Shown here: one piece after another, positions 1 to 32,000 of the stretch | Position numbering within the stretch: position 1 is the stretch's first letter | How the letters are laid out: each line of letters opens with the position of its first letter | Assembly (NCBI GenBank): GCA_038889235.1 | Contig: JAWAHN010000001.1 | Span: 180,001 to 212,000 of the forward strand | DNA length: 32,000 nucleotides | DNA from: Candidatus Jordarchaeales archaeon | Lineage (GTDB): Archaea; Asgardarchaeota; Jordiarchaeia; Jordiarchaeales; Freyrarchaeaceae | Direction: 5' to 3' | Program-made: the position numbers and the translations under genes | The notes under the pieces: model-generated | What the model saw: the letters and a program-made list of their open reading frames with translations, nothing else | The model's database searches: none | Told to the model about the DNA's origin: nothing

Positions 1-409
1 AGCTCGGAACCTTACATCAAAAATACTCAACATAAAAGATGATCCCATGTGGATGATTGACGCATCGAAAAGAAGCATTTTTGAATGTATAAAGGTTGCG
101 TGTTGAGAGCGGATAGGCAACTGAACACATCAGCAAGTATATAACTTCAAAAGAGCTTTTAAGCCAAAAGTTCTTCGACAAACTCATGAAAATAAGGGAG
201 GACACCCTTGACAGAGGAGAGATTGACGATTTTCCTGGTAAAGACTGATGAATCCAACATTTGTTCTATTAAAGCTGATAACATAGACCATGGGAAAAGG
301 AAAACGGGGAGGGAAACGTATAATCCACAACATCACCCTACCCCGCTAAGAAGGGGGGATAAGAAAAAAGAGTCACGCTTCCAAAGTAGCTTTGCTGCGA
401 TAATTCCTC

Positions 410-1186
410 CTATGCTTTTTTCCTGTGAGAAGCCCACTGCATGAAAGCATCCATGTTTCTCTCAACTGAACGACGTCCTTCATAAACCCAGAAGAATAGG
501 CCACCTAACATTGGACATGTAAAAGCTATGCTTATAACGAGCGGGATGGTAGGAATATAGGAGACTACCCCAACGGGGGCGGCTGAGGGGAAAGCACTTA
601 GTGGAGTGAAGGGTAAGAGGAGAGCTGGATCGCCTATCCTAGTAAGTACGTAGTGAAGCAGAGGTGGAAGCACTATGATGCTAGTTGTATGGGATACCGT
701 GGTGAGTTGCATAATGTAAACAAAGATAACTGCCATTGTTGAGTAGCCTGTTATCCAGAATCCAAGTGTTTCTAGTATTCTCCATCGCTGGCGCAGTGGC
801 ACATGCGGACCGATGATGAACCTGATAAATTCTACTGCATTTGAGGCAGCATCACGGAGAGAGTAACCATGCGCAGAGAATGACAACATGAAGGCGGTGA
901 TAATGTTAAGCGGAAGCAGGAGCACTGACAGAATGAGGCCAGTCAACGAAACCATAAGCTTAGTGGCCCAGCCCCATGTGACAAAGTCATAAACGCCCAC
1001 AGCACTAACGAAAACATACGCACTCTCATTATTAATTAAAATAGAAGGAAGGAAAACACCAACCGGAATAACTGGTGTCAAACACAATTTAATACCAAAC
1101 AGAAAAATCACCATGAAATAGGATACCAAAAAAATTGGGGGAAGAAAATATAATGCCCGTAAAGCCACATGAGACCACCTTGTCAT
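410..1186 (-). CDS. Hypothetical polytopic membrane protein (258 aa)
   Basis: ATG at 1186 preceded by a strong GGAGGTG RBS. Several hydrophobic TM-length segments. Starts 15 nt after the stop of the upstream secreted-protein gene, so probably co-transcribed. Confidence 0.75.
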   Translation of the reverse strand: MTRWSHVALRALYFLPPIFLVSYFMVIFLFGIKLCLTPVIPVGVFLPSILINNESAYVFVSAVGVYDFVTWGWATKLMVSLTGLILSVLLLPLNIITAFMLSFSAHGYSLRDAASNAVEFIRFIIGPHVPLRQRWRILETLGFWITGYSTMAVIFVYIMQLTTVSHTTSIIVLPPLLHYVLTRIGDPALLLPFTPLSAFPSAAPVGVVSYIPTIPLVISIAFTCPMLGGLFFWVYEGRRSVERNMDAFMQWASHRKKA

Positions 1187-1201
1187 TATGCGACACCTCC
1201 T

Positions 1202-2395
1202 TTATAGGTAATATGGAAAAATCCAGACCTCATTACCCCAACACCAAGTATATGATTTTATTGTGTTTGCAACGAGACCAGCACTATACGAGTTTATTGG
1301 AAGCTCCGGAACTGCATTTCTCCACTCGCCACTAGGCCAGACGAACCAAAACGAGATGGTCGACAATAACCAGAAGAAGGGGTTCGACGGATACAGGTAA
1401 TGAACTTTCAAGACAAGTTTTACTCCGTAATTATTGCCCTGCATATAAGCTGCTATACTTCTCTCAAGGGCTAAGTTTGCCTCGTACCTTAACTTGGCAA
1501 TAATCTCAGCGGTAATCAGACCAGCGAGAGCACCTGCCACGGCGCCTGGAAGATTTCCGGCTTTAGAGGCCAGAGCAGCTCCTAGAATACCGCTTATTAC
1601 AATGGCTACAGCCCCATATGAATCTAACAAGTAATTAATATAGTAAACGAAGGCTGTGGCTTCAAAGAATGGTGTTCCATTTACTTCTATGAAGTGGGGT
1701 GCTCTTATGTGTAGGTATACGTCTTCCCCGAAATTCACCCAGCCCCATGGCCAAATGGGGGCGATCAAGGGGAAAGCGCTAACTGAAATGTATGGGTCTA
1801 TAACCTCGCTGTTCGCATAAACTGTTATTTTACATAGTTTTAGTGTTTTTCCGTCTTTATTTAGTTCATATGTCTTGTAGTTGCATGGCCAGCATGTTCC
1901 GTTTATTTCTATTGTGCCATTCCAATCTGCGATAATAGTTCCGTACTTGACTGCTTCTTCTATTTCTTCATCTGTTAGACAGGCTTGCTCAGCCATAAGG
2001 TCGTTCAACATAGACTGATGTTCAATATACTCGTTAAATACATCAATGTACTTTGGATTTTCCTGGAGGAATTCGCTGAAAAGTTCTAGAATCGTTTCGT
2101 TATTTACTTTTGTAGCAATTGTTGAGATGAAGACTTTAGATTTGGCTTCGTCCTGGGCAAGCCACCTCAGAAAACCCCTGCTAATTTCCTTCTTGAGCAT
2201 TTCTTTAGTCTTAACTTCACAAGGCGATTGTAGAGACGACAGTATTACCTGTGTTTGGGCTCCTGAAGAAAAAGTGGTTTGAGGCGGCGTGTAAAGACAT
2301 AGCATTGAGGCGATAATGGATTGCGCCATGTTTTCCCCATTATGAAAACTAAAATTGAAAACTACTAAGGAGCTAATTATTAGAATAGACAGCAA
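1202..2395 (-). CDS. Putative secreted protein with an internal glycine-zipper-like hydrophobic hairpin (397 aa)
   Basis: Long ORF with a hydrophobic N-terminus (LSILIISSLVVF) and several N-x-T sequons. Contains the segment GAVAIVISGILGAALASKAGNLPGAVAGALAGLITAEIIA. TTG start has GAGGAGG 8 nt upstream; the start is ambiguous (see findings). Confidence 0.8.
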   Translation of the reverse strand: MLSILIISSLVVFNFSFHNGENMAQSIIASMLCLYTPPQTTFSSGAQTQVILSSLQSPCEVKTKEMLKKEISRGFLRWLAQDEAKSKVFISTIATKVNNETILELFSEFLQENPKYIDVFNEYIEHQSMLNDLMAEQACLTDEEIEEAVKYGTIIADWNGTIEINGTCWPCNYKTYELNKDGKTLKLCKITVYANSEVIDPYISVSAFPLIAPIWPWGWVNFGEDVYLHIRAPHFIEVNGTPFFEATAFVYYINYLLDSYGAVAIVISGILGAALASKAGNLPGAVAGALAGLITAEIIAKLRYEANLALERSIAAYMQGNNYGVKLVLKVHYLYPSNPFFWLLSTISFWFVWPSGEWRNAVPELPINSYSAGLVANTIKSYTWCWGNEVWIFPYYL

Positions 2396-2403
2396 TAGAC
2401 AGC
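2384..2403. repeat. Perfect 10-bp tandem duplication (AATAGACAGC)x2 spanning the start of the 397-aa gene
   Basis: Read directly: 2384-2393 and 2394-2403 are identical. Confidence 0.9.
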
Positions 2404-2453
2404 CCTCCTCATAAAATCGCTCCTCCTCAATTCTTTGGAATCAAGGACGTTTT

Positions 2454-2489
2454 TCTGATATATATATATCGATCTGATATATATATCGA
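2454..2489. repeat. Tandem TCTG(AT)6CGA / TCTG(AT)5CGA microsatellite-cored palindromes in a divergent intergenic region
   Basis: Read directly: two adjacent units with self-complementary G(AT)nC cores, n=6 and n=5, within an AT-rich stretch (about 2440-2530). Confidence 0.85.
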
Positions 2490-2988
2490 AAAGTTTTATG
2501 TTAATTGAAATAATTAATATGATAATTATGATAATCGTGGAGTTGGATTTTATTTTTTGTTTAAGGGTAGAAGGGATTTACATGATTTCTATTTGTTGTA
2601 GTTAGGTGAGGCCGGGATGGCTATGTTGAGGAAGCCGTGTTTTTGATTAGTATAAAGCAAATTTTAGACAGAGATAAGTTTTAGCGATTTTTAGGAAGGA
2701 AAGTGCTAACTAAATTTCAGTGAAGCGGAAGCGTCATGTTGCCTATTTAAAAGCTAAAGGGCAGCATGGTTGACTTTTTGTAGTGGGCCTGATGGACGTT
2801 AAGAACCCTGCTTCTAGTTATTTTAATTGGAAAGGAAAATTACTGGAAAAGCAAGTATTTGATGTTTATAGATTAAGGAGGAAAATGAGTAAAGTCAATG
2901 CTCTTAGCGTTCAAAGTTGGCTTTACGTTCTCTCCTTCTTGTCATTTCGGGGAGCCGGCATAGCTTCTCGTTAGACCCTAAAGTTTTT

Positions 2989-4564
2989 ATGGGAAGGTGT
3001 GCGTCTATTTCTTCGTCTGGCCTTTGTTGGAATGTTTGGAGGGAAGTAGGGCGTGGGGGATCTGTCGTTCTGGTTTTTCTTTTTGTCCTTTTGCTTCTGG
3101 AGTTTATGGAGTTTTGGCCTTGCCGCACGTCGATGTTACCGTGGGTATTTTGGATTATCCTATTTATCCCGCCTCATCGTTGTACTTTCCAGAGTTGACT
3201 TATCCTTTGCCTCTGGTTATTGGGTCGTACCGTGTCGGGCAGAACTATGTTTTCCCTGTTTTTGAGATATGTAATGCCGTCTTCATAGTTCCGGGGGGCT
3301 ATGGAGGATATGTAGACTTGATGCTGTCGTCTTCAGGTCCGGTTAAAGTCTCCGTGTATTATTATGGATCGTCGGGTGTCGAGTTGGTTTCGTCTGCTGT
3401 TAACGCCACAGGGTTTCAAGCTAGGATTCCTCAACCGGAGGACGCCTATTTTTTATTGCGAGGAATTTCCTAGAGGAAACGTTTTCCCGGCCCCCCTCAT
3501 GACTCCGACGACGTTACCATTCTTTTTCGTGGTGATTGAGGGAGAGAATGTCTGGGTTGTTGCGGGAGAAACCACTTTCGGAGCTCAACTGGTTCAAAAC
3601 CCTTACTACGTCTTTTCATGGGCTATCCTCTTCTTCTCTTGTATCATGATTGCCCTCTCACTGATCGGAATGTTTGTCTCGAGGGGTTCTCTTGAGGAAT
3701 TTCTGGTGGAAAGGAGGAGCTACGCGGGCCTCAAACTGTTTTTCCGTGAGCCGGTATTAGTTCTCCTTCCGTTCATGCTGAGCCTCACCCTGATCCTGTA
3801 CTTTGCAGTTGAAGATTTCTGGGCGTTATCACGTGTAGCGTGGCAATTTAGTAAGGTGAGCTTCACGGTCTTCAGCGAGACAACATCGCCGCTCCCCTTA
3901 TACGTCATGCTGGCGTTAATTTTTGGGGATTCATCGTAATTTTCCCAATAGTTTTCTTTGCACGCCTCACAGTGCACTACTCGGTTGGAAAGGTTTACCT
4001 AGAAGCTACAGGTGAAGCGCGAGACGGCTCGCGCCGGGAACATTAATCTTGAGAGGCGGGTTGTTCTCAGTCACTCTCTTTTTAATTAACTATCTGTTTT
4101 TGAAGCGGGTGGAGCAGGTATACTCTTACAGTGATCTTTACGCGGTGGGCGAGCTGGCACTGATCCTACTTGCTCTATCCATCATGATCATGCTGGTCCT
4201 TTACTCGGCTTTGCCACATCTTATCTCTCTGGCGACGGGGATTGGGGAGGGGGACGCAGTGCCTAAGACGTTTATTCTGAGAATGATTTTTGAAGACGCG
4301 TTCTTCCTTGCTATAGCTTTCGGCCTGGCGGCCTGCACATTATATGTCTTAAACCCCTTCGCTTACCCTCTAGGAATATTCTATTTCTTCTTCACAAAGG
4401 GGTCCTTAACGGTTTTAATATTCTCTGGCGCCTTCCTCGTAGCCGTTCCTCTAGCTTTTTCCTTAGCTATCCCGGCGGCGATACAAACATCACGTTACAT
4501 TGTAACCAAATTAGAGGGGGTAAAACCGCCAGAGGGAGAGGAAATCAAAAAATGGAGTATTTAA
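2989..4564 (+). pseudogene. Probable single gene (extracellular domain plus multi-TM region, about 500 aa) split by about 4 single-base frameshifts
   Basis: Protein-like reading passes from ORF 2917-3198 (hydrophobic VVLVFLFVLLLL) to 2997-3473, then 3364-3939, then an unlisted frame at 3930-~4015 (FIVIFPIVFFARLTVHYSVGKVYLEATG), then the frame of 4049-4564. Junctions lie at T tracts 3074-3092, T6 3449-3454, T5G4 3920-3928 and ~4013. The true start is uncertain. Confidence 0.55.
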
Positions 4565-4587
4565 TCGTTTATGGAGTGATTGGGTTT

Positions 4588-6633
4588 TTATGTTAAAGTT
4601 TGGAAGTTTTTAGTCGCTCTTTGGGGAGAGGTGAGAGAGTTGATGGTTACGAGGAGACTGAGCCCTATGTCTCCTACAATTATGGCGACCCATAGAGGTA
4701 GTAGTCCTAGTGCCGCTAGGACTGCTAGTGTGAGCTTGACGGCGACGGATAATGACACGTTTTGCTTTACTGTTGTCATGGTTTTCCTGCTGAGGTCCAG
4801 TAGGTAGGGTATCTCTGAGAGGTCATCTTTTAGAAGCATTATGCTGGCTGCTTCTATAGCGGCGTCACTGCCCATGCCTCCCATAGCCATACCGACGCTT
4901 GCCACGGCCAGGCTTGGAGCGTCATTTACTCCGTCACCAACCATGACCACGCCGCCCGCTGCGCCCAGCTTCTCGACGACGCTAACCTTCTCGTGGGGGA
5001 GAAGCTCCGCGTAGTACTCTTCCACAGCCAGGTTACGCGCTACAGCTTCCACGGTCCTTCTGTTGTCGCCGCTAACTATGACTGTTCTTACCCTTCTTCG
5101 CCTCAGTTCCTCCACACAGTAGTATGCGTCGTCCCTTAGAGTGTCTTCGAGCAGTATGGCACCTAGAACGGCGCCGTTAGAACCAACGAAGACAACTGAC
5201 TCAGAGTTCAGCTCGGGGACGTTACTTTGTCCTTCAGGGAAAAGTGTCCGTCTTCCGACGACATAGGGTTTACCGTCGACTCTCCCGGAAACACCCAATC
5301 CCGGCATAAACTTGAAGTCTTCGACTTTTCCGAGCTCGACTCCTTCTTGGAGGGCTTTCTCAACTATTGCTCTGGCTACTGGGTGGTTTGACAAGGCTTT
5401 AAGGGAGGCTGCGGCCTTCAGTATCTCGCTAGTTCCAACTTCGTGGCTTAGCTGTATGACCTTCAAGACCTTGAGGGTTCCATTCGTCAGCGTTCCTGTT
5501 TTGTCGAACGCAAAGATAAGTGCTTTCGAGAGCGACTCCAGGTGTACACCTCCTTTAACCAGTATACCTTTTCTGGCAGCCGCCGTTATCGAGGAGATCA
5601 TCGCTACAGGAGTTGATATAACGAGGGCGCAGGGACATGAAATTACGAGGAGCGTCAATCCCCTGTAAACCCAGGGGGGGTGAGCGGTTGCCCTAGGAGC
5701 GGGGGGGAGAAAGGCTATGATGGCTGCTGTGAGGATTACGGTGGGCGTATAGAAACGTGCAAACTTCTTAATGAACTTCTCGGTTGGCGCTTTCCTTTTC
5801 TCCGCTTCCCTAACTATGCTTAGCATTTTCGAGTAGAAGGTCTCATATGCAGGCTTCGTAACCTTTACCTTGATGAAGCCTTCATTGTTTATGGTTCCCG
5901 CGTAAACCTCATCTCCAACAGCCTTTGGCACAGGAATCGACTCACCTGTAAGAGGCGACTGGTTTACGCTCGTCTCGCCTTCAACTATAATTCCGTCTAA
6001 AGGTATTTTCTCCCCTGGCCTGACAAGAATCACTTCTCCAATCAGCACACTGTGACTATGAACCACAACCTGCCCGCCGTCCCTCAGAACTGTCGCCATT
6101 GAGGGAAACGACGCCACCAGCTTCTTGATAGAATCTTTAACGCGTCCCTCGGCATGTTTCTCCAGCAACTCAACCAGAGTGAAAAGTATAGCTACAGCTA
6201 CGCCTTCCTCCATGCTTCCTATTGCAAAGGCACCCACTATGGCTACCGTTACCAGTAAATCAATGGTTGCACGTCCACTCTTAGCCAGCTCCTTGAATCC
6301 AAGGAAAGCAATTCTGCAGCCTGAAAGCACTGCTGCGGCAACCAAAAGAAGGCCGACGGTTGACGGCTCCTAGAAAAGTCTCGCTGAAGGAGGAAGTGGC
6401 AGAAAACGCGAGAAAAGATCAGCCAGCTGAGCGTAGAGCAATTGAGGTACATGGGTCGCGGAGCCAGCGTAAAAATGCTCAAGAATTAGGGCTGCCACCA
6501 GAAGAGACGTTGAGACAGCTACCCTGATGACCACCCACTTGGCGGAGCCTACCTCCTCTTCTTCTACTTTTAGCTCTGCTGTGCATGTAGGGCACTCGAA
6601 TTCGGTGTTCATAGCGTGTTCCTTGTGAGGCAC
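4588..6633 (-). pseudogene. zntA: Heavy-metal P1B-2 ATPase (ZntA/CadA type) interrupted by an in-frame TAG at 6372-6370
   Basis: ORFs 6370-6633 and 4588-6345 share a frame and are separated by one TAG. Motifs: N-terminal HKEH/CPTC, TGES, CPC in TM (SCPCALVISTP), DKTGT, HP, GDGVND, TM7 Lys and TM8 DxG. It may be a decaying gene or a readthrough case. Confidence 0.85.
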
Positions 6634-6655
6634 AAATAGAAGCCAATGTTATTAA

Positions 6656-6667
6656 TTTAGTGCTAAA
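6656..6667. promoter_or_regulatory. Short inverted repeat TTTAG-tg-CTAAA in the zntA/nikR divergent intergenic region; possible operator
   Basis: Read directly. A 5-bp arm could occur by chance in AT-rich DNA. Confidence 0.2.
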
Positions 6668-6720
6668 AACTACGGGAAAATTATTAAATGTTAATTGTTT
6701 TTCTATCGAAAGTAGTAGAG

Positions 6721-7128
6721 GTGAAGCGCTTGACCGTGGTGAGCATCTCTTTAGATCCTTTTCTCCTAAAGAAGCTTGACCAGCTTGTAGAGGAGCGGGG
6801 TTATTCGAGTAGGTCTGAGGCTATTAGGGACGCTGTGAGAAACTTTCTTTCAGAGTACGAGATGAAGAAGGGTGAGGGGGGGCGTGTGATCTCAGCGATA
6901 ATAATAATGTGGGAGTATGAGAGGAGAGAGGTGGATGAGCAGCTCACAAAGCTGCGTCACGAGTACGATTACCTGGTTACAGGTAACATGCATGTGCACT
7001 TGGCGAAAGGGCACTGCGTTGAGATACTGATAGCTGAGGGCGAGTTGGAAGAAATATACAAGTTAATAGGGAAAGTTAGGGCAGTAAAAGGAGTACAACA
7101 AGTAAAGTATGCTTCAATACAGGTATGA
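6721..7128 (+). CDS. nikR: Nickel-responsive regulator NikR (RHH plus ACT-like metal-binding domain)
   Basis: N-terminal ribbon-helix-helix (VVSISLD...GYSSRSEAIRDAVR) and the metal-site pattern H...HVHLxxxHC. Likely start GTG 6721 (the ORF track starts at 6688). Confidence 0.9.
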   Translation: MKRLTVVSISLDPFLLKKLDQLVEERGYSSRSEAIRDAVRNFLSEYEMKKGEGGRVISAIIIMWEYERREVDEQLTKLRHEYDYLVTGNMHVHLAKGHCVEILIAEGELEEIYKLIGKVRAVKGVQQVKYASIQV

Positions 7129-7240
7129 AAAAACAATTATAATTGTAGGAGACTGAAGCCGCAGAAGGCAGGACACAGAAATGGTGGGAGGTTATTTTTC
7201 AAAGTTATCGATTTATGTAAAAAATGAATTTTGGGTAAGG

Positions 7241-8941
7241 TTACCCTGCCTGTCTCTTCTTTATTTCCTCTTCTCTAAGCACTCTCCTGAGCAACTTGCC
7301 TACTATTGTCCTTGGTAGGGCGTCCCTGAACTCTACCTCCTTTGGTACCTTGTAGGCTGCAAGGTTCTTCTTGCACCACTCGATTATGTCGTTCTCGGTG
7401 ACTTTGCCCTTGTACTCTGGCTTCAGCACGACGAACACCTTTATTATCTCGCCAACTGATGGGTCAGGTATTCCGACCGCGGCGGCGTCCTGCACGGCTT
7501 CATGCTTGAACAGGACTTCCTCGATCTCTCTTGGATACACAGAGTACCCTTTGTACTTTATTAGCTCCTTCTTTCTGTCCACTACGTAGAAGTAGCCGTC
7601 TTCGTCCATCTTTGCTATATCACCTGTCCTGAGCCATATCTTCCCGTTTATTTCTACGAGTGCTTCAGCGGTCTCCTTGGGTCTGTTCAAGTAGCCTTTC
7701 ATCACTTGCGGTCCACTTACAACGAGTTCACCTTCTTCTCCCGGTCCGAGGAAGCGGTTTTCTTCTAGGTGCATTATGCCGGCGTCGGTGTTTGGAAGAG
7801 GTATTCCTATGCTACCAACTTTTCTCAACTTCTTATCTAGCGGGTTGCTGTGAGTGACTGGTGCAGCCTCGGTTAGCCCATATCCTTCGCATATTATGGC
7901 TCCCGTCAGTTTTTCGAAAGTCTCCTGTATAGCTAACGGAAGTGGACCGGCACCACTTATTCCTGCTTTGAGCGATGAGAGGTCATACTTTTTGACTTTC
8001 GGGTGATTGTTTATCGCGTTATAGATTACGGCTACCGCTGGGAAGAGTGTGACTTTGTGCTCTTGGATCGCCTTCATCACTTGCTCAGGGTCGAAGCGGG
8101 GCAGTACAACGTTTTTGCTTTGGAGAGCTATGGAGGCGTTCAAGCAGACCGTTTGCCCGTAAACGTGGTACCATGGGAGAACTGAGAGCATTACCTCTTG
8201 ACCTTTCGTGCCGCCGACCCATGCATTACACTGGAAAACGTTTGCAACCAGGTTGTAGTGTGTTAACATGGCTCCTTTCGGGAGTCCTGTTGTGCCGCCT
8301 GTGTAGAGTAAGACAGCTACATCTTCTTTGGGTTTAACCTTCTTCTTTGGTGCTTGTGGTTCAGCCTTGTGCTTCTTTATCAAGTCCATCATGAAGTATA
8401 TTCCGGGCTCAGGCTCTATTTTCGCTGACGGGATCTTCTTTAGAAGTTTTCCGAGCGCTCTCTTGACTGGCGGCATAAAGTCGCCAAGGTTAGTTACAAT
8501 GACAGCTTTAACGCCGATTTTCTTAACGACCTCTTTGACGTTTGGGTATAGAGCGTCCAATATGACTAAGGCTTTCGAGCCGCTGTCTGTCATCTGGTGT
8601 TCTACTTCTCTCGGAGTGTACAATGGGTTCATCGTAGTGGATGTGGCGCCTATCCTCGACACCGCATAGTATGCTATCGCAAACTGTGGGCAGTTGGGGA
8701 GCATTATGGCTACCACATCTCCCTGGGAGACTCCTACATCTAGGAGGGCTGCGGCGAAACGGTCAACGAGGGAGTCAAGCTCCTTGAAGGTCAACTCTTT
8801 TCCTAGAAAGTCCATTGCAACTTTGTTGGGCGCCTCTTTTGCAGCCTCGCGAAGAAGCTCGTCAATTCGCATTTCCGGGATCTCTATTGTTTTGGGCACA
8901 TTCGGAGGGTAGAATTTAAACCAGACCTTTTCAGCACTCAA
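7241..8941 (-). CDS. fadD: Long-chain fatty-acid--CoA ligase (ANL adenylate-forming family)
   Basis: Motifs YTGGTTGLPKG, EGYGLTE, WLRTGDI, DRKKELIKYKG and the C-terminal PRTIVGK lysine. Confidence 0.92.
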   Translation of the reverse strand: MSAEKVWFKFYPPNVPKTIEIPEMRIDELLREAAKEAPNKVAMDFLGKELTFKELDSLVDRFAAALLDVGVSQGDVVAIMLPNCPQFAIAYYAVSRIGATSTTMNPLYTPREVEHQMTDSGSKALVILDALYPNVKEVVKKIGVKAVIVTNLGDFMPPVKRALGKLLKKIPSAKIEPEPGIYFMMDLIKKHKAEPQAPKKKVKPKEDVAVLLYTGGTTGLPKGAMLTHYNLVANVFQCNAWVGGTKGQEVMLSVLPWYHVYGQTVCLNASIALQSKNVVLPRFDPEQVMKAIQEHKVTLFPAVAVIYNAINNHPKVKKYDLSSLKAGISGAGPLPLAIQETFEKLTGAIICEGYGLTEAAPVTHSNPLDKKLRKVGSIGIPLPNTDAGIMHLEENRFLGPGEEGELVVSGPQVMKGYLNRPKETAEALVEINGKIWLRTGDIAKMDEDGYFYVVDRKKELIKYKGYSVYPREIEEVLFKHEAVQDAAAVGIPDPSVGEIIKVFVVLKPEYKGKVTENDIIEWCKKNLAAYKVPKEVEFRDALPRTIVGKLLRRVLREEEIKKRQAG

Positions 8942-9262
8942 CTTCCCTTTCCTCTCCCTCTGGGTTTGGGTCTAGAAGATTAAAGAAATGTGATAACTAT
9001 AAAAATTTTTACCCTAGTCGCGCGGCGAAACCGGTTAGGATCTTCGCCCAAAGGAGGGAGCGTGGAGACATTTGAAAGAAGGGTTAACGGTGCATTTTTG
9101 ATTAAGATGCTGAGAGTAGCAGCACATTTACTTGTGTCGTCTTCTCGAAAGATTACCTCAACTAAGGTAATTTAGATGGAGGGGGTTAGAGTGATTTCGT
9201 AGTAATTTTGCAGACGCTTTTCGTGAAAAGAAGGAAGGGGGTGAGGACTGACGGAGAAATGA

Positions 9263-9889
9263 CTACTTTTTCTGTTCGGCTGCTTGCTTAATTTTTCTGA
9301 GGAGGTCTGCTGGGCTCTTCACCGGGTACTCCATTTTGTCAAGTATTTCTTCTACCGGTTTTCCTTTGACACTTATTCCTACGAGTCTCTCTTGAAGTTC
9401 CTTCTTCTCTACGGGGAAGTCTAGCCCCCTTATCCTGCTCAGTACTTGGATTGCCCACAGGAACTCTACATTTAGAGATTTTTCTATGCTTCTCGCTTCG
9501 TTATGTGTTATCTCTTCTGCTTCCAGTCGCCCTTCCTTTTTAAGCTTCTCGTAAGCTATTTTGGCCAGTCCGCCTGCCTTGTGCTCGTCGACTTTCTCTG
9601 CCATGCCTTTGAGGTAATCTGCAACCTTCGATGTGTCGGCCTTGAGTATGTTTTTAACAGTCTGCTCGGTTATCCCAAGCTTCTCAGCTATTTGGTAATC
9701 GGTCAGCGTTGCCTCATTTTTCAATACGACGACGTAAGCTGCTTCGGCGAGGGACGGGAGCCACGTTAGGTTCCTGTACTCTATGAGCTTTTTTAGCCCG
9801 CCCGCTGATGCTATAGCCTCCATGAACACCTTCATGGCCATTCGATCATAGTCTGGGAGGATTGGACGTATAACCTCCAAGCTAGTCAC
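9263..9889 (-). CDS. KaiC-associated regulatory protein (near-KaiC domain, HTH, small C-terminal helical domain)
   Basis: LTWLPSLAEAAYVVVLK followed by an HTH (TDYQIAEKLGITEQTVKNIL) and HxAGGLAK. Lies 13 nt downstream of the KaiC-domain gene. Confidence 0.75.
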   Translation of the reverse strand: MTSLEVIRPILPDYDRMAMKVFMEAIASAGGLKKLIEYRNLTWLPSLAEAAYVVVLKNEATLTDYQIAEKLGITEQTVKNILKADTSKVADYLKGMAEKVDEHKAGGLAKIAYEKLKKEGRLEAEEITHNEARSIEKSLNVEFLWAIQVLSRIRGLDFPVEKKELQERLVGISVKGKPVEEILDKMEYPVKSPADLLRKIKQAAEQKK

Positions 9890-9902
9890 CCCCGGGAGCT
9901 TT

Positions 9903-10811
9903 TCAGCCTGATCTTTTCCTTATGAAGTCGCTTAGCCTCTCCTTTATTTCGACGAGCCCCACCTCGTTTATCTCCATAACATAGGTGTTCGTGTCGTGCC
10001 CGGACATGCGGCACCCATCTATCCTTATTGTTCTCAGCACGCTTCCTAGAGGAAGGCCATAGAGACCGGCGTCGAACTTGGTCTCCATAAGCTTCTTGTC
10101 CATTACTATCGTTCCGTCAACTATGTGGGCTACTGCCAGTCCACCGGCAGCTTCAGCCGTCTCGGACCCCTGGGACGAGCGCTTCTGGGATACTATAATG
10201 GACGTCAAATGAAACCTTTTAAGGGAGTTGTACACTATGCGGACTATCTGGCGGGCCATGACCTCCCTGTGCTCGTAAAGCCCTGTTATACTGTCTATGA
10301 CCACCACGTCAACTCTCCGTGACTTGACAGCGTACTCCATAGTTTTAACCAGCGCAGAGGTGTTTTCCCTAAGCATGGGTTCCTGCGAGACGTCTATGAC
10401 TGAGATGTTTCTCTCTACGTTCCCAAAATTAAGGTCTAATGCAACCGCCTTCTGCTTAAGAGACGTGTAGAGGAATTCTGCAGGGTTCTCGGTGGTCACG
10501 AAAAGAACCCGACTACCCCTCCCAGCTTGGAAGACGGCGAACTGCTCGGCGAAGACACTCTTCCCCGTGTCGGGTATACCAACTAGGTTCATCACAGCTC
10601 CCTTAGGTATACCACCTAGGGGCTTCCTCACAAGTCTACCAGAAACTTCATCATAATAGACGGTGAAGAAAAGATCGTCAAGCTTCGTCCCCGTCGGAAC
10701 GCCCACTATCTCCGGCGCTTTACCCTTAAGACGAGGAAGTTCGACAATATAACGGGAGTAGTCTATTTCGGGCTCGCTCCTAGCGGCCCTAGCGGCATAT
10801 CCTTCCTCCAA
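9903..10811 (-). CDS. Single-domain KaiC/RecA-superfamily ATPase, AF_0795-like
   Basis: GVPTG..LDDLF...GGIP, Walker A GIPDTGKS, Walker B VVVIDSITG, SQKR and AAGGLAVAHIVDG motifs. Confidence 0.88.
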   Translation of the reverse strand: MEEGYAARAARSEPEIDYSRYIVELPRLKGKAPEIVGVPTGTKLDDLFFTVYYDEVSGRLVRKPLGGIPKGAVMNLVGIPDTGKSVFAEQFAVFQAGRGSRVLFVTTENPAEFLYTSLKQKAVALDLNFGNVERNISVIDVSQEPMLRENTSALVKTMEYAVKSRRVDVVVIDSITGLYEHREVMARQIVRIVYNSLKRFHLTSIIVSQKRSSQGSETAEAAGGLAVAHIVDGTIVMDKKLMETKFDAGLYGLPLGSVLRTIRIDGCRMSGHDTNTYVMEINEVGLVEIKERLSDFIRKRSG

Positions 10812-11055
10812 ACTCGACTCCCTCTAATCCGCGACTTTTATCGAAGAGACCCGGGTAAATATAGGTCAAGAATATGTGATTCAAGAAATATATTAACTTT
10901 TGGGAGACAATAGAAAATAAGAAATGTTGATTAATGGAGAACGCATGGTCAAGTGTGCAGCTGGGATTCTAAAGTGCTGGTGGTCGTCAGGTTTCGTTGT
11001 ACCTTCAGAAATAGAAAAAAAGTAAGTTTCCGAGTGTATTTGCCTGAATTTAATT

Positions 11056-11238
11056 TTACTTGGCTGGTGTGTAATAACTCCTCTTCGGGGAGGTTATTTC
11101 GCCCCTCTTTTTGAGCCGCCTTATTATTTTCGTTACCTCTTTAACATCGAGCTTGGCGATCTCCGCTATTTCACGGGACTTCAATGGTTTCCCTGCCTTC
11201 TTGAGTGTCTCGAGAACGAGTTTCTCCTTCTCCTCCAT
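11056..11238 (-). CDS. Small stand-alone winged-helix protein (60 aa)
   Basis: VLETLKKAGKPLKSREIAEIAKLDVKEVTKIIRRLKKRGEITSPKRSYY matches a wHTH pattern. Likely start is ATG 11238. Confidence 0.75.
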   Translation of the reverse strand: MEEKEKLVLETLKKAGKPLKSREIAEIAKLDVKEVTKIIRRLKKRGEITSPKRSYYTPAK

Positions 11239-11361
11239 CCGCCATACCCTCCATTTTCGCAAACCGCTGCAATCATAAGCAAATCATGAGCACTACAAAT
11301 ATTAATTTTACTGTTATGAAAGTAAGAGAAAGGAGAAAAAGTAAGGGGGCAAGCGGAGAAG

Positions 11362-11805
11362 CTAGTATTTCTCCCTTCCCCTTTTGTATCCTCTTCTATC
11401 TTGTTGGAACCTAGGTCTGCGGGGCTTTCTTTCTTGCTCGTAGAATACGTTTGAAAGGTTGTTTTCTGTGTTCACGTTAATCTCGCGTCCTTCGACGTCC
11501 CTTTCTATGACCCCGTGGCGTCCAATGTTTAGCCTCAGAGAGTTTCGGTAAACTGTAGTATAGACGTTCTTTAAAATGTACACTTGGCCGGGGGTCACCT
11601 TGTCGATCTCGTCGTTCCAAAGAGTTAGGTATATGCAACCTGTTTCGTCACCAACTAGGGCGTCGGCGACTCTTAGAGATTCACCAGTCATTTTGGAGAT
11701 TACTTCCCTTTCGGCTCCGATAGAATCGCACTTGACAACGATGTTTATGTTCTTGAGGTATGGTTTCAAGTCAGAAACCTTGCTGAAAGACAATTCGTTC
11801 AACAC
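11362..11805 (-). CDS. ssb: Single-OB-fold single-stranded DNA-binding protein (crenarchaeal SSB/RPA-like) with a basic tail
   Basis: KVSDLKP...ALVGDETG.I.LTLWND...LRLNIGRHG OB signature and an Arg-rich C-terminal tail. Confidence 0.85.
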   Translation of the reverse strand: MLNELSFSKVSDLKPYLKNINIVVKCDSIGAEREVISKMTGESLRVADALVGDETGCIYLTLWNDEIDKVTPGQVYILKNVYTTVYRNSLRLNIGRHGVIERDVEGREINVNTENNLSNVFYEQERKPRRPRFQQDRRGYKRGREKY

Positions 11806-11954
11806 TTATTCCGTCCTTTTTGTTTTCAGAGAAGAAGACTGTTTACGTCTCTCCTCTGCAAGGAGAGAATGCTGCATACGGCTATTTAAACCTTTAGTGA
11901 GGCAAAAAAGTATAGATGATTTTTGAAACATTAAATGGAATGTTTAATGATTTG

Positions 11955-13067
11955 TTAAGGGTTCAGCTTTGCGCATTTGAGGCCGCTTTTTCCCGCCATT
12001 CGCAGGCAGTCATTGCAGGAAATGCACTCCGACTTAAGGCTTTCACCTTTCAGCCATTTTGCAGGTAAGTTTGGGTCTCTGATTAGCGGACGAGACATCG
12101 AAATGAAGTCGGAGTACCCTTTCTCGAGCACCTCCTCAGCGGTGCTCTTTGACCTTATCCCGCCGACAAGCATCACGGTTGCTGATGGAAGCGCCTTTTT
12201 CACTTCGACGGCAAACGGTAGGAAGTATGCTTCAGGGACTTCTTCCCCAACCTTCGTTCTGACCGATGAAAGGTTCCCGTATAACGTCGACTCGTATATT
12301 CCTCCGGATACTTCTATGGCGTCAGCCCCGCTCTTCAGGACTATTCTCGCTATCTCAACAGACTCGGGAAGCTTCAGCCTGTCCTCGTCAGCAACGCAGT
12401 CGTCCATTTGGAGTTTCACGAGCACAGGCCAGTCGCCGCCACAAGCCTTCTTTATACCTTTGATTATTTCGACGAGCATCCTAGCCCTATTCTCGGTGCT
12501 TCCACCATACTCGTCGCTCCTCTTGTTTGAGTAAGGAGAGAGGAACTGGGAGACTAGGTAGCCGTGGCATGCTTGAATCTGCACTCCGTCGAAGCCAGCG
12601 TCCTTGGCCCTCTCCGCAGCTCTCACGAAGGCTTCAATCACCTCTTTGACCTCCTCTCTGGTCATCTCCTTTGGTGTAATTTTAACTGTCTTGTCCGGTA
12701 TGGGTGATGGAGCAATAAGTACGCCATTTGTGAGTTTGGGATGTGCCTGTCTTCCGCCGTGCGACAGCTGAACCACAACTTTCACGTCTGGATCAACCGC
12801 ATGGACGGCGTCAACCATCTTCTTCAGAGGGGGTATGCACTCGTCGGAGTGAAGGCCTGTTTGTCCTCTTAGAGCTACCCCATCCTTTCGCACATAGGCG
12901 AACCCTGTGATTATCAGCCCAGTGCCCCCCTTTGCGAGCTCCCTGTACAGCTCGACGTAGCGTTCTCCTACGATGCCGTTTTCGTCCGCCAACCCTTCAT
13001 AAGTAGCTGACCTAACTATCCTGTTTTTAACTTCCATAGAACCAACATGTCCGGGTTCAAAGAGCAA
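11955..13067 (-). CDS. NADH:flavin oxidoreductase, Old Yellow Enzyme family
   Basis: KNRIVRSAT, QLSHGGRQ, AGFDGVQIQACHGYLVSQFLSP..NKRSDEYGGS.ENR, SRPLIRDP and a C-terminal CISCNDC. Confidence 0.92.
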   Translation of the reverse strand: MLFEPGHVGSMEVKNRIVRSATYEGLADENGIVGERYVELYRELAKGGTGLIITGFAYVRKDGVALRGQTGLHSDECIPPLKKMVDAVHAVDPDVKVVVQLSHGGRQAHPKLTNGVLIAPSPIPDKTVKITPKEMTREEVKEVIEAFVRAAERAKDAGFDGVQIQACHGYLVSQFLSPYSNKRSDEYGGSTENRARMLVEIIKGIKKACGGDWPVLVKLQMDDCVADEDRLKLPESVEIARIVLKSGADAIEVSGGIYESTLYGNLSSVRTKVGEEVPEAYFLPFAVEVKKALPSATVMLVGGIRSKSTAEEVLEKGYSDFISMSRPLIRDPNLPAKWLKGESLKSECISCNDCLRMAGKSGLKCAKLNP

Positions 13068-13239
13068 GCATCACACCTCTAGTTGATTGAGCAAACGACA
13101 ATAGGACAAAGGAGTTATTTAAAAAATTACCTAAAGGTGGTGTTATGTTCCCGCGCTATTCAGCATCTTTTCAATCCTGCCAAGGGTAGTGTCGGAAAAC
13201 TTTTACTCTTATTTCTCCAATTTTTCTACTTGGCGTAAG

Positions 13240-13470
13240 ATGAAAATAGTTAAGGTTAGCGGCGAAAACACATAGAAGACTCTGCGAGAGGGCTGGGAGA
13301 TTCCAAGCAGAGCTGAAGATGCCTGTGTCCATCGGTGAAACCATATGTCACTTGCCCGACGAAGCGAGAAAGCGCGGGGTAGCCGAACTTGCGGGGAGCT
13401 GGAGCTTTCGGATGAAGAGGCTGAGGAGATTTTCCTCGGCTCCGAAGGTGGTAGAGTAGTTGGAACGTGA
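13240..13470 (+). pseudogene. vapB: Decayed VapB-like antitoxin
   Basis: Two single-base corrections give MKIVKVSGETHRRLCERAGRFQAELKMPVSIGETICHL...VAELAGSW(E)LSDEEAEEIF. Its stop overlaps the PIN-gene start (GTGA). Confidence 0.6.
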
Positions 13471-13864
13471 AAATGTCTGCTTAGACTCAGATGTGCTCAT
13501 AGACCATCTAGGGGGTAAAAGCATGGTGGTTGACGAGGTACACAGGCTTAAGGAGAAGTGTATCCTATCGACAACATCGATAAACGTTTTTTGAAGTTTT
13601 ATGGCTCTTATAAGAGCGGAAGAAGGTTGATGTCGAGAGCGTTGCGAGACTCGTGGAAAAAAACTCACAGTGCTCAACTTCGACAGGGCTGCTGAGACAG
13701 CTAACAGATTCTAGTTCAATTAGAGTCTAAGGGGAGAGGTCGTGGAGTTTAGAGATGTGCTTTTAGGGGGAACGTGCCTACTGAACGGGTGTGCTATAGC
13801 AACATGGAACACTAAACACTTCAAGAGAGCTCATGAGTTAAAGGTCATTGAGCTACAGTGCTGA
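13467..13864 (+). pseudogene. vapC: Decayed PIN-domain VapC toxin
   Basis: Fragments across frames: CLDSDVLIDHLGG, LSTTSINVF(E), YGSYKS, LTVLNFD, EFRDVLLGGTCLLNGCAIATWNTKHF. This is the canonical PIN order with acidic active-site residues, plus several frameshifts and stops. Confidence 0.8.
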
Positions 13865-13976
13865 CTCGTAAACCTCAAAAGGCGGTTTCGCCTTCTAAAC
13901 CTGGAGTGTTTCGGTCGCCTATCGTTCTCGAAAGCAATATTTTGAAAGCTTAAGGTAAATAAACTGGGGGAAGTCC

Positions 13977-15683
13977 TTGTCATCCGAGGTTCTTCGTGAA
14001 AAAGTTTTGGAGGTAATTAACACTGTTGAGAGTCATGGGCTCTTCGTTCACGACGAACTGTTGACTGTTAGATGTGAGGGGGAGCATGGAAACGAGATGT
14101 GGAGCATGCCACTCGTCGTCACGCTAGCTGTCCTAAACGCATTAGTCCCTAGGGGGGCTATGCTGCTTTACGGTGGACACGGTGGAGGTAAGACTACTCT
14201 GGCGAAAGTGCTGGGGCGCATGATGACCGGCGCCCACCTTTCAGAGATAGAGGAGGCTGTGGTGCGTGGGCACCCCCAGCTCACAGAGGAGAAAATGATA
14301 GCCACTCTTAAACCTGGGCGGCTTCTCAGAGATGGCGTGGAGGAGGTTGTATGGCGGAAGTTTGTCACAAGCTTTTGGAAAATAGTGGACGAAATTAACA
14401 GGCTTACACCCTATACTCAAAACATTCTCCTATCTCTCCTCGCTGAAGGCAGAGTGAAGTTTTACGACGCTGTTTACGAGTGCGGCTCCTTCGTCCTCTA
14501 CGCCACAATGAACCCACAGGACCCTGGAACCTTCGAAATTGGGCTTCCGCTGCTGGACAGGTTCGGGATAGCTGTACCCATAACCATGCCCAGCGTTACG
14601 GAGATCCCATTCATCCTCTCGGGCCAAGATGAAAGGCTTTACGGCTACGACCCCTACTACCAAGTCCCCCAAGTGCTAAGCGTGGAGGAGTTGCGCTCAA
14701 TATGGCGGCTTGTCGACGCCACGCCGGTGGATGAGGAGGCGAAGCTCTTCGTGGGCAACCTGATATCAGAATTTTCGGCTTGCGAGAGGGCTTCGAAAGA
14801 AAACGTCACGCTCCTCAGAACGGATAGCGGACTATGCGACGGATGCCACTTCAACGTCGAAAAATCGGTTTGCAACAAGGTTGTGACGCCACTCAGCGTG
14901 AGGGCGGCTAAGGACATTTTAAGGTATTCTAAGGCGTTGTCCTGGCTCCTCGGAGCTGAAAAGGTGACCGTGGATATGGTCGTTGCTATAGCTCCCTATG
15001 CCGTTTGGCATAGGGTTAAGTATCCTGAAAGACTCCTCATGGAACCCCCCTACTACGGGGACCAGCTCAAGTTTACCTTCGACGTTATGAAGCTCGTAAT
15101 GGAGAGGTTTGTAGCGAGGAGGAAAGCTCTAGAAATATTTGAGAAGTTTAAGATGGGAGAGGGGGGTGAGGGGGCGCTGAAAAACCTTGAAGAGTGGGGG
15201 AGGAGCGACCTAGTGGTGAAAACAGAGTTAGTGCCAAAAGCGCGCCACTTCGCCACCAGGGAGTATAGGAGCGTGATGGAGAAGATAAGGAAAGCACTTA
15301 GGGTTGACAACGTAAGAGAGCTCGAGAAGGTAAGGAATGTTATACTCTCAGAGAGAGGGTTGCCGAACAGGTTTGAAATCCTACGCAAGCTCGAAGAGGC
15401 AATTCACGAGAAGACAAAGAAGATCTACATGGTGCCGTTTAGAGAGTGGGGGGCGGTGTACGGAAAGCTTGCTGTAAAGTTCCCAGAGCTACAAGAGCCC
15501 CTTAAGCAAACGTTCAAACCGCCCGTGTCAAAGTGCATTAAACACAGGGAGCTTACCATAATAGTCCACGCAACCGGGGGAAGCGACGAGGACCCGGTGT
15601 TCGTGGAAATTGCAGGGGGTAAAGCGGACGAGGTGGCTAAAATCGTGGAGGAGGTTTGCGGAAGTGACAAGAAAGAGGAATAA
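13977..15683 (+). CDS. MoxR-type AAA+ ATPase with a Cys4 insertion and C-terminal extension (568 aa)
   Basis: Walker A GGHGGGKT, Walker B IVDEINR, ATMNP, LLDRF, SVRA. Contains a C-x17-C-x2-C-x8-C cluster. Confidence 0.88.
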   Translation: MSSEVLREKVLEVINTVESHGLFVHDELLTVRCEGEHGNEMWSMPLVVTLAVLNALVPRGAMLLYGGHGGGKTTLAKVLGRMMTGAHLSEIEEAVVRGHPQLTEEKMIATLKPGRLLRDGVEEVVWRKFVTSFWKIVDEINRLTPYTQNILLSLLAEGRVKFYDAVYECGSFVLYATMNPQDPGTFEIGLPLLDRFGIAVPITMPSVTEIPFILSGQDERLYGYDPYYQVPQVLSVEELRSIWRLVDATPVDEEAKLFVGNLISEFSACERASKENVTLLRTDSGLCDGCHFNVEKSVCNKVVTPLSVRAAKDILRYSKALSWLLGAEKVTVDMVVAIAPYAVWHRVKYPERLLMEPPYYGDQLKFTFDVMKLVMERFVARRKALEIFEKFKMGEGGEGALKNLEEWGRSDLVVKTELVPKARHFATREYRSVMEKIRKALRVDNVRELEKVRNVILSERGLPNRFEILRKLEEAIHEKTKKIYMVPFREWGAVYGKLAVKFPELQEPLKQTFKPPVSKCIKHRELTIIVHATGGSDEDPVFVEIAGGKADEVAKIVEEVCGSDKKEE

Positions 15684-17289
15684 TAAACACATTGCCTCGC
15701 TTGTCAAGGAGGCGGTTTCGCTTGCCCTTAAAGACTTCTACTGCCCCCCGGTCCCAGACCCGGAGGTCAGCGTTGGAAAAGCTAGGAAAACCATGTTCTA
15801 CATTACTGAGGGGAGCTGGAAAGTGCACATAAACGTCAACGAAATCCCACCACTGGAAGAGAGAGAGCTTGTAAAATTCTTCCGGTCCATATGCAGACAC
15901 GAGTTGGGACATTACACTGTATGCCCTTACGATATGACAAATTCCTTGCTTATCCTTAGAAGCGTGATGAAGAATGTCGGGCCAGAACTAGCAGGCTTCG
16001 TCGCCAACTTTTTCTGCGACCTTATCGTCGACCACTACCTCTTTGAAAGATACCGCGAGGAAACACTCTGGGAGAAGAAGGTTACAGCTAACTGGATTGC
16101 CAACTGCTTTGACTATCCAAGCGAGCTGTGGGCTTTACTCATTAAATGCTACGAGAAAATGTGGAACGTGAAAATCCTAGAAGATTTAAGAGTAGCGATG
16201 GTTGTGGATGAAGTTGCAGCAAAGATAGTTAAGGTGATCAAGAGGGGTGGGGTGTTCAACGAGAAGACATGGCCCAGGAAGGCTGGCAAGGTTGCCGAGA
16301 TAATAAGGAACTTCTTGGAATGGGTTCGTAGGGGAGAGGAAGCCAGTTACGACGGATTCACAGTCCCAGAGGATGTCGCGAAGATGATGAGAGGAGACCC
16401 GTTGAAACCACCGCTCGGAAGGAGCGGAGACTATGAGAAAGCAGCGGAGAAGTACATTGAGGAAGGCGGAAGAGTTGAAGAATTTGTCGAAACAATTAGG
16501 GCGGCTGGGCTTAACAAAAACACAAGGGAGATTTTGAGGGCGTGGTATAGGGCTAAGGCGAAATTGAGAATTAAGGTTAAAATCTCCTCGGTGAGGAGGA
16601 GAAAGGAGGATGTGCAAGTTTACCCTGACGTTTGGAGAATTGAAGACCCGTTAGAGGAGCTTGACATACCGCTCTCGCTTCAGTGCTTCCCTAAACTTAT
16701 ACCCGGCCTGACGACTAAGAAGTGGGTCAAGAGTTCAAGTGAAACTGTCAAAGAAAAAGGGGAACCCCCGGACATGTTGATAGTCCTCGACAGTTCCTCC
16801 AGCATGAGCTCTAACGATGGGTTGCCCTTTGACCTAGCTCTCGTAGCAGCCTTCTCGGCTCTTAAGTTTGCGATGAGCAAAAACTGCAGAGTTGCAGCCA
16901 TCAATTTCTCCAATGGAGTGATAGAGTGTTACTGGACCAGGGATAGAGTTAAGGTTGAAGACGTCCTCTTAAGCTACCAGGGGGGCGGCACTGTTCTCCC
17001 CACGAAAAGAATATCGAAACTCGTAGAGGAGAACGGATTCAAAGTCCTGGTGCTAATAATAACTGACACTGGGTTGGCGAACTGGGACGAGGCTGTGAAG
17101 GAGCTTGGAAGGCTCGTAGCCATGGGGCACAGCGTGTGCATGTTCTTTATAGGAGGACGTGAAGGTGAGCTCAACGAGGCGCACAGGAAGTTTCTCTCCA
17201 TGGGTGGGAAGATATATCCCATCCCGGACATTGAGAAGCTACCAGATGTGGTGATAGATGAGGTTAAAGGGCACTACCAGGTAGGGTGA
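15664..17289 (+). CDS. HExxH metallopeptidase-like N-domain plus C-terminal vWA domain protein
   Basis: RHELGHY motif. MIDAS elements DSSSS, GGGT and ITD. GTG 15664 follows a GGAGGAGGT RBS (the ORF track starts at 15610). Confidence 0.85.
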   Translation: MTRKRNNKHIASLVKEAVSLALKDFYCPPVPDPEVSVGKARKTMFYITEGSWKVHINVNEIPPLEERELVKFFRSICRHELGHYTVCPYDMTNSLLILRSVMKNVGPELAGFVANFFCDLIVDHYLFERYREETLWEKKVTANWIANCFDYPSELWALLIKCYEKMWNVKILEDLRVAMVVDEVAAKIVKVIKRGGVFNEKTWPRKAGKVAEIIRNFLEWVRRGEEASYDGFTVPEDVAKMMRGDPLKPPLGRSGDYEKAAEKYIEEGGRVEEFVETIRAAGLNKNTREILRAWYRAKAKLRIKVKISSVRRRKEDVQVYPDVWRIEDPLEELDIPLSLQCFPKLIPGLTTKKWVKSSSETVKEKGEPPDMLIVLDSSSSMSSNDGLPFDLALVAAFSALKFAMSKNCRVAAINFSNGVIECYWTRDRVKVEDVLLSYQGGGTVLPTKRISKLVEENGFKVLVLIITDTGLANWDEAVKELGRLVAMGHSVCMFFIGGREGELNEAHRKFLSMGGKIYPIPDIEKLPDVVIDEVKGHYQVG

Positions 17290-18116
17290 AACGCTTGAGC
17301 ACGTGGAATGACAAGGTTTCCAAGGCGGCTTTCGCGTGCTGTAGGAAAAGCATGGAGACGCTGAGGGTAATCCTTCACGCCTGGCTTAAGAGAGGCACGC
17401 TGAGAGAGAAGGGGGTTCAGCCTATTAGTAGGGTAGTTGTCGTCGCCGAGGAAGGGATGATGGCTGAGGAGGCCGTCAAGGAGCTCCTAAAAGAGACTGG
17501 GGTCAATTTCAGGAAGGTGGAGGGGGAAGGAGGAGTTAGCATGGTGGTCGACGGTGGCGGTGAGGAGTTCACCGTAGAAGTAGTGAGGTGTGAGAGGGAT
17601 CAGAGCGCGCGTGACGGGCTTACTTTGGTCGTTGAAAGACCGGGGGTTGCTGACAGGATGGAGGCTTTGAGGGTTTTGGCGTCAGAGCTTGGCGATCTCG
17701 ACTTGAAGAGTGTAGCGGAGGCTTGTGAGGGCTTCACGACGTCAGACATTGTGAAACTCGTCCAGTTTGCAGCTTCGAGAAGCATAGCTGAGGGGCGGGA
17801 GAAAGTTGAGGGGGGTGACTTTATGGAGGGAGTATCCGCTCTGCGAAGGGAGGCAAGTGTTCTAGGTGAGACGCTTCCCGACGACCTATCAGAGCAGCTC
17901 TACATTATGGCGGTCAGTGAGAGCGGCGAGGTTTTCTCGGAGCTCGTCCACAAAGTCAACTCTGGGGAGAGGCTCGACAGGAGACTTGAGAAGGCGCTTG
18001 CAAGGTACTCCTTCATCTTGTTCGACGAGCCCGAGGAGAGGATAATAAAGCTTGCAAGGGCTAGGGCGAGCTACGAAAGGCTCAGAAAGGTCTTTGAGGG
18101 TGGGCGGCAGAATTGA
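17286..18116 (+). CDS. Degenerate AAA+-like protein: AAA lid present, no Walker A/B
   Basis: DLDLKSVAEACEGFTTSDIVKLVQFAASRSIAEGREKV...DF resembles the small helical lid of classical AAA ATPases (PAN/Cdc48/FtsH type). It has 4-nt overlaps with both neighbours. Confidence 0.65.
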   Translation: MKRLSTWNDKVSKAAFACCRKSMETLRVILHAWLKRGTLREKGVQPISRVVVVAEEGMMAEEAVKELLKETGVNFRKVEGEGGVSMVVDGGGEEFTVEVVRCERDQSARDGLTLVVERPGVADRMEALRVLASELGDLDLKSVAEACEGFTTSDIVKLVQFAASRSIAEGREKVEGGDFMEGVSALRREASVLGETLPDDLSEQLYIMAVSESGEVFSELVHKVNSGERLDRRLEKALARYSFILFDEPEERIIKLARARASYERLRKVFEGGRQN

Positions 18117-21100
18117 ACGGCTTCAAACTCACTTCACTACAACTGAAAAATTTTCTCACATACAGTGAAGAATATCTGAGACTCCCAAAGGAGGGCTTGA
18201 TAGTCATCATAGGCGGAAATGGAACAGGCAAGACCAGCCTATTCAACGCCCTGCGGTTCGTCCTCGGCTCTAATCAGAAAGATCAAAGGTACCGCTCATG
18301 GAGCGACTTCATAAACAACCGTGTGAACGCCGCGTACGGTTGGGTTGAAGCCGTCTTTGAGGGAAACGGAGAGACTATTAAGCTGAGGAGAGAGGTGAGG
18401 CGCGGGGAGGCACCGAGATCATACGTCAACGGGAGAAGGGTAAGCGCGGACGAGTTGAGAAAAGTTGTCCGCGAAAAGCTTGGGATAGACCCAGATAACC
18501 CCCTGGTCTTCGTGCCTCAGGGACGTGTAGATGCGATTAGAGACATGGAGACGGAGAAGCTGAGAGCTTTCATAGAGGAGCTGACTGGTCTCGCAGAGAA
18601 CAGAAGGATTATCGATGAAAAGGAGAGGGAACTTGAAGTGGTACGAAGGGAGGCGGAGAAGCTTAGGGAGGATATTTTAACCTTTCAGGAGAGAGAGGCA
18701 AGGCTGGCTCTGAAGTTTGAAAAGTGGAAGAAGAGGAGGGAGGTGGAGGAGCGGCTTAAGGCGCTTGAGAGCGAGGCCGTATGGAGCAGGATGGCCGAGT
18801 GGGAGGCTAAACTAAAGGAGCTGGCGGAGGCTGAAAGGAGGGCGGCAACATCTGTTGAGGAGAAGTACGCAGCTTTCAAGAAGGTTGCTGGGGAAGTAGA
18901 AGAGCTGGAGAGGGAGTTGGGTGCTAAGAGGGCAAAGGAGGCGGAGATTGATGCTGAGGTTAACAGGCTTAGGGAGGAGAGGATGAACCTTGAAGCTAGA
19001 TTAAGGGGTGTGTTGGGAGGGCGGGATAAGACGCTGGAGAATTTGAGGAGGAAAGAGGAAGAGCTGGAAAGGATTAAGGGAGACGTCGAGGCTCTGAGGA
19101 GGAGAGTGAAGTGGCTTGAGGAAAGAGAGAAAAAACTTGAGGACGACAGGCAGAAAGTGCTGTCAAAAATCGAAGAGTTAAGGAAAGAGCTAGAGAGGAT
19201 TTCCGTTGAGAAGGAGAAGTTTAGGGGGTGGGAGGCTGAGTGGAGAGCTGCTAAGGCCGAGCTGGAGAGGGTGAAGGAGAAAATTGAGGTGCTGAATAAG
19301 GAGAAGGCTCGGGTTGGCTCTGAGCTGGAGAGAGTGGGAAGGAGGATTCTGGAGTGTAACAGGAGGGTGGCGGAGCTCGTTAGCATAGTGGAGAATTACG
19401 ATGAAGATGGGTTGAAGAAGAGGAGAGAGGAGCTGAGGTCGGAAAGGGAGAGGCTTGTAAGGGCGAGTATACGTGTTGAGGATGAAGTCAAGAAGTACGA
19501 TGAGAAGATTAACGCGCTCAGAAAAATGCTTTTAAACGTTGGTAGCAGGGTGCCGGAGCAAGTCGAAATGCTGGAGAGAGATGTGAAAAACAGGAGGATG
19601 GAGGTGGAAGGCCCCCTCCTTAAGCTGATCGAGGTGGATGACAAGTATGCTAAGGCCACCGAGGCGATTTTCGGGAGAGAGCTGCTGGCATTCGTGGCGT
19701 TCGACGAACCCGACTTCCAGGTTTTGAACGAACTTAGAAAAAAGTATAACGCCTGGTGCACCATATACCTTCCGAAAACCCTTGAAGCACCCGCTCTGGG
19801 AAGGATAGAAGACGAAGGGGTTATTGGCTGGCTCGAGGATGTGCTGAAGTTCCCTGAAAGGGTCAGGGTGATTATAAGGGAAATAACCCGAAGGACTTTG
19901 TTAGTTAAAGACTTTAAGAGCGCGCTTGCGCTCAGCAGGAAGTATAAGGGGTTGAGGTTTGTTACAGTTGACGGCGAGGTAGTGGAGGACTTCGAAAACG
20001 TCTTGCGAAGCCCCCACAGGAAAATTAAGGGACTCCTGGACGTTAAGAGAATCACGGAAGAACTGGAGGAGAGCGTTATCGCTAGGGGACGGTTGGAGGA
20101 GGAGCTTAAATCCTTGAAGGAAAAGTTGGACGAGTTGAGGAGGGAGGAGGAGCGGGTTGAAAGAGCGCTCACAGTTATCCCGGAGTGGAGGATGCTTCTA
20201 AGGGAGAAGATGACGCTCGAAGAGGAGGAGAAGAAGCTGAAAGATGAGTTGAGGATGATTGAAGAGAATTTGGCGAGTATTTCAGCGGACAGGGAGAGAG
20301 CGGAAAGGACTCTAAGAAAGGTTGAGGAGAGGAAGCCTAAGGATTACACTGAGCTCGAGAAGGCTGAGATGGAGGCACTAAGAGAGCTCGAAGGGACGAG
20401 GAGAGAGCTTGACAGGTTGGAGGCTGAGCTGAGAAAAGTGATGAAGGAGAGGGAGGGGGCGCTGCTAAATATGAAGATGCTCGAAGCAACCGGCGAGTCT
20501 GTTTCAAAGGAAATCGACCTACTAAGGGAGGAGGTAGTGAGGGGGAGCGAGGAAGCTGAAGAGCTGACTAGAAAGATAGATGAGCTTAAAATAGTGGTTG
20601 AAGAGTGGCTGGCCCGTAAGAGGGACTATGAAAGGTCTATTGAAGTGCTGCTCCAAAAGCTGGGGGAGAGAAGGGAAAGAATGAAAGTGTTGGAGGAGAC
20701 ACTTGGAGAAGGGAGGAAGGAGCTGGAGAGTATTAAGAAAGAGATTTCCGCCGCGAAGGAGAGACTGAAGGAGCTGGAAAGGGAGGTGAGGGAGAGAGGG
20801 TTTGTGAAGCCTGCTAGGGTTAGGTCGCTCCCCGAGATCGAAGTGGAACGCACGCTCCTCGAGGAGGAACTTGCAAGCTTAGCAGACGTGGATGAAGGTG
20901 TCGTGAAAGAGAAGGAGGAGTTGGAGAGGGAGAGAGGATATCTCACTGAGAGATTTGAGAAGGTTAGAGAGGAACTGCAGGGAATTTTGGAGGAGTTAGA
21001 GAGAAGAAAGGAAGAGCACATGGTTAAACTGGTTGAGGCTGTCGATGAAGTTGAGAGGGAGGTTAACGAGCTGCTTGGGAGCGTCAACATGAGGTGCAAG

Positions 21101-21466
21101 TTAAGGGTTGCGGGAGGGTACAGTGAAGCTGGAGTGGAGGTTAAGTTGAGCGTAAAGGGTGGACCTTTAGTCAACGTTACAGCTGCAAGCGGAGGGGAAA
21201 GGTGTTTTTTCGCCATAGCGCTCATGGCGGCACTACAGAAGAAGGCGCGTACACCTCTCGTAGTACTAGACGAGCCGTCGATGCACCTTGACTCTGAAAA
21301 CACCGAGAGGACTGGAAAGATACTCAAGGAGATTTCTTCGGGGAGACAGCTGCTTGTCTTAGTTCCCGACAAGTACTTAGAGTTTACGAAGTATGCTGAC
21401 CAGTGCTACGGGACCGCCACTAGCAGCGGGGTTAGCGTAGTGATACCCGCCCGAATAAAGTGCTGA
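18113..21466 (+). CDS. smc: SMC-family ATPase with Smc5/6-like motifs (1117 aa)
   Basis: Walker A GGNGTGKT, Q-loop FVPQG, two long coiled coils around a central hinge (EGPLLKLIEVD...VTVDG), signature SGGE and Walker B LDEP..HLD. Confidence 0.92.
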   Translation: MNGFKLTSLQLKNFLTYSEEYLRLPKEGLIVIIGGNGTGKTSLFNALRFVLGSNQKDQRYRSWSDFINNRVNAAYGWVEAVFEGNGETIKLRREVRRGEAPRSYVNGRRVSADELRKVVREKLGIDPDNPLVFVPQGRVDAIRDMETEKLRAFIEELTGLAENRRIIDEKERELEVVRREAEKLREDILTFQEREARLALKFEKWKKRREVEERLKALESEAVWSRMAEWEAKLKELAEAERRAATSVEEKYAAFKKVAGEVEELERELGAKRAKEAEIDAEVNRLREERMNLEARLRGVLGGRDKTLENLRRKEEELERIKGDVEALRRRVKWLEEREKKLEDDRQKVLSKIEELRKELERISVEKEKFRGWEAEWRAAKAELERVKEKIEVLNKEKARVGSELERVGRRILECNRRVAELVSIVENYDEDGLKKRREELRSERERLVRASIRVEDEVKKYDEKINALRKMLLNVGSRVPEQVEMLERDVKNRRMEVEGPLLKLIEVDDKYAKATEAIFGRELLAFVAFDEPDFQVLNELRKKYNAWCTIYLPKTLEAPALGRIEDEGVIGWLEDVLKFPERVRVIIREITRRTLLVKDFKSALALSRKYKGLRFVTVDGEVVEDFENVLRSPHRKIKGLLDVKRITEELEESVIARGRLEEELKSLKEKLDELRREEERVERALTVIPEWRMLLREKMTLEEEEKKLKDELRMIEENLASISADRERAERTLRKVEERKPKDYTELEKAEMEALRELEGTRRELDRLEAELRKVMKEREGALLNMKMLEATGESVSKEIDLLREEVVRGSEEAEELTRKIDELKIVVEEWLARKRDYERSIEVLLQKLGERRERMKVLEETLGEGRKELESIKKEISAAKERLKELEREVRERGFVKPARVRSLPEIEVERTLLEEELASLADVDEGVVKEKEELERERGYLTERFEKVREELQGILEELERRKEEHMVKLVEAVDEVEREVNELLGSVNMRCKLRVAGGYSEAGVEVKLSVKGGPLVNVTAASGGERCFFAIALMAALQKKARTPLVVLDEPSMHLDSENTERTGKILKEISSGRQLLVLVPDKYLEFTKYADQCYGTATSSGVSVVIPARIKC

Positions 21467-21467
21467 G

Positions 21468-22040
21468 GTGGGTGGCGTGATAGACGAGGTACTGGCGATG
21501 GTTGAGACTGGAAAGGTTAACCCAGCCGACGTCGACTTGAAAGCCCTCCTAGTGGAAGTTAGGGAGGCTAGGAGTGGAGTCGAGTGGGGGGAGAAGATTT
21601 CAAAGTTAATACGGCTGGCTAGGCTTAAAGTTAGGGCACTGATTGAAAGTGTGATCTTACGGTTTGGGAAGCCGCCAGGTTTCGGCGTCACCTCCCCGCT
21701 GGTAATTCCGTGGATTGGTTTTAGTGAGGCTGAGAGGGCGCTTAGAGAGCTGGTGGAAGCTATGTCTAAGAGAATGGCTGCGAAGGGTGGTGACGAGACC
21801 TCACCAGCACTGCTCGTAGATAAGGAGACCGTTGAACTACATGTGGCTGAGGAGAGAAAGTACAGGGAATACGTGCAGGGTAAAATTAGAGAGCTGGGAG
21901 AGGCGAGATTGGAGGACTTGCTTGAAGGCGACATCTTAGAAAGGGCTTCCATCTTTGTAGAGGTTTTGAGGCTGATAAGCGAGGGGGTTTTAGGGTATGA
22001 CAAGTTGAGCGGGAGGGTTTTTGCGCTTGAACGAGTATGA
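21468..22040 (+). CDS. scpA: ScpA-like kleisin (short, 190 aa)
   Basis: N-terminal helical pattern (VETGKVNPADVDL...LIRLARLKVRAL) and C-terminal wHTH (ERASIFVEVLRLISEG.L). Directly follows smc. Confidence 0.7.
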   Translation: MGGVIDEVLAMVETGKVNPADVDLKALLVEVREARSGVEWGEKISKLIRLARLKVRALIESVILRFGKPPGFGVTSPLVIPWIGFSEAERALRELVEAMSKRMAAKGGDETSPALLVDKETVELHVAEERKYREYVQGKIRELGEARLEDLLEGDILERASIFVEVLRLISEGVLGYDKLSGRVFALERV

Positions 22041-22479
22041 AGTAGTGTTTGCTAGTATGGTTGCCAGTGGTTGGAGAGGGGTTAGCGTTAGGGATGTTGC
22101 AAGGGTCCTAGGAGTGGAGGGGGAGTTGGGAGAGTGGTATGCGATAAGGACTTTAGTGGGTATGGCAAAGATTTTAAGGCCTCTGGGTGTAGTCTTGAAG
22201 TTTAATCCTGTGACTGGGATGTGGGTTGCAACGCAAAGTAGTAAAACAGCTAAGGCTGCTGGGCTCCCGAAAAGGTTGAAGGCAACCCTCGCCGCCGTGC
22301 TTAGAGTTCAAAGCGAGCTTGGAGTTGCATCCATAGAAGAGGTTGTGAAGGTTAGGGGGAAGAGCAGGAGAAGCACTCTGGCAGATCTTAGGGAGCTTGA
22401 AGAAAAAGGGCTTGTTGAGCGTGTAGGAAAAAACGAGTTTAGGGTGTCAGGGGTGCTTGCCCCCTTCCTGGAGGGGTGA
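22021..22479 (+). CDS. scpB: ScpB-like KITE (tandem winged-helix) protein
   Basis: Two wHTH-like halves; the second (LKATLAAV...IEEVVKVRG...LRELEEKGLV) follows the ScpB pattern. Overlaps the kleisin stop. Confidence 0.7.
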   Translation: MRLNEYEVVFASMVASGWRGVSVRDVARVLGVEGELGEWYAIRTLVGMAKILRPLGVVLKFNPVTGMWVATQSSKTAKAAGLPKRLKATLAAVLRVQSELGVASIEEVVKVRGKSRRSTLADLRELEEKGLVERVGKNEFRVSGVLAPFLEG

Positions 22480-22487
22480 GCGCTGGT

Positions 22488-25400
22488 TCATAGCTTCCTA
22501 GCTTTCGCCGTTACATCTTGTAGGACCACGTTAAGCGCCTTTATTAGTTCCATGTTTGTCGTGTATATCCCGACGGGTTGGGGGGCTGCGACCGCCAAAG
22601 CCATCTCTTCGTTGTCCCTGTTTATAATGTAGAGGTTTGTCGGGTAGTGTCTGATTTGTACGTTGGGTGGGAGACCTGCGGGCGGAACACCTTTAACGTC
22701 GGTGACTATTATGGCTCTTTGCCTCGTGAGTTGCTTTACAGTGTCGAGTGGAACGTCGTCTATCGATGGGACCACCATGGTTATGGTGCTCTTGGTGTTT
22801 AGTAGGAGCGCCTTTATGAGTAGGTCCATGTGGGGTTTTCCCGCTATTCTACCGGTGTCCTCGAAGGGTTGAGGCTCTATTTCTTCGGCGAGCCTTGCTA
22901 CCGCGGATATTGTCTCGAGAGAGCGTGAAACGAGGTTCAGCCCTTTGTCGACGAATTCGGCGATCCGTGCTCCGCTTTCCTTAACAAGCGACGAGGACGA
23001 CCTCGCAGAGGAGGACAAGAGCTCATTGACCGAGGACTCAGCAGCTGAAACACTGCCCCGCCACTCTTCTAAGCTCTCTCCGAGTATCTTTGAAATCCTC
23101 TGCTCCGCTTCACTCGCTGTCGCGTCAAGCTCTTTGGAGACTGCTTCAACATGCTGCCTAACGCTTTGAAGGGACTGGAAGAGGCTTGTTTTAAGCGTTG
23201 CATGCCGCTTTTCGAGAGACGCGTGGAGGGAGCGCTGGAAGTCAGCAAGCTTGTCCTTGAGCACTGAGGAGGGCTTCTCCACAATGCTCGAAAGCCCTCT
23301 TACCTTCACTTCTATGACGTCGCGAATTTCCGCCGCGTAGCTGTCAATTGTCGAAAGCAAGTCGTACTTCACCTTTCCAGTGTACGACGCTAGGTCCCTT
23401 GAGACGGTAGCCGCCACCTCTTCGAGCCCCTTTAGAACCTTACCCTTCACCTCTTCCAGTGAGGCTACGCCTTCGCCCAGCAGCCTGCCAGCCTCCTCCC
23501 TGAACTCGGCTACGAATCCCGTCAGCTTTGAAAGGCCTTCCTTCAGCTCATCAGTAAGCCGGCGTTCCAGCTCATCTCTTATCATCGATATCTCCTTCAC
23601 TGAGAAGGAGACTTCTTCCTCAAGTGACGATGCAAACTTGTTAAGCTCCTTGCTTGTTCGCGATGCCACGTCAACTGCTACTTCGCTGAGCTTCGACCTA
23701 ATTTTTTCAGTTTCTTTCTCAGCAGCCTTAGGCAGGTTTGAACCAAGGGATGCAATAGCCTCCTTAAGCTTCGCCACTGATTCTCCAAGTTCGCTGTCAA
23801 CTTTACCTATCAACTGGTTGACGCTTGCCGAGGTTTCTCTGAGGGATGATGTGGCTTCATCAACAGCTTTCTTTAATTCATCTACCTTAGAGCTCATGGA
23901 CTCCTTTACCTTACCCGCCTGCTCCACCCAGGAGTTAGCCAACTCTCTCGTTCTCGCCGACATTGACTGGAACAAGCCCTTAACATTTTCTTCGGCGTTT
24001 GACAGGCTGCGGGCGACGCTCTCCCTAGCACTTGTAAGGGACTTTGCGGCTTTTAACCTTGAGGATTCCAGGTTCTCTTTTATGCTTGAAGCTGTGGACG
24101 AAAGCTTAGACTCTGCCTGCGACGAGGCCTCCTCAAGCATGGAGGACAGCTCTGATAGGAGTCTGTCGGCGGCCGCGCTAGTTTTTGAGCTTAGCGACGC
24201 TGCAAGTTCCGCCACCTTTTTCTCTAGTGATGAAGACAACTCCCCAACTAGTACGTTCACTTGCATTAGCGCCGCTTTCCCCTTTTCTGCGGCTTCATTA
24301 ACCTGTGAGGTAAACGAGTCCACAACGTTCCTAGTCGAAGAGAGAAGACCCCTCAACGTTGAGAGACTTTCGGTGTAGGACTTACCCAGCTGTAACCACG
24401 CCTCCTCGGCTTCAGCTTCCATTGTAGAGGAGTGCGCGGCCACCTCCTTCTCGGCTTCAGCTATCTTGGAACTTATTTTCGTTGATGAACGTGCTGTGGA
24501 TTCCCTTACCGAGCTGGCTTCGGCGGCGGCTTTTTCTAAGAGTGCAAGCATAGCGCTCTTAGCAGAGTTGATTGAGGTTATGGCTTTTTCTGCTTCGTGC
24601 GAGCTTATGGCGTTAAAGCGCTCTTTGAAGTCGTTGAAGAGCGCGTCCACCCGGCTGCGGAGGTCGCCCAGTTGTTTCGAGGTGAGCGTGTTGTACATTG
24701 AGGTGGCATCCCTCAGCTTTGAGGTTAACGCTCTGAATGATTCGTTTAGGGAGCTTGCCGCACCACTGACTAGGGATAGGGCGCCCTCCATGGCGACCCC
24801 GATGTTTCCAGTCATTCTGTTATAGTTGTCAACAATTGTCGACGATAAAGAGTCAACTGTAGCGTTCACCTGCAAGCACGCTTTCTCGAAGCTGGACGAG
24901 GCAGACGAGAGAGTTTCAGCGACTTTCTCAGCGTAGCTCTCAACTTCCCTTCTAATGTTGCTTCCCATGTTCGTAATGGATGCGCGGGCTTTCTCCACAG
25001 TTTTTCCTAACGCTTCCCCAACTTGTGACAATGTCTCAGCTGACAGCGAAGATATTCTCTGCTTTGTGGACTCGTCCTCGCTTTCTATGGATGCAAGCAA
25101 GCTTAACGTTCCCTTCTCAATTCGCTCTCCTAGGTACGTTATCACCTTGTCCACTTCGTCTATAAGCGAGGAGGCTATGGATTCAACTCTTTTCCTCTGG
25201 TCCTCGATAGCGTCTTCAAGTTCAGACCTTAGGCTCAGAACAGCGTCTCTTTGCCCTTTCAACGTGCTTAAGAGGGAGAGGAGTTCATCCTTACCAAGCT
25301 TCTTCTTGCCCTCAGCAACCTCTTCTATCGTTTTTATCACGTCAAGCACCTTGCTGACAACTGCTCTAGCTTTCTCCCCGACCGACGCCAAGCTGCTCCT

Positions 25401-27908
25401 TTGGAAGGCTATGCTGTCACTGAACCTGGCGGACACGTCATCTTTGAGTCTAGCCAGCTCGGAGGATACTGCTTCAGAGAAGGACTTCAAGCTCACATCA
25501 AGCTTTTTCCTTCTCTCGTCGAGCACCTTTGAAAGACCCGACACGAGGCGGTCCAAAAAGTCTTCAACTAGTTTAGCTGTCTCTCTGCCTTCTTTCTCAA
25601 ACGCGGATGAGAGCTCTTCTTCCGCCTTCTTGCAACTTTCAGCAAGTAGGGATGTGGATTCCTTCACATGGCGTGACGTGGAGCTCAGGGAGGAGGAAAC
25701 CTCTTTGGCCACAGCGTCTATTTTGCCTTTCGCATCCCCCGCGAACCTGCCAGCCAGTTCCCCGAACTCTTTTGCAGTCGATTCCACTTCTTTCAGCGTG
25801 TCTTCCTTCGCTTTTCTGACTTTTTCCAGTGTGCCCTTTACAGCGTCCTCGGCTTCTGTTTCAGCCTCATTGGCTGCACTCAACACCACCTTCAAGTATT
25901 CTTCAAGTGCGCTCAACAAGTTCTTTTCGAGCTTTTCAAGGTCAGACTTAACCGACGATGATACGGATTCGGAATAGCTCTTCAGTGATTCGGTTATGGA
26001 AGCGATTAATGCCATCGATGATGACGCAATGTTTTCCGCAGCTGCGGATGCTTCTTTTGATACAGCTTCAATGAGCGCTGCGCAGTTTTCCCCAGCATCG
26101 TTGATAGCCTTCGACGCCAACGCCGCCACACTTTCGAGAACGTTTTTTAACCTACTTTGGAAGGAAGACGACAACCTTTTTACTTCAGACAGGAACTTCT
26201 CCCTAATGGATGAGGCAAGCTTCTCATACTCGCCTAAAGTCGATTCAATAGATGAGACTTCTTCTAGAAGGGAGCTGGAAGAGGCTGAAAAGGAGTTCTG
26301 GAGCCCGGATAGTGAGGTTGAGGCTTTGTCTGCCAGCTCTGCGGCTTTTCCCCTGAGTGACGCAATCTCTTCCGATGCCGAACTGGTAAAAGAGCCACCC
26401 CCCTCTCTGATGGAGGCTACCAGTGACTCTAATTGTTTTTCCGCGCTGCTTCGGAAGCCGCTCAGTGCGCCCCTAACTGTTAGGGAGACAGACGAGAGAG
26501 CGTCTTTGACCAGTTCTTCGGCTAATTTGAGGGCTGACTCTACGTCCGCTTCTGCTCCTGCAACCATGCTTGATATGGTAGAGTTGCACTCACGAAGCAC
26601 CGAACCCGTGGACTTGGCAGCTTCTTCAAGCGACCCCTGCAACGAATTCGCAGCTTCCTGAACTATGCTTACTGCGTTGTCTATTGATGAAGTAGCTTTT
26701 TCAGCCTCGCTCTTCAACGCGCCGCGCAACTCTGTAAGCCTTCCCGAGGCGCTCTCAGCAACATCTGTCAGAGCGCGTGAAAGCTCGGAGCTCACAGACC
26801 TTAACGACGACGCCATGGACTCGACTTGCTCTTGTACTAGGACCTTGAGCCCTTCAGTCTCTCTTATCAGGGACGCGTATGCCTCATTCACTGTTTCAAC
26901 CATCTCATCTGCCGTTGAGAGTATGCTCTCCCTAGCGTCCTCTGATGCCCCTTGACATAACTCTGAAAGACGCGTCGAGAGACGGCCTTTTATTTCTGAG
27001 AGCCGGTTTATGGGTGCCGCCAGCGACTTAGCTAGCTTAGCTGACGTTTCCTCAAGTTCGGACTCAATTTTTCTCAGGGCTTCATCTGATATGCTTGATA
27101 GGCTTCCCTTAAGCGTCTCAGCAAACCTTTCTATTCTAGCTATGGATGCTTCAAGTTCGGGTGAAACTCTTACAAGAAGGTCTCTCGATCTTTCCTCCAT
27201 GCTTCGCAGTGCAGAGTTGACGGATTCTTCTACTCGTTCCCTAAACTTTGAGACCGATGAGCGCGTTTCTTCCATAAAATCTGACAAAAGCTTTTCAATT
27301 GAGTCCTTCAACGCAAGGAGGGATGATGTAAAATCTTCTACGGCTGCTGTGACACTCTCCACTACTTTGCTGGCTGCCAAGAGAGAGTGCTCCTCGTGCG
27401 TTTTCACCGCTTTATCTATGGCTTCATTTATGCTTCGTGCTTCACCTAGAATCTTCACCCTTGGCTCCTCTACGAAAGCCCTGATTTTGCCCACGGTTTT
27501 CTCTTGCACCGAGCTGAGCTTCTTCTCAAGTAGTTCAAGGCTTGCCTCGACGGTCGAGCGGAAGCGGGCGGAGTGCTCCTCCGCCTTCTTGAGTATTTCC
27601 TCGGCGGTCTTAGTGCTCTCGCGTAGAAGACCCTCTTTTAACTCTAAGAGGGATTTCTTCAGCTCATCCACAGTTTTACCGGTGAGGGTTATTCGCGGCG
27701 TTAGGGCAATGTACTGGTCGACTTTTCCGGCTATCTTTTTCACGAGGCCGGCTAACTGGAGGGCGGCGAGCTCCCTTTCAACTTCCTCCAGTGGAAGTCC
27801 TGTGTAGACGGATAGCTCGGCTGCCGTCTTAGCCCCGAACCCTACACATGCCGCGTAAATCTTCATTCTCGCTCCTTCGAGCCCGACCTCTTTTAAAACC
27901 TCCTCCAA
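22488..27908 (-). CDS. Giant protein (1806 aa): TrmB-like wHTH, about 1600 aa of Ser/Ala-rich helical repeats, TrmB/PLD-like C-terminal domain
   Basis: N-terminus LKEVGL....KIY......KTAAELSVYTGL....V...L..L...GLV. C-terminus TKSTITMVVP...VQIRHY...LYIINRDNEEMAL (degenerate PLD-like fold). TTG start after GGGTGA. Confidence 0.85.
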   Translation of the reverse strand: MEEVLKEVGLEGARMKIYAACVGFGAKTAAELSVYTGLPLEEVERELAALQLAGLVKKIAGKVDQYIALTPRITLTGKTVDELKKSLLELKEGLLRESTKTAEEILKKAEEHSARFRSTVEASLELLEKKLSSVQEKTVGKIRAFVEEPRVKILGEARSINEAIDKAVKTHEEHSLLAASKVVESVTAAVEDFTSSLLALKDSIEKLLSDFMEETRSSVSKFRERVEESVNSALRSMEERSRDLLVRVSPELEASIARIERFAETLKGSLSSISDEALRKIESELEETSAKLAKSLAAPINRLSEIKGRLSTRLSELCQGASEDARESILSTADEMVETVNEAYASLIRETEGLKVLVQEQVESMASSLRSVSSELSRALTDVAESASGRLTELRGALKSEAEKATSSIDNAVSIVQEAANSLQGSLEEAAKSTGSVLRECNSTISSMVAGAEADVESALKLAEELVKDALSSVSLTVRGALSGFRSSAEKQLESLVASIREGGGSFTSSASEEIASLRGKAAELADKASTSLSGLQNSFSASSSSLLEEVSSIESTLGEYEKLASSIREKFLSEVKRLSSSFQSRLKNVLESVAALASKAINDAGENCAALIEAVSKEASAAAENIASSSMALIASITESLKSYSESVSSSVKSDLEKLEKNLLSALEEYLKVVLSAANEAETEAEDAVKGTLEKVRKAKEDTLKEVESTAKEFGELAGRFAGDAKGKIDAVAKEVSSSLSSTSRHVKESTSLLAESCKKAEEELSSAFEKEGRETAKLVEDFLDRLVSGLSKVLDERRKKLDVSLKSFSEAVSSELARLKDDVSARFSDSIAFQRSSLASVGEKARAVVSKVLDVIKTIEEVAEGKKKLGKDELLSLLSTLKGQRDAVLSLRSELEDAIEDQRKRVESIASSLIDEVDKVITYLGERIEKGTLSLLASIESEDESTKQRISSLSAETLSQVGEALGKTVEKARASITNMGSNIRREVESYAEKVAETLSSASSSFEKACLQVNATVDSLSSTIVDNYNRMTGNIGVAMEGALSLVSGAASSLNESFRALTSKLRDATSMYNTLTSKQLGDLRSRVDALFNDFKERFNAISSHEAEKAITSINSAKSAMLALLEKAAAEASSVRESTARSSTKISSKIAEAEKEVAAHSSTMEAEAEEAWLQLGKSYTESLSTLRGLLSSTRNVVDSFTSQVNEAAEKGKAALMQVNVLVGELSSSLEKKVAELAASLSSKTSAAADRLLSELSSMLEEASSQAESKLSSTASSIKENLESSRLKAAKSLTSARESVARSLSNAEENVKGLFQSMSARTRELANSWVEQAGKVKESMSSKVDELKKAVDEATSSLRETSASVNQLIGKVDSELGESVAKLKEAIASLGSNLPKAAEKETEKIRSKLSEVAVDVASRTSKELNKFASSLEEEVSFSVKEISMIRDELERRLTDELKEGLSKLTGFVAEFREEAGRLLGEGVASLEEVKGKVLKGLEEVAATVSRDLASYTGKVKYDLLSTIDSYAAEIRDVIEVKVRGLSSIVEKPSSVLKDKLADFQRSLHASLEKRHATLKTSLFQSLQSVRQHVEAVSKELDATASEAEQRISKILGESLEEWRGSVSAAESSVNELLSSSARSSSSLVKESGARIAEFVDKGLNLVSRSLETISAVARLAEEIEPQPFEDTGRIAGKPHMDLLIKALLLNTKSTITMVVPSIDDVPLDTVKQLTRQRAIIVTDVKGVPPAGLPPNVQIRHYPTNLYIINRDNEEMALAVAAPQPVGIYTTNMELIKALNVVLQDVTAKARKL

Positions 27909-27915
27909 ACATTCT

Positions 27916-30219
27916 TCACCCCTTTGAGAGCTCCTTGCTTACGGCTTCAAGCGCCTTGTAAGCATCCTCTACAACCTTTAGAAGGGAGGAGATCTTCTTC
28001 GAAATGTTGCCTCCAGCTTTCTTCACCTCAGATTCGTTCTTTTCGAGGAACTCCTGGAACTCCTTTAGGGACGACTCCACCTTGGAAAGGGCTTCTCCTA
28101 TCTGGGAGGCTATGTTTGACAGAGTGCTTGAAAGTTCCTCTCTCCCGGACTCTGCAACTTTCTCAATCTGTTTCGATGCACCTTCATTTATGCTTCCAGC
28201 TTGTGCGTCTATTTTGCCGTGGTGCTCTTCGAGGACACGCTTCACCGACGAGGTGAACGATGAATACGCGGAATCCACAGAAGTTATGGCGCTGCTGAAT
28301 GAGGCCTCAACAGAGGCCGCGTTCGACTCAACCTCCTCTCTAAGTCTCGAAATGCCGTCTGATACCTCACCTTTCAGTTTTCCGGAGAGGTTTAGCAGAG
28401 CCTCTTCCACGTCTGATTGCGCTGACTCTACGGTTGAGGCTACCGAGGAGTCTAGTTCCAAGAGAGCGCGGCTGGAGACGCCTTTCAGTCGTTCACCCAA
28501 TTTCGCTATAGCTTCCACTAGAGCTGCACCCTGACCATCAACTTCTCCAATCAGAGTTTTTAGCTGGAACTCCGAAGCTCTCTTGGCTTCCTCGAAGTCA
28601 GCTTGTACAGCCTTTTGCCTCTCCTCTATTCTATACGCTGTTTCCTGTGAGATGTCGTCGACGCGTTTCTTAACGCTCTCAACCAAGCTTTTGAGGCTTG
28701 CCTCAGCACTTTCCTTAAATTTGTCTGTTCTCTTCGACGCTTCTTCCGCCATCTTGAATGCCAAAGAGGAAGTTTCTGTACTGAATGAGCTGCTCAGCTC
28801 TCTACCTGATTTGAGGAGGGCTTCAGCCAATTCGTGCATGCTGTTCTTGAAAGACTCCAGTTCGCTCCTCATCTTTTCTCTGCTCTCTCTCAAGCGCTCT
28901 TCGAACCCCTTGCTCACCTCTAGAACCCTCTCGTAAAATAGGTTGATCGACTCGTCCACTACGTTTGTGAACCCTTCCTCGTATTGTTGGAAGAGCGCTT
29001 GGATGAAGTTGAGTTCACTTGAAAGCGTCTCGTCGATGCTCTTGTTTATGGCTTCCACGGTCAACGTGAACTGGTTCACTAGGCTTGAAAGCTGCCCGCT
29101 CACCTTGTCCTGCAACGATTTCACCACGCCCTCCAGGTGTTCTAGGTAGTCTACTAGCCCGGACCCTAGATCAGACGTGAACGATGAGACCTTGCTGAAG
29201 AAAGCCTCCTTCTCCGCTTCTACAACCTGGTTCAGCTTTTCCTTCGCCTCGGCGCTCGCCGCCTCTATGGAGCTCACGGTTTCCGCAGCCACCGCATCTA
29301 TCTTTTCCTTGAACTCAGCTGTTAAGCGTTCAAGCCGGTTTACTAGGGTGGATGAAACTGTTGAAGCCTTGTCTCTGATTTCAGATGACATCGTTGAGAC
29401 CTGGGACTTGTATGCTTCAACCTCGCCACTAAGAGCCTCAGCTATCCTGCCAGCGCTTTCTTCAACCTCGCTTTTAAGTGACACTGCTGTGCTGTTCACC
29501 AGTTCCTTCGTGTCGTTCAGCGTGGAGACGAGATCTGCTGATGAGGACTCAAGCAGGCTTATATTGGACTTGAACGATGAGTCGATTCTTTCTTTCAACG
29601 AACCAACGTGCCGCTCAATGGAGGACTGTGATGAGGAGACAACCTCATCTATTTCGGACTGCAAGAGTAACGATGTCTCCCTTAACTTGGAGGACGACTC
29701 TTTCTTGAGGCTTTCCATAGTGGAGGTCAGGGTTGAAGAAGCGCTCTTGATGGTTTCCTCCACTATTTCCACGTGGTTTTCAAGCCACCTTCCAGCTGAT
29801 GACGAGACTTCGCGCAAAACATCGGCGACGCGCTCCCCGCTCTCCATAAGGGATGACTTTAAGGTCCCCTCTTCGCCGCCTACGGCTGAAAGAATGCTGT
29901 TCACGACGTCTTCTACGCTTTTCTTGAGCTCCTCAGCTTCCTCCGACACCAAAGCTCCAACTTTTTCAGCCATAGAGTCTATCCAGGACGATATATTGTT
30001 TTGAAGTTCCTGGACGACTGAGGAGAAGCTGCCTTTGAGCTCTTTCCCTAATGTTGCAGTGTCCTTCGAGGCTTTCTTAAGCTGGTTGACCATTGAAGAG
30101 AAGGCTTCAACAACGCTGGAAAACGATGCTTCAACCTCTTTTTGAAGAGAGGCAAGACTGCTCCTAGCCTCACCTATCTCGCCTAGGCGGGCGTCAATCT
30201 TCTGCCTTAATTTTTCCAC
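27916..30219 (-). CDS. All-helical amphipathic repeat protein (767 aa), apolipoprotein-like periodicity
   Basis: Long ORF rich in Ser, Glu and Ala with almost no Pro and an 11/22-residue hydrophobic periodicity. GGAGG RBS; 5-7 nt gaps to both neighbours. Confidence 0.85.
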   Translation of the reverse strand: MEKLRQKIDARLGEIGEARSSLASLQKEVEASFSSVVEAFSSMVNQLKKASKDTATLGKELKGSFSSVVQELQNNISSWIDSMAEKVGALVSEEAEELKKSVEDVVNSILSAVGGEEGTLKSSLMESGERVADVLREVSSSAGRWLENHVEIVEETIKSASSTLTSTMESLKKESSSKLRETSLLLQSEIDEVVSSSQSSIERHVGSLKERIDSSFKSNISLLESSSADLVSTLNDTKELVNSTAVSLKSEVEESAGRIAEALSGEVEAYKSQVSTMSSEIRDKASTVSSTLVNRLERLTAEFKEKIDAVAAETVSSIEAASAEAKEKLNQVVEAEKEAFFSKVSSFTSDLGSGLVDYLEHLEGVVKSLQDKVSGQLSSLVNQFTLTVEAINKSIDETLSSELNFIQALFQQYEEGFTNVVDESINLFYERVLEVSKGFEERLRESREKMRSELESFKNSMHELAEALLKSGRELSSSFSTETSSLAFKMAEEASKRTDKFKESAEASLKSLVESVKKRVDDISQETAYRIEERQKAVQADFEEAKRASEFQLKTLIGEVDGQGAALVEAIAKLGERLKGVSSRALLELDSSVASTVESAQSDVEEALLNLSGKLKGEVSDGISRLREEVESNAASVEASFSSAITSVDSAYSSFTSSVKRVLEEHHGKIDAQAGSINEGASKQIEKVAESGREELSSTLSNIASQIGEALSKVESSLKEFQEFLEKNESEVKKAGGNISKKISSLLKVVEDAYKALEAVSKELSKG

Positions 30220-30224
30220 TTCAA

Positions 30225-31943
30225 TCAGCCTCCAATCTTTTCTTTAATAAGTCTGAAGTCCCTCTCTAGCGCTTTATTCCCTCTAAAAGATTTCAGGGCT
30301 TTCTCGCACAGAGAGAGGGCATGGGCGGAGTCTCCAGCTTTGATGAGGTACTCGGCCGCCCTCCTGTAAAATACCCTTGAAAGCATCAAGGAACCCGCCT
30401 TGAAGTACTCGTCTCCGGCATCCTCAAACATCCTAGCTGCAGACCTAGCAGACGACTTTGCCCGCCACTCGACGCCAGACTTTTCGTAGAGCTCTGAGGC
30501 TTGAGCCAACATCACCCTTGCGTAGTGCAACTTTCCAGCGTCAAAGAAGAGCCTCGAAGCCGCGTCTAGAACCATTCCCGCTCTTTCGTAGTCACCCAGC
30601 CTTCTGTGGAGGTCTGCCGCAATGTTAAAGAGGACGCATGCGTCGTAGAATAGTCTTTTTTCAAGTGCCTCCTTAGCGGCGTCTTCAACACTGCTAGCGA
30701 GCTCGACGACTAGGGATTGAAGTTTTCTCGCCGCGAGTATTGTGGCGGAATCTTTAAACCAGTTGACGATCGTCTCGTTTACGGGCATCCCACTCTCGAC
30801 TGTTTTAAGGATCAATTTTAGAAGAATGCTCGCCTTGCCATAAATCTGGTCGACATTGACAGATAGCCGCAGGTCGTGGAAGAGGGCGTCGGAGACCAGA
30901 AGTATAAACGAGTCCTCGACCTCCACCAACCCCTTTTCCTTCAGTGACGCTATGGTGCTCTCGAAAATGTCGCCAAGCGACTGTTTGATGGCGTCGAGGG
31001 GGGCGAAATTGTATTCTCCCGAGATTATACGGTCTATTACGAAGGTCTCATCCCCCGAAATTTGAAAGATGCCGCCCAGCGGGTTTTCCTTTAAAAGCTC
31101 GCTTGCCTTTCTGAGTGACTCATATGTGACCCCGCGTTCACCCGAAACTGCGAGTGAGGAGTAGAGGAGTAAGCAGAGCTTGTATGGAATCCCGCCAGAG
31201 TCCTTTATCATTTCATCTACAACTTTCTCTTCTACCTTGAAACCGAGCTTCCCTGATAATTTTTGGATCAGAACACGCATGTCAGATATCGGCATGGGTC
31301 CAAGCTCGACCACGTGGAAAAGGTTACTAGCACCCCCCACTATTTCCCCCACGAAATCTCTCTCGGCGGCTACAACAAAAAACGCGGGAAAACCGCTTTC
31401 CGCGAAAACTGAAAGAACTCTCCGGAATAAAGGGTAAGCCGAGTTGTATCCAAGCCAGGCGAAGCGCTCAAAAGAGTCACAGAAAAAGAAGACAGGCCTC
31501 GTGATGGCTTCTTTCACCTTGTCCATGTCCTCCATGAAGCGCCCAATGAACAACTCCTCAAATGCGGAGTCAACTTCCTTGGGTAGGGGGGGAGGAGCGG
31601 CAAATGGCTTCTCCCCTATGAGCTTCTTGCGAGCTCCAGGAGCTAGGGAATCTAAGCGCTTCTTAACTTCTTCAAAGAAGGTTCGTGCCCTAGAGAAGGA
31701 GACTGTAAGAGGTATCGTTGTGACGCCTTCAACACTTGCAATATCCCTAAACTTGTTGAGGAGAGATGACTTGCCTATCCCGGGGATGCCCGAAACTAAA
31801 ACGGCTCTCCTAGTCTCAGAGCCAGACTTAACATCCAGTATGAATCGCTGGAAGAAGCGCACTTCATCTGACCTTCCAGTAAAAGTATCGCTCGCTGCAG
31901 GTGACAGTAAGGGCCTAAGCAACAATCCACCCCCAACCCACAT
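30225..31943 (-). CDS. STAND-like/archaeal P-loop ATPase with a wHTH-like segment and C-terminal TPR/SNAP-like repeats (572 aa)
   Basis: FTGRSDEV, Walker A SGIPGIGKS, Walker B FFFCDSFE, SGGIPY (GxP motif). C-terminal repeats such as AADLHRRLGDYERAG, ASELYEKSG and AAEYLIKAGD. Confidence 0.82.
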   Translation of the reverse strand: MWVGGGLLLRPLLSPAASDTFTGRSDEVRFFQRFILDVKSGSETRRAVLVSGIPGIGKSSLLNKFRDIASVEGVTTIPLTVSFSRARTFFEEVKKRLDSLAPGARKKLIGEKPFAAPPPLPKEVDSAFEELFIGRFMEDMDKVKEAITRPVFFFCDSFERFAWLGYNSAYPLFRRVLSVFAESGFPAFFVVAAERDFVGEIVGGASNLFHVVELGPMPISDMRVLIQKLSGKLGFKVEEKVVDEMIKDSGGIPYKLCLLLYSSLAVSGERGVTYESLRKASELLKENPLGGIFQISGDETFVIDRIISGEYNFAPLDAIKQSLGDIFESTIASLKEKGLVEVEDSFILLVSDALFHDLRLSVNVDQIYGKASILLKLILKTVESGMPVNETIVNWFKDSATILAARKLQSLVVELASSVEDAAKEALEKRLFYDACVLFNIAADLHRRLGDYERAGMVLDAASRLFFDAGKLHYARVMLAQASELYEKSGVEWRAKSSARSAARMFEDAGDEYFKAGSLMLSRVFYRRAAEYLIKAGDSAHALSLCEKALKSFRGNKALERDFRLIKEKIGG

Positions 31944-32000
31944 ACACTACTAATTAGTGGACGAAACAAAAATAACTTTTTCAGAGCCTGAGGAAGACGC

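Follow-up and report, generated by a model that had tools for sequence, protein, structure and literature searches.

The window, by which we mean the whole 32,000-nucleotide stretch of Asgard (Jordarchaeales) DNA analysed here, contains a cluster of six genes that we interpret as encoding a second Asgard SMC complex with a dedicated pseudo-AAA+ subunit, together with a MoxR/zincin-VWA remodelling machine dedicated to SMC complexes; we put the probability of this reading at roughly 0.55. The evidence supports the view that the MoxR/HExxH-VWA/pseudo-AAA module and a second, non-canonical SMC-kleisin-kite set form a real, conserved operon.

The six genes lie on the + strand between positions 13977 and 22479, in the order MoxR-type AAA+, HExxH/VWA, P-loop-less classical AAA+, SMC with hinge, kleisin and tandem-winged-helix kite (Table 1). 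An earlier note on this DNA described them as chained by overlaps and 1-nt gaps, and the ORF listing confirms those coordinates. With its start placed at GTG 15664 (GGAGG lies 10 nt upstream; TTG 15610 is an alternative), the VWA gene overlaps the end of moxR by 20 nt; 4-nt overlaps join it to the pseudo-AAA+ gene and that gene to smc, the kleisin gene begins after a 1-nt gap, and the kite gene overlaps the kleisin gene by 20 nt. Such tight junctions leave no space for promoters between the genes, and the pseudo-AAA+ gene is translationally coupled to smc. The region preceding the operon contains AT-rich AATATTTT, GGTAAATAAA and a GGGGGA run a few nucleotides 5′ of the TTG start, features that do no more than suggest a promoter and ribosome-binding region. 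The identical six-gene order is present in a congener (57–76% identity), in another genus belonging to the family and, at 34–55% identity, in a different family; such an arrangement goes far beyond what chance would produce. Metabolic genes flank the operon upstream (P-type ATPase, acyl-CoA synthetase, KaiC-like, OYE), and a STAND NTPase is encoded 8 kb downstream.

Table 1. Features of the six-gene operon, with coordinates in the window and the basis of each assignment.
Feature	Coordinates	Strand	Basis
Candidate promoter and ribosome-binding region	13930..13976	+	Read directly from sequence
MoxR-type AAA+ ATPase, 568 aa	13977..15683	+	Pfam and motif conservation in 12 orthologs
Zincin-like and VWA two-domain MoxR partner	15664..17289	+	Ortholog alignment, structure model
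Pseudo-ATPase, 276 aa, classical-clade (PAN/Rpt/FtsH-like) AAA+ fold	17286..18116	+	AAA_lid_3, model, Foldseek
Second, non-canonical SMC, 1117 aa	18113..21466	+	Pfam SMC_N, SMC_hinge
Kleisin, 190 aa (true start perhaps a few codons downstream)	21468..22040	+	Position, hhalign, Atlas feature search
Kite candidate, 152 aa, winged-helix domains	22021..22479	+	Winged-helix Pfam matches, position

The SMC protein matches Pfam SMC_N (9.4e-31) and SMC_hinge (5.2e-14) and has the Walker A motif, hinge, SGGE signature and DE of Walker B, with a proline replacing the H-loop histidine of canonical SMCs in an alignment of the C-terminal head. Neither small subunit matches a Pfam family above cut-off. The kleisin assignment is supported by the position of the gene between smc and kite at all loci, by hhalign comparison with a canonical Asgard ScpA profile (probability 81%, E 1.2e-5, in the C-terminal winged-helix region) and by an Atlas feature search in which SMC_ScpA accounts for 87 of the 100 nearest clusters (score 0.92). 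The kite candidate is without exception the last core gene, and the C-terminal half of its product has winged-helix Pfam matches (AbiEi_4 2e-5, TrmB, HTH_27); three of 11 orthologs match DUF4194 (best E 0.0017), which we take to be the Wadjet/Mks kite family (JetB/MksE), and the hhalign probability against ScpB is just 17%. The identities originally proposed for the MoxR, HExxH-VWA, Walker-less AAA, SMC and kleisin genes are thus supported, and that of the kite is only consistent with these data.

This SMC-kleisin-kite core is the archaeal SMC5/6-related operon that has already been published. A second archaeal SMC with its own kleisin and kite, related to SMC5/6 in phylogenies, exists alongside canonical smc-scpAB in Asgard and TACK archaea, in an operon of three subunits only (Yoshinaga and Inagaki 2021, PMC8665677; van Hooff et al., bioRxiv 10.1101/2024.01.07.573240); its P. 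syntrophicum representative, genes 495–497, has the same SMC-kleisin-kite order as the Lokiarchaeial members of the present clade. The terms AAA, MoxR and vWA are absent from the main text describing that operon, where 'operon' is used solely for the three subunits, and in the supplements AAA/ATPase appears solely in taxon names, references and unrelated tables. Here, in contrast, a fourth gene, for the pseudo-AAA+ protein, is always present, and the MoxR/zincin-VWA pair is linked or co-occurring. The earlier note regarded the whole as the best candidate for an undescribed system, which does not hold for the core; our literature searches turned up no AAA/vWA/protease-linked SMC operon, and the pseudo-AAA+, MoxR and zincin-VWA companions of the second SMC operon are unreported in the literature searched. 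The 'Smc5/6-like' label of the note finds backing in the published phylogenies, whereas our own profile scores, which place Smc3/Smc2 above Smc5/6, would point elsewhere.

At each locus examined, across all Asgard lineages sampled, the gene immediately 5′ of the SMC paralog encodes the pseudo-AAA+ protein, and it forms an unbroken block with the smc, kleisin and kite genes in all of the 20+ loci, which come from eight or more families or lineages. The pseudo-AAA+ protein matches AAA_lid_3 (1.9e-7), and Foldseek searches with its model (pLDDT 85.7) return proteasomal Rpt/PAN/FtsH proteins (E ∼1e-5). Both GK[ST] and hhhhDE are absent from the protein, and Walker A/B are degenerate in 11 of 11 aligned orthologs; one distant member retains GPLGTGKS. 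A C-terminal helical module (QLY..A.SE...KY.FIL...AKK) is strongly conserved.

The MoxR ATPase matches AAA_5 (8.8e-11), AAA_3 (27.2 bits; cut-off 27) and AAA_lid_2 (23.0 bits; cut-off 22.7) and has intact Walker A (GGHGGGKT), Walker B (KIVDE), sensor and arginine-finger motifs; its lid region includes a conserved Cys/His cluster (C...C-x-GCH...C), and a C-terminal extension adds ∼220 aa. Its partner has a C-terminal domain with a complete MIDAS (DSSSS...GGGT...ITD, fitting DxSxS...T...D), and the VWA_2 match (8.9e-4, 20.3 bits) falls under the cut-off of 27. In alignments of 12 orthologs of each protein, every MoxR keeps its motifs and every VWA protein its MIDAS, and the N-terminal HExxH of the VWA protein is retained in 10 of 12. 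This motif belongs to a longer HExxHYxxCPYD signature, reading HELGH in the present copy, in a domain that has no peptidase match in Pfam. The top seven structural matches to its model (pLDDT 79.8) are all zincin peptidases, with Z scores of 6.3 for ZMPSTE24, 6.2 for Acel_2062 and selecase, 6.1 for jannalysin, 5.9 for Ste24 and 5.3 for BepA and abylysin; selecase is also the best Foldseek match (E 0.076). Minigluzincins and M48 peptidases are thus the closest structural matches, around the HExxH helix and across 100–144 aligned residues, at an identity of just 7–20%; in the present protein a VWA domain follows on the same chain. The motif and these middling structural scores (Z ∼6) suggest a zincin-like domain, which may act as a protease.

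An AAA_5/AAA_3-type ATPase gene beside a gene for a VWA protein with a full MIDAS is the arrangement of CbbQ-CbbO, NorQ-NorD, RavA-ViaA and CoxD-CoxE. MoxR-VWA pairs, to which the Mg-chelatase BchI-BchD is related, are often encoded within the operon of the client complex. The present pair differs from the known ones in the size of the MoxR (∼570 aa), its Cys/His cluster and long C-terminal extension, in the N-terminal zincin-like HExxH domain of its partner, and in having an SMC complex as the candidate client next door; literature searches found no SMC complex as neighbour or client of any MoxR system.

Across 400 Asgard genomes, MoxR orthologs are present in 209 (42–76% identity) and SMC paralog orthologs in 187 (at E≤1e-55), and the MoxR/zincin-VWA pair tracks the paralog family by family: the two modules occur together in about ten families and are both missing from about 20, and in no family does the paralog occur by itself, a co-occurrence that rests on few evolutionary events, related genomes not being independent. 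The MoxR and VWA genes are direct neighbours at 12 of the 13 loci with both (∼4 kb separate them at L036; locus L047 ends inside the VWA gene). They are co-directional with the paralog operon in three lineages (f1, f8 and L047) and divergent from it in 48 f7-group genomes and f33, with 145–770 bp between starts. In a nested Lokiarchaeia-type clade they are unlinked from it: in f9, the largest sampled family, where a closed genome has them 95 kb apart and MoxR is surrounded by unrelated genes (HAD hydrolase, peroxiredoxin, radical SAM, PAC2), in f28, and, within the limits of fragmented assemblies, in f27 and f29. In f28 the pair and the canonical smc-scpB operon instead face each other tail to tail in all five genomes with both on one contig (8–44 nt apart at the two loci read). 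Families f17 and f31 have the pair and lack both paralog and pseudo-AAA; there HExxH is lost and a 444–482 aa gene precedes MoxR-VWA. When the tree of the SMC paralog is rooted on canonical SMCs, linked forms occupy all basal branches and unlinked forms make up one nested clade with 100/100 support, so linkage looks ancestral and lost once. The coupling of the pair to smc proposed in the earlier note is not universal, failing in the nested clade and holding in f1, f8, f7, f33 and the L047 lineage. The survey finds it kept, in differing orientations, in the deepest paralog branches, so that it is no peculiarity of the present genome; judged by comparative genomics, a functional link of MoxR-VWA with the SMC paralog is well supported.

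Could the cluster simply be the organism's ordinary condensin (Smc-ScpAB), merely divergent in sequence? It has SMC_N and hinge domains and its best NCBIfam match is SMC_prok_A, but it scores 261 bits against a TIGR02169 cut-off of 729, and 420 kb away, at C1:621.5–626.2 kb, is a canonical smc-scpA-scpB operon with a better-scoring SMC (C1:621.5–625.0 kb) and Pfam-recognisable ScpA and ScpB (8.4e-35). The two SMCs are just ∼27% identical and split with 100/100 support. The canonical operon refutes the condensin reading, to which we give almost no credence, and makes the window cluster a second archaeal SMC complex. The earlier note offered a nuclease-free Wadjet-like defence system with a protease effector as an alternative. 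We also consider it quite improbable that this complex is such a Wadjet/Lamassu-like system, with an SMC sensor and a protease/AAA effector against plasmids or viruses. Wadjet (JetABCD) and MksBEFG likewise combine an SMC-family ATPase, kleisin, kite and extra enzyme in one operon, the DUF4194 matches of the kite orthologs, weak as they are, fit that layout, the SMC has partial PADLOC matches (mad3 1.2e-29, LmuB 4e-28, JetC 2e-9), eukaryotic Smc5/6 restricts extrachromosomal DNA, and the STAND NTPase is not far away. However, the operon lacks a JetD/MksG Toprim or other nuclease, its extra enzymes being AAA+ and VWA/zincin proteins; its SMC possesses a genuine hinge domain and does not resemble MukB; and PADLOC gives nothing for the MoxR, VWA, pseudo-AAA and kleisin proteins, four of the six. 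Inheritance is vertical, the operon being single-copy, carried by the majority of genomes in entire families and not scattered among them, and falling in identity with taxonomic distance (57% in the same genus, 44% in the same family, 34% and ∼25% further away), and the upstream flank has a housekeeping character.

A less easily dismissed proposal, which we nevertheless think unlikely, is that MoxR/zincin-VWA is an independent housekeeping chaperone with another client, that its adjacency to smc is inherited gene order, and that just the pseudo-AAA protein belongs to the SMC complex. The unlinked pairs of f9 and, as far as the fragmented assemblies go, of f27 and f29 speak for it, as do the retention of the pair in f17 and f31 and the high conservation of MoxR (42–50% identity phylum-wide), which is as expected of a general housekeeping factor. 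Archaeal gene order decays fast, but this adjacency has outlasted the deepest splits in the paralog tree as well as a switch of orientation, from co-directional to divergent, and f28 offers another, independent case, in which the pair adjoins the canonical smc operon. The absence of any family with the paralog but no MoxR, and the loss of HExxH precisely where there is no paralog, also argue for a machine dedicated to SMC complexes.

In the complex we propose, an SMC homodimer would form a ring closed by the kleisin, which would bear a kite dimer, and the catalytically dead classical AAA+ protein would be a fourth dedicated subunit made in step with SMC. A MoxR hexamer with the zincin-VWA adaptor would constitute a remodelling machine for SMC complexes. 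On the model of CbbQ-CbbO, NorQ-NorD and RavA-ViaA, the VWA MIDAS may grip an acidic residue of a subunit, which MoxR would then pull in an ATP-driven manner and the HExxH domain could clip, resulting in assembly, gate opening, unloading or turnover of the SMC complex. We infer that the seven or so polypeptides physically meet and that one of the SMC-complex subunits serves as the client; the persistence of MoxR-VWA in f17 and f31 without the paralog means that another client can be served, and its position beside the canonical operon in f28 makes the client ambiguous.

ATPases or proteases that open, remove or process a kleisin-closed ring are familiar from eukaryotes (separase/Scc1, Wapl-Pds5, Cdc48/p97 with Wss1/SPRTN, and the Nse5/6 loader), but the parallel is purely conceptual and these regulators have no homology to the present module. 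Wapl, Pds5 and Nse5/6 have solenoid folds, and separase, which cleaves Scc1, is a cysteine protease of the caspase-like kind. Cdc48 is a classical AAA+ protein that works as an active double ring, whereas in the present module the classical AAA+ protein is catalytically dead and ATPase activity falls to the MoxR-type member. Since the linkage of MoxR, VWA and pseudo-AAA genes with SMC recurs across Asgard lineages, an archaeal relative of eukaryotic Smc5/6 may possess its own protein-remodelling machine.

The window (C1:180001-212000), with its six-gene cluster, belongs to a 2.14-Mb genome (G000) that is 95% complete, and the ORF listing returns six plus-strand reading frames chained by the same junctions that the earlier note had described. 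There is no space for internal promoters among them; in front of the gene 1 start lie an AT-rich stretch and a run of G. The upstream flank is not a defence island; in addition to a gene for a KaiC-like ATPase it contains genes for a P-type ATPase, an acyl-CoA synthetase and an OYE flavin oxidoreductase, all of housekeeping type. Downstream lies a convergent operon encoding 1806-aa and 767-aa helical proteins rich in Ser, Glu and Ala, together with a STAND NTPase (nSTAND1, 1.3e-8 in a domain scan of the STAND protein alone).

Coordinates of the six-gene operon and its flanking features (window positions)
Feature	Position	Strand	Remark
Gene 1, MoxR AAA+	13977-15683	+	First gene of operon
Gene 2, HExxH/VWA protein	15664 (or 15610) to 17289	+	Overlaps gene 1 by 20 nt if the start is GTG 15664, which has GGAGG 10 nt 5′
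Gene 3, pseudo-AAA+	17286-18116	+	4-nt overlap with gene 2
Gene 4, SMC paralog	18113-21466	+	4-nt overlap with gene 3
Gene 5, kleisin	21468-22040	+	1-nt gap after gene 4
Gene 6, candidate kite	22021-22479	+	20-nt overlap with gene 5
KaiC-like ATPase, upstream flank	9903-10811	-	PF06745, 1.4e-48
Convergent operon, downstream	22488-31943	-

Judged from its sequence, gene 4 encodes an SMC protein in the strict sense, with Pfam matches covering both head halves (SMC_N, residues 6-1103, 9.4e-31) and the hinge (SMC_hinge, residues 498-607, 5.2e-14); the motifs GGNGTGKT, SGGE and VLDEP can be read in it and are invariant across 11 orthologs. At C1:621.5-625.0 kb the genome also encodes a better-scoring SMC, and the genes that come next are recognised by Pfam as ScpA (29 bits) and ScpB (8.4e-35); it contains two complete SMC-kleisin-kite sets, the window cluster and the canonical one. 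That the window cluster might itself be the canonical condensin is refuted by this separate operon and by a score of 261 bits for gene 4 against the canonical archaeal Smc equivalog TIGR02169, for which the cut-off is 729; neither gene 5 nor gene 6 has a Pfam match to SMC_ScpA or SMC_ScpB. In an IQ-TREE phylogeny of 20 paralogs rooted on the canonical proteins, the paralog clade is split from the canonical SMCs with 100/100 support.

SMC5/6-related archaeal SMCs have been defined previously (Yoshinaga and Inagaki, PMC8665677), and van Hooff et al. (bioRxiv 10.1101/2024.01.07.573240) assign one of two SMCs to this type; the second operon published for P. syntrophicum has the same layout as window genes 4-6. 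By elimination and by layout, genes 4-6 fit the published second operon, and we assign the cluster to the archaeal SMC5/6-related type, a second SMC-kleisin-kite operon beside the canonical one. The Smc5/6-like label of the earlier note rests on the published phylogenies. Searches of PDB sequences favour other SMCs: with the single sequence, the profile or the head fragment as query, Smc, Smc3 and Smc2 rank above Smc5/6 or Smc5/6 is not found. The paralog profile scores 229 bits with Smc3, 221 with Smc2, 175 with Smc5 and 138 with Smc6, and the C-terminal head fragment finds no Smc5/6 chains. The sole Smc5/6-like trait seen in the head alignment is the replacement of the H-loop His by Pro in all paralogs, which we take to be characteristic of Smc5/6. 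A profile search of contigs with the SMC alignment yields at least nine loci; among the matches listed there are eight archaeal MAGs and one 44-residue bacterial match, and all of the listed archaeal-MAG loci that bear named titles are Asgard.

Gene 5 has no Pfam match, but its sequence relationships place it among the kleisins (ScpA/Rad21/Nse4 superfamily). Its profile aligns with that of canonical Asgard ScpA over 103 columns of the C-terminal winged helix (hhalign 81%, E 1.2e-5), its language-model neighbours in the Atlas are ScpA clusters (SMC_ScpA 0.92, 190 shared features), and its location between smc and kite is conserved. The C-terminal half of the gene 6 product has winged-helix matches in Pfam, and three of 11 orthologs match DUF4194 weakly (best 0.0017), a family that we take to comprise the Wadjet/Mks kites; comparison with ScpB by hhalign reaches a probability of 17%, so that homology to ScpB is not demonstrable by this method and gene 6 is best described as a candidate kite. 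Against PDB sequences the gene 6 profile finds generic wHTH regulators only, and the alignments of genes 5 and 6 give nothing beyond chance-level or generic wHTH matches. In the 6.0-Mb Lokiarchaeial genome G155 the place between canonical smc and scpB where a kleisin gene is expected is occupied by a gene for a 256-aa Prok-JAB-like protein (L030:13565-14338; a weak match, 1.1e-6), and in two Thorarchaeota-titled genomes an insertion of ∼2 kb separates the kleisin gene from that of the kite (L038/L039:14010-16010).

Gene 1 can be assigned to the MoxR AAA+ ATPases on its sequence matches to AAA_5 (42.4 bits, cut-off 22), AAA_3 (27.2, cut-off 27) and AAA_lid_2 (23.0, cut-off 22.7); its Walker A and B, sensor and arginine-finger motifs are intact and, like a Cys/His cluster, conserved in 12 orthologs. 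The VWA gene adjoins it in 12 of the 13 loci holding both; the exception is L036 (G316), where an insert of ∼4 kb at 13217-17261 separates moxR from vwa. Although the VWA_2 match of gene 2 (20.3 bits) is under the Pfam cut-off of 27, the MIDAS is complete, with the D-S-S-G/S-S, GGGT and I-T/S-D columns conserved in all 12 orthologs. HELGH lies within a conserved HExxHYxxCPYD block, and HExxH is present in ten of the 12. There is no Pfam match to a peptidase. The N-domain model is confident (pLDDT 79.8), and of 48,161 PDB representatives the seven that it matches best are without exception zincin peptidases (ZMPSTE24, Acel_2062, selecase, jannalysin, Ste24, BepA and abylysin), with Z scores of 5.3-6.3 that are below the decisive level of the tool; Foldseek gives a weak match to selecase (E 0.076), and the AFDB clusters recovered comprise VWA-domain proteins and M48 peptidases. 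The theme is consistent and the scores are not decisive, and we regard the domain as a candidate zincin.

The product of gene 3 is predicted to adopt a classical-clade AAA+ fold, similar to PAN, Rpt and FtsH: it matches AAA_lid_3 in Pfam (1.9e-7), and its model (pLDDT 85.7) aligns with Rpt, PAN and FtsH chains in Foldseek with E values of ∼1e-5. The Walker A GK[ST] and Walker B hhhhDE motifs are absent, as the earlier note had correctly read in calling it a Walker-less AAA-lid protein, and in all 11 aligned orthologs the Walker positions hold G.(P/S)G(T/S)D and non-acidic residues. On these sequence features the protein is a pseudo-ATPase and not an active AAA+ member. Only one distant member (P0036, L047:483-1607, GCA_054799095.1) keeps GPLGTGKS, with a degenerate Walker B, which suggests that in some lineages the protein binds nucleotide but does not hydrolyse it; the gene order at its locus is VWA, pseudo-AAA, SMC. 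The most conserved stretch among the 11 orthologs is the C-terminal helical module, and orthologs elsewhere are longer (339-454 aa). The family is small, with ∼35 full-length members at 50% clustering among 1.84 billion representative proteins.

At every locus examined (families f1, f7, f8, f9, f28 and f33, and eleven loci from public assemblies or sequencing runs) the pseudo-AAA gene lies directly 5′ of the SMC paralog, usually overlapping it or separated by 20-90 nt; for the distant members, which are on short contigs, the SMC neighbour alone is visible. In G004, from a second genus of the window family, the pseudo-AAA gene is divided between ORFs of 116 and 172 aa (L022:10954-11792), reflecting either a frameshift, and possibly a pseudogene, or an assembly error. 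The comparative genomics supports the pseudo-AAA protein as a partner of the SMC5/6-like complex more strongly than it supports a connection of the MoxR-VWA pair with SMC complexes.

To examine phyletic co-occurrence we surveyed 400 Asgard genomes, taking MoxR orthologs at E<=1e-30 and SMC paralogs at E<=1e-55, and found the former in 209 and the latter in 187. The tallies agree family by family, both modules are at zero in some 20 families, and none of the families surveyed has the paralog without MoxR. The converse, MoxR-VWA without the paralog, occurs in two families, f17 and f31; the pseudo-AAA is also absent from these, and their VWA protein has lost HExxH. In both, a gene of 444-482 aa lies upstream of MoxR and overlaps its start (L032:8053-12921 in G304, f31; L033:2577-7248 in G029, f17). 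The two products are weakly related (BLASTP E 1e-5) and possibly represent an alternative MoxR-VWA client.

Occurrence of MoxR orthologs and SMC paralogs by Asgard family (genomes positive/genomes surveyed)
Family	MoxR	SMC paralog	Remark
f1	2/4	2/4
f8	1/1	1/1
f27	1/1	1/1
f28	12/14	12/14	Same genomes
f9	107/135	108/135	Co-occurrence within f9 uninformative, because genome completeness limits detection
f29	3/4	3/4
f33	1/1	1/1
f7 group	68/89	58/89

The linkage on which the earlier note had rested its proposal holds in some of these families but not in others. In f1, f8 and the lineage of L047 the MoxR-VWA pair runs in the same direction as the SMC operon and is fused to it; it is divergent from the paralog operon in the f7 group (48 genomes) and f33, with 145-770 bp between the starts as determined by comparing coordinates of the MoxR and paralog searches and checked in L024, L026, L036, L038 and L039. 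It is unlinked in f9, where 95 kb separates the two in a closed genome and the neighbours of the pair are unrelated genes, and in f28, where the distance is 1.25 Mb; the assemblies of f27 and f29 have them on separate contigs. In the paralog tree the basal branches all have linked arrangements and the unlinked forms constitute a single nested clade (100/100), so that linkage is probably the ancestral state, with one loss. The pair in f28 instead abuts the canonical smc-scpB operon, tail-to-tail, in all five genomes having both on one contig (L030:9056-18501 in G155, L031:3177-11181 in G152, and G154, G160 and G150); in the two loci that were read, the stop codons are 8 and 44 nt apart.

Taken together, the comparative genomics supports a functional tie of MoxR and the zincin-like VWA protein to SMC complexes. 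By analogy with the pairs CbbQ-CbbO, NorQ-NorD and RavA-ViaA, the MIDAS of the VWA protein would capture a subunit of the SMC complex, MoxR would remodel it, and proteolysis might possibly follow. Combining these elements, the pseudo-AAA protein may be a stoichiometric subunit that docks MoxR/zincin-VWA onto the Asgard Smc5/6-like ring, whose kleisin would then be opened or cleaved in an ATP-dependent manner, a pre-eukaryotic and non-homologous counterpart of separase or Wapl that in Lokiarchaeia may serve both SMC complexes. We consider this reading tentative, with a probability of a little under one in five. A complex prediction, run with alignments, in which the pseudo-AAA was the partner of the kleisin and the SMC head halves (residues 1-215 and 905-1117), gave no verdict either way (score 0.00, mark 0.32).

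Counting against the model of MoxR-driven remodelling are the separation of the pair from the paralog in f9, the largest family, its persistence without the paralog in two families, the ambiguity as to which SMC complex is the client, and the non-independence of related genomes. It is possible, and deserves some weight although well short of even odds, that the pair is an independent housekeeping chaperone. The suggestion in the earlier note of a Wadjet-like defence system did not hold up, and a defence role of any kind seems distinctly unlikely: neither the operon nor the genes next to it include a nuclease, and JetD, the Toprim nuclease of Wadjet (JetABCD), is absent; models of the MukB-like JetC match only partially (30-34 bits); PADLOC finds nothing for MoxR, VWA, pseudo-AAA or kleisin, four of the six proteins; identity drops as taxonomic distance grows; and the upstream flank is metabolic.

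The SMC-kleisin-kite core and MoxR-VWA pairs are both known already. In the library of papers searched, we found no report of a conserved association of SMC with MoxR-VWA, of a zincin-VWA fusion in an SMC context, or of a constant pseudo-AAA+ subunit; the main text of bioRxiv 10.1101/2024.01.07.573240 makes no mention of AAA, MoxR or vWA, and in its supplements AAA and ATPase are confined to taxon names, references and unrelated tables. The view that this is an undescribed system may apply to the accessory module but does not apply to the core, which has been published.

A central question is how cells load, open and remove SMC rings. Eukaryotes rely for this on elaborate regulators (Scc2/4, Wapl-Pds5, separase and Nse5/6), for which no forerunner in prokaryotes is known. 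The closest relatives of eukaryotes, the Asgard archaea, carry the likely Smc5/6 ancestor. Bearing on this question are the constant, previously unreported fourth gene product, a dead AAA+ protein, the conserved link, in gene neighbourhood and in phyletic distribution, with a MoxR ATPase whose VWA adaptor is protease-like, and the location of this pair beside the canonical condensin operon in the Lokiarchaeia-type family f28. These genes can be cloned as candidates for a regulator of archaeal SMC complexes, making the question testable in vitro, and, if the proposal is true, a chromosome-associated client would join the few MoxR substrates known so far.

What the first reader, a model, noticed from the sequence alone, without database searches (positions are those of the whole stretch)
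18113..21466. SMC head motifs point to the Smc5/6 lineage rather than canonical archaeal Smc
Seen: KNFLTY and GGNGTGKTS (compare Smc5 ENFLTY/GANGTGKSS; canonical Smc has GKSN); Q-loop VFVPQGRV (Smc5 FLPQD.V); a Pro instead of the switch His (QLLVLVP, as in the ITP/LTP of Smc5 and Smc6; canonical is ITH); and a hinge lacking the GxxxGG motif (VTVDGEVVEDFEN). Known: Smc5/6 is the eukaryotic SMC that retains KITE subunits, and Smc5/6-related archaeal proteins such as coalescin exist. Inference: a complete archaeal Smc5/6-like holo-complex with its own kleisin and KITE, relevant to the origin of eukaryotic Smc5/6.
Basis: partly seen in the sequence, partly recalled or inferred. Interest (0 to 1): 0.72.

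Follow-up and report, generated by a model that had tools for sequence, protein, structure and literature searches.

The report
Second, non-canonical SMC complex of Asgard archaea
This gene encodes the motor subunit of a second chromosome-folding (SMC) complex, with its own kleisin and KITE partners, found across Asgard archaea beside the ordinary Smc-ScpAB; it matches the published 'SMC5/6-related' archaeal SMC class, but my trees cannot prove a specific link to eukaryotic Smc5/6.

Summary
Every quoted motif sits in a 1117-aa full-length SMC at window 18113-21466 (+).

- **Two SMC systems.** The genome is a Jordarchaeales-type Asgard archaeon. It also carries a complete canonical smc-scpA-scpB operon elsewhere.
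- **Its own partners.** The window SMC is followed by a kleisin-like gene and a tandem-winged-helix KITE-like gene.
- **Distribution.** The family was found only in Asgard archaea (Jord, Frey, Baldr, Thor, Odin, Loki, Hermod, Hod).
- **Conserved core.** The gene order is always AAA+ -> SMC -> kleisin -> KITE.
- **Phylogeny.** In head-domain ML trees the family lies outside the canonical bacterial/archaeal/Smc4 clade. A recent Asgard duplication is rejected (AU p=3e-5).
- **Link to Smc5.** With 13 real eukaryotic Smc5 sequences added, the ML tree puts the family sister to [Smc5 + short archaeal SMC-likes] (UFBoot 96, SH-aLRT 77). The alternative (family + canonical) is not rejected (AU p=0.34), and the Rad50 root moves between the N- and C-head partitions.
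- **Similarity is mixed.** The N-head is slightly closest to Smc5; the C-head is clearly closest to canonical Smc.
- **Prior work.** The idea is already published (Yoshinaga & Inagaki 2021; van Hooff et al. 2024/25, including Jordarchaeales).
- **Not in those two papers.** They do not mention the conserved AAA+ partner. It is intact in Odin and degenerate here. They also omit the MoxR/VWA-HExxH pair linked to it in four lineages.

The parts
18113..21466 (+). Non-canonical SMC ATPase (1117 aa): N-head, coiled-coil arm, hinge, arm, C-head
   Evidence: Pfam SMC_N 107 bits and SMC_hinge 53 bits. TIGR02169 scores 261 bits, under the 729 cut-off. Family monophyletic at 98/99 and outside the canonical clade.
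18212..18238 (+). Walker A, GGNGTGKTS (K40 present)
   Evidence: G34, N36, G39 and K40 are invariant in the family.
18263..18292 (+). Family signature LGSNQKDQRY (holds invariant R59; I infer it is the SMC arginine finger)
   Evidence: The pattern [KR]F[AVC]LGSN[QE][RK][DE] retrieved 164 relatives. 79 of the 80 loci listed are Asgard or unnamed archaeal MAGs; one is labelled Nanopelagicaceae. Invariant columns.
18506..18529 (+). Q-loop, VFVPQGRV
   Evidence: Q136 invariant. Aligns to FLPQDKV of human SMC5.
19604..19999 (+). Hinge domain; its last strands (VTVDGEVVEDFEN, nt 19961-19999) lack the glycine motif
   Evidence: Pfam SMC_hinge at aa 498-607. Canonical consensus is VTLEGDLxEKSGVMTGGS; family consensus is VTLxGxVxxxxxxVxxSxP. 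Motif definition from PMC5290277.
21185..21292 (+). Signature motif ASGGER, Walker B LVVLDE, D-loop HLD
   Evidence: S1026, G1028, D1053, E1054, L1059 and D1060 are invariant.
21347..21367 (+). H-loop region QLLVLVP, with Pro1085 in place of the switch His
   Evidence: P1085 is invariant in 15/15 members. Smc5 has ITP at the same place.
21468..22040 (+). Kleisin-like subunit (190 aa): N-terminal helices, disordered middle, C-terminal winged helix
   Evidence: AF2 model with pLDDT 63. ESM Atlas features score 0.92, and 36 of 40 hits fall in the set whose clusters carry PF02616 SMC_ScpA. Sub-threshold colinear ScpA-C and ScpA-N hits. Found directly after the SMC in nearly all loci long enough to show it.
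22021..22479 (+). KITE-like subunit (152 aa; relatives start at MNEY, so the true start is probably the TTG at 22027): tandem winged helix
   Evidence: AF2 model with pLDDT 79 and two WH domains. Foldseek E-values: ScpB 4e-5, MukE 1e-4, Nse1-Nse3-Nse4 entry 5e-4, MAGE 6e-4, JetABC chain 9e-4. Conserved after the kleisin.
17286..18116 (+). Pseudo-AAA+ protein (276 aa): classic-clade AAA fold without Walker A/B, a lid, and a conserved C-terminal helical part
   Evidence: Pfam AAA_lid_3. Atlas structure match to Rpt/PAN/FtsH at TM about 0.6. No GK[ST] in any aligned Jord, Frey, Baldr, Thor, Loki or Hermod member. The orthologue is intact (GPPGTGKT, ILFLDEFD) in Odin and in a sister lineage. Lies immediately upstream of the SMC in all lineages.
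13977..15683 (+). MoxR-type AAA+ ATPase (568 aa), Walker A GGHGGGKT
   Evidence: Pfam AAA_5 and AAA_lid_2. Linked to the SMC operon in Jord, Frey, Baldr and Thor. Present but unlinked in Loki.
15610..17289 (+). VWA partner (559 aa) with a conserved HExxH motif in the N-terminal part and a MIDAS DxSxS in the C-terminal VWA
   Evidence: Weak Pfam VWA_2. HE(L/V/I)xH and DSS(G/S)S are conserved in 8/8 orthologues.

Best explanation
Window 18113-21466 encodes the ATPase arm of a second, non-canonical SMC-kleisin-KITE complex. It coexists with the canonical Smc-ScpAB of this Jordarchaeales-type Asgard archaeon.

**Shown**
- It is a complete SMC: both head halves, arms and a hinge.
- All ATP-binding and hydrolysis motifs are intact except the switch His. 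That position is an invariant Pro, as in Smc5.
- The hinge lacks the glycine dimerisation motif.
- The next two genes have kleisin and KITE architecture.
- The four-gene core AAA+ -> SMC -> kleisin -> KITE is conserved across Asgard lineages.

**Inferred**
- Two SMC chains homodimerise at the hinge.
- The 190-aa kleisin bridges the neck of one head and the cap of the other and carries a KITE dimer.
- The ATP-driven ring entraps or extrudes DNA to organise or repair the chromosome.

**Evolution**
The family is an ancient lineage distinct from the canonical Smc/SMC1-4 clade. It most likely corresponds to the published 'SMC5/6-related archaeal SMC' class. Whether it shares an exclusive ancestor with eukaryotic Smc5/6 stays unresolved in my analyses.

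**Accessory genes (inference only)**
The upstream AAA+ protein, degenerate here, is probably an accessory or loader-type subunit. The MoxR/VWA-HExxH pair is probably a remodelling module.
For: - **Architecture and motifs:**
- **Second system beside a canonical one:** canonical Smc scores 904.6 bits, with ScpA (PF02616) and ScpB (PF04079, 120 bits), at C1:621.5-626.2 kb.
- **Kleisin:**
- **KITE:**
- **Conserved synteny in 80 GTDB loci:**
- **Distribution in sampled genomes:** Thor family 16/17 (at E<=1e-20, a threshold canonical Smc also passes) and Loki order 61/64.
- **Sole SMC in one lineage:** in Baldrarchaeum it is the only full-length SMC. No canonical Smc or ScpB passes the cut-off in a 96%-complete genome.
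- **Outside the canonical clade:** family 98/99; canonical clade 98/92.
- **Not a recent duplicate:** AU rejects family + Asgard canonical Smc (delta lnL 60.8, p=3.3e-5).
- **With 13 eukaryotic Smc5 and one Smc4** (verified): the ML tree gives [family] + [Smc5 + short SMC-likes] against [canonical + Smc4], 96/77.
- **N-head profile:** the top PDB hit is Smc5 at 91 bits. Thirteen Smc5 representatives rank among the best 150 of 1.84 billion proteins.
- **Absolute scores:** the family profile scores Smc5 and Smc6 higher (108-160 bits) than the canonical archaeal profile does (100-104 bits).
- **Literature:** Asgard genomes, including Jordarchaeales and Baldrarchaeum, carry 'SMC5/6-related' SMC, kleisin and kite sets in the order SMC, kleisin, kite.
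Against: - **Topology test:** AU cannot reject family + canonical clade (p=0.336).
- **Unstable root:** Rad50 roots inside DPANN canonical Smc with the N-head alone, and inside the family with the C-head alone.
- **C-head similarity:** canonical Smc 115 bits and Smc2-4 80-86 bits, against Smc5 58-65 and Smc6 52-62.
- **N-head margin is small:** Smc5 91 bits against Pfu Smc 84. Canonical N-heads reach 108 bits with the same HMM.
- **Partner subunits:** the kleisin looks ScpA-like and gives no Nse4 hit. The KITE shows no Nse1/3 or MAGE sequence signal.
- **Missing taxa:** no Smc6, Smc1-3, MukB or JetC in the trees, and a single outgroup.
- **No experiment:** no biochemical or expression data were examined.
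Confidence: 0.8

Rival explanations
1. The family is an ancient third SMC lineage whose true sister is the canonical Smc/SMC1-4 clade, not Smc5/6. Its Smc5-like motifs (KNFLTY-type N-terminus, H-loop Pro, glycine-less hinge) would then be convergent or retained ancestral states.
For: - AU does not reject family + canonical (p=0.336).
- The C-head profile is far closer to canonical Smc.
- The kleisin resembles ScpA.
- Smc5 groups more tightly (100/97) with short hinge-less SMC-likes than with this family.
Against: - The concatenated ML tree favours family + [Smc5 + short SMC-likes] at 96/77.
- The N-head-only tree keeps that split at SH-aLRT 89.
- The N-head profile ranks Smc5 first in the PDB.
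- Published trees place the Asgard second SMCs with SMC5/6.
Confidence: 0.3
2. It is a recent, fast-evolving Asgard-specific duplicate of the canonical Smc, pushed to the base of the tree by long-branch attraction.
For: - The family was found only in Asgard archaea.
- The family stem is long, 0.83.
- Its C-head resembles canonical Smc.
Against: - AU rejects family + Asgard canonical Smc (delta lnL 60.8, p=3.3e-5).
- It has its own diverged kleisin and KITE with no Pfam ScpA or ScpB signal.
- A sister lineage (P0285, P0346) lies outside the core family.
Confidence: 0.05
3. It is a mobile or defence-type SMC system (Wadjet-, Lamassu- or Mks-like), with the MoxR/VWA genes acting as conflict-system components.
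For: - MoxR-VWA modules occur in conflict systems (background knowledge).
- Weak partial PADLOC matches: mad3 102 bits, LmuB 97 bits, JetC about 34 bits.
Against: - PADLOC scores are far below the SMC model score of 261 bits, and the MoxR, VWA, pseudo-AAA and kleisin proteins hit nothing there.
- The family tree groups members by lineage label (Jord+Frey+Baldr; Thor; a Loki+Hermod+Hod group).
- It is near-universal in the sampled Thor family and Loki order.
- The flanking genes are conserved housekeeping genes in Thor.
- It is the sole SMC in Baldrarchaeum.
- No nuclease or toprim partner is present.
Confidence: 0.03

Closest known systems
'SMC5/6-related' archaeal SMC complexes (Yoshinaga & Inagaki 2021, PMC8665677; van Hooff, Raas, Tromer & Eme, bioRxiv 10.1101/2024.01.07.573240)
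   Same: - A second SMC beside the canonical one in TACK and Asgard genomes.
- Operon order SMC, kleisin, kite, as in P. syntrophicum genes 495-497.
- Their table lists Jordarchaeales and Baldrarchaeum yapensis with such sets.
- Baldrarchaeum has no canonical Smc or ScpB in either their table or my search. Its member of this family is therefore, by inference, one of their 'SMC5/6-related' SMCs.
   Different: - Neither paper mentions an AAA+ or MoxR partner (0 occurrences).
- They class the partner subunits as Nse4-related and Nse1/3-related. I could not reproduce that with Pfam, PDB profiles, Foldseek or ESM features.
- My AU test leaves the Smc5/6 link open.
Eukaryotic Smc5 (Smc5/6 complex)
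   Same: - N-head motifs (xNFLTY, GxNGxGK(S/T)S, F(L/V)PQ).
- Pro in place of the switch His.
- A hinge without the glycine motif.
- A KITE-type rather than a HAWK-type partner.
- ML sister-group position.
   Different: - One SMC gene, so presumably a homodimer rather than a Smc5/Smc6 heterodimer.
- The Walker B/D-loop reads LDEPSMHLD, not VDEINQGMD.
- The C-head scores only 58-65 bits to Smc5, against 115 to canonical Smc.
- No Nse2, Nse5 or Nse6 counterpart was identified in the operon.
- The KITE is 152 aa with no RING or MAGE sequence signal.
Canonical prokaryotic Smc-ScpAB (TIGR02169; PF02616; PF04079)
   Same: - Same overall architecture: a roughly 1100-1200 aa SMC, a small kleisin with a C-terminal WHD, and a tandem-WH KITE.
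- The C-head and the kleisin are most similar to this system.
   Different: - Scores 261 bits against a 729-bit cut-off.
- GKTS, not GKSN.
- Pro, not His, in the H-loop.
- No hinge GG motif.
- Kleisin and KITE are not recognised by the ScpA and ScpB models.
- Outside the canonical clade in the trees.
- A canonical operon coexists in the same genome.
Short (about 560-840 aa) archaeal SMC-like proteins (e.g. P0075, P0284; below every NCBIfam cut-off, including ASRP)
   Same: - They group with the family and Smc5 on the non-canonical side of the tree.
- They share the H-loop Pro.
   Different: - They lack a hinge and long arms.
- Their C-head is clearly Smc5/6-like (Smc5 72 bits > Pfu Smc 60).
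- They are sister to Smc5 at 100/97.
- None is present in this genome.

Membership tests
SMC protein (structural maintenance of chromosomes) sensu lato | Split ABC-type head (Walker A, Q-loop, signature, Walker B, D-loop) separated by long coiled coils and a hinge | tested here: met
   Pfam SMC_N spans aa 6-1103 and SMC_hinge spans aa 498-607. Motifs confirmed.
Canonical prokaryotic Smc (TIGR02169/TIGR02168 equivalogs) | Score above the curated cut-off (729 or 567 bits) | tested here: not met
   261 and 241 bits. The genome's other SMC scores 904.6 bits.
Canonical prokaryotic Smc (TIGR02169/TIGR02168 equivalogs) | Branches within the bacterial + archaeal Smc clade | tested here: not met
   The family lies outside the clade supported at 98/92. 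AU rejects union with Asgard canonical Smc, p=3.3e-5.
Canonical prokaryotic Smc (TIGR02169/TIGR02168 equivalogs) | Hinge glycine motif GX5GGX3GG and a switch His in the H-loop | tested here: not met
   VTVDGEVVEDFENVLRSP carries no GG. Pro1085 is invariant.
Smc5/6 lineage (eukaryotic Smc5/Smc6 plus 'SMC5/6-related' archaeal SMC) | Exclusive common ancestry with Smc5/6 in a rooted phylogeny | tested here: inconclusive
   The ML tree gives sister to [Smc5 + short SMC-likes] at 96/77. AU p=0.336 for the alternative. The root is unstable between partitions. Smc6 was not sampled.
Smc5/6 lineage (eukaryotic Smc5/Smc6 plus 'SMC5/6-related' archaeal SMC) | Smc5-type sequence features: Pro at the H-loop, hinge without the glycine motif, Smc5-like N-head | tested here: met
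   The C-head Walker B/D-loop, however, is not of the DEINQGMD type.
Smc5/6 lineage (eukaryotic Smc5/Smc6 plus 'SMC5/6-related' archaeal SMC) | Partner kleisin related to Nse4, and KITE related to Nse1/Nse3 (MAGE) | tested here: inconclusive
   No Pfam Nse4_C or MAGE signal in the genome. The MAGE control rang in no genome, so that search is uninformative. The kleisin's weak hits are to ScpA. KITE Foldseek E-values: ScpB 4e-5, Nse1/3 entry 5e-4.
Smc5/6 lineage (eukaryotic Smc5/Smc6 plus 'SMC5/6-related' archaeal SMC) | Smc5/Smc6 heterodimer with Nse2, Nse5 and Nse6 | tested here: not met
   There is one SMC gene in the operon. The genome holds only two full-length SMCs, one of them canonical. 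No further SMC5/6-type subunits were identified in the operon.
Kleisin | N-terminal helical domain, flexible linker, C-terminal winged helix; encoded next to an SMC gene | tested here: met
   AF2 secondary structure. ESM features point to ScpA-family clusters at 0.92. Colinear sub-threshold ScpA-N and ScpA-C hits. Synteny. Physical binding to the SMC head was not tested.
KITE | Tandem winged-helix protein encoded with the kleisin | tested here: met
   AF2 model with two WH domains. The top Foldseek hits include ScpB, MukE, an Nse1-Nse3-Nse4 entry, MAGE and JetABC chains. Synteny.
MukBEF / Wadjet (JetABCD) / Lamassu | MukB/JetC- or LmuB-type ATPase with MukF/JetA, MukE/JetB and a nuclease partner | tested here: not met
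   JetC about 30-34 bits; LmuB 97 bits, partial. The accessory proteins have no PADLOC hits. These ATPases were not placed in the trees.

The most novel reading that the evidence does not exclude
A classic-clade AAA+ ATPase is an ancestral fourth component of this non-canonical SMC complex. It is intact in Odinarchaeota and in a sister lineage. It has decayed to a pseudo-ATPase in Jord, Frey, Baldr, Thor and Loki. It may act as a loader, unloader or assembly factor. In Jord, Frey, Baldr and Thor, a MoxR ATPase with a VWA-MIDAS partner carrying a conserved HExxH motif may additionally remodel the complex. It might even cleave it proteolytically, for example at the kleisin, in a separase-like manner. 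That would be a mode of SMC regulation unknown in prokaryotes, found in the closest relatives of eukaryotes.
Probability: 0.3. Interest if true: 0.75.

Novelty: new member of a known kind. Interest (0 to 1): 0.42.

Why it matters
How eukaryotes acquired several SMC complexes is an open question. The published view is that Asgard archaea already had two, one of them ancestral to Smc5/6. This locus is a clean, complete example from a near-complete genome, and it broadly agrees with that picture.

My tests add three cautions:
- The link to Smc5/6 rests on the root position and is not statistically secure.
- The two head halves give conflicting similarity signals.
- Short hinge-less archaeal SMC-likes sit closer to Smc5 than this family does.

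The practically new lead is the invariable AAA+ gene upstream of the SMC, active in Odin and degenerate elsewhere, together with the MoxR/VWA-HExxH pair. If these proteins act on the complex, they give a handle on how an archaeal SMC5/6-like ring is loaded or released.

Tried and rejected
- **Complex prediction.** I ran complex prediction on SMC N-head + C-head + kleisin, with the pseudo-AAA+ as partner. It gave no answer (score 0.00). This is not evidence either way.
- **Foldseek on the kleisin model.** No match at E<=0.001. Only weak Brn1 and Scc1-C winged-helix rows appeared.
- **Pfam on kleisin and KITE families at E<=5.** No ScpA, ScpB, Nse4, Nse1 or MAGE hits.
- **Genome searches with PF01454 (MAGE) and PF08743 (Nse4_C).** Nothing useful. 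The MAGE control rang in no genome, so that search is uninformative.
- **KITE profile against PDB sequences.** Only generic wHTH regulators.
- **A wrong lead.** I first took the Caldarchaeales/Nitrososphaerota SMCs (P0111, P0139) for the TACK 'SMC5/6-related' class. They are followed by ScpA and ScpB and fall in the canonical clade, so I rejected that.
- **Locating P. syntrophicum MK-D1.** I tried to find it among the sampled genomes to match published gene numbers 495-497. It was not in the samples.
- **Defence-system reading.** Rejected on the PADLOC result and the distribution.
- **Missing sequences.** Eukaryotic Smc6 and Smc1-3 could not be obtained, so they are absent from the trees.

Full report
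**1. What is at the coordinates**

Window 18113-21466 (+) is one open frame of 1117 aa. Pfam finds SMC_N across aa 6-1103 and SMC_hinge at aa 498-607.

The catalytic set is intact:
- Walker A GGNGTGKTS, with K40
- R59, invariant; I infer it is the SMC arginine finger
- Q-loop Q136
- signature SGGER
- Walker B LVVLDE
- D-loop HLD

The only exception is Pro1085 at the switch-His position. The last hinge strands (VTVDGEVVEDFENVLRSP) lack the glycine motif. The canonical paralogue in the same genome keeps it (VTLEGDLxEKSGVMTGGS in the canonical consensus).

The Smc5 comparison strings were verified from tool output. Human SMC5 shows ENFLTY, GANGTGKSS and FLPQDKV. Human and yeast Smc5 show QYF(F/L)ITPKLL. 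PMC5290277 states that the hinge glycine motif is absent in Smc5 and only partial in Smc6.

**2. Genomic setting**

The nearest database relatives are labelled Jordarchaeales (57% identity), Freyarchaeota (44%) and Thorarchaeota (25-29%). The host is therefore an Asgard archaeon.

The genome is 2.14 Mb and 95% complete. It also holds a canonical Smc (904.6 bits on TIGR02169). That Smc is followed by ScpA (PF02616) and ScpB (PF04079, 120 bits) at C1:621.5-626.2 kb. A Rad50 gene follows a 385-aa ORF that is probably Mre11 (not checked). The window SMC reaches only 261 bits against a 729-bit cut-off. It is therefore a second, divergent SMC.

The window genes form a tight operon with overlapping or abutting stops and starts:

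| Window coordinates | Product |
|---|---|
| 13977-15683 | MoxR-type AAA+ |
| 15610-17289 | VWA protein |
| 17286-18116 | AAA-lid protein |
| 18113-21466 | SMC |
| 21468-22040 | 190-aa protein |
| 22021-22479 | 152-aa protein |

**3. The two downstream genes**

The 190-aa protein models as three N-terminal helices, a disordered middle and a C-terminal winged helix. ESM Atlas features place it at 0.92 with clusters that carry SMC_ScpA (36 of 40 hits in that family set). A 16-sequence profile gives sub-threshold but colinear hits to ScpA C-terminal WHD chains and a ScpA N-domain chain, and none to Nse4.

The 152-aa protein models as two winged helices (pLDDT 79). Its top Foldseek hits include the known KITEs:

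| Foldseek hit | E-value |
|---|---|
| ScpB | 4e-5 |
| MukE | 1e-4 |
| Nse1-Nse3-Nse4 entry | 5e-4 |
| MAGE | 6e-4 |
| JetABC chain | 9e-4 |

Other tandem-WH proteins, such as ESCRT-II and SelB, appear among them. Sequence profiles find only generic wHTH proteins. So kleisin and KITE architecture is supported. An Nse4 or Nse1/3 sub-affiliation is not.

**4. Family and synteny**

A scan of GTDB species representatives with the family motif [KR]F[AVC]LGSN[QE][RK][DE] found 164 relatives. The 80 best loci listed are from these groups:
- Jordarchaeales
- Baldrarchaeum yapensis
- Thorarchaeota
- Promethearchaeia (Loki)
- Hermodarchaeota
- Hodarchaeota
- unnamed archaeal MAGs

One contig is labelled as a Nanopelagicaceae bacterium MAG, probably mis-binned. 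An Odinarchaeota member was found later.

In sampled genomes the family matched in 16/17 of the Thor family at E<=1e-20, a threshold that canonical Smc also passes. It matched in 61/64 of the Loki order. It was not found in the f2 family of the window's own order.

HMM searches of the flanks of the 80 loci show the core AAA-like -> SMC -> kleisin -> KITE in every lineage. The MoxR + VWA pair is adjacent only in Jord, Frey, Baldr and Thor. It is co-directional in the first three and divergent in Thor. Loki genomes carry the MoxR + VWA pair (MoxR 45-47% identical; VWA partner detected by HMM) elsewhere.

In Baldrarchaeum (96% complete) this family is the only full-length SMC. No canonical Smc or ScpB passes its cut-off there.

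**5. The AAA+ partner**

Here the protein has a recognisable lid and an AAA-like fold (Atlas TM about 0.6 to Rpt/PAN/FtsH). It has no Walker A lysine or Walker B. The same holds in the Thor, Loki, Hermod and Baldr members aligned. The best-conserved part is the last 85 or so residues.

In Odinarchaeota (L170), and in the sister lineage of the family (L169), the orthologous upstream gene is an intact classic AAA+. It has GPPGTGKT, (I/V)(L/F)FLDEFD, CATN and RRFD. The partnership is therefore old, and the ATPase decayed in most lineages.

The VWA protein keeps an HExxH motif and a MIDAS DSS(G/S)S in 8/8 orthologues. MoxR keeps GGHGGGKT. Neither key paper mentions AAA+ or MoxR (0 occurrences).

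**6. Similarity to solved SMCs**

Bit scores of family and canonical profiles against PDB chains:

| Profile | Smc1-4 | Smc5 | Smc6 | Canonical Smc / other |
|---|---|---|---|---|
| Family, full length | 119-195 | 132-160 | 108-124 | – |
| Canonical archaeal, full length | 427-507 | 101-104 | about 100 | – |
| Family, N-head | Smc3 83 | 91 (human), 84.5 (yeast) | 73.5 | Pfu Smc 84; Rad50 81 |
| Family, C-head | Smc4 86, Smc2 82, Smc3 80, Smc1 74 | 58-65 | 52-62 | Pfu Smc 115 |

The family is thus much further from Smc1-4 than canonical Smc is, and somewhat nearer to Smc5/6. The two head halves disagree with each other.

A search of 1.84 billion representatives with the N-head profile returned three tiers. 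About 41 family representatives came first (>=165 bits). Many 550-700-aa SMC-likes followed (roughly 108-144 bits). Thirteen proteins with Smc5 motifs scored 108-116 bits. Only a few canonical-type SMCs appeared, although canonical N-heads reach 108 bits with the same HMM.

Two of the thirteen were checked by name: P0356 is Tieghemostelium Smc5 (503 bits to human SMC5) and P0387 is Sycon Smc5. P0316 is a microsporidian SMC4.

**7. Trees**

*Prokaryote-only head tree.* It has 71 rows and 341 columns, built with LG+C20+F+G4 PMSF and a careful search. The family is monophyletic (98/99) on a 0.83 stem. It lies outside the bacterial + archaeal canonical clade (98/92). AU rejects family + Asgard canonical Smc (delta lnL 60.8, p=3.3e-5).

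*Tree with eukaryotes.* It has 78 rows and 337 columns, from a careful search. Three deep groups appear:
- canonical + Smc4
- Smc5 + short SMC-likes (97/95), with Smc5 sister to a 560-680-aa subgroup at 100/97
- family + P0285/P0346 (98/95)

Rad50 joins between the first group and the other two (96/77). That makes the family sister to [Smc5 + short SMC-likes].

Three results weaken this. Holding family + canonical together costs only 3.6 lnL (AU p=0.336). The N-head alone keeps the split (SH-aLRT 89) but roots inside DPANN canonical Smc. The C-head alone keeps the three groups but puts Rad50 inside the family.

Two conclusions follow. The family is robustly non-canonical. Its exclusive kinship with Smc5/6 is the best point estimate but is unproven.

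**8. Relation to the literature**

Yoshinaga & Inagaki (PMC8665677) defined 'SMC5/6-related aSMC'. Van Hooff et al. (bioRxiv 10.1101/2024.01.07.573240) reported complete second operons in TACK and Asgard archaea, and P. syntrophicum genes 495-497 lie in the order SMC, kleisin, kite. The kleisins are classed as Nse4-related and the kites as Nse1/3-related.

Their Table S3 lists Jordarchaeales (SMC-kleisin and kleisin-kite neighbours). It lists Baldrarchaeum yapensis with no canonical set and two SMC5/6-related SMCs. The Baldrarchaeum member of this family is the only full-length SMC I find in that genome. By inference, the family is therefore part of their SMC5/6-related class.

This locus is another member.

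**9. Mechanism (inferred)**

- The SMC homodimerises through a glycine-less hinge.
- ATP-engaged heads are bridged by the kleisin, which carries a KITE dimer.
- The ring entraps or extrudes DNA.
- The AAA+ (here pseudo-AAA+) protein is likely an accessory or loader-type subunit. The MoxR/VWA-HExxH pair is likely a remodelling module.
- The only binding test attempted gave no verdict (see Tried and rejected).

**10. Verdict**

I rate novelty as a new member of a known kind. The AAA+ and MoxR/VWA association is an unreported lead.

Noticed in passing
window 17286-18116; L170:4862-5977; L169:1485-2615: The gene just upstream of the SMC is a classic-clade AAA+. It is intact in Odinarchaeota and in a sister lineage (GPPGTGKT, xxFLDEFD). 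It has lost Walker A/B in Jord, Frey, Baldr, Thor, Loki and Hermod. Its C-terminal 85 or so residues are the best-conserved part. It is not mentioned in the two key SMC-evolution papers.
   Followed up: partly
window 13977-17289: A MoxR ATPase (GGHGGGKT, conserved CxxC) sits with a VWA partner carrying a conserved HExxH and a MIDAS DSSGS. The pair is adjacent to the SMC operon in Jord, Frey, Baldr and Thor, in two different orientations. It is present but unlinked in Loki.
   Followed up: partly
P0075, P0284, P0280 and L062:470-2977 (other genomes): Short (560-840 aa) hinge-less archaeal SMC-like proteins fall below every NCBIfam cut-off. Their C-head is clearly Smc5/6-like (Smc5 72 bits > Pfu Smc 60; shared QSGGER...PFR.VDE...MDP...QY..ITP). 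A 560-680-aa subgroup is sister to eukaryotic Smc5 (100/97) in my tree. None is present in this genome.
   Followed up: partly
G007 (Baldrarchaeum-type genome, 96% complete): No canonical Smc or ScpB passes its cut-off. The non-canonical family appears to be the only full-length SMC there, so it can serve as the sole SMC complex.
   Followed up: partly
L061 and L067 (Loki genomes G077 and G040): SMC proteins of about 1480 aa carry canonical-type motifs (GKSN, ISHRE). They fall among the Asgard canonical Smc in the tree, with low support for their exact position, so they look like a lengthened canonical-type form or paralogue.
   Followed up: no
window 22488-27908 (-) and 27916-30219 (-): A 1806-aa coiled-coil protein with an N-terminal TrmB-type wHTH, plus a 767-aa partner, converges tail-to-tail on the SMC operon. 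The pair is conserved in the same position in Jord and Frey relatives (L009-L011).
   Followed up: no
L142 (DATKTW010000069.1): A contig deposited as a 'Candidatus Nanopelagicaceae bacterium' MAG carries the full Loki-type AAA-SMC-kleisin-KITE cluster. It is probably a mis-binned Asgard contig.
   Followed up: no
window 22021-22040: The KITE ORF probably starts at the second TTG (22027, MNEY...), as in all relatives, rather than at 22021.
   Followed up: partly

Follow-up and report, generated by a model that had tools for sequence, protein, structure and literature searches.

What does a cell do with a protein that carries a small regulator-like domain at each end of an exceptionally long helix? 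The question is raised by P0001, a protein of 1806 amino acids encoded in the window analyzed here (a single stretch of 32,000 nucleotides from an Asgard archaeon of the Jordarchaeales) as the last gene of a three-gene operon (Table 1). Among known prokaryotes, the Asgard archaea are most closely related to eukaryotes; the organization of their chromatin and cell interior is little known. None of the papers found in the literature describes the P0001 family or its operon.

The open reading frame translates into 1806 residues without an internal stop. It begins with a TTG codon located 7 nt after the stop codon of the upstream gene and is preceded by a Shine-Dalgarno-like stretch, AAGGGGTGA. 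Orthologs of nearly the same length were found, one of 1812 amino acids at 27% identity and another of about 1806 at 44%. P0001 is a real gene, and its ends are, as judged from sequence and fold comparison, the two halves of a TrmBL2-type protein; by homology, P0001 is predicted to bind DNA.

Table 1. Features of the P0001 operon, with positions counted in the window
Feature	Residues	Coordinates	Strand	Basis or remarks
P0001 gene, 1806-aa TrmB-headed hendecad rod protein	1–1806	22488..27908	(-)	Stop codon included
N-terminal TrmB-type winged helix-turn-helix	1–71	27696..27908	(-)	Pfam and profile; domain end set at the conserved Pro that follows the wing (YIALTP)
N-arm, 795-aa hendecad helix	72–866	25311..27695	(-)	Register breaks at 354, 414, 552, 859
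Conserved tip module	823–954	25047..25442	(-)	About 80% identity to the G004 ortholog over 823–910
GKKKLG loop at the rod mid-point, proposed hairpin turn	867–872	25293..25310	(-)	Common to orthologs
C-arm, 806-aa hendecad helix	873–1678	22875..25292	(-)	Register breaks at 1045, 1131, 1188, 1314, 1359
C-terminal PLD-like TrmBL2-type domain	1679–1806	22491..22874	(-)	AF2 model, Foldseek and family alignments
767-aa Pro-free hendecad protein, upstream of the P0001 gene		27916..30219	(-)	T = 3.664, power 91.5; no other domain
572-aa STAND NTPase (AAA_16 / nSTAND1) with C-terminal TPR/SNAP-like repeats, first gene of the operon		30225..31943	(-)	Pfam-type domain matches

Terminal domains and their relationship to TrmB and TrmBL2

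The N-terminal domain is a TrmB-type winged helix-turn-helix. As a single sequence, residues 5–71 of P0001 scored 22.6 bits against the Pfam TrmB family (PF01978), just below the cut-off of 25.6, and the best sequence match of the domain, found with phmmer, was the Thermococcales sugar-sensing regulator TrmB (PDB: 3qph; E 2.3e-6). A profile built from the N-terminal domains of the family matched TrmB (3qph) with an E value of 6e-17 and TrmBL2 (PDB: 5bpd) with 1.4e-13, the Y-x-A-x-x-P motif after the wing included.

The relationship of the C-terminal domain is visible at the level of fold. Searches against the sequences of solved structures gave nothing significant with either the single sequence or the family profiles (3qph, E 0.62; FAM83B, E 0.12), and the P0001 domain had no match in the Pfam TrmB families; one family member matched PF11495 (E 2.5e-6). 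Residues 1645–1806 were modeled by AF2 with a pLDDT of 93, and Foldseek placed TrmBL2 and TrmB first for this model (E 3e-8 to 8e-8), followed by PLD-fold proteins. The best nine matches were all TrmBL2 and TrmB, with E values from 3e-8 to 8e-7. Family alignments show a conserved R-D-x-x-E motif, and the HxK of the PLD enzyme motif HxK(x)4D is absent from residues 1679–1806. Both terminal assignments of the earlier note, a winged helix at the N terminus and a PLD-like TrmB-type domain at the C terminus, are thus borne out.

P0001 is not an ordinary sugar sensor, because the chain ends after the first, PLD-like subdomain, as it does in TrmBL2. An ortholog model aligned to TrmB (PDB: 2f5t) over residues 110–241 only (Z 15.9, rmsd 2.1 Å), which corresponds to the first subdomain of the TrmB effector-binding domain; the second, sugar-binding subdomain of TrmB is absent, and the final helix of the PLD-like domain is the end of P0001. 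The NCBIfam equivalog tran_reg_TrmB scored 33.7 bits on P0001 against a cut-off of 600. The earlier note had likewise doubted an ordinary sugar-sensing role, and the missing subdomain agrees with it.

A close known relative in architecture is TrmBL2 (TK0471 / PF0496; PDB: 5bpd, 5bpi, 5bqt, 5box), a chromatin protein of Thermococcales. Proteins of the TrmBL2 type bind dsDNA without sequence specificity and form filaments on it. P0001 shares the TrmBL2 order of winged helix, amphipathic pairing helix and one PLD-like domain; TrmBL2 also lacks the sugar-binding subdomain, and no other fold matched the P0001 C-terminal domain better. Sequence identity between the two C-terminal domains is 12–16%. 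The two proteins differ greatly in size: TrmBL2 has about 260–264 amino acids with a pairing helix of ~35, whereas the 1806 residues of P0001 include ~1600 of hendecad sequence between the domains, and P0001 adds a mid-point loop and a tip module. Its gene also shares an operon with those of a STAND ATPase and another rod protein. TrmB and TrmBL2 form dimers or tetramers held together by the pairing helix (entries 3qph and 5bpd).

Periodicity and geometry of the rod

Only five prolines occur between residues 79 and 1672 of P0001. Fourier analysis of hydropathy gave a peak at a period of 3.646 residues with a power of 145, far above the maximum of 12.8 (mean, 5.8) reached in 200 shuffles; power was 0.4 at 3.5 and 25.8 at exactly 11/3. 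In local windows, the period was 3.62–3.67, or about 3.66, and the arms of an SMC protein encoded in the same window served as the heptad control (3.49–3.51). The repeat of P0001 is hendecad, not heptad, in agreement with the nearly Pro-free helix of 11/3 period described in the earlier note. A register HMM counted only nine breaks across the 1594 residues, or 145 repeats, of P0001, and some relatives run through 97 repeats unbroken. Core positions a, e and h are hydrophobic in 59–74% of cases and positions d and i in 25–35%; the spectrum of the rod has no peak at a period of 22 or 11. To our knowledge, few hendecad coiled coils are as long and as regular as the rods of this family.

The length of ~240 nm given in the earlier note is arithmetically right for a helix that runs through once, but the extended geometry is unlikely: a conserved loop sits at the mid-point, the arms are of equal length and indels occur in mirrored pairs, all of which points to a folded rod half as long. 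When the arms are measured from conserved landmarks, P0001 has 795 and 806 residues, and P0002 and P0010 have exactly the same pair of lengths at 27% identity to P0001. Elsewhere in the family, the arms measure 564/565 (L014), 461/497 (P0007) and 461/505 (L015). Alignments within the long class are nearly gapless: P0002 and P0010 align without gaps over 1812 amino acids at 54% identity, and P0001 and its G004 ortholog have no gap of at least 4 amino acids over 1643 amino acids at 44% identity. Arm lengths that are exact to the residue at 27% identity indicate that physical length is under strong selection. Length changes between close orthologs come in mirrored pairs. Between L014 and P0007 (69% identity), an N-arm indel in 365–492 (84 amino acids) is matched by one in the C-arm at the mirrored position 806–920 (74 amino acids). 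Indel mapping was limited to pairs of at least 54% identity, and BLAST comparisons of P0001 with distant homologs were ambiguous because the rod is repetitive.

The middle of the rod is also distinctive. A G-KKK-LG loop motif is common to orthologs of 1168–1812 amino acids, and in P0007 the homologous loop GDKKKLSLG (536–544) coincides with a helix break in the AF2 model (residues 537–544; the helices end at 536 and resume at 545). Other members carry Pro-containing loops exactly mid-rod (KKPDP, RKPFP, LPRGAP). Among 86 complete family members with rods of 370–1676 amino acids, 43 break register no farther than 2% from the middle of the rod, compared with 3–17 for 12 control centers, and the excess is present in every rod-length class. 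Conservation is concentrated at the same place: the rod evolves fast, with the head domains of P0001 and the G004 ortholog keeping 64–89% identity, and the arms are 16–57% identical outside the tip (823–910), which reaches ~80%.

Other measures were less clear. Across the family, the number of register breaks that pair as mirror images shows no sharp peak. Mirror correlations, for local period (center 863, r 0.76) and for conservation (center 881, r 0.77), have side maxima of comparable size and are consistent with fold-back, not decisive. Half of the family, including three paralogs in the source genome, has no detectable mid-point break; unbroken registers span 743–1072 amino acids, and members with 1072-residue rods have no break at all. 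By arm, P0001 has five breaks in the C-arm and three in the N-arm. Unlike the register HMM, a Gly/Pro/Asn/Asp "breaker" score showed no mid-rod concentration (13% of members). In the AF2 model of the 1168-aa ortholog P0007, MarR-like chains aligned over model range 1..1035–1038, so the end of the rod may pack on the head, although this model is of low confidence (mean pLDDT 62, pTM 0.34). A complex prediction for P0001 residues 1–300 and 1450–1806 scored 0.17 (mark, 0.32) and counts neither way.

Because of the conserved mid-point loop, the equal arms and the mirrored indels, we consider antiparallel pairing of the two halves, in a fold-back rod of ~118 nm, the most likely form of P0001. A parallel is offered by SMC, Rad50 and MukB, in which antiparallel coiled-coil arms of lineage-conserved length fold back, joining the N- and C-terminal parts into a single DNA-bound head. 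P0001 has long equal arms and a proposed fold-back. The known proteins also have an ABC ATPase head and a hinge domain or zinc hook; P0001 has none of these and matched no P-loop family in Pfam or NCBIfam. Its repeat is hendecad (3.65–3.67), in contrast to the heptads (3.49–3.51) of the SMC protein in the window.

An arrangement between molecules would account for all of the mirror-type observations. Two chains could pair antiparallel along their whole length as a ~240-nm rod with a composite TrmBL2-like head at each end, in which one chain supplies the winged helix and the other the C-terminal domain, bridging distant DNA segments bivalently, and the center of P0001 would then be a dyad. Equal arms, mirrored indels, a conserved center and a mid-point break fit this dimer equally well, members with unbroken registers of 743–1072 amino acids would need no turn, and TrmB and TrmBL2 themselves form dimers or tetramers through the same helix. 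The loops are harder to reconcile with it: the central Gly-x-KKK-x-Leu-Gly and, in other members, the mid-rod Pro loops (KKPDP, RKPFP, LPRGAP) break the helix, and the AF2 model has a loop at the center. We regard the dimer as unlikely, although it is the alternative that deserves most weight.

Operon partners and a proposed function

The operon runs from the STAND ATPase gene through the 767-aa rod gene to the giant rod gene, with intergenic gaps of 5 and 7 nt. About 3% of one raw metatranscriptome run, in which the presence of the source organism is uncertain, was covered and gave no mapped reads. The register of the 767-aa partner is unbroken over residues 51–723, and no effector domain was found in the 572-aa STAND NTPase. 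The arrangement is not confined to the source genome. A partner of about 770 amino acids adjoins the giant gene in several Asgard lineages, the STAND NTPase gene is kept upstream in 10 loci, and the complete cassette recurs in Jordarchaeales, Freyarchaeia and further Asgard families (one matching a Promethearchaeota MAG record). Cassette identity falls with distance, from 79–85% within a genus to 44% within a family and 27% within an order. The neighbors of the cassette are housekeeping genes; mobile-element genes were not seen near it. The partner stays near 770 amino acids while the giant varies from 1168 to 1812. A match in length between the 767-aa partner and one ~800-aa arm was found in the source genome only, and a simple length-matched co-bundle is therefore not general.

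We tentatively propose, as a plausible reading that falls somewhat short of probable, that P0001 is a TrmBL2-like DNA-binding protein in which the pairing helix has grown into two arms that are folded back as a rod or tether of fixed length and that act with the operon partners. A short helix like that of TrmBL2, leading from the winged helix to the PLD-like domain, would have grown into hendecad arms of 795 and 806 residues. These arms would pair antiparallel and turn at the Lys-rich GKKKLG loop (867–872), which would bring both terminal domains together as one TrmBL2-type head at one end of a near-straight rod of ~118 nm. The conserved tip module, of about 90–130 amino acids, would lie at the far end. 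By homology to TrmB and TrmBL2, the head may bind DNA, and the rod might then serve as a fixed-length spacer or tether that keeps the tip at a distance from it. The two operon partners, a single-helix hendecad protein of 767 amino acids and a STAND NTPase-TPR protein that lacks an effector, are presumably co-transcribed with P0001 and might assemble with it or switch it.

In the P0001 family, a small chromatin or regulator fold appears to have been extended into rods that measure from tens of nanometers to more than 100 nm. If confirmed, spacers or tethers of fixed length that are anchored on DNA and, in this operon, coupled to a STAND switch ATPase would add a new component to the architecture of the archaeal nucleoid. 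It is conceivable, if rather unlikely, that Asgard archaea possess a whole set of DNA-anchored molecular rulers, four of them in the source genome: fold-back rods of lineage-fixed length, with heads on chromatin and conserved tips docking on another cell structure, the longest of them controlled by the STAND switch and the 767-aa rod. This longest ruler would represent a prokaryotic forerunner of the long coiled-coil tethers by which chromatin is held in place with respect to the envelope or the cytoskeleton.

Improbable readings: defense, lipid binding and neutral expansion

The presence of a STAND NTPase also suggests a conflict or defense system, in which the NTPase-TPR protein would sense an invader, the hendecad rods would scaffold or transmit the signal in the manner of the ZorA tail in Zorya, and the TrmB head would target DNA. 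The ATPase matches nSTAND1 and AAA_16, architectures that are frequent in NLR-like immune sensors, and both rods of the operon match ZorA tail profiles in PADLOC, with up to 100 bits. In Zorya, the tail of ZorA forms a right-handed coiled coil 70 nm long, and its length is important for defense (PMC11946911). Like the operon rods, it is very long, Pro-poor, non-heptad and of fixed length, and it has been proposed to carry a signal over tens of nanometers (PMC11946911). However, the matches cover only the coiled-coil tail (profile positions about 260–725) and stay far below cut-offs (NCBIfam, 58.9 bits against 190); they therefore reflect like periodicity, not homology. ZorA itself forms a MotA-like pentamer in the membrane, and its tail is parallel, whereas P0001 has no MotA/ExbB-like membrane domain, and the STAND protein has no PADLOC match. 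The cassette looks vertically inherited, as its identity drops with taxonomic distance. Its neighbors are housekeeping genes; neither mobile-element genes around it nor a nuclease or other effector domain was seen. We consider a defense role distinctly improbable.

Lipid binding was suggested by the periodicity itself. Lipid-binding amphipathic helices typically have an 11/3 period, and the earlier note had inferred a DNA-binding filament or a tether from chromosome to membrane or lipid. In such a model, a 240-nm helix, monomeric or parallel and passing through once, would have the winged helix on DNA and the other end or the helix face itself on membrane or lipid. P0001 scores 157.5 bits against Pfam Apolipoprotein (PF01442; cut-off 90) over seven stretches and also exceeds the cut-off of ApoLp-III (PF07464), and simple lengthening of the TrmB pairing helix could in principle suffice to make such a protein. 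The period of 11 residues is indeed shared with apolipoproteins A1, A4 and E and with apolipophorin-III, but P0001 has the narrow hydrophobic stripe of coiled coils (a, e and h, with d and i partial) and a winged helix instead of a signal peptide at its N terminus. On its polar face, basic and acidic residues do not sort into an interface zone and a central zone, as a class-A pattern would require, and Pro-punctuated 22-mers are absent from P0001. Neither a transmembrane segment nor a signal peptide was seen when the translation was inspected by eye, with no predictor used. The Apolipoprotein match reflects a like 11-residue amphipathic periodicity and speaks for neither shared ancestry nor binding to lipid. 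A helix passing through once would also leave the mid-point loop, the equal arms and the mirrored indels unexplained, and we consider this model very improbable; the membrane or lipid tether is not supported by these features of the rod.

Least credible of all is the view that P0001 is a conventional TrmB-family transcription factor, with a linker that has expanded into a largely neutral low-complexity helix or collapses into compact helical bundles with no architectural role, since low rod identity (16–57%, where the domains keep 64–89%) and the range of total length in the family (350 to 1907 amino acids) would suit such drift, but arms of 795/806 to the residue at 27% identity, near-gapless alignments at 44–54%, a register held over hundreds of residues and a conserved tip module would not.

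The family comprises 605 cluster representatives at 50% identity, and its complete members have 350–1907 amino acids. P0044 and P0144 are natural members of 350 amino acids, and eight members form a length class of 1474–1484. Four paralogs, of 565, 756, 1308 and 1806 amino acids, are present in the source genome, and P0001 is the longest of them.

Architecture of the giant protein and its operon

P0001, the 1806-aa giant protein of the window, is rich in Ser (15%), Glu, Leu and Ala (12% each) and has only five prolines in residues 79–1672. Translation begins at a TTG codon 7 nt past where the upstream gene stops, and a Shine-Dalgarno-like stretch, AAGGGGTGA, precedes it. Only 7 nt separate the giant and partner genes and 5 nt the partner and STAND NTPase genes, so that all three are interpreted as a single operon. 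The partner, a Pro-free helix, keeps its hendecad register unbroken over residues 51–723, and the STAND NTPase contained no effector domain in Pfam and matched no PADLOC model. The opposite strand of the giant gene carries four long ORFs of 332, 340, 221 and 265 aa at 23380–27807 (+), probably as a by-product of biased codon composition.

Coordinates of the giant gene, its operon, the convergent operon and the paralogs in the same genome (G000)
Feature	Location	Strand	Description
Giant gene, P0001	22488–27908	(-)	Uninterrupted ORF, 1806 codons
Partner gene, 767 aa	27916–30219	(-)	Starts 5 nt past the 572-aa gene
STAND NTPase gene, 572 aa	30225–31943	(-)	First of three
Convergent six-gene operon	13977–22479	(+)	8 nt between its end and the stop of the giant gene
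Paralog L043, 1308 aa	G000:C1:689910–693837		Winged helix, hendecad rod, C-domain
Paralog L044, 756 aa	G000:C3:375271–377541		Winged helix, hendecad rod, C-domain
Paralog L045, 565 aa	G000:C1:423009–424706		Winged helix, hendecad rod, C-domain

The rod has 11/3 rather than heptad periodicity, as the earlier note had claimed. Fourier analysis of hydropathy over residues 81–1670 peaked at T = 3.646 with a power of 145, compared with 0.4 at 3.5, 0.2 at 3.6 and a mean of 5.8 (maximum, 12.8) in 200 shuffles; the window's SMC protein, an internal heptad control, read 3.51 and 3.49 in its two arms. Local periods in 132-aa windows were 3.62–3.67, and an 11-state register HMM placed only nine breaks in 1594 residues (354, 414, 552, 859, 1045, 1131, 1188, 1314 and 1359). 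Positions a, e and h are 59%–74% hydrophobic and positions d and i 25%–35%, a stripe as narrow as that of hendecad coiled coils. Some family members (P0043 and P0070) hold the register over 1072 residues without any break.

P0001 matched the Pfam Apolipoprotein profile at 157.5 bits (cut-off, 90) and the ZorA tail in PADLOC and NCBIfam; the PADLOC ZorA tail profiles matched both rod proteins (22488–30219 (-)) at up to 100 and 70 bits. In ZorA, the tail forms a right-handed coiled coil 70 nm in length (PMC11946911). The best reading of these matches is a periodicity in common. The polar face of the P0001 rod has its basic and acidic residues evenly distributed, unlike that of class-A lipid-binding helices, and the apolipoprotein-like lipid reading proposed earlier is not upheld. 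The coiled-coil regions of LeoB and LmuB were likewise matched by both rod proteins, which suggests that a number of defence proteins have this same non-heptad periodicity in their long tails.

TrmB-type domains at both termini, also proposed in the earlier note, were recovered. The Pfam TrmB match to the N-terminal 71 residues fell slightly under the cut-off, and a profile of 40 N-domains of the family matched TrmB (3qph, E 6e-17) and TrmBL2 (5bpd, E 1.4e-13). The C-terminal domain sequence had no significant match among solved structures; its AF2 model (residues 1645–1806, 78 homologs, pLDDT 93) retrieved TrmBL2 and TrmB chains as the best nine Foldseek hits (E 3e-8 to 8e-7), followed by the PLD-fold proteins NucT, Nuc, FAM83 and F13. 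The HxK motif is absent from this domain in P0001; invariant in the family are two residues of an R-D-x-x-E motif, its D and its E. Because P0001 ends after the PLD-like domain, it lacks the sugar-binding second subdomain of TrmB and resembles TrmBL2, with its single C-domain; this agrees with the view that P0001 is not an ordinary sugar-sensing regulator.

The mid-point of the rod

Several independent features indicate that the two rod halves pair antiparallel. A conserved module, the proposed tip, lies at mid-rod: residues 823–910 of P0001 are 80% identical to an ortholog from another genus, compared with 16%–57% elsewhere in the arms. This module surrounds a loop, GKKKLG in P0001, for which Freyarchaeia orthologs of 1168–1812 aa have GDKKKFSLG or GDKKKLSLG. 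The arms, one running from the conserved Pro behind the wing up to the loop and the other from there to a conserved EIEP motif, are 795 and 806 residues in P0001 and exactly the same in the 1812-aa orthologs P0002 and P0010 (27% identity to P0001); they are 564/565 in L014, 461/497 in P0007 and 461/505 in L015. A register break lay within 2% of the mid-point in 43 of 86 complete members (rods of 370–1676 aa), compared with 3–17 at twelve control centres, and the excess was present in all six length classes; no such break was found in the other half, to which the three further paralogs of G000 belong.

Between L014 and P0007 (69% identity), indels in the N-arm (365–492, 84 aa) are mirrored in the C-arm (806–920, 74 aa), and most indel sizes are made up of 11- and 7-residue units. 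In P0001, the distance to the loop is 317.5, 455.5 and 515.5 residues for the three N-arm breaks, and breaks of the C-arm are found at 318.5, 444.5 and 489.5. The mirror correlations of local period and of conservation had side maxima. For the 1168-aa ortholog P0007, AF2 gave a model of low confidence (pLDDT 62), with its helix interrupted at 537–544, the loop motif. MarR-like chains aligned over 1 to 1035–1038 of this low-confidence model, so that the rod's end lies against the head. At about 0.148 nm per residue, arms of 795–806 residues would make a rod of ~118 nm; the mid-rod loop, equal arms and mirrored indels speak against the extended ~240-nm rod envisaged earlier.

An antiparallel intermolecular dimer, 240 nm long with a composite head at either end, predicts the same mirror symmetries as a hairpin. 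We consider it less likely than the hairpin, for which a single point speaks: the central loop is of a kind that breaks a helix.

P0002 and P0010 align without gaps over 1812 residues at 54% identity, and P0001 and its ortholog in the related genome G004 (44% identity) align over 1643 residues with any gaps shorter than 4 aa. Two species of one Freyarchaeia genus have versions of 1168–1176 and 1339 aa. Length is therefore tightly kept in each lineage, and where it changes it does so abruptly and in both arms. The residue-exact arm lengths common to Jordarchaeales and Freyarchaeia orthologs, the tip module with its loop motif and the explicit antiparallel-dimer alternative are new here.

Distribution, neighbourhood and possible function

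A C-domain profile matched 605 cluster representatives among 1.84 billion (358 at E 1e-10 or better), always at the extreme C terminus. Among 152 proteins examined (the 150 best representatives, P0001 and P0002), 87 were complete, with a Met and a winged helix, and their lengths form a continuum of 350–1907 aa; the rods of all members longer than 400 aa were tested, and each had a period of 3.62–3.70. Of 41 related genomes, 33 have a match, and G000 has four paralogs (1806, 1308, 756 and 565 aa). The STAND NTPase/~770-aa rod/giant cassette recurs in Jordarchaeales, Freyarchaeia and further Asgard families, one of which matches a Promethearchaeota MAG record; the STAND and 767-aa partner genes are not beside L043, L044 or L045. 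The 1308-aa paralog gene shares 4 nt with the end of a 294-aa ORF. Full-text literature searches turned up no account of either the family or the operon.

The organism names of relatives assign the window to Jordarchaeales, an order of Asgard archaea. The window DNA recurs in hot-spring metagenomes, and pieces of each of the three operon genes (24582–31934) are matched at 95%–99% identity by contigs from a sediment metatranscriptome (X4), which hints at expression in a relative but is not proof. Third codon positions account for 7 of 9 listed X4 differences in the winged-helix region and 2 of 7 in a rod piece.

By homology, the head should bind DNA as TrmB and TrmBL2 do. In our working model, P0001 would be a DNA-anchored, fixed-length spacer or tether, with the conserved tip as the putative business end of the rod and assembly possibly governed by the STAND switch. 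The main functional rival is a defence role for the operon. Its neighbours are housekeeping genes and the convergent SMC5/6-like operon, which encodes a MoxR AAA_5 protein, a VWA protein, an AAA-lid protein, an SMC with a hinge, a 190-aa protein and a 152-aa wHTH protein. This operon also adjoins the giant gene in G003 and G004, genomes of the same taxonomic family; the adjacency is kept only within that family, and the operon was not seen beside the Freyarchaeia orthologs. Elsewhere in the window, several ORFs at 410–4564 have no Pfam match, and a KaiC-like ATPase gene (9903–10811 (-)) lies next to genes for a P-type ATPase, an AMP-binding enzyme and an old-yellow-enzyme oxidoreductase.
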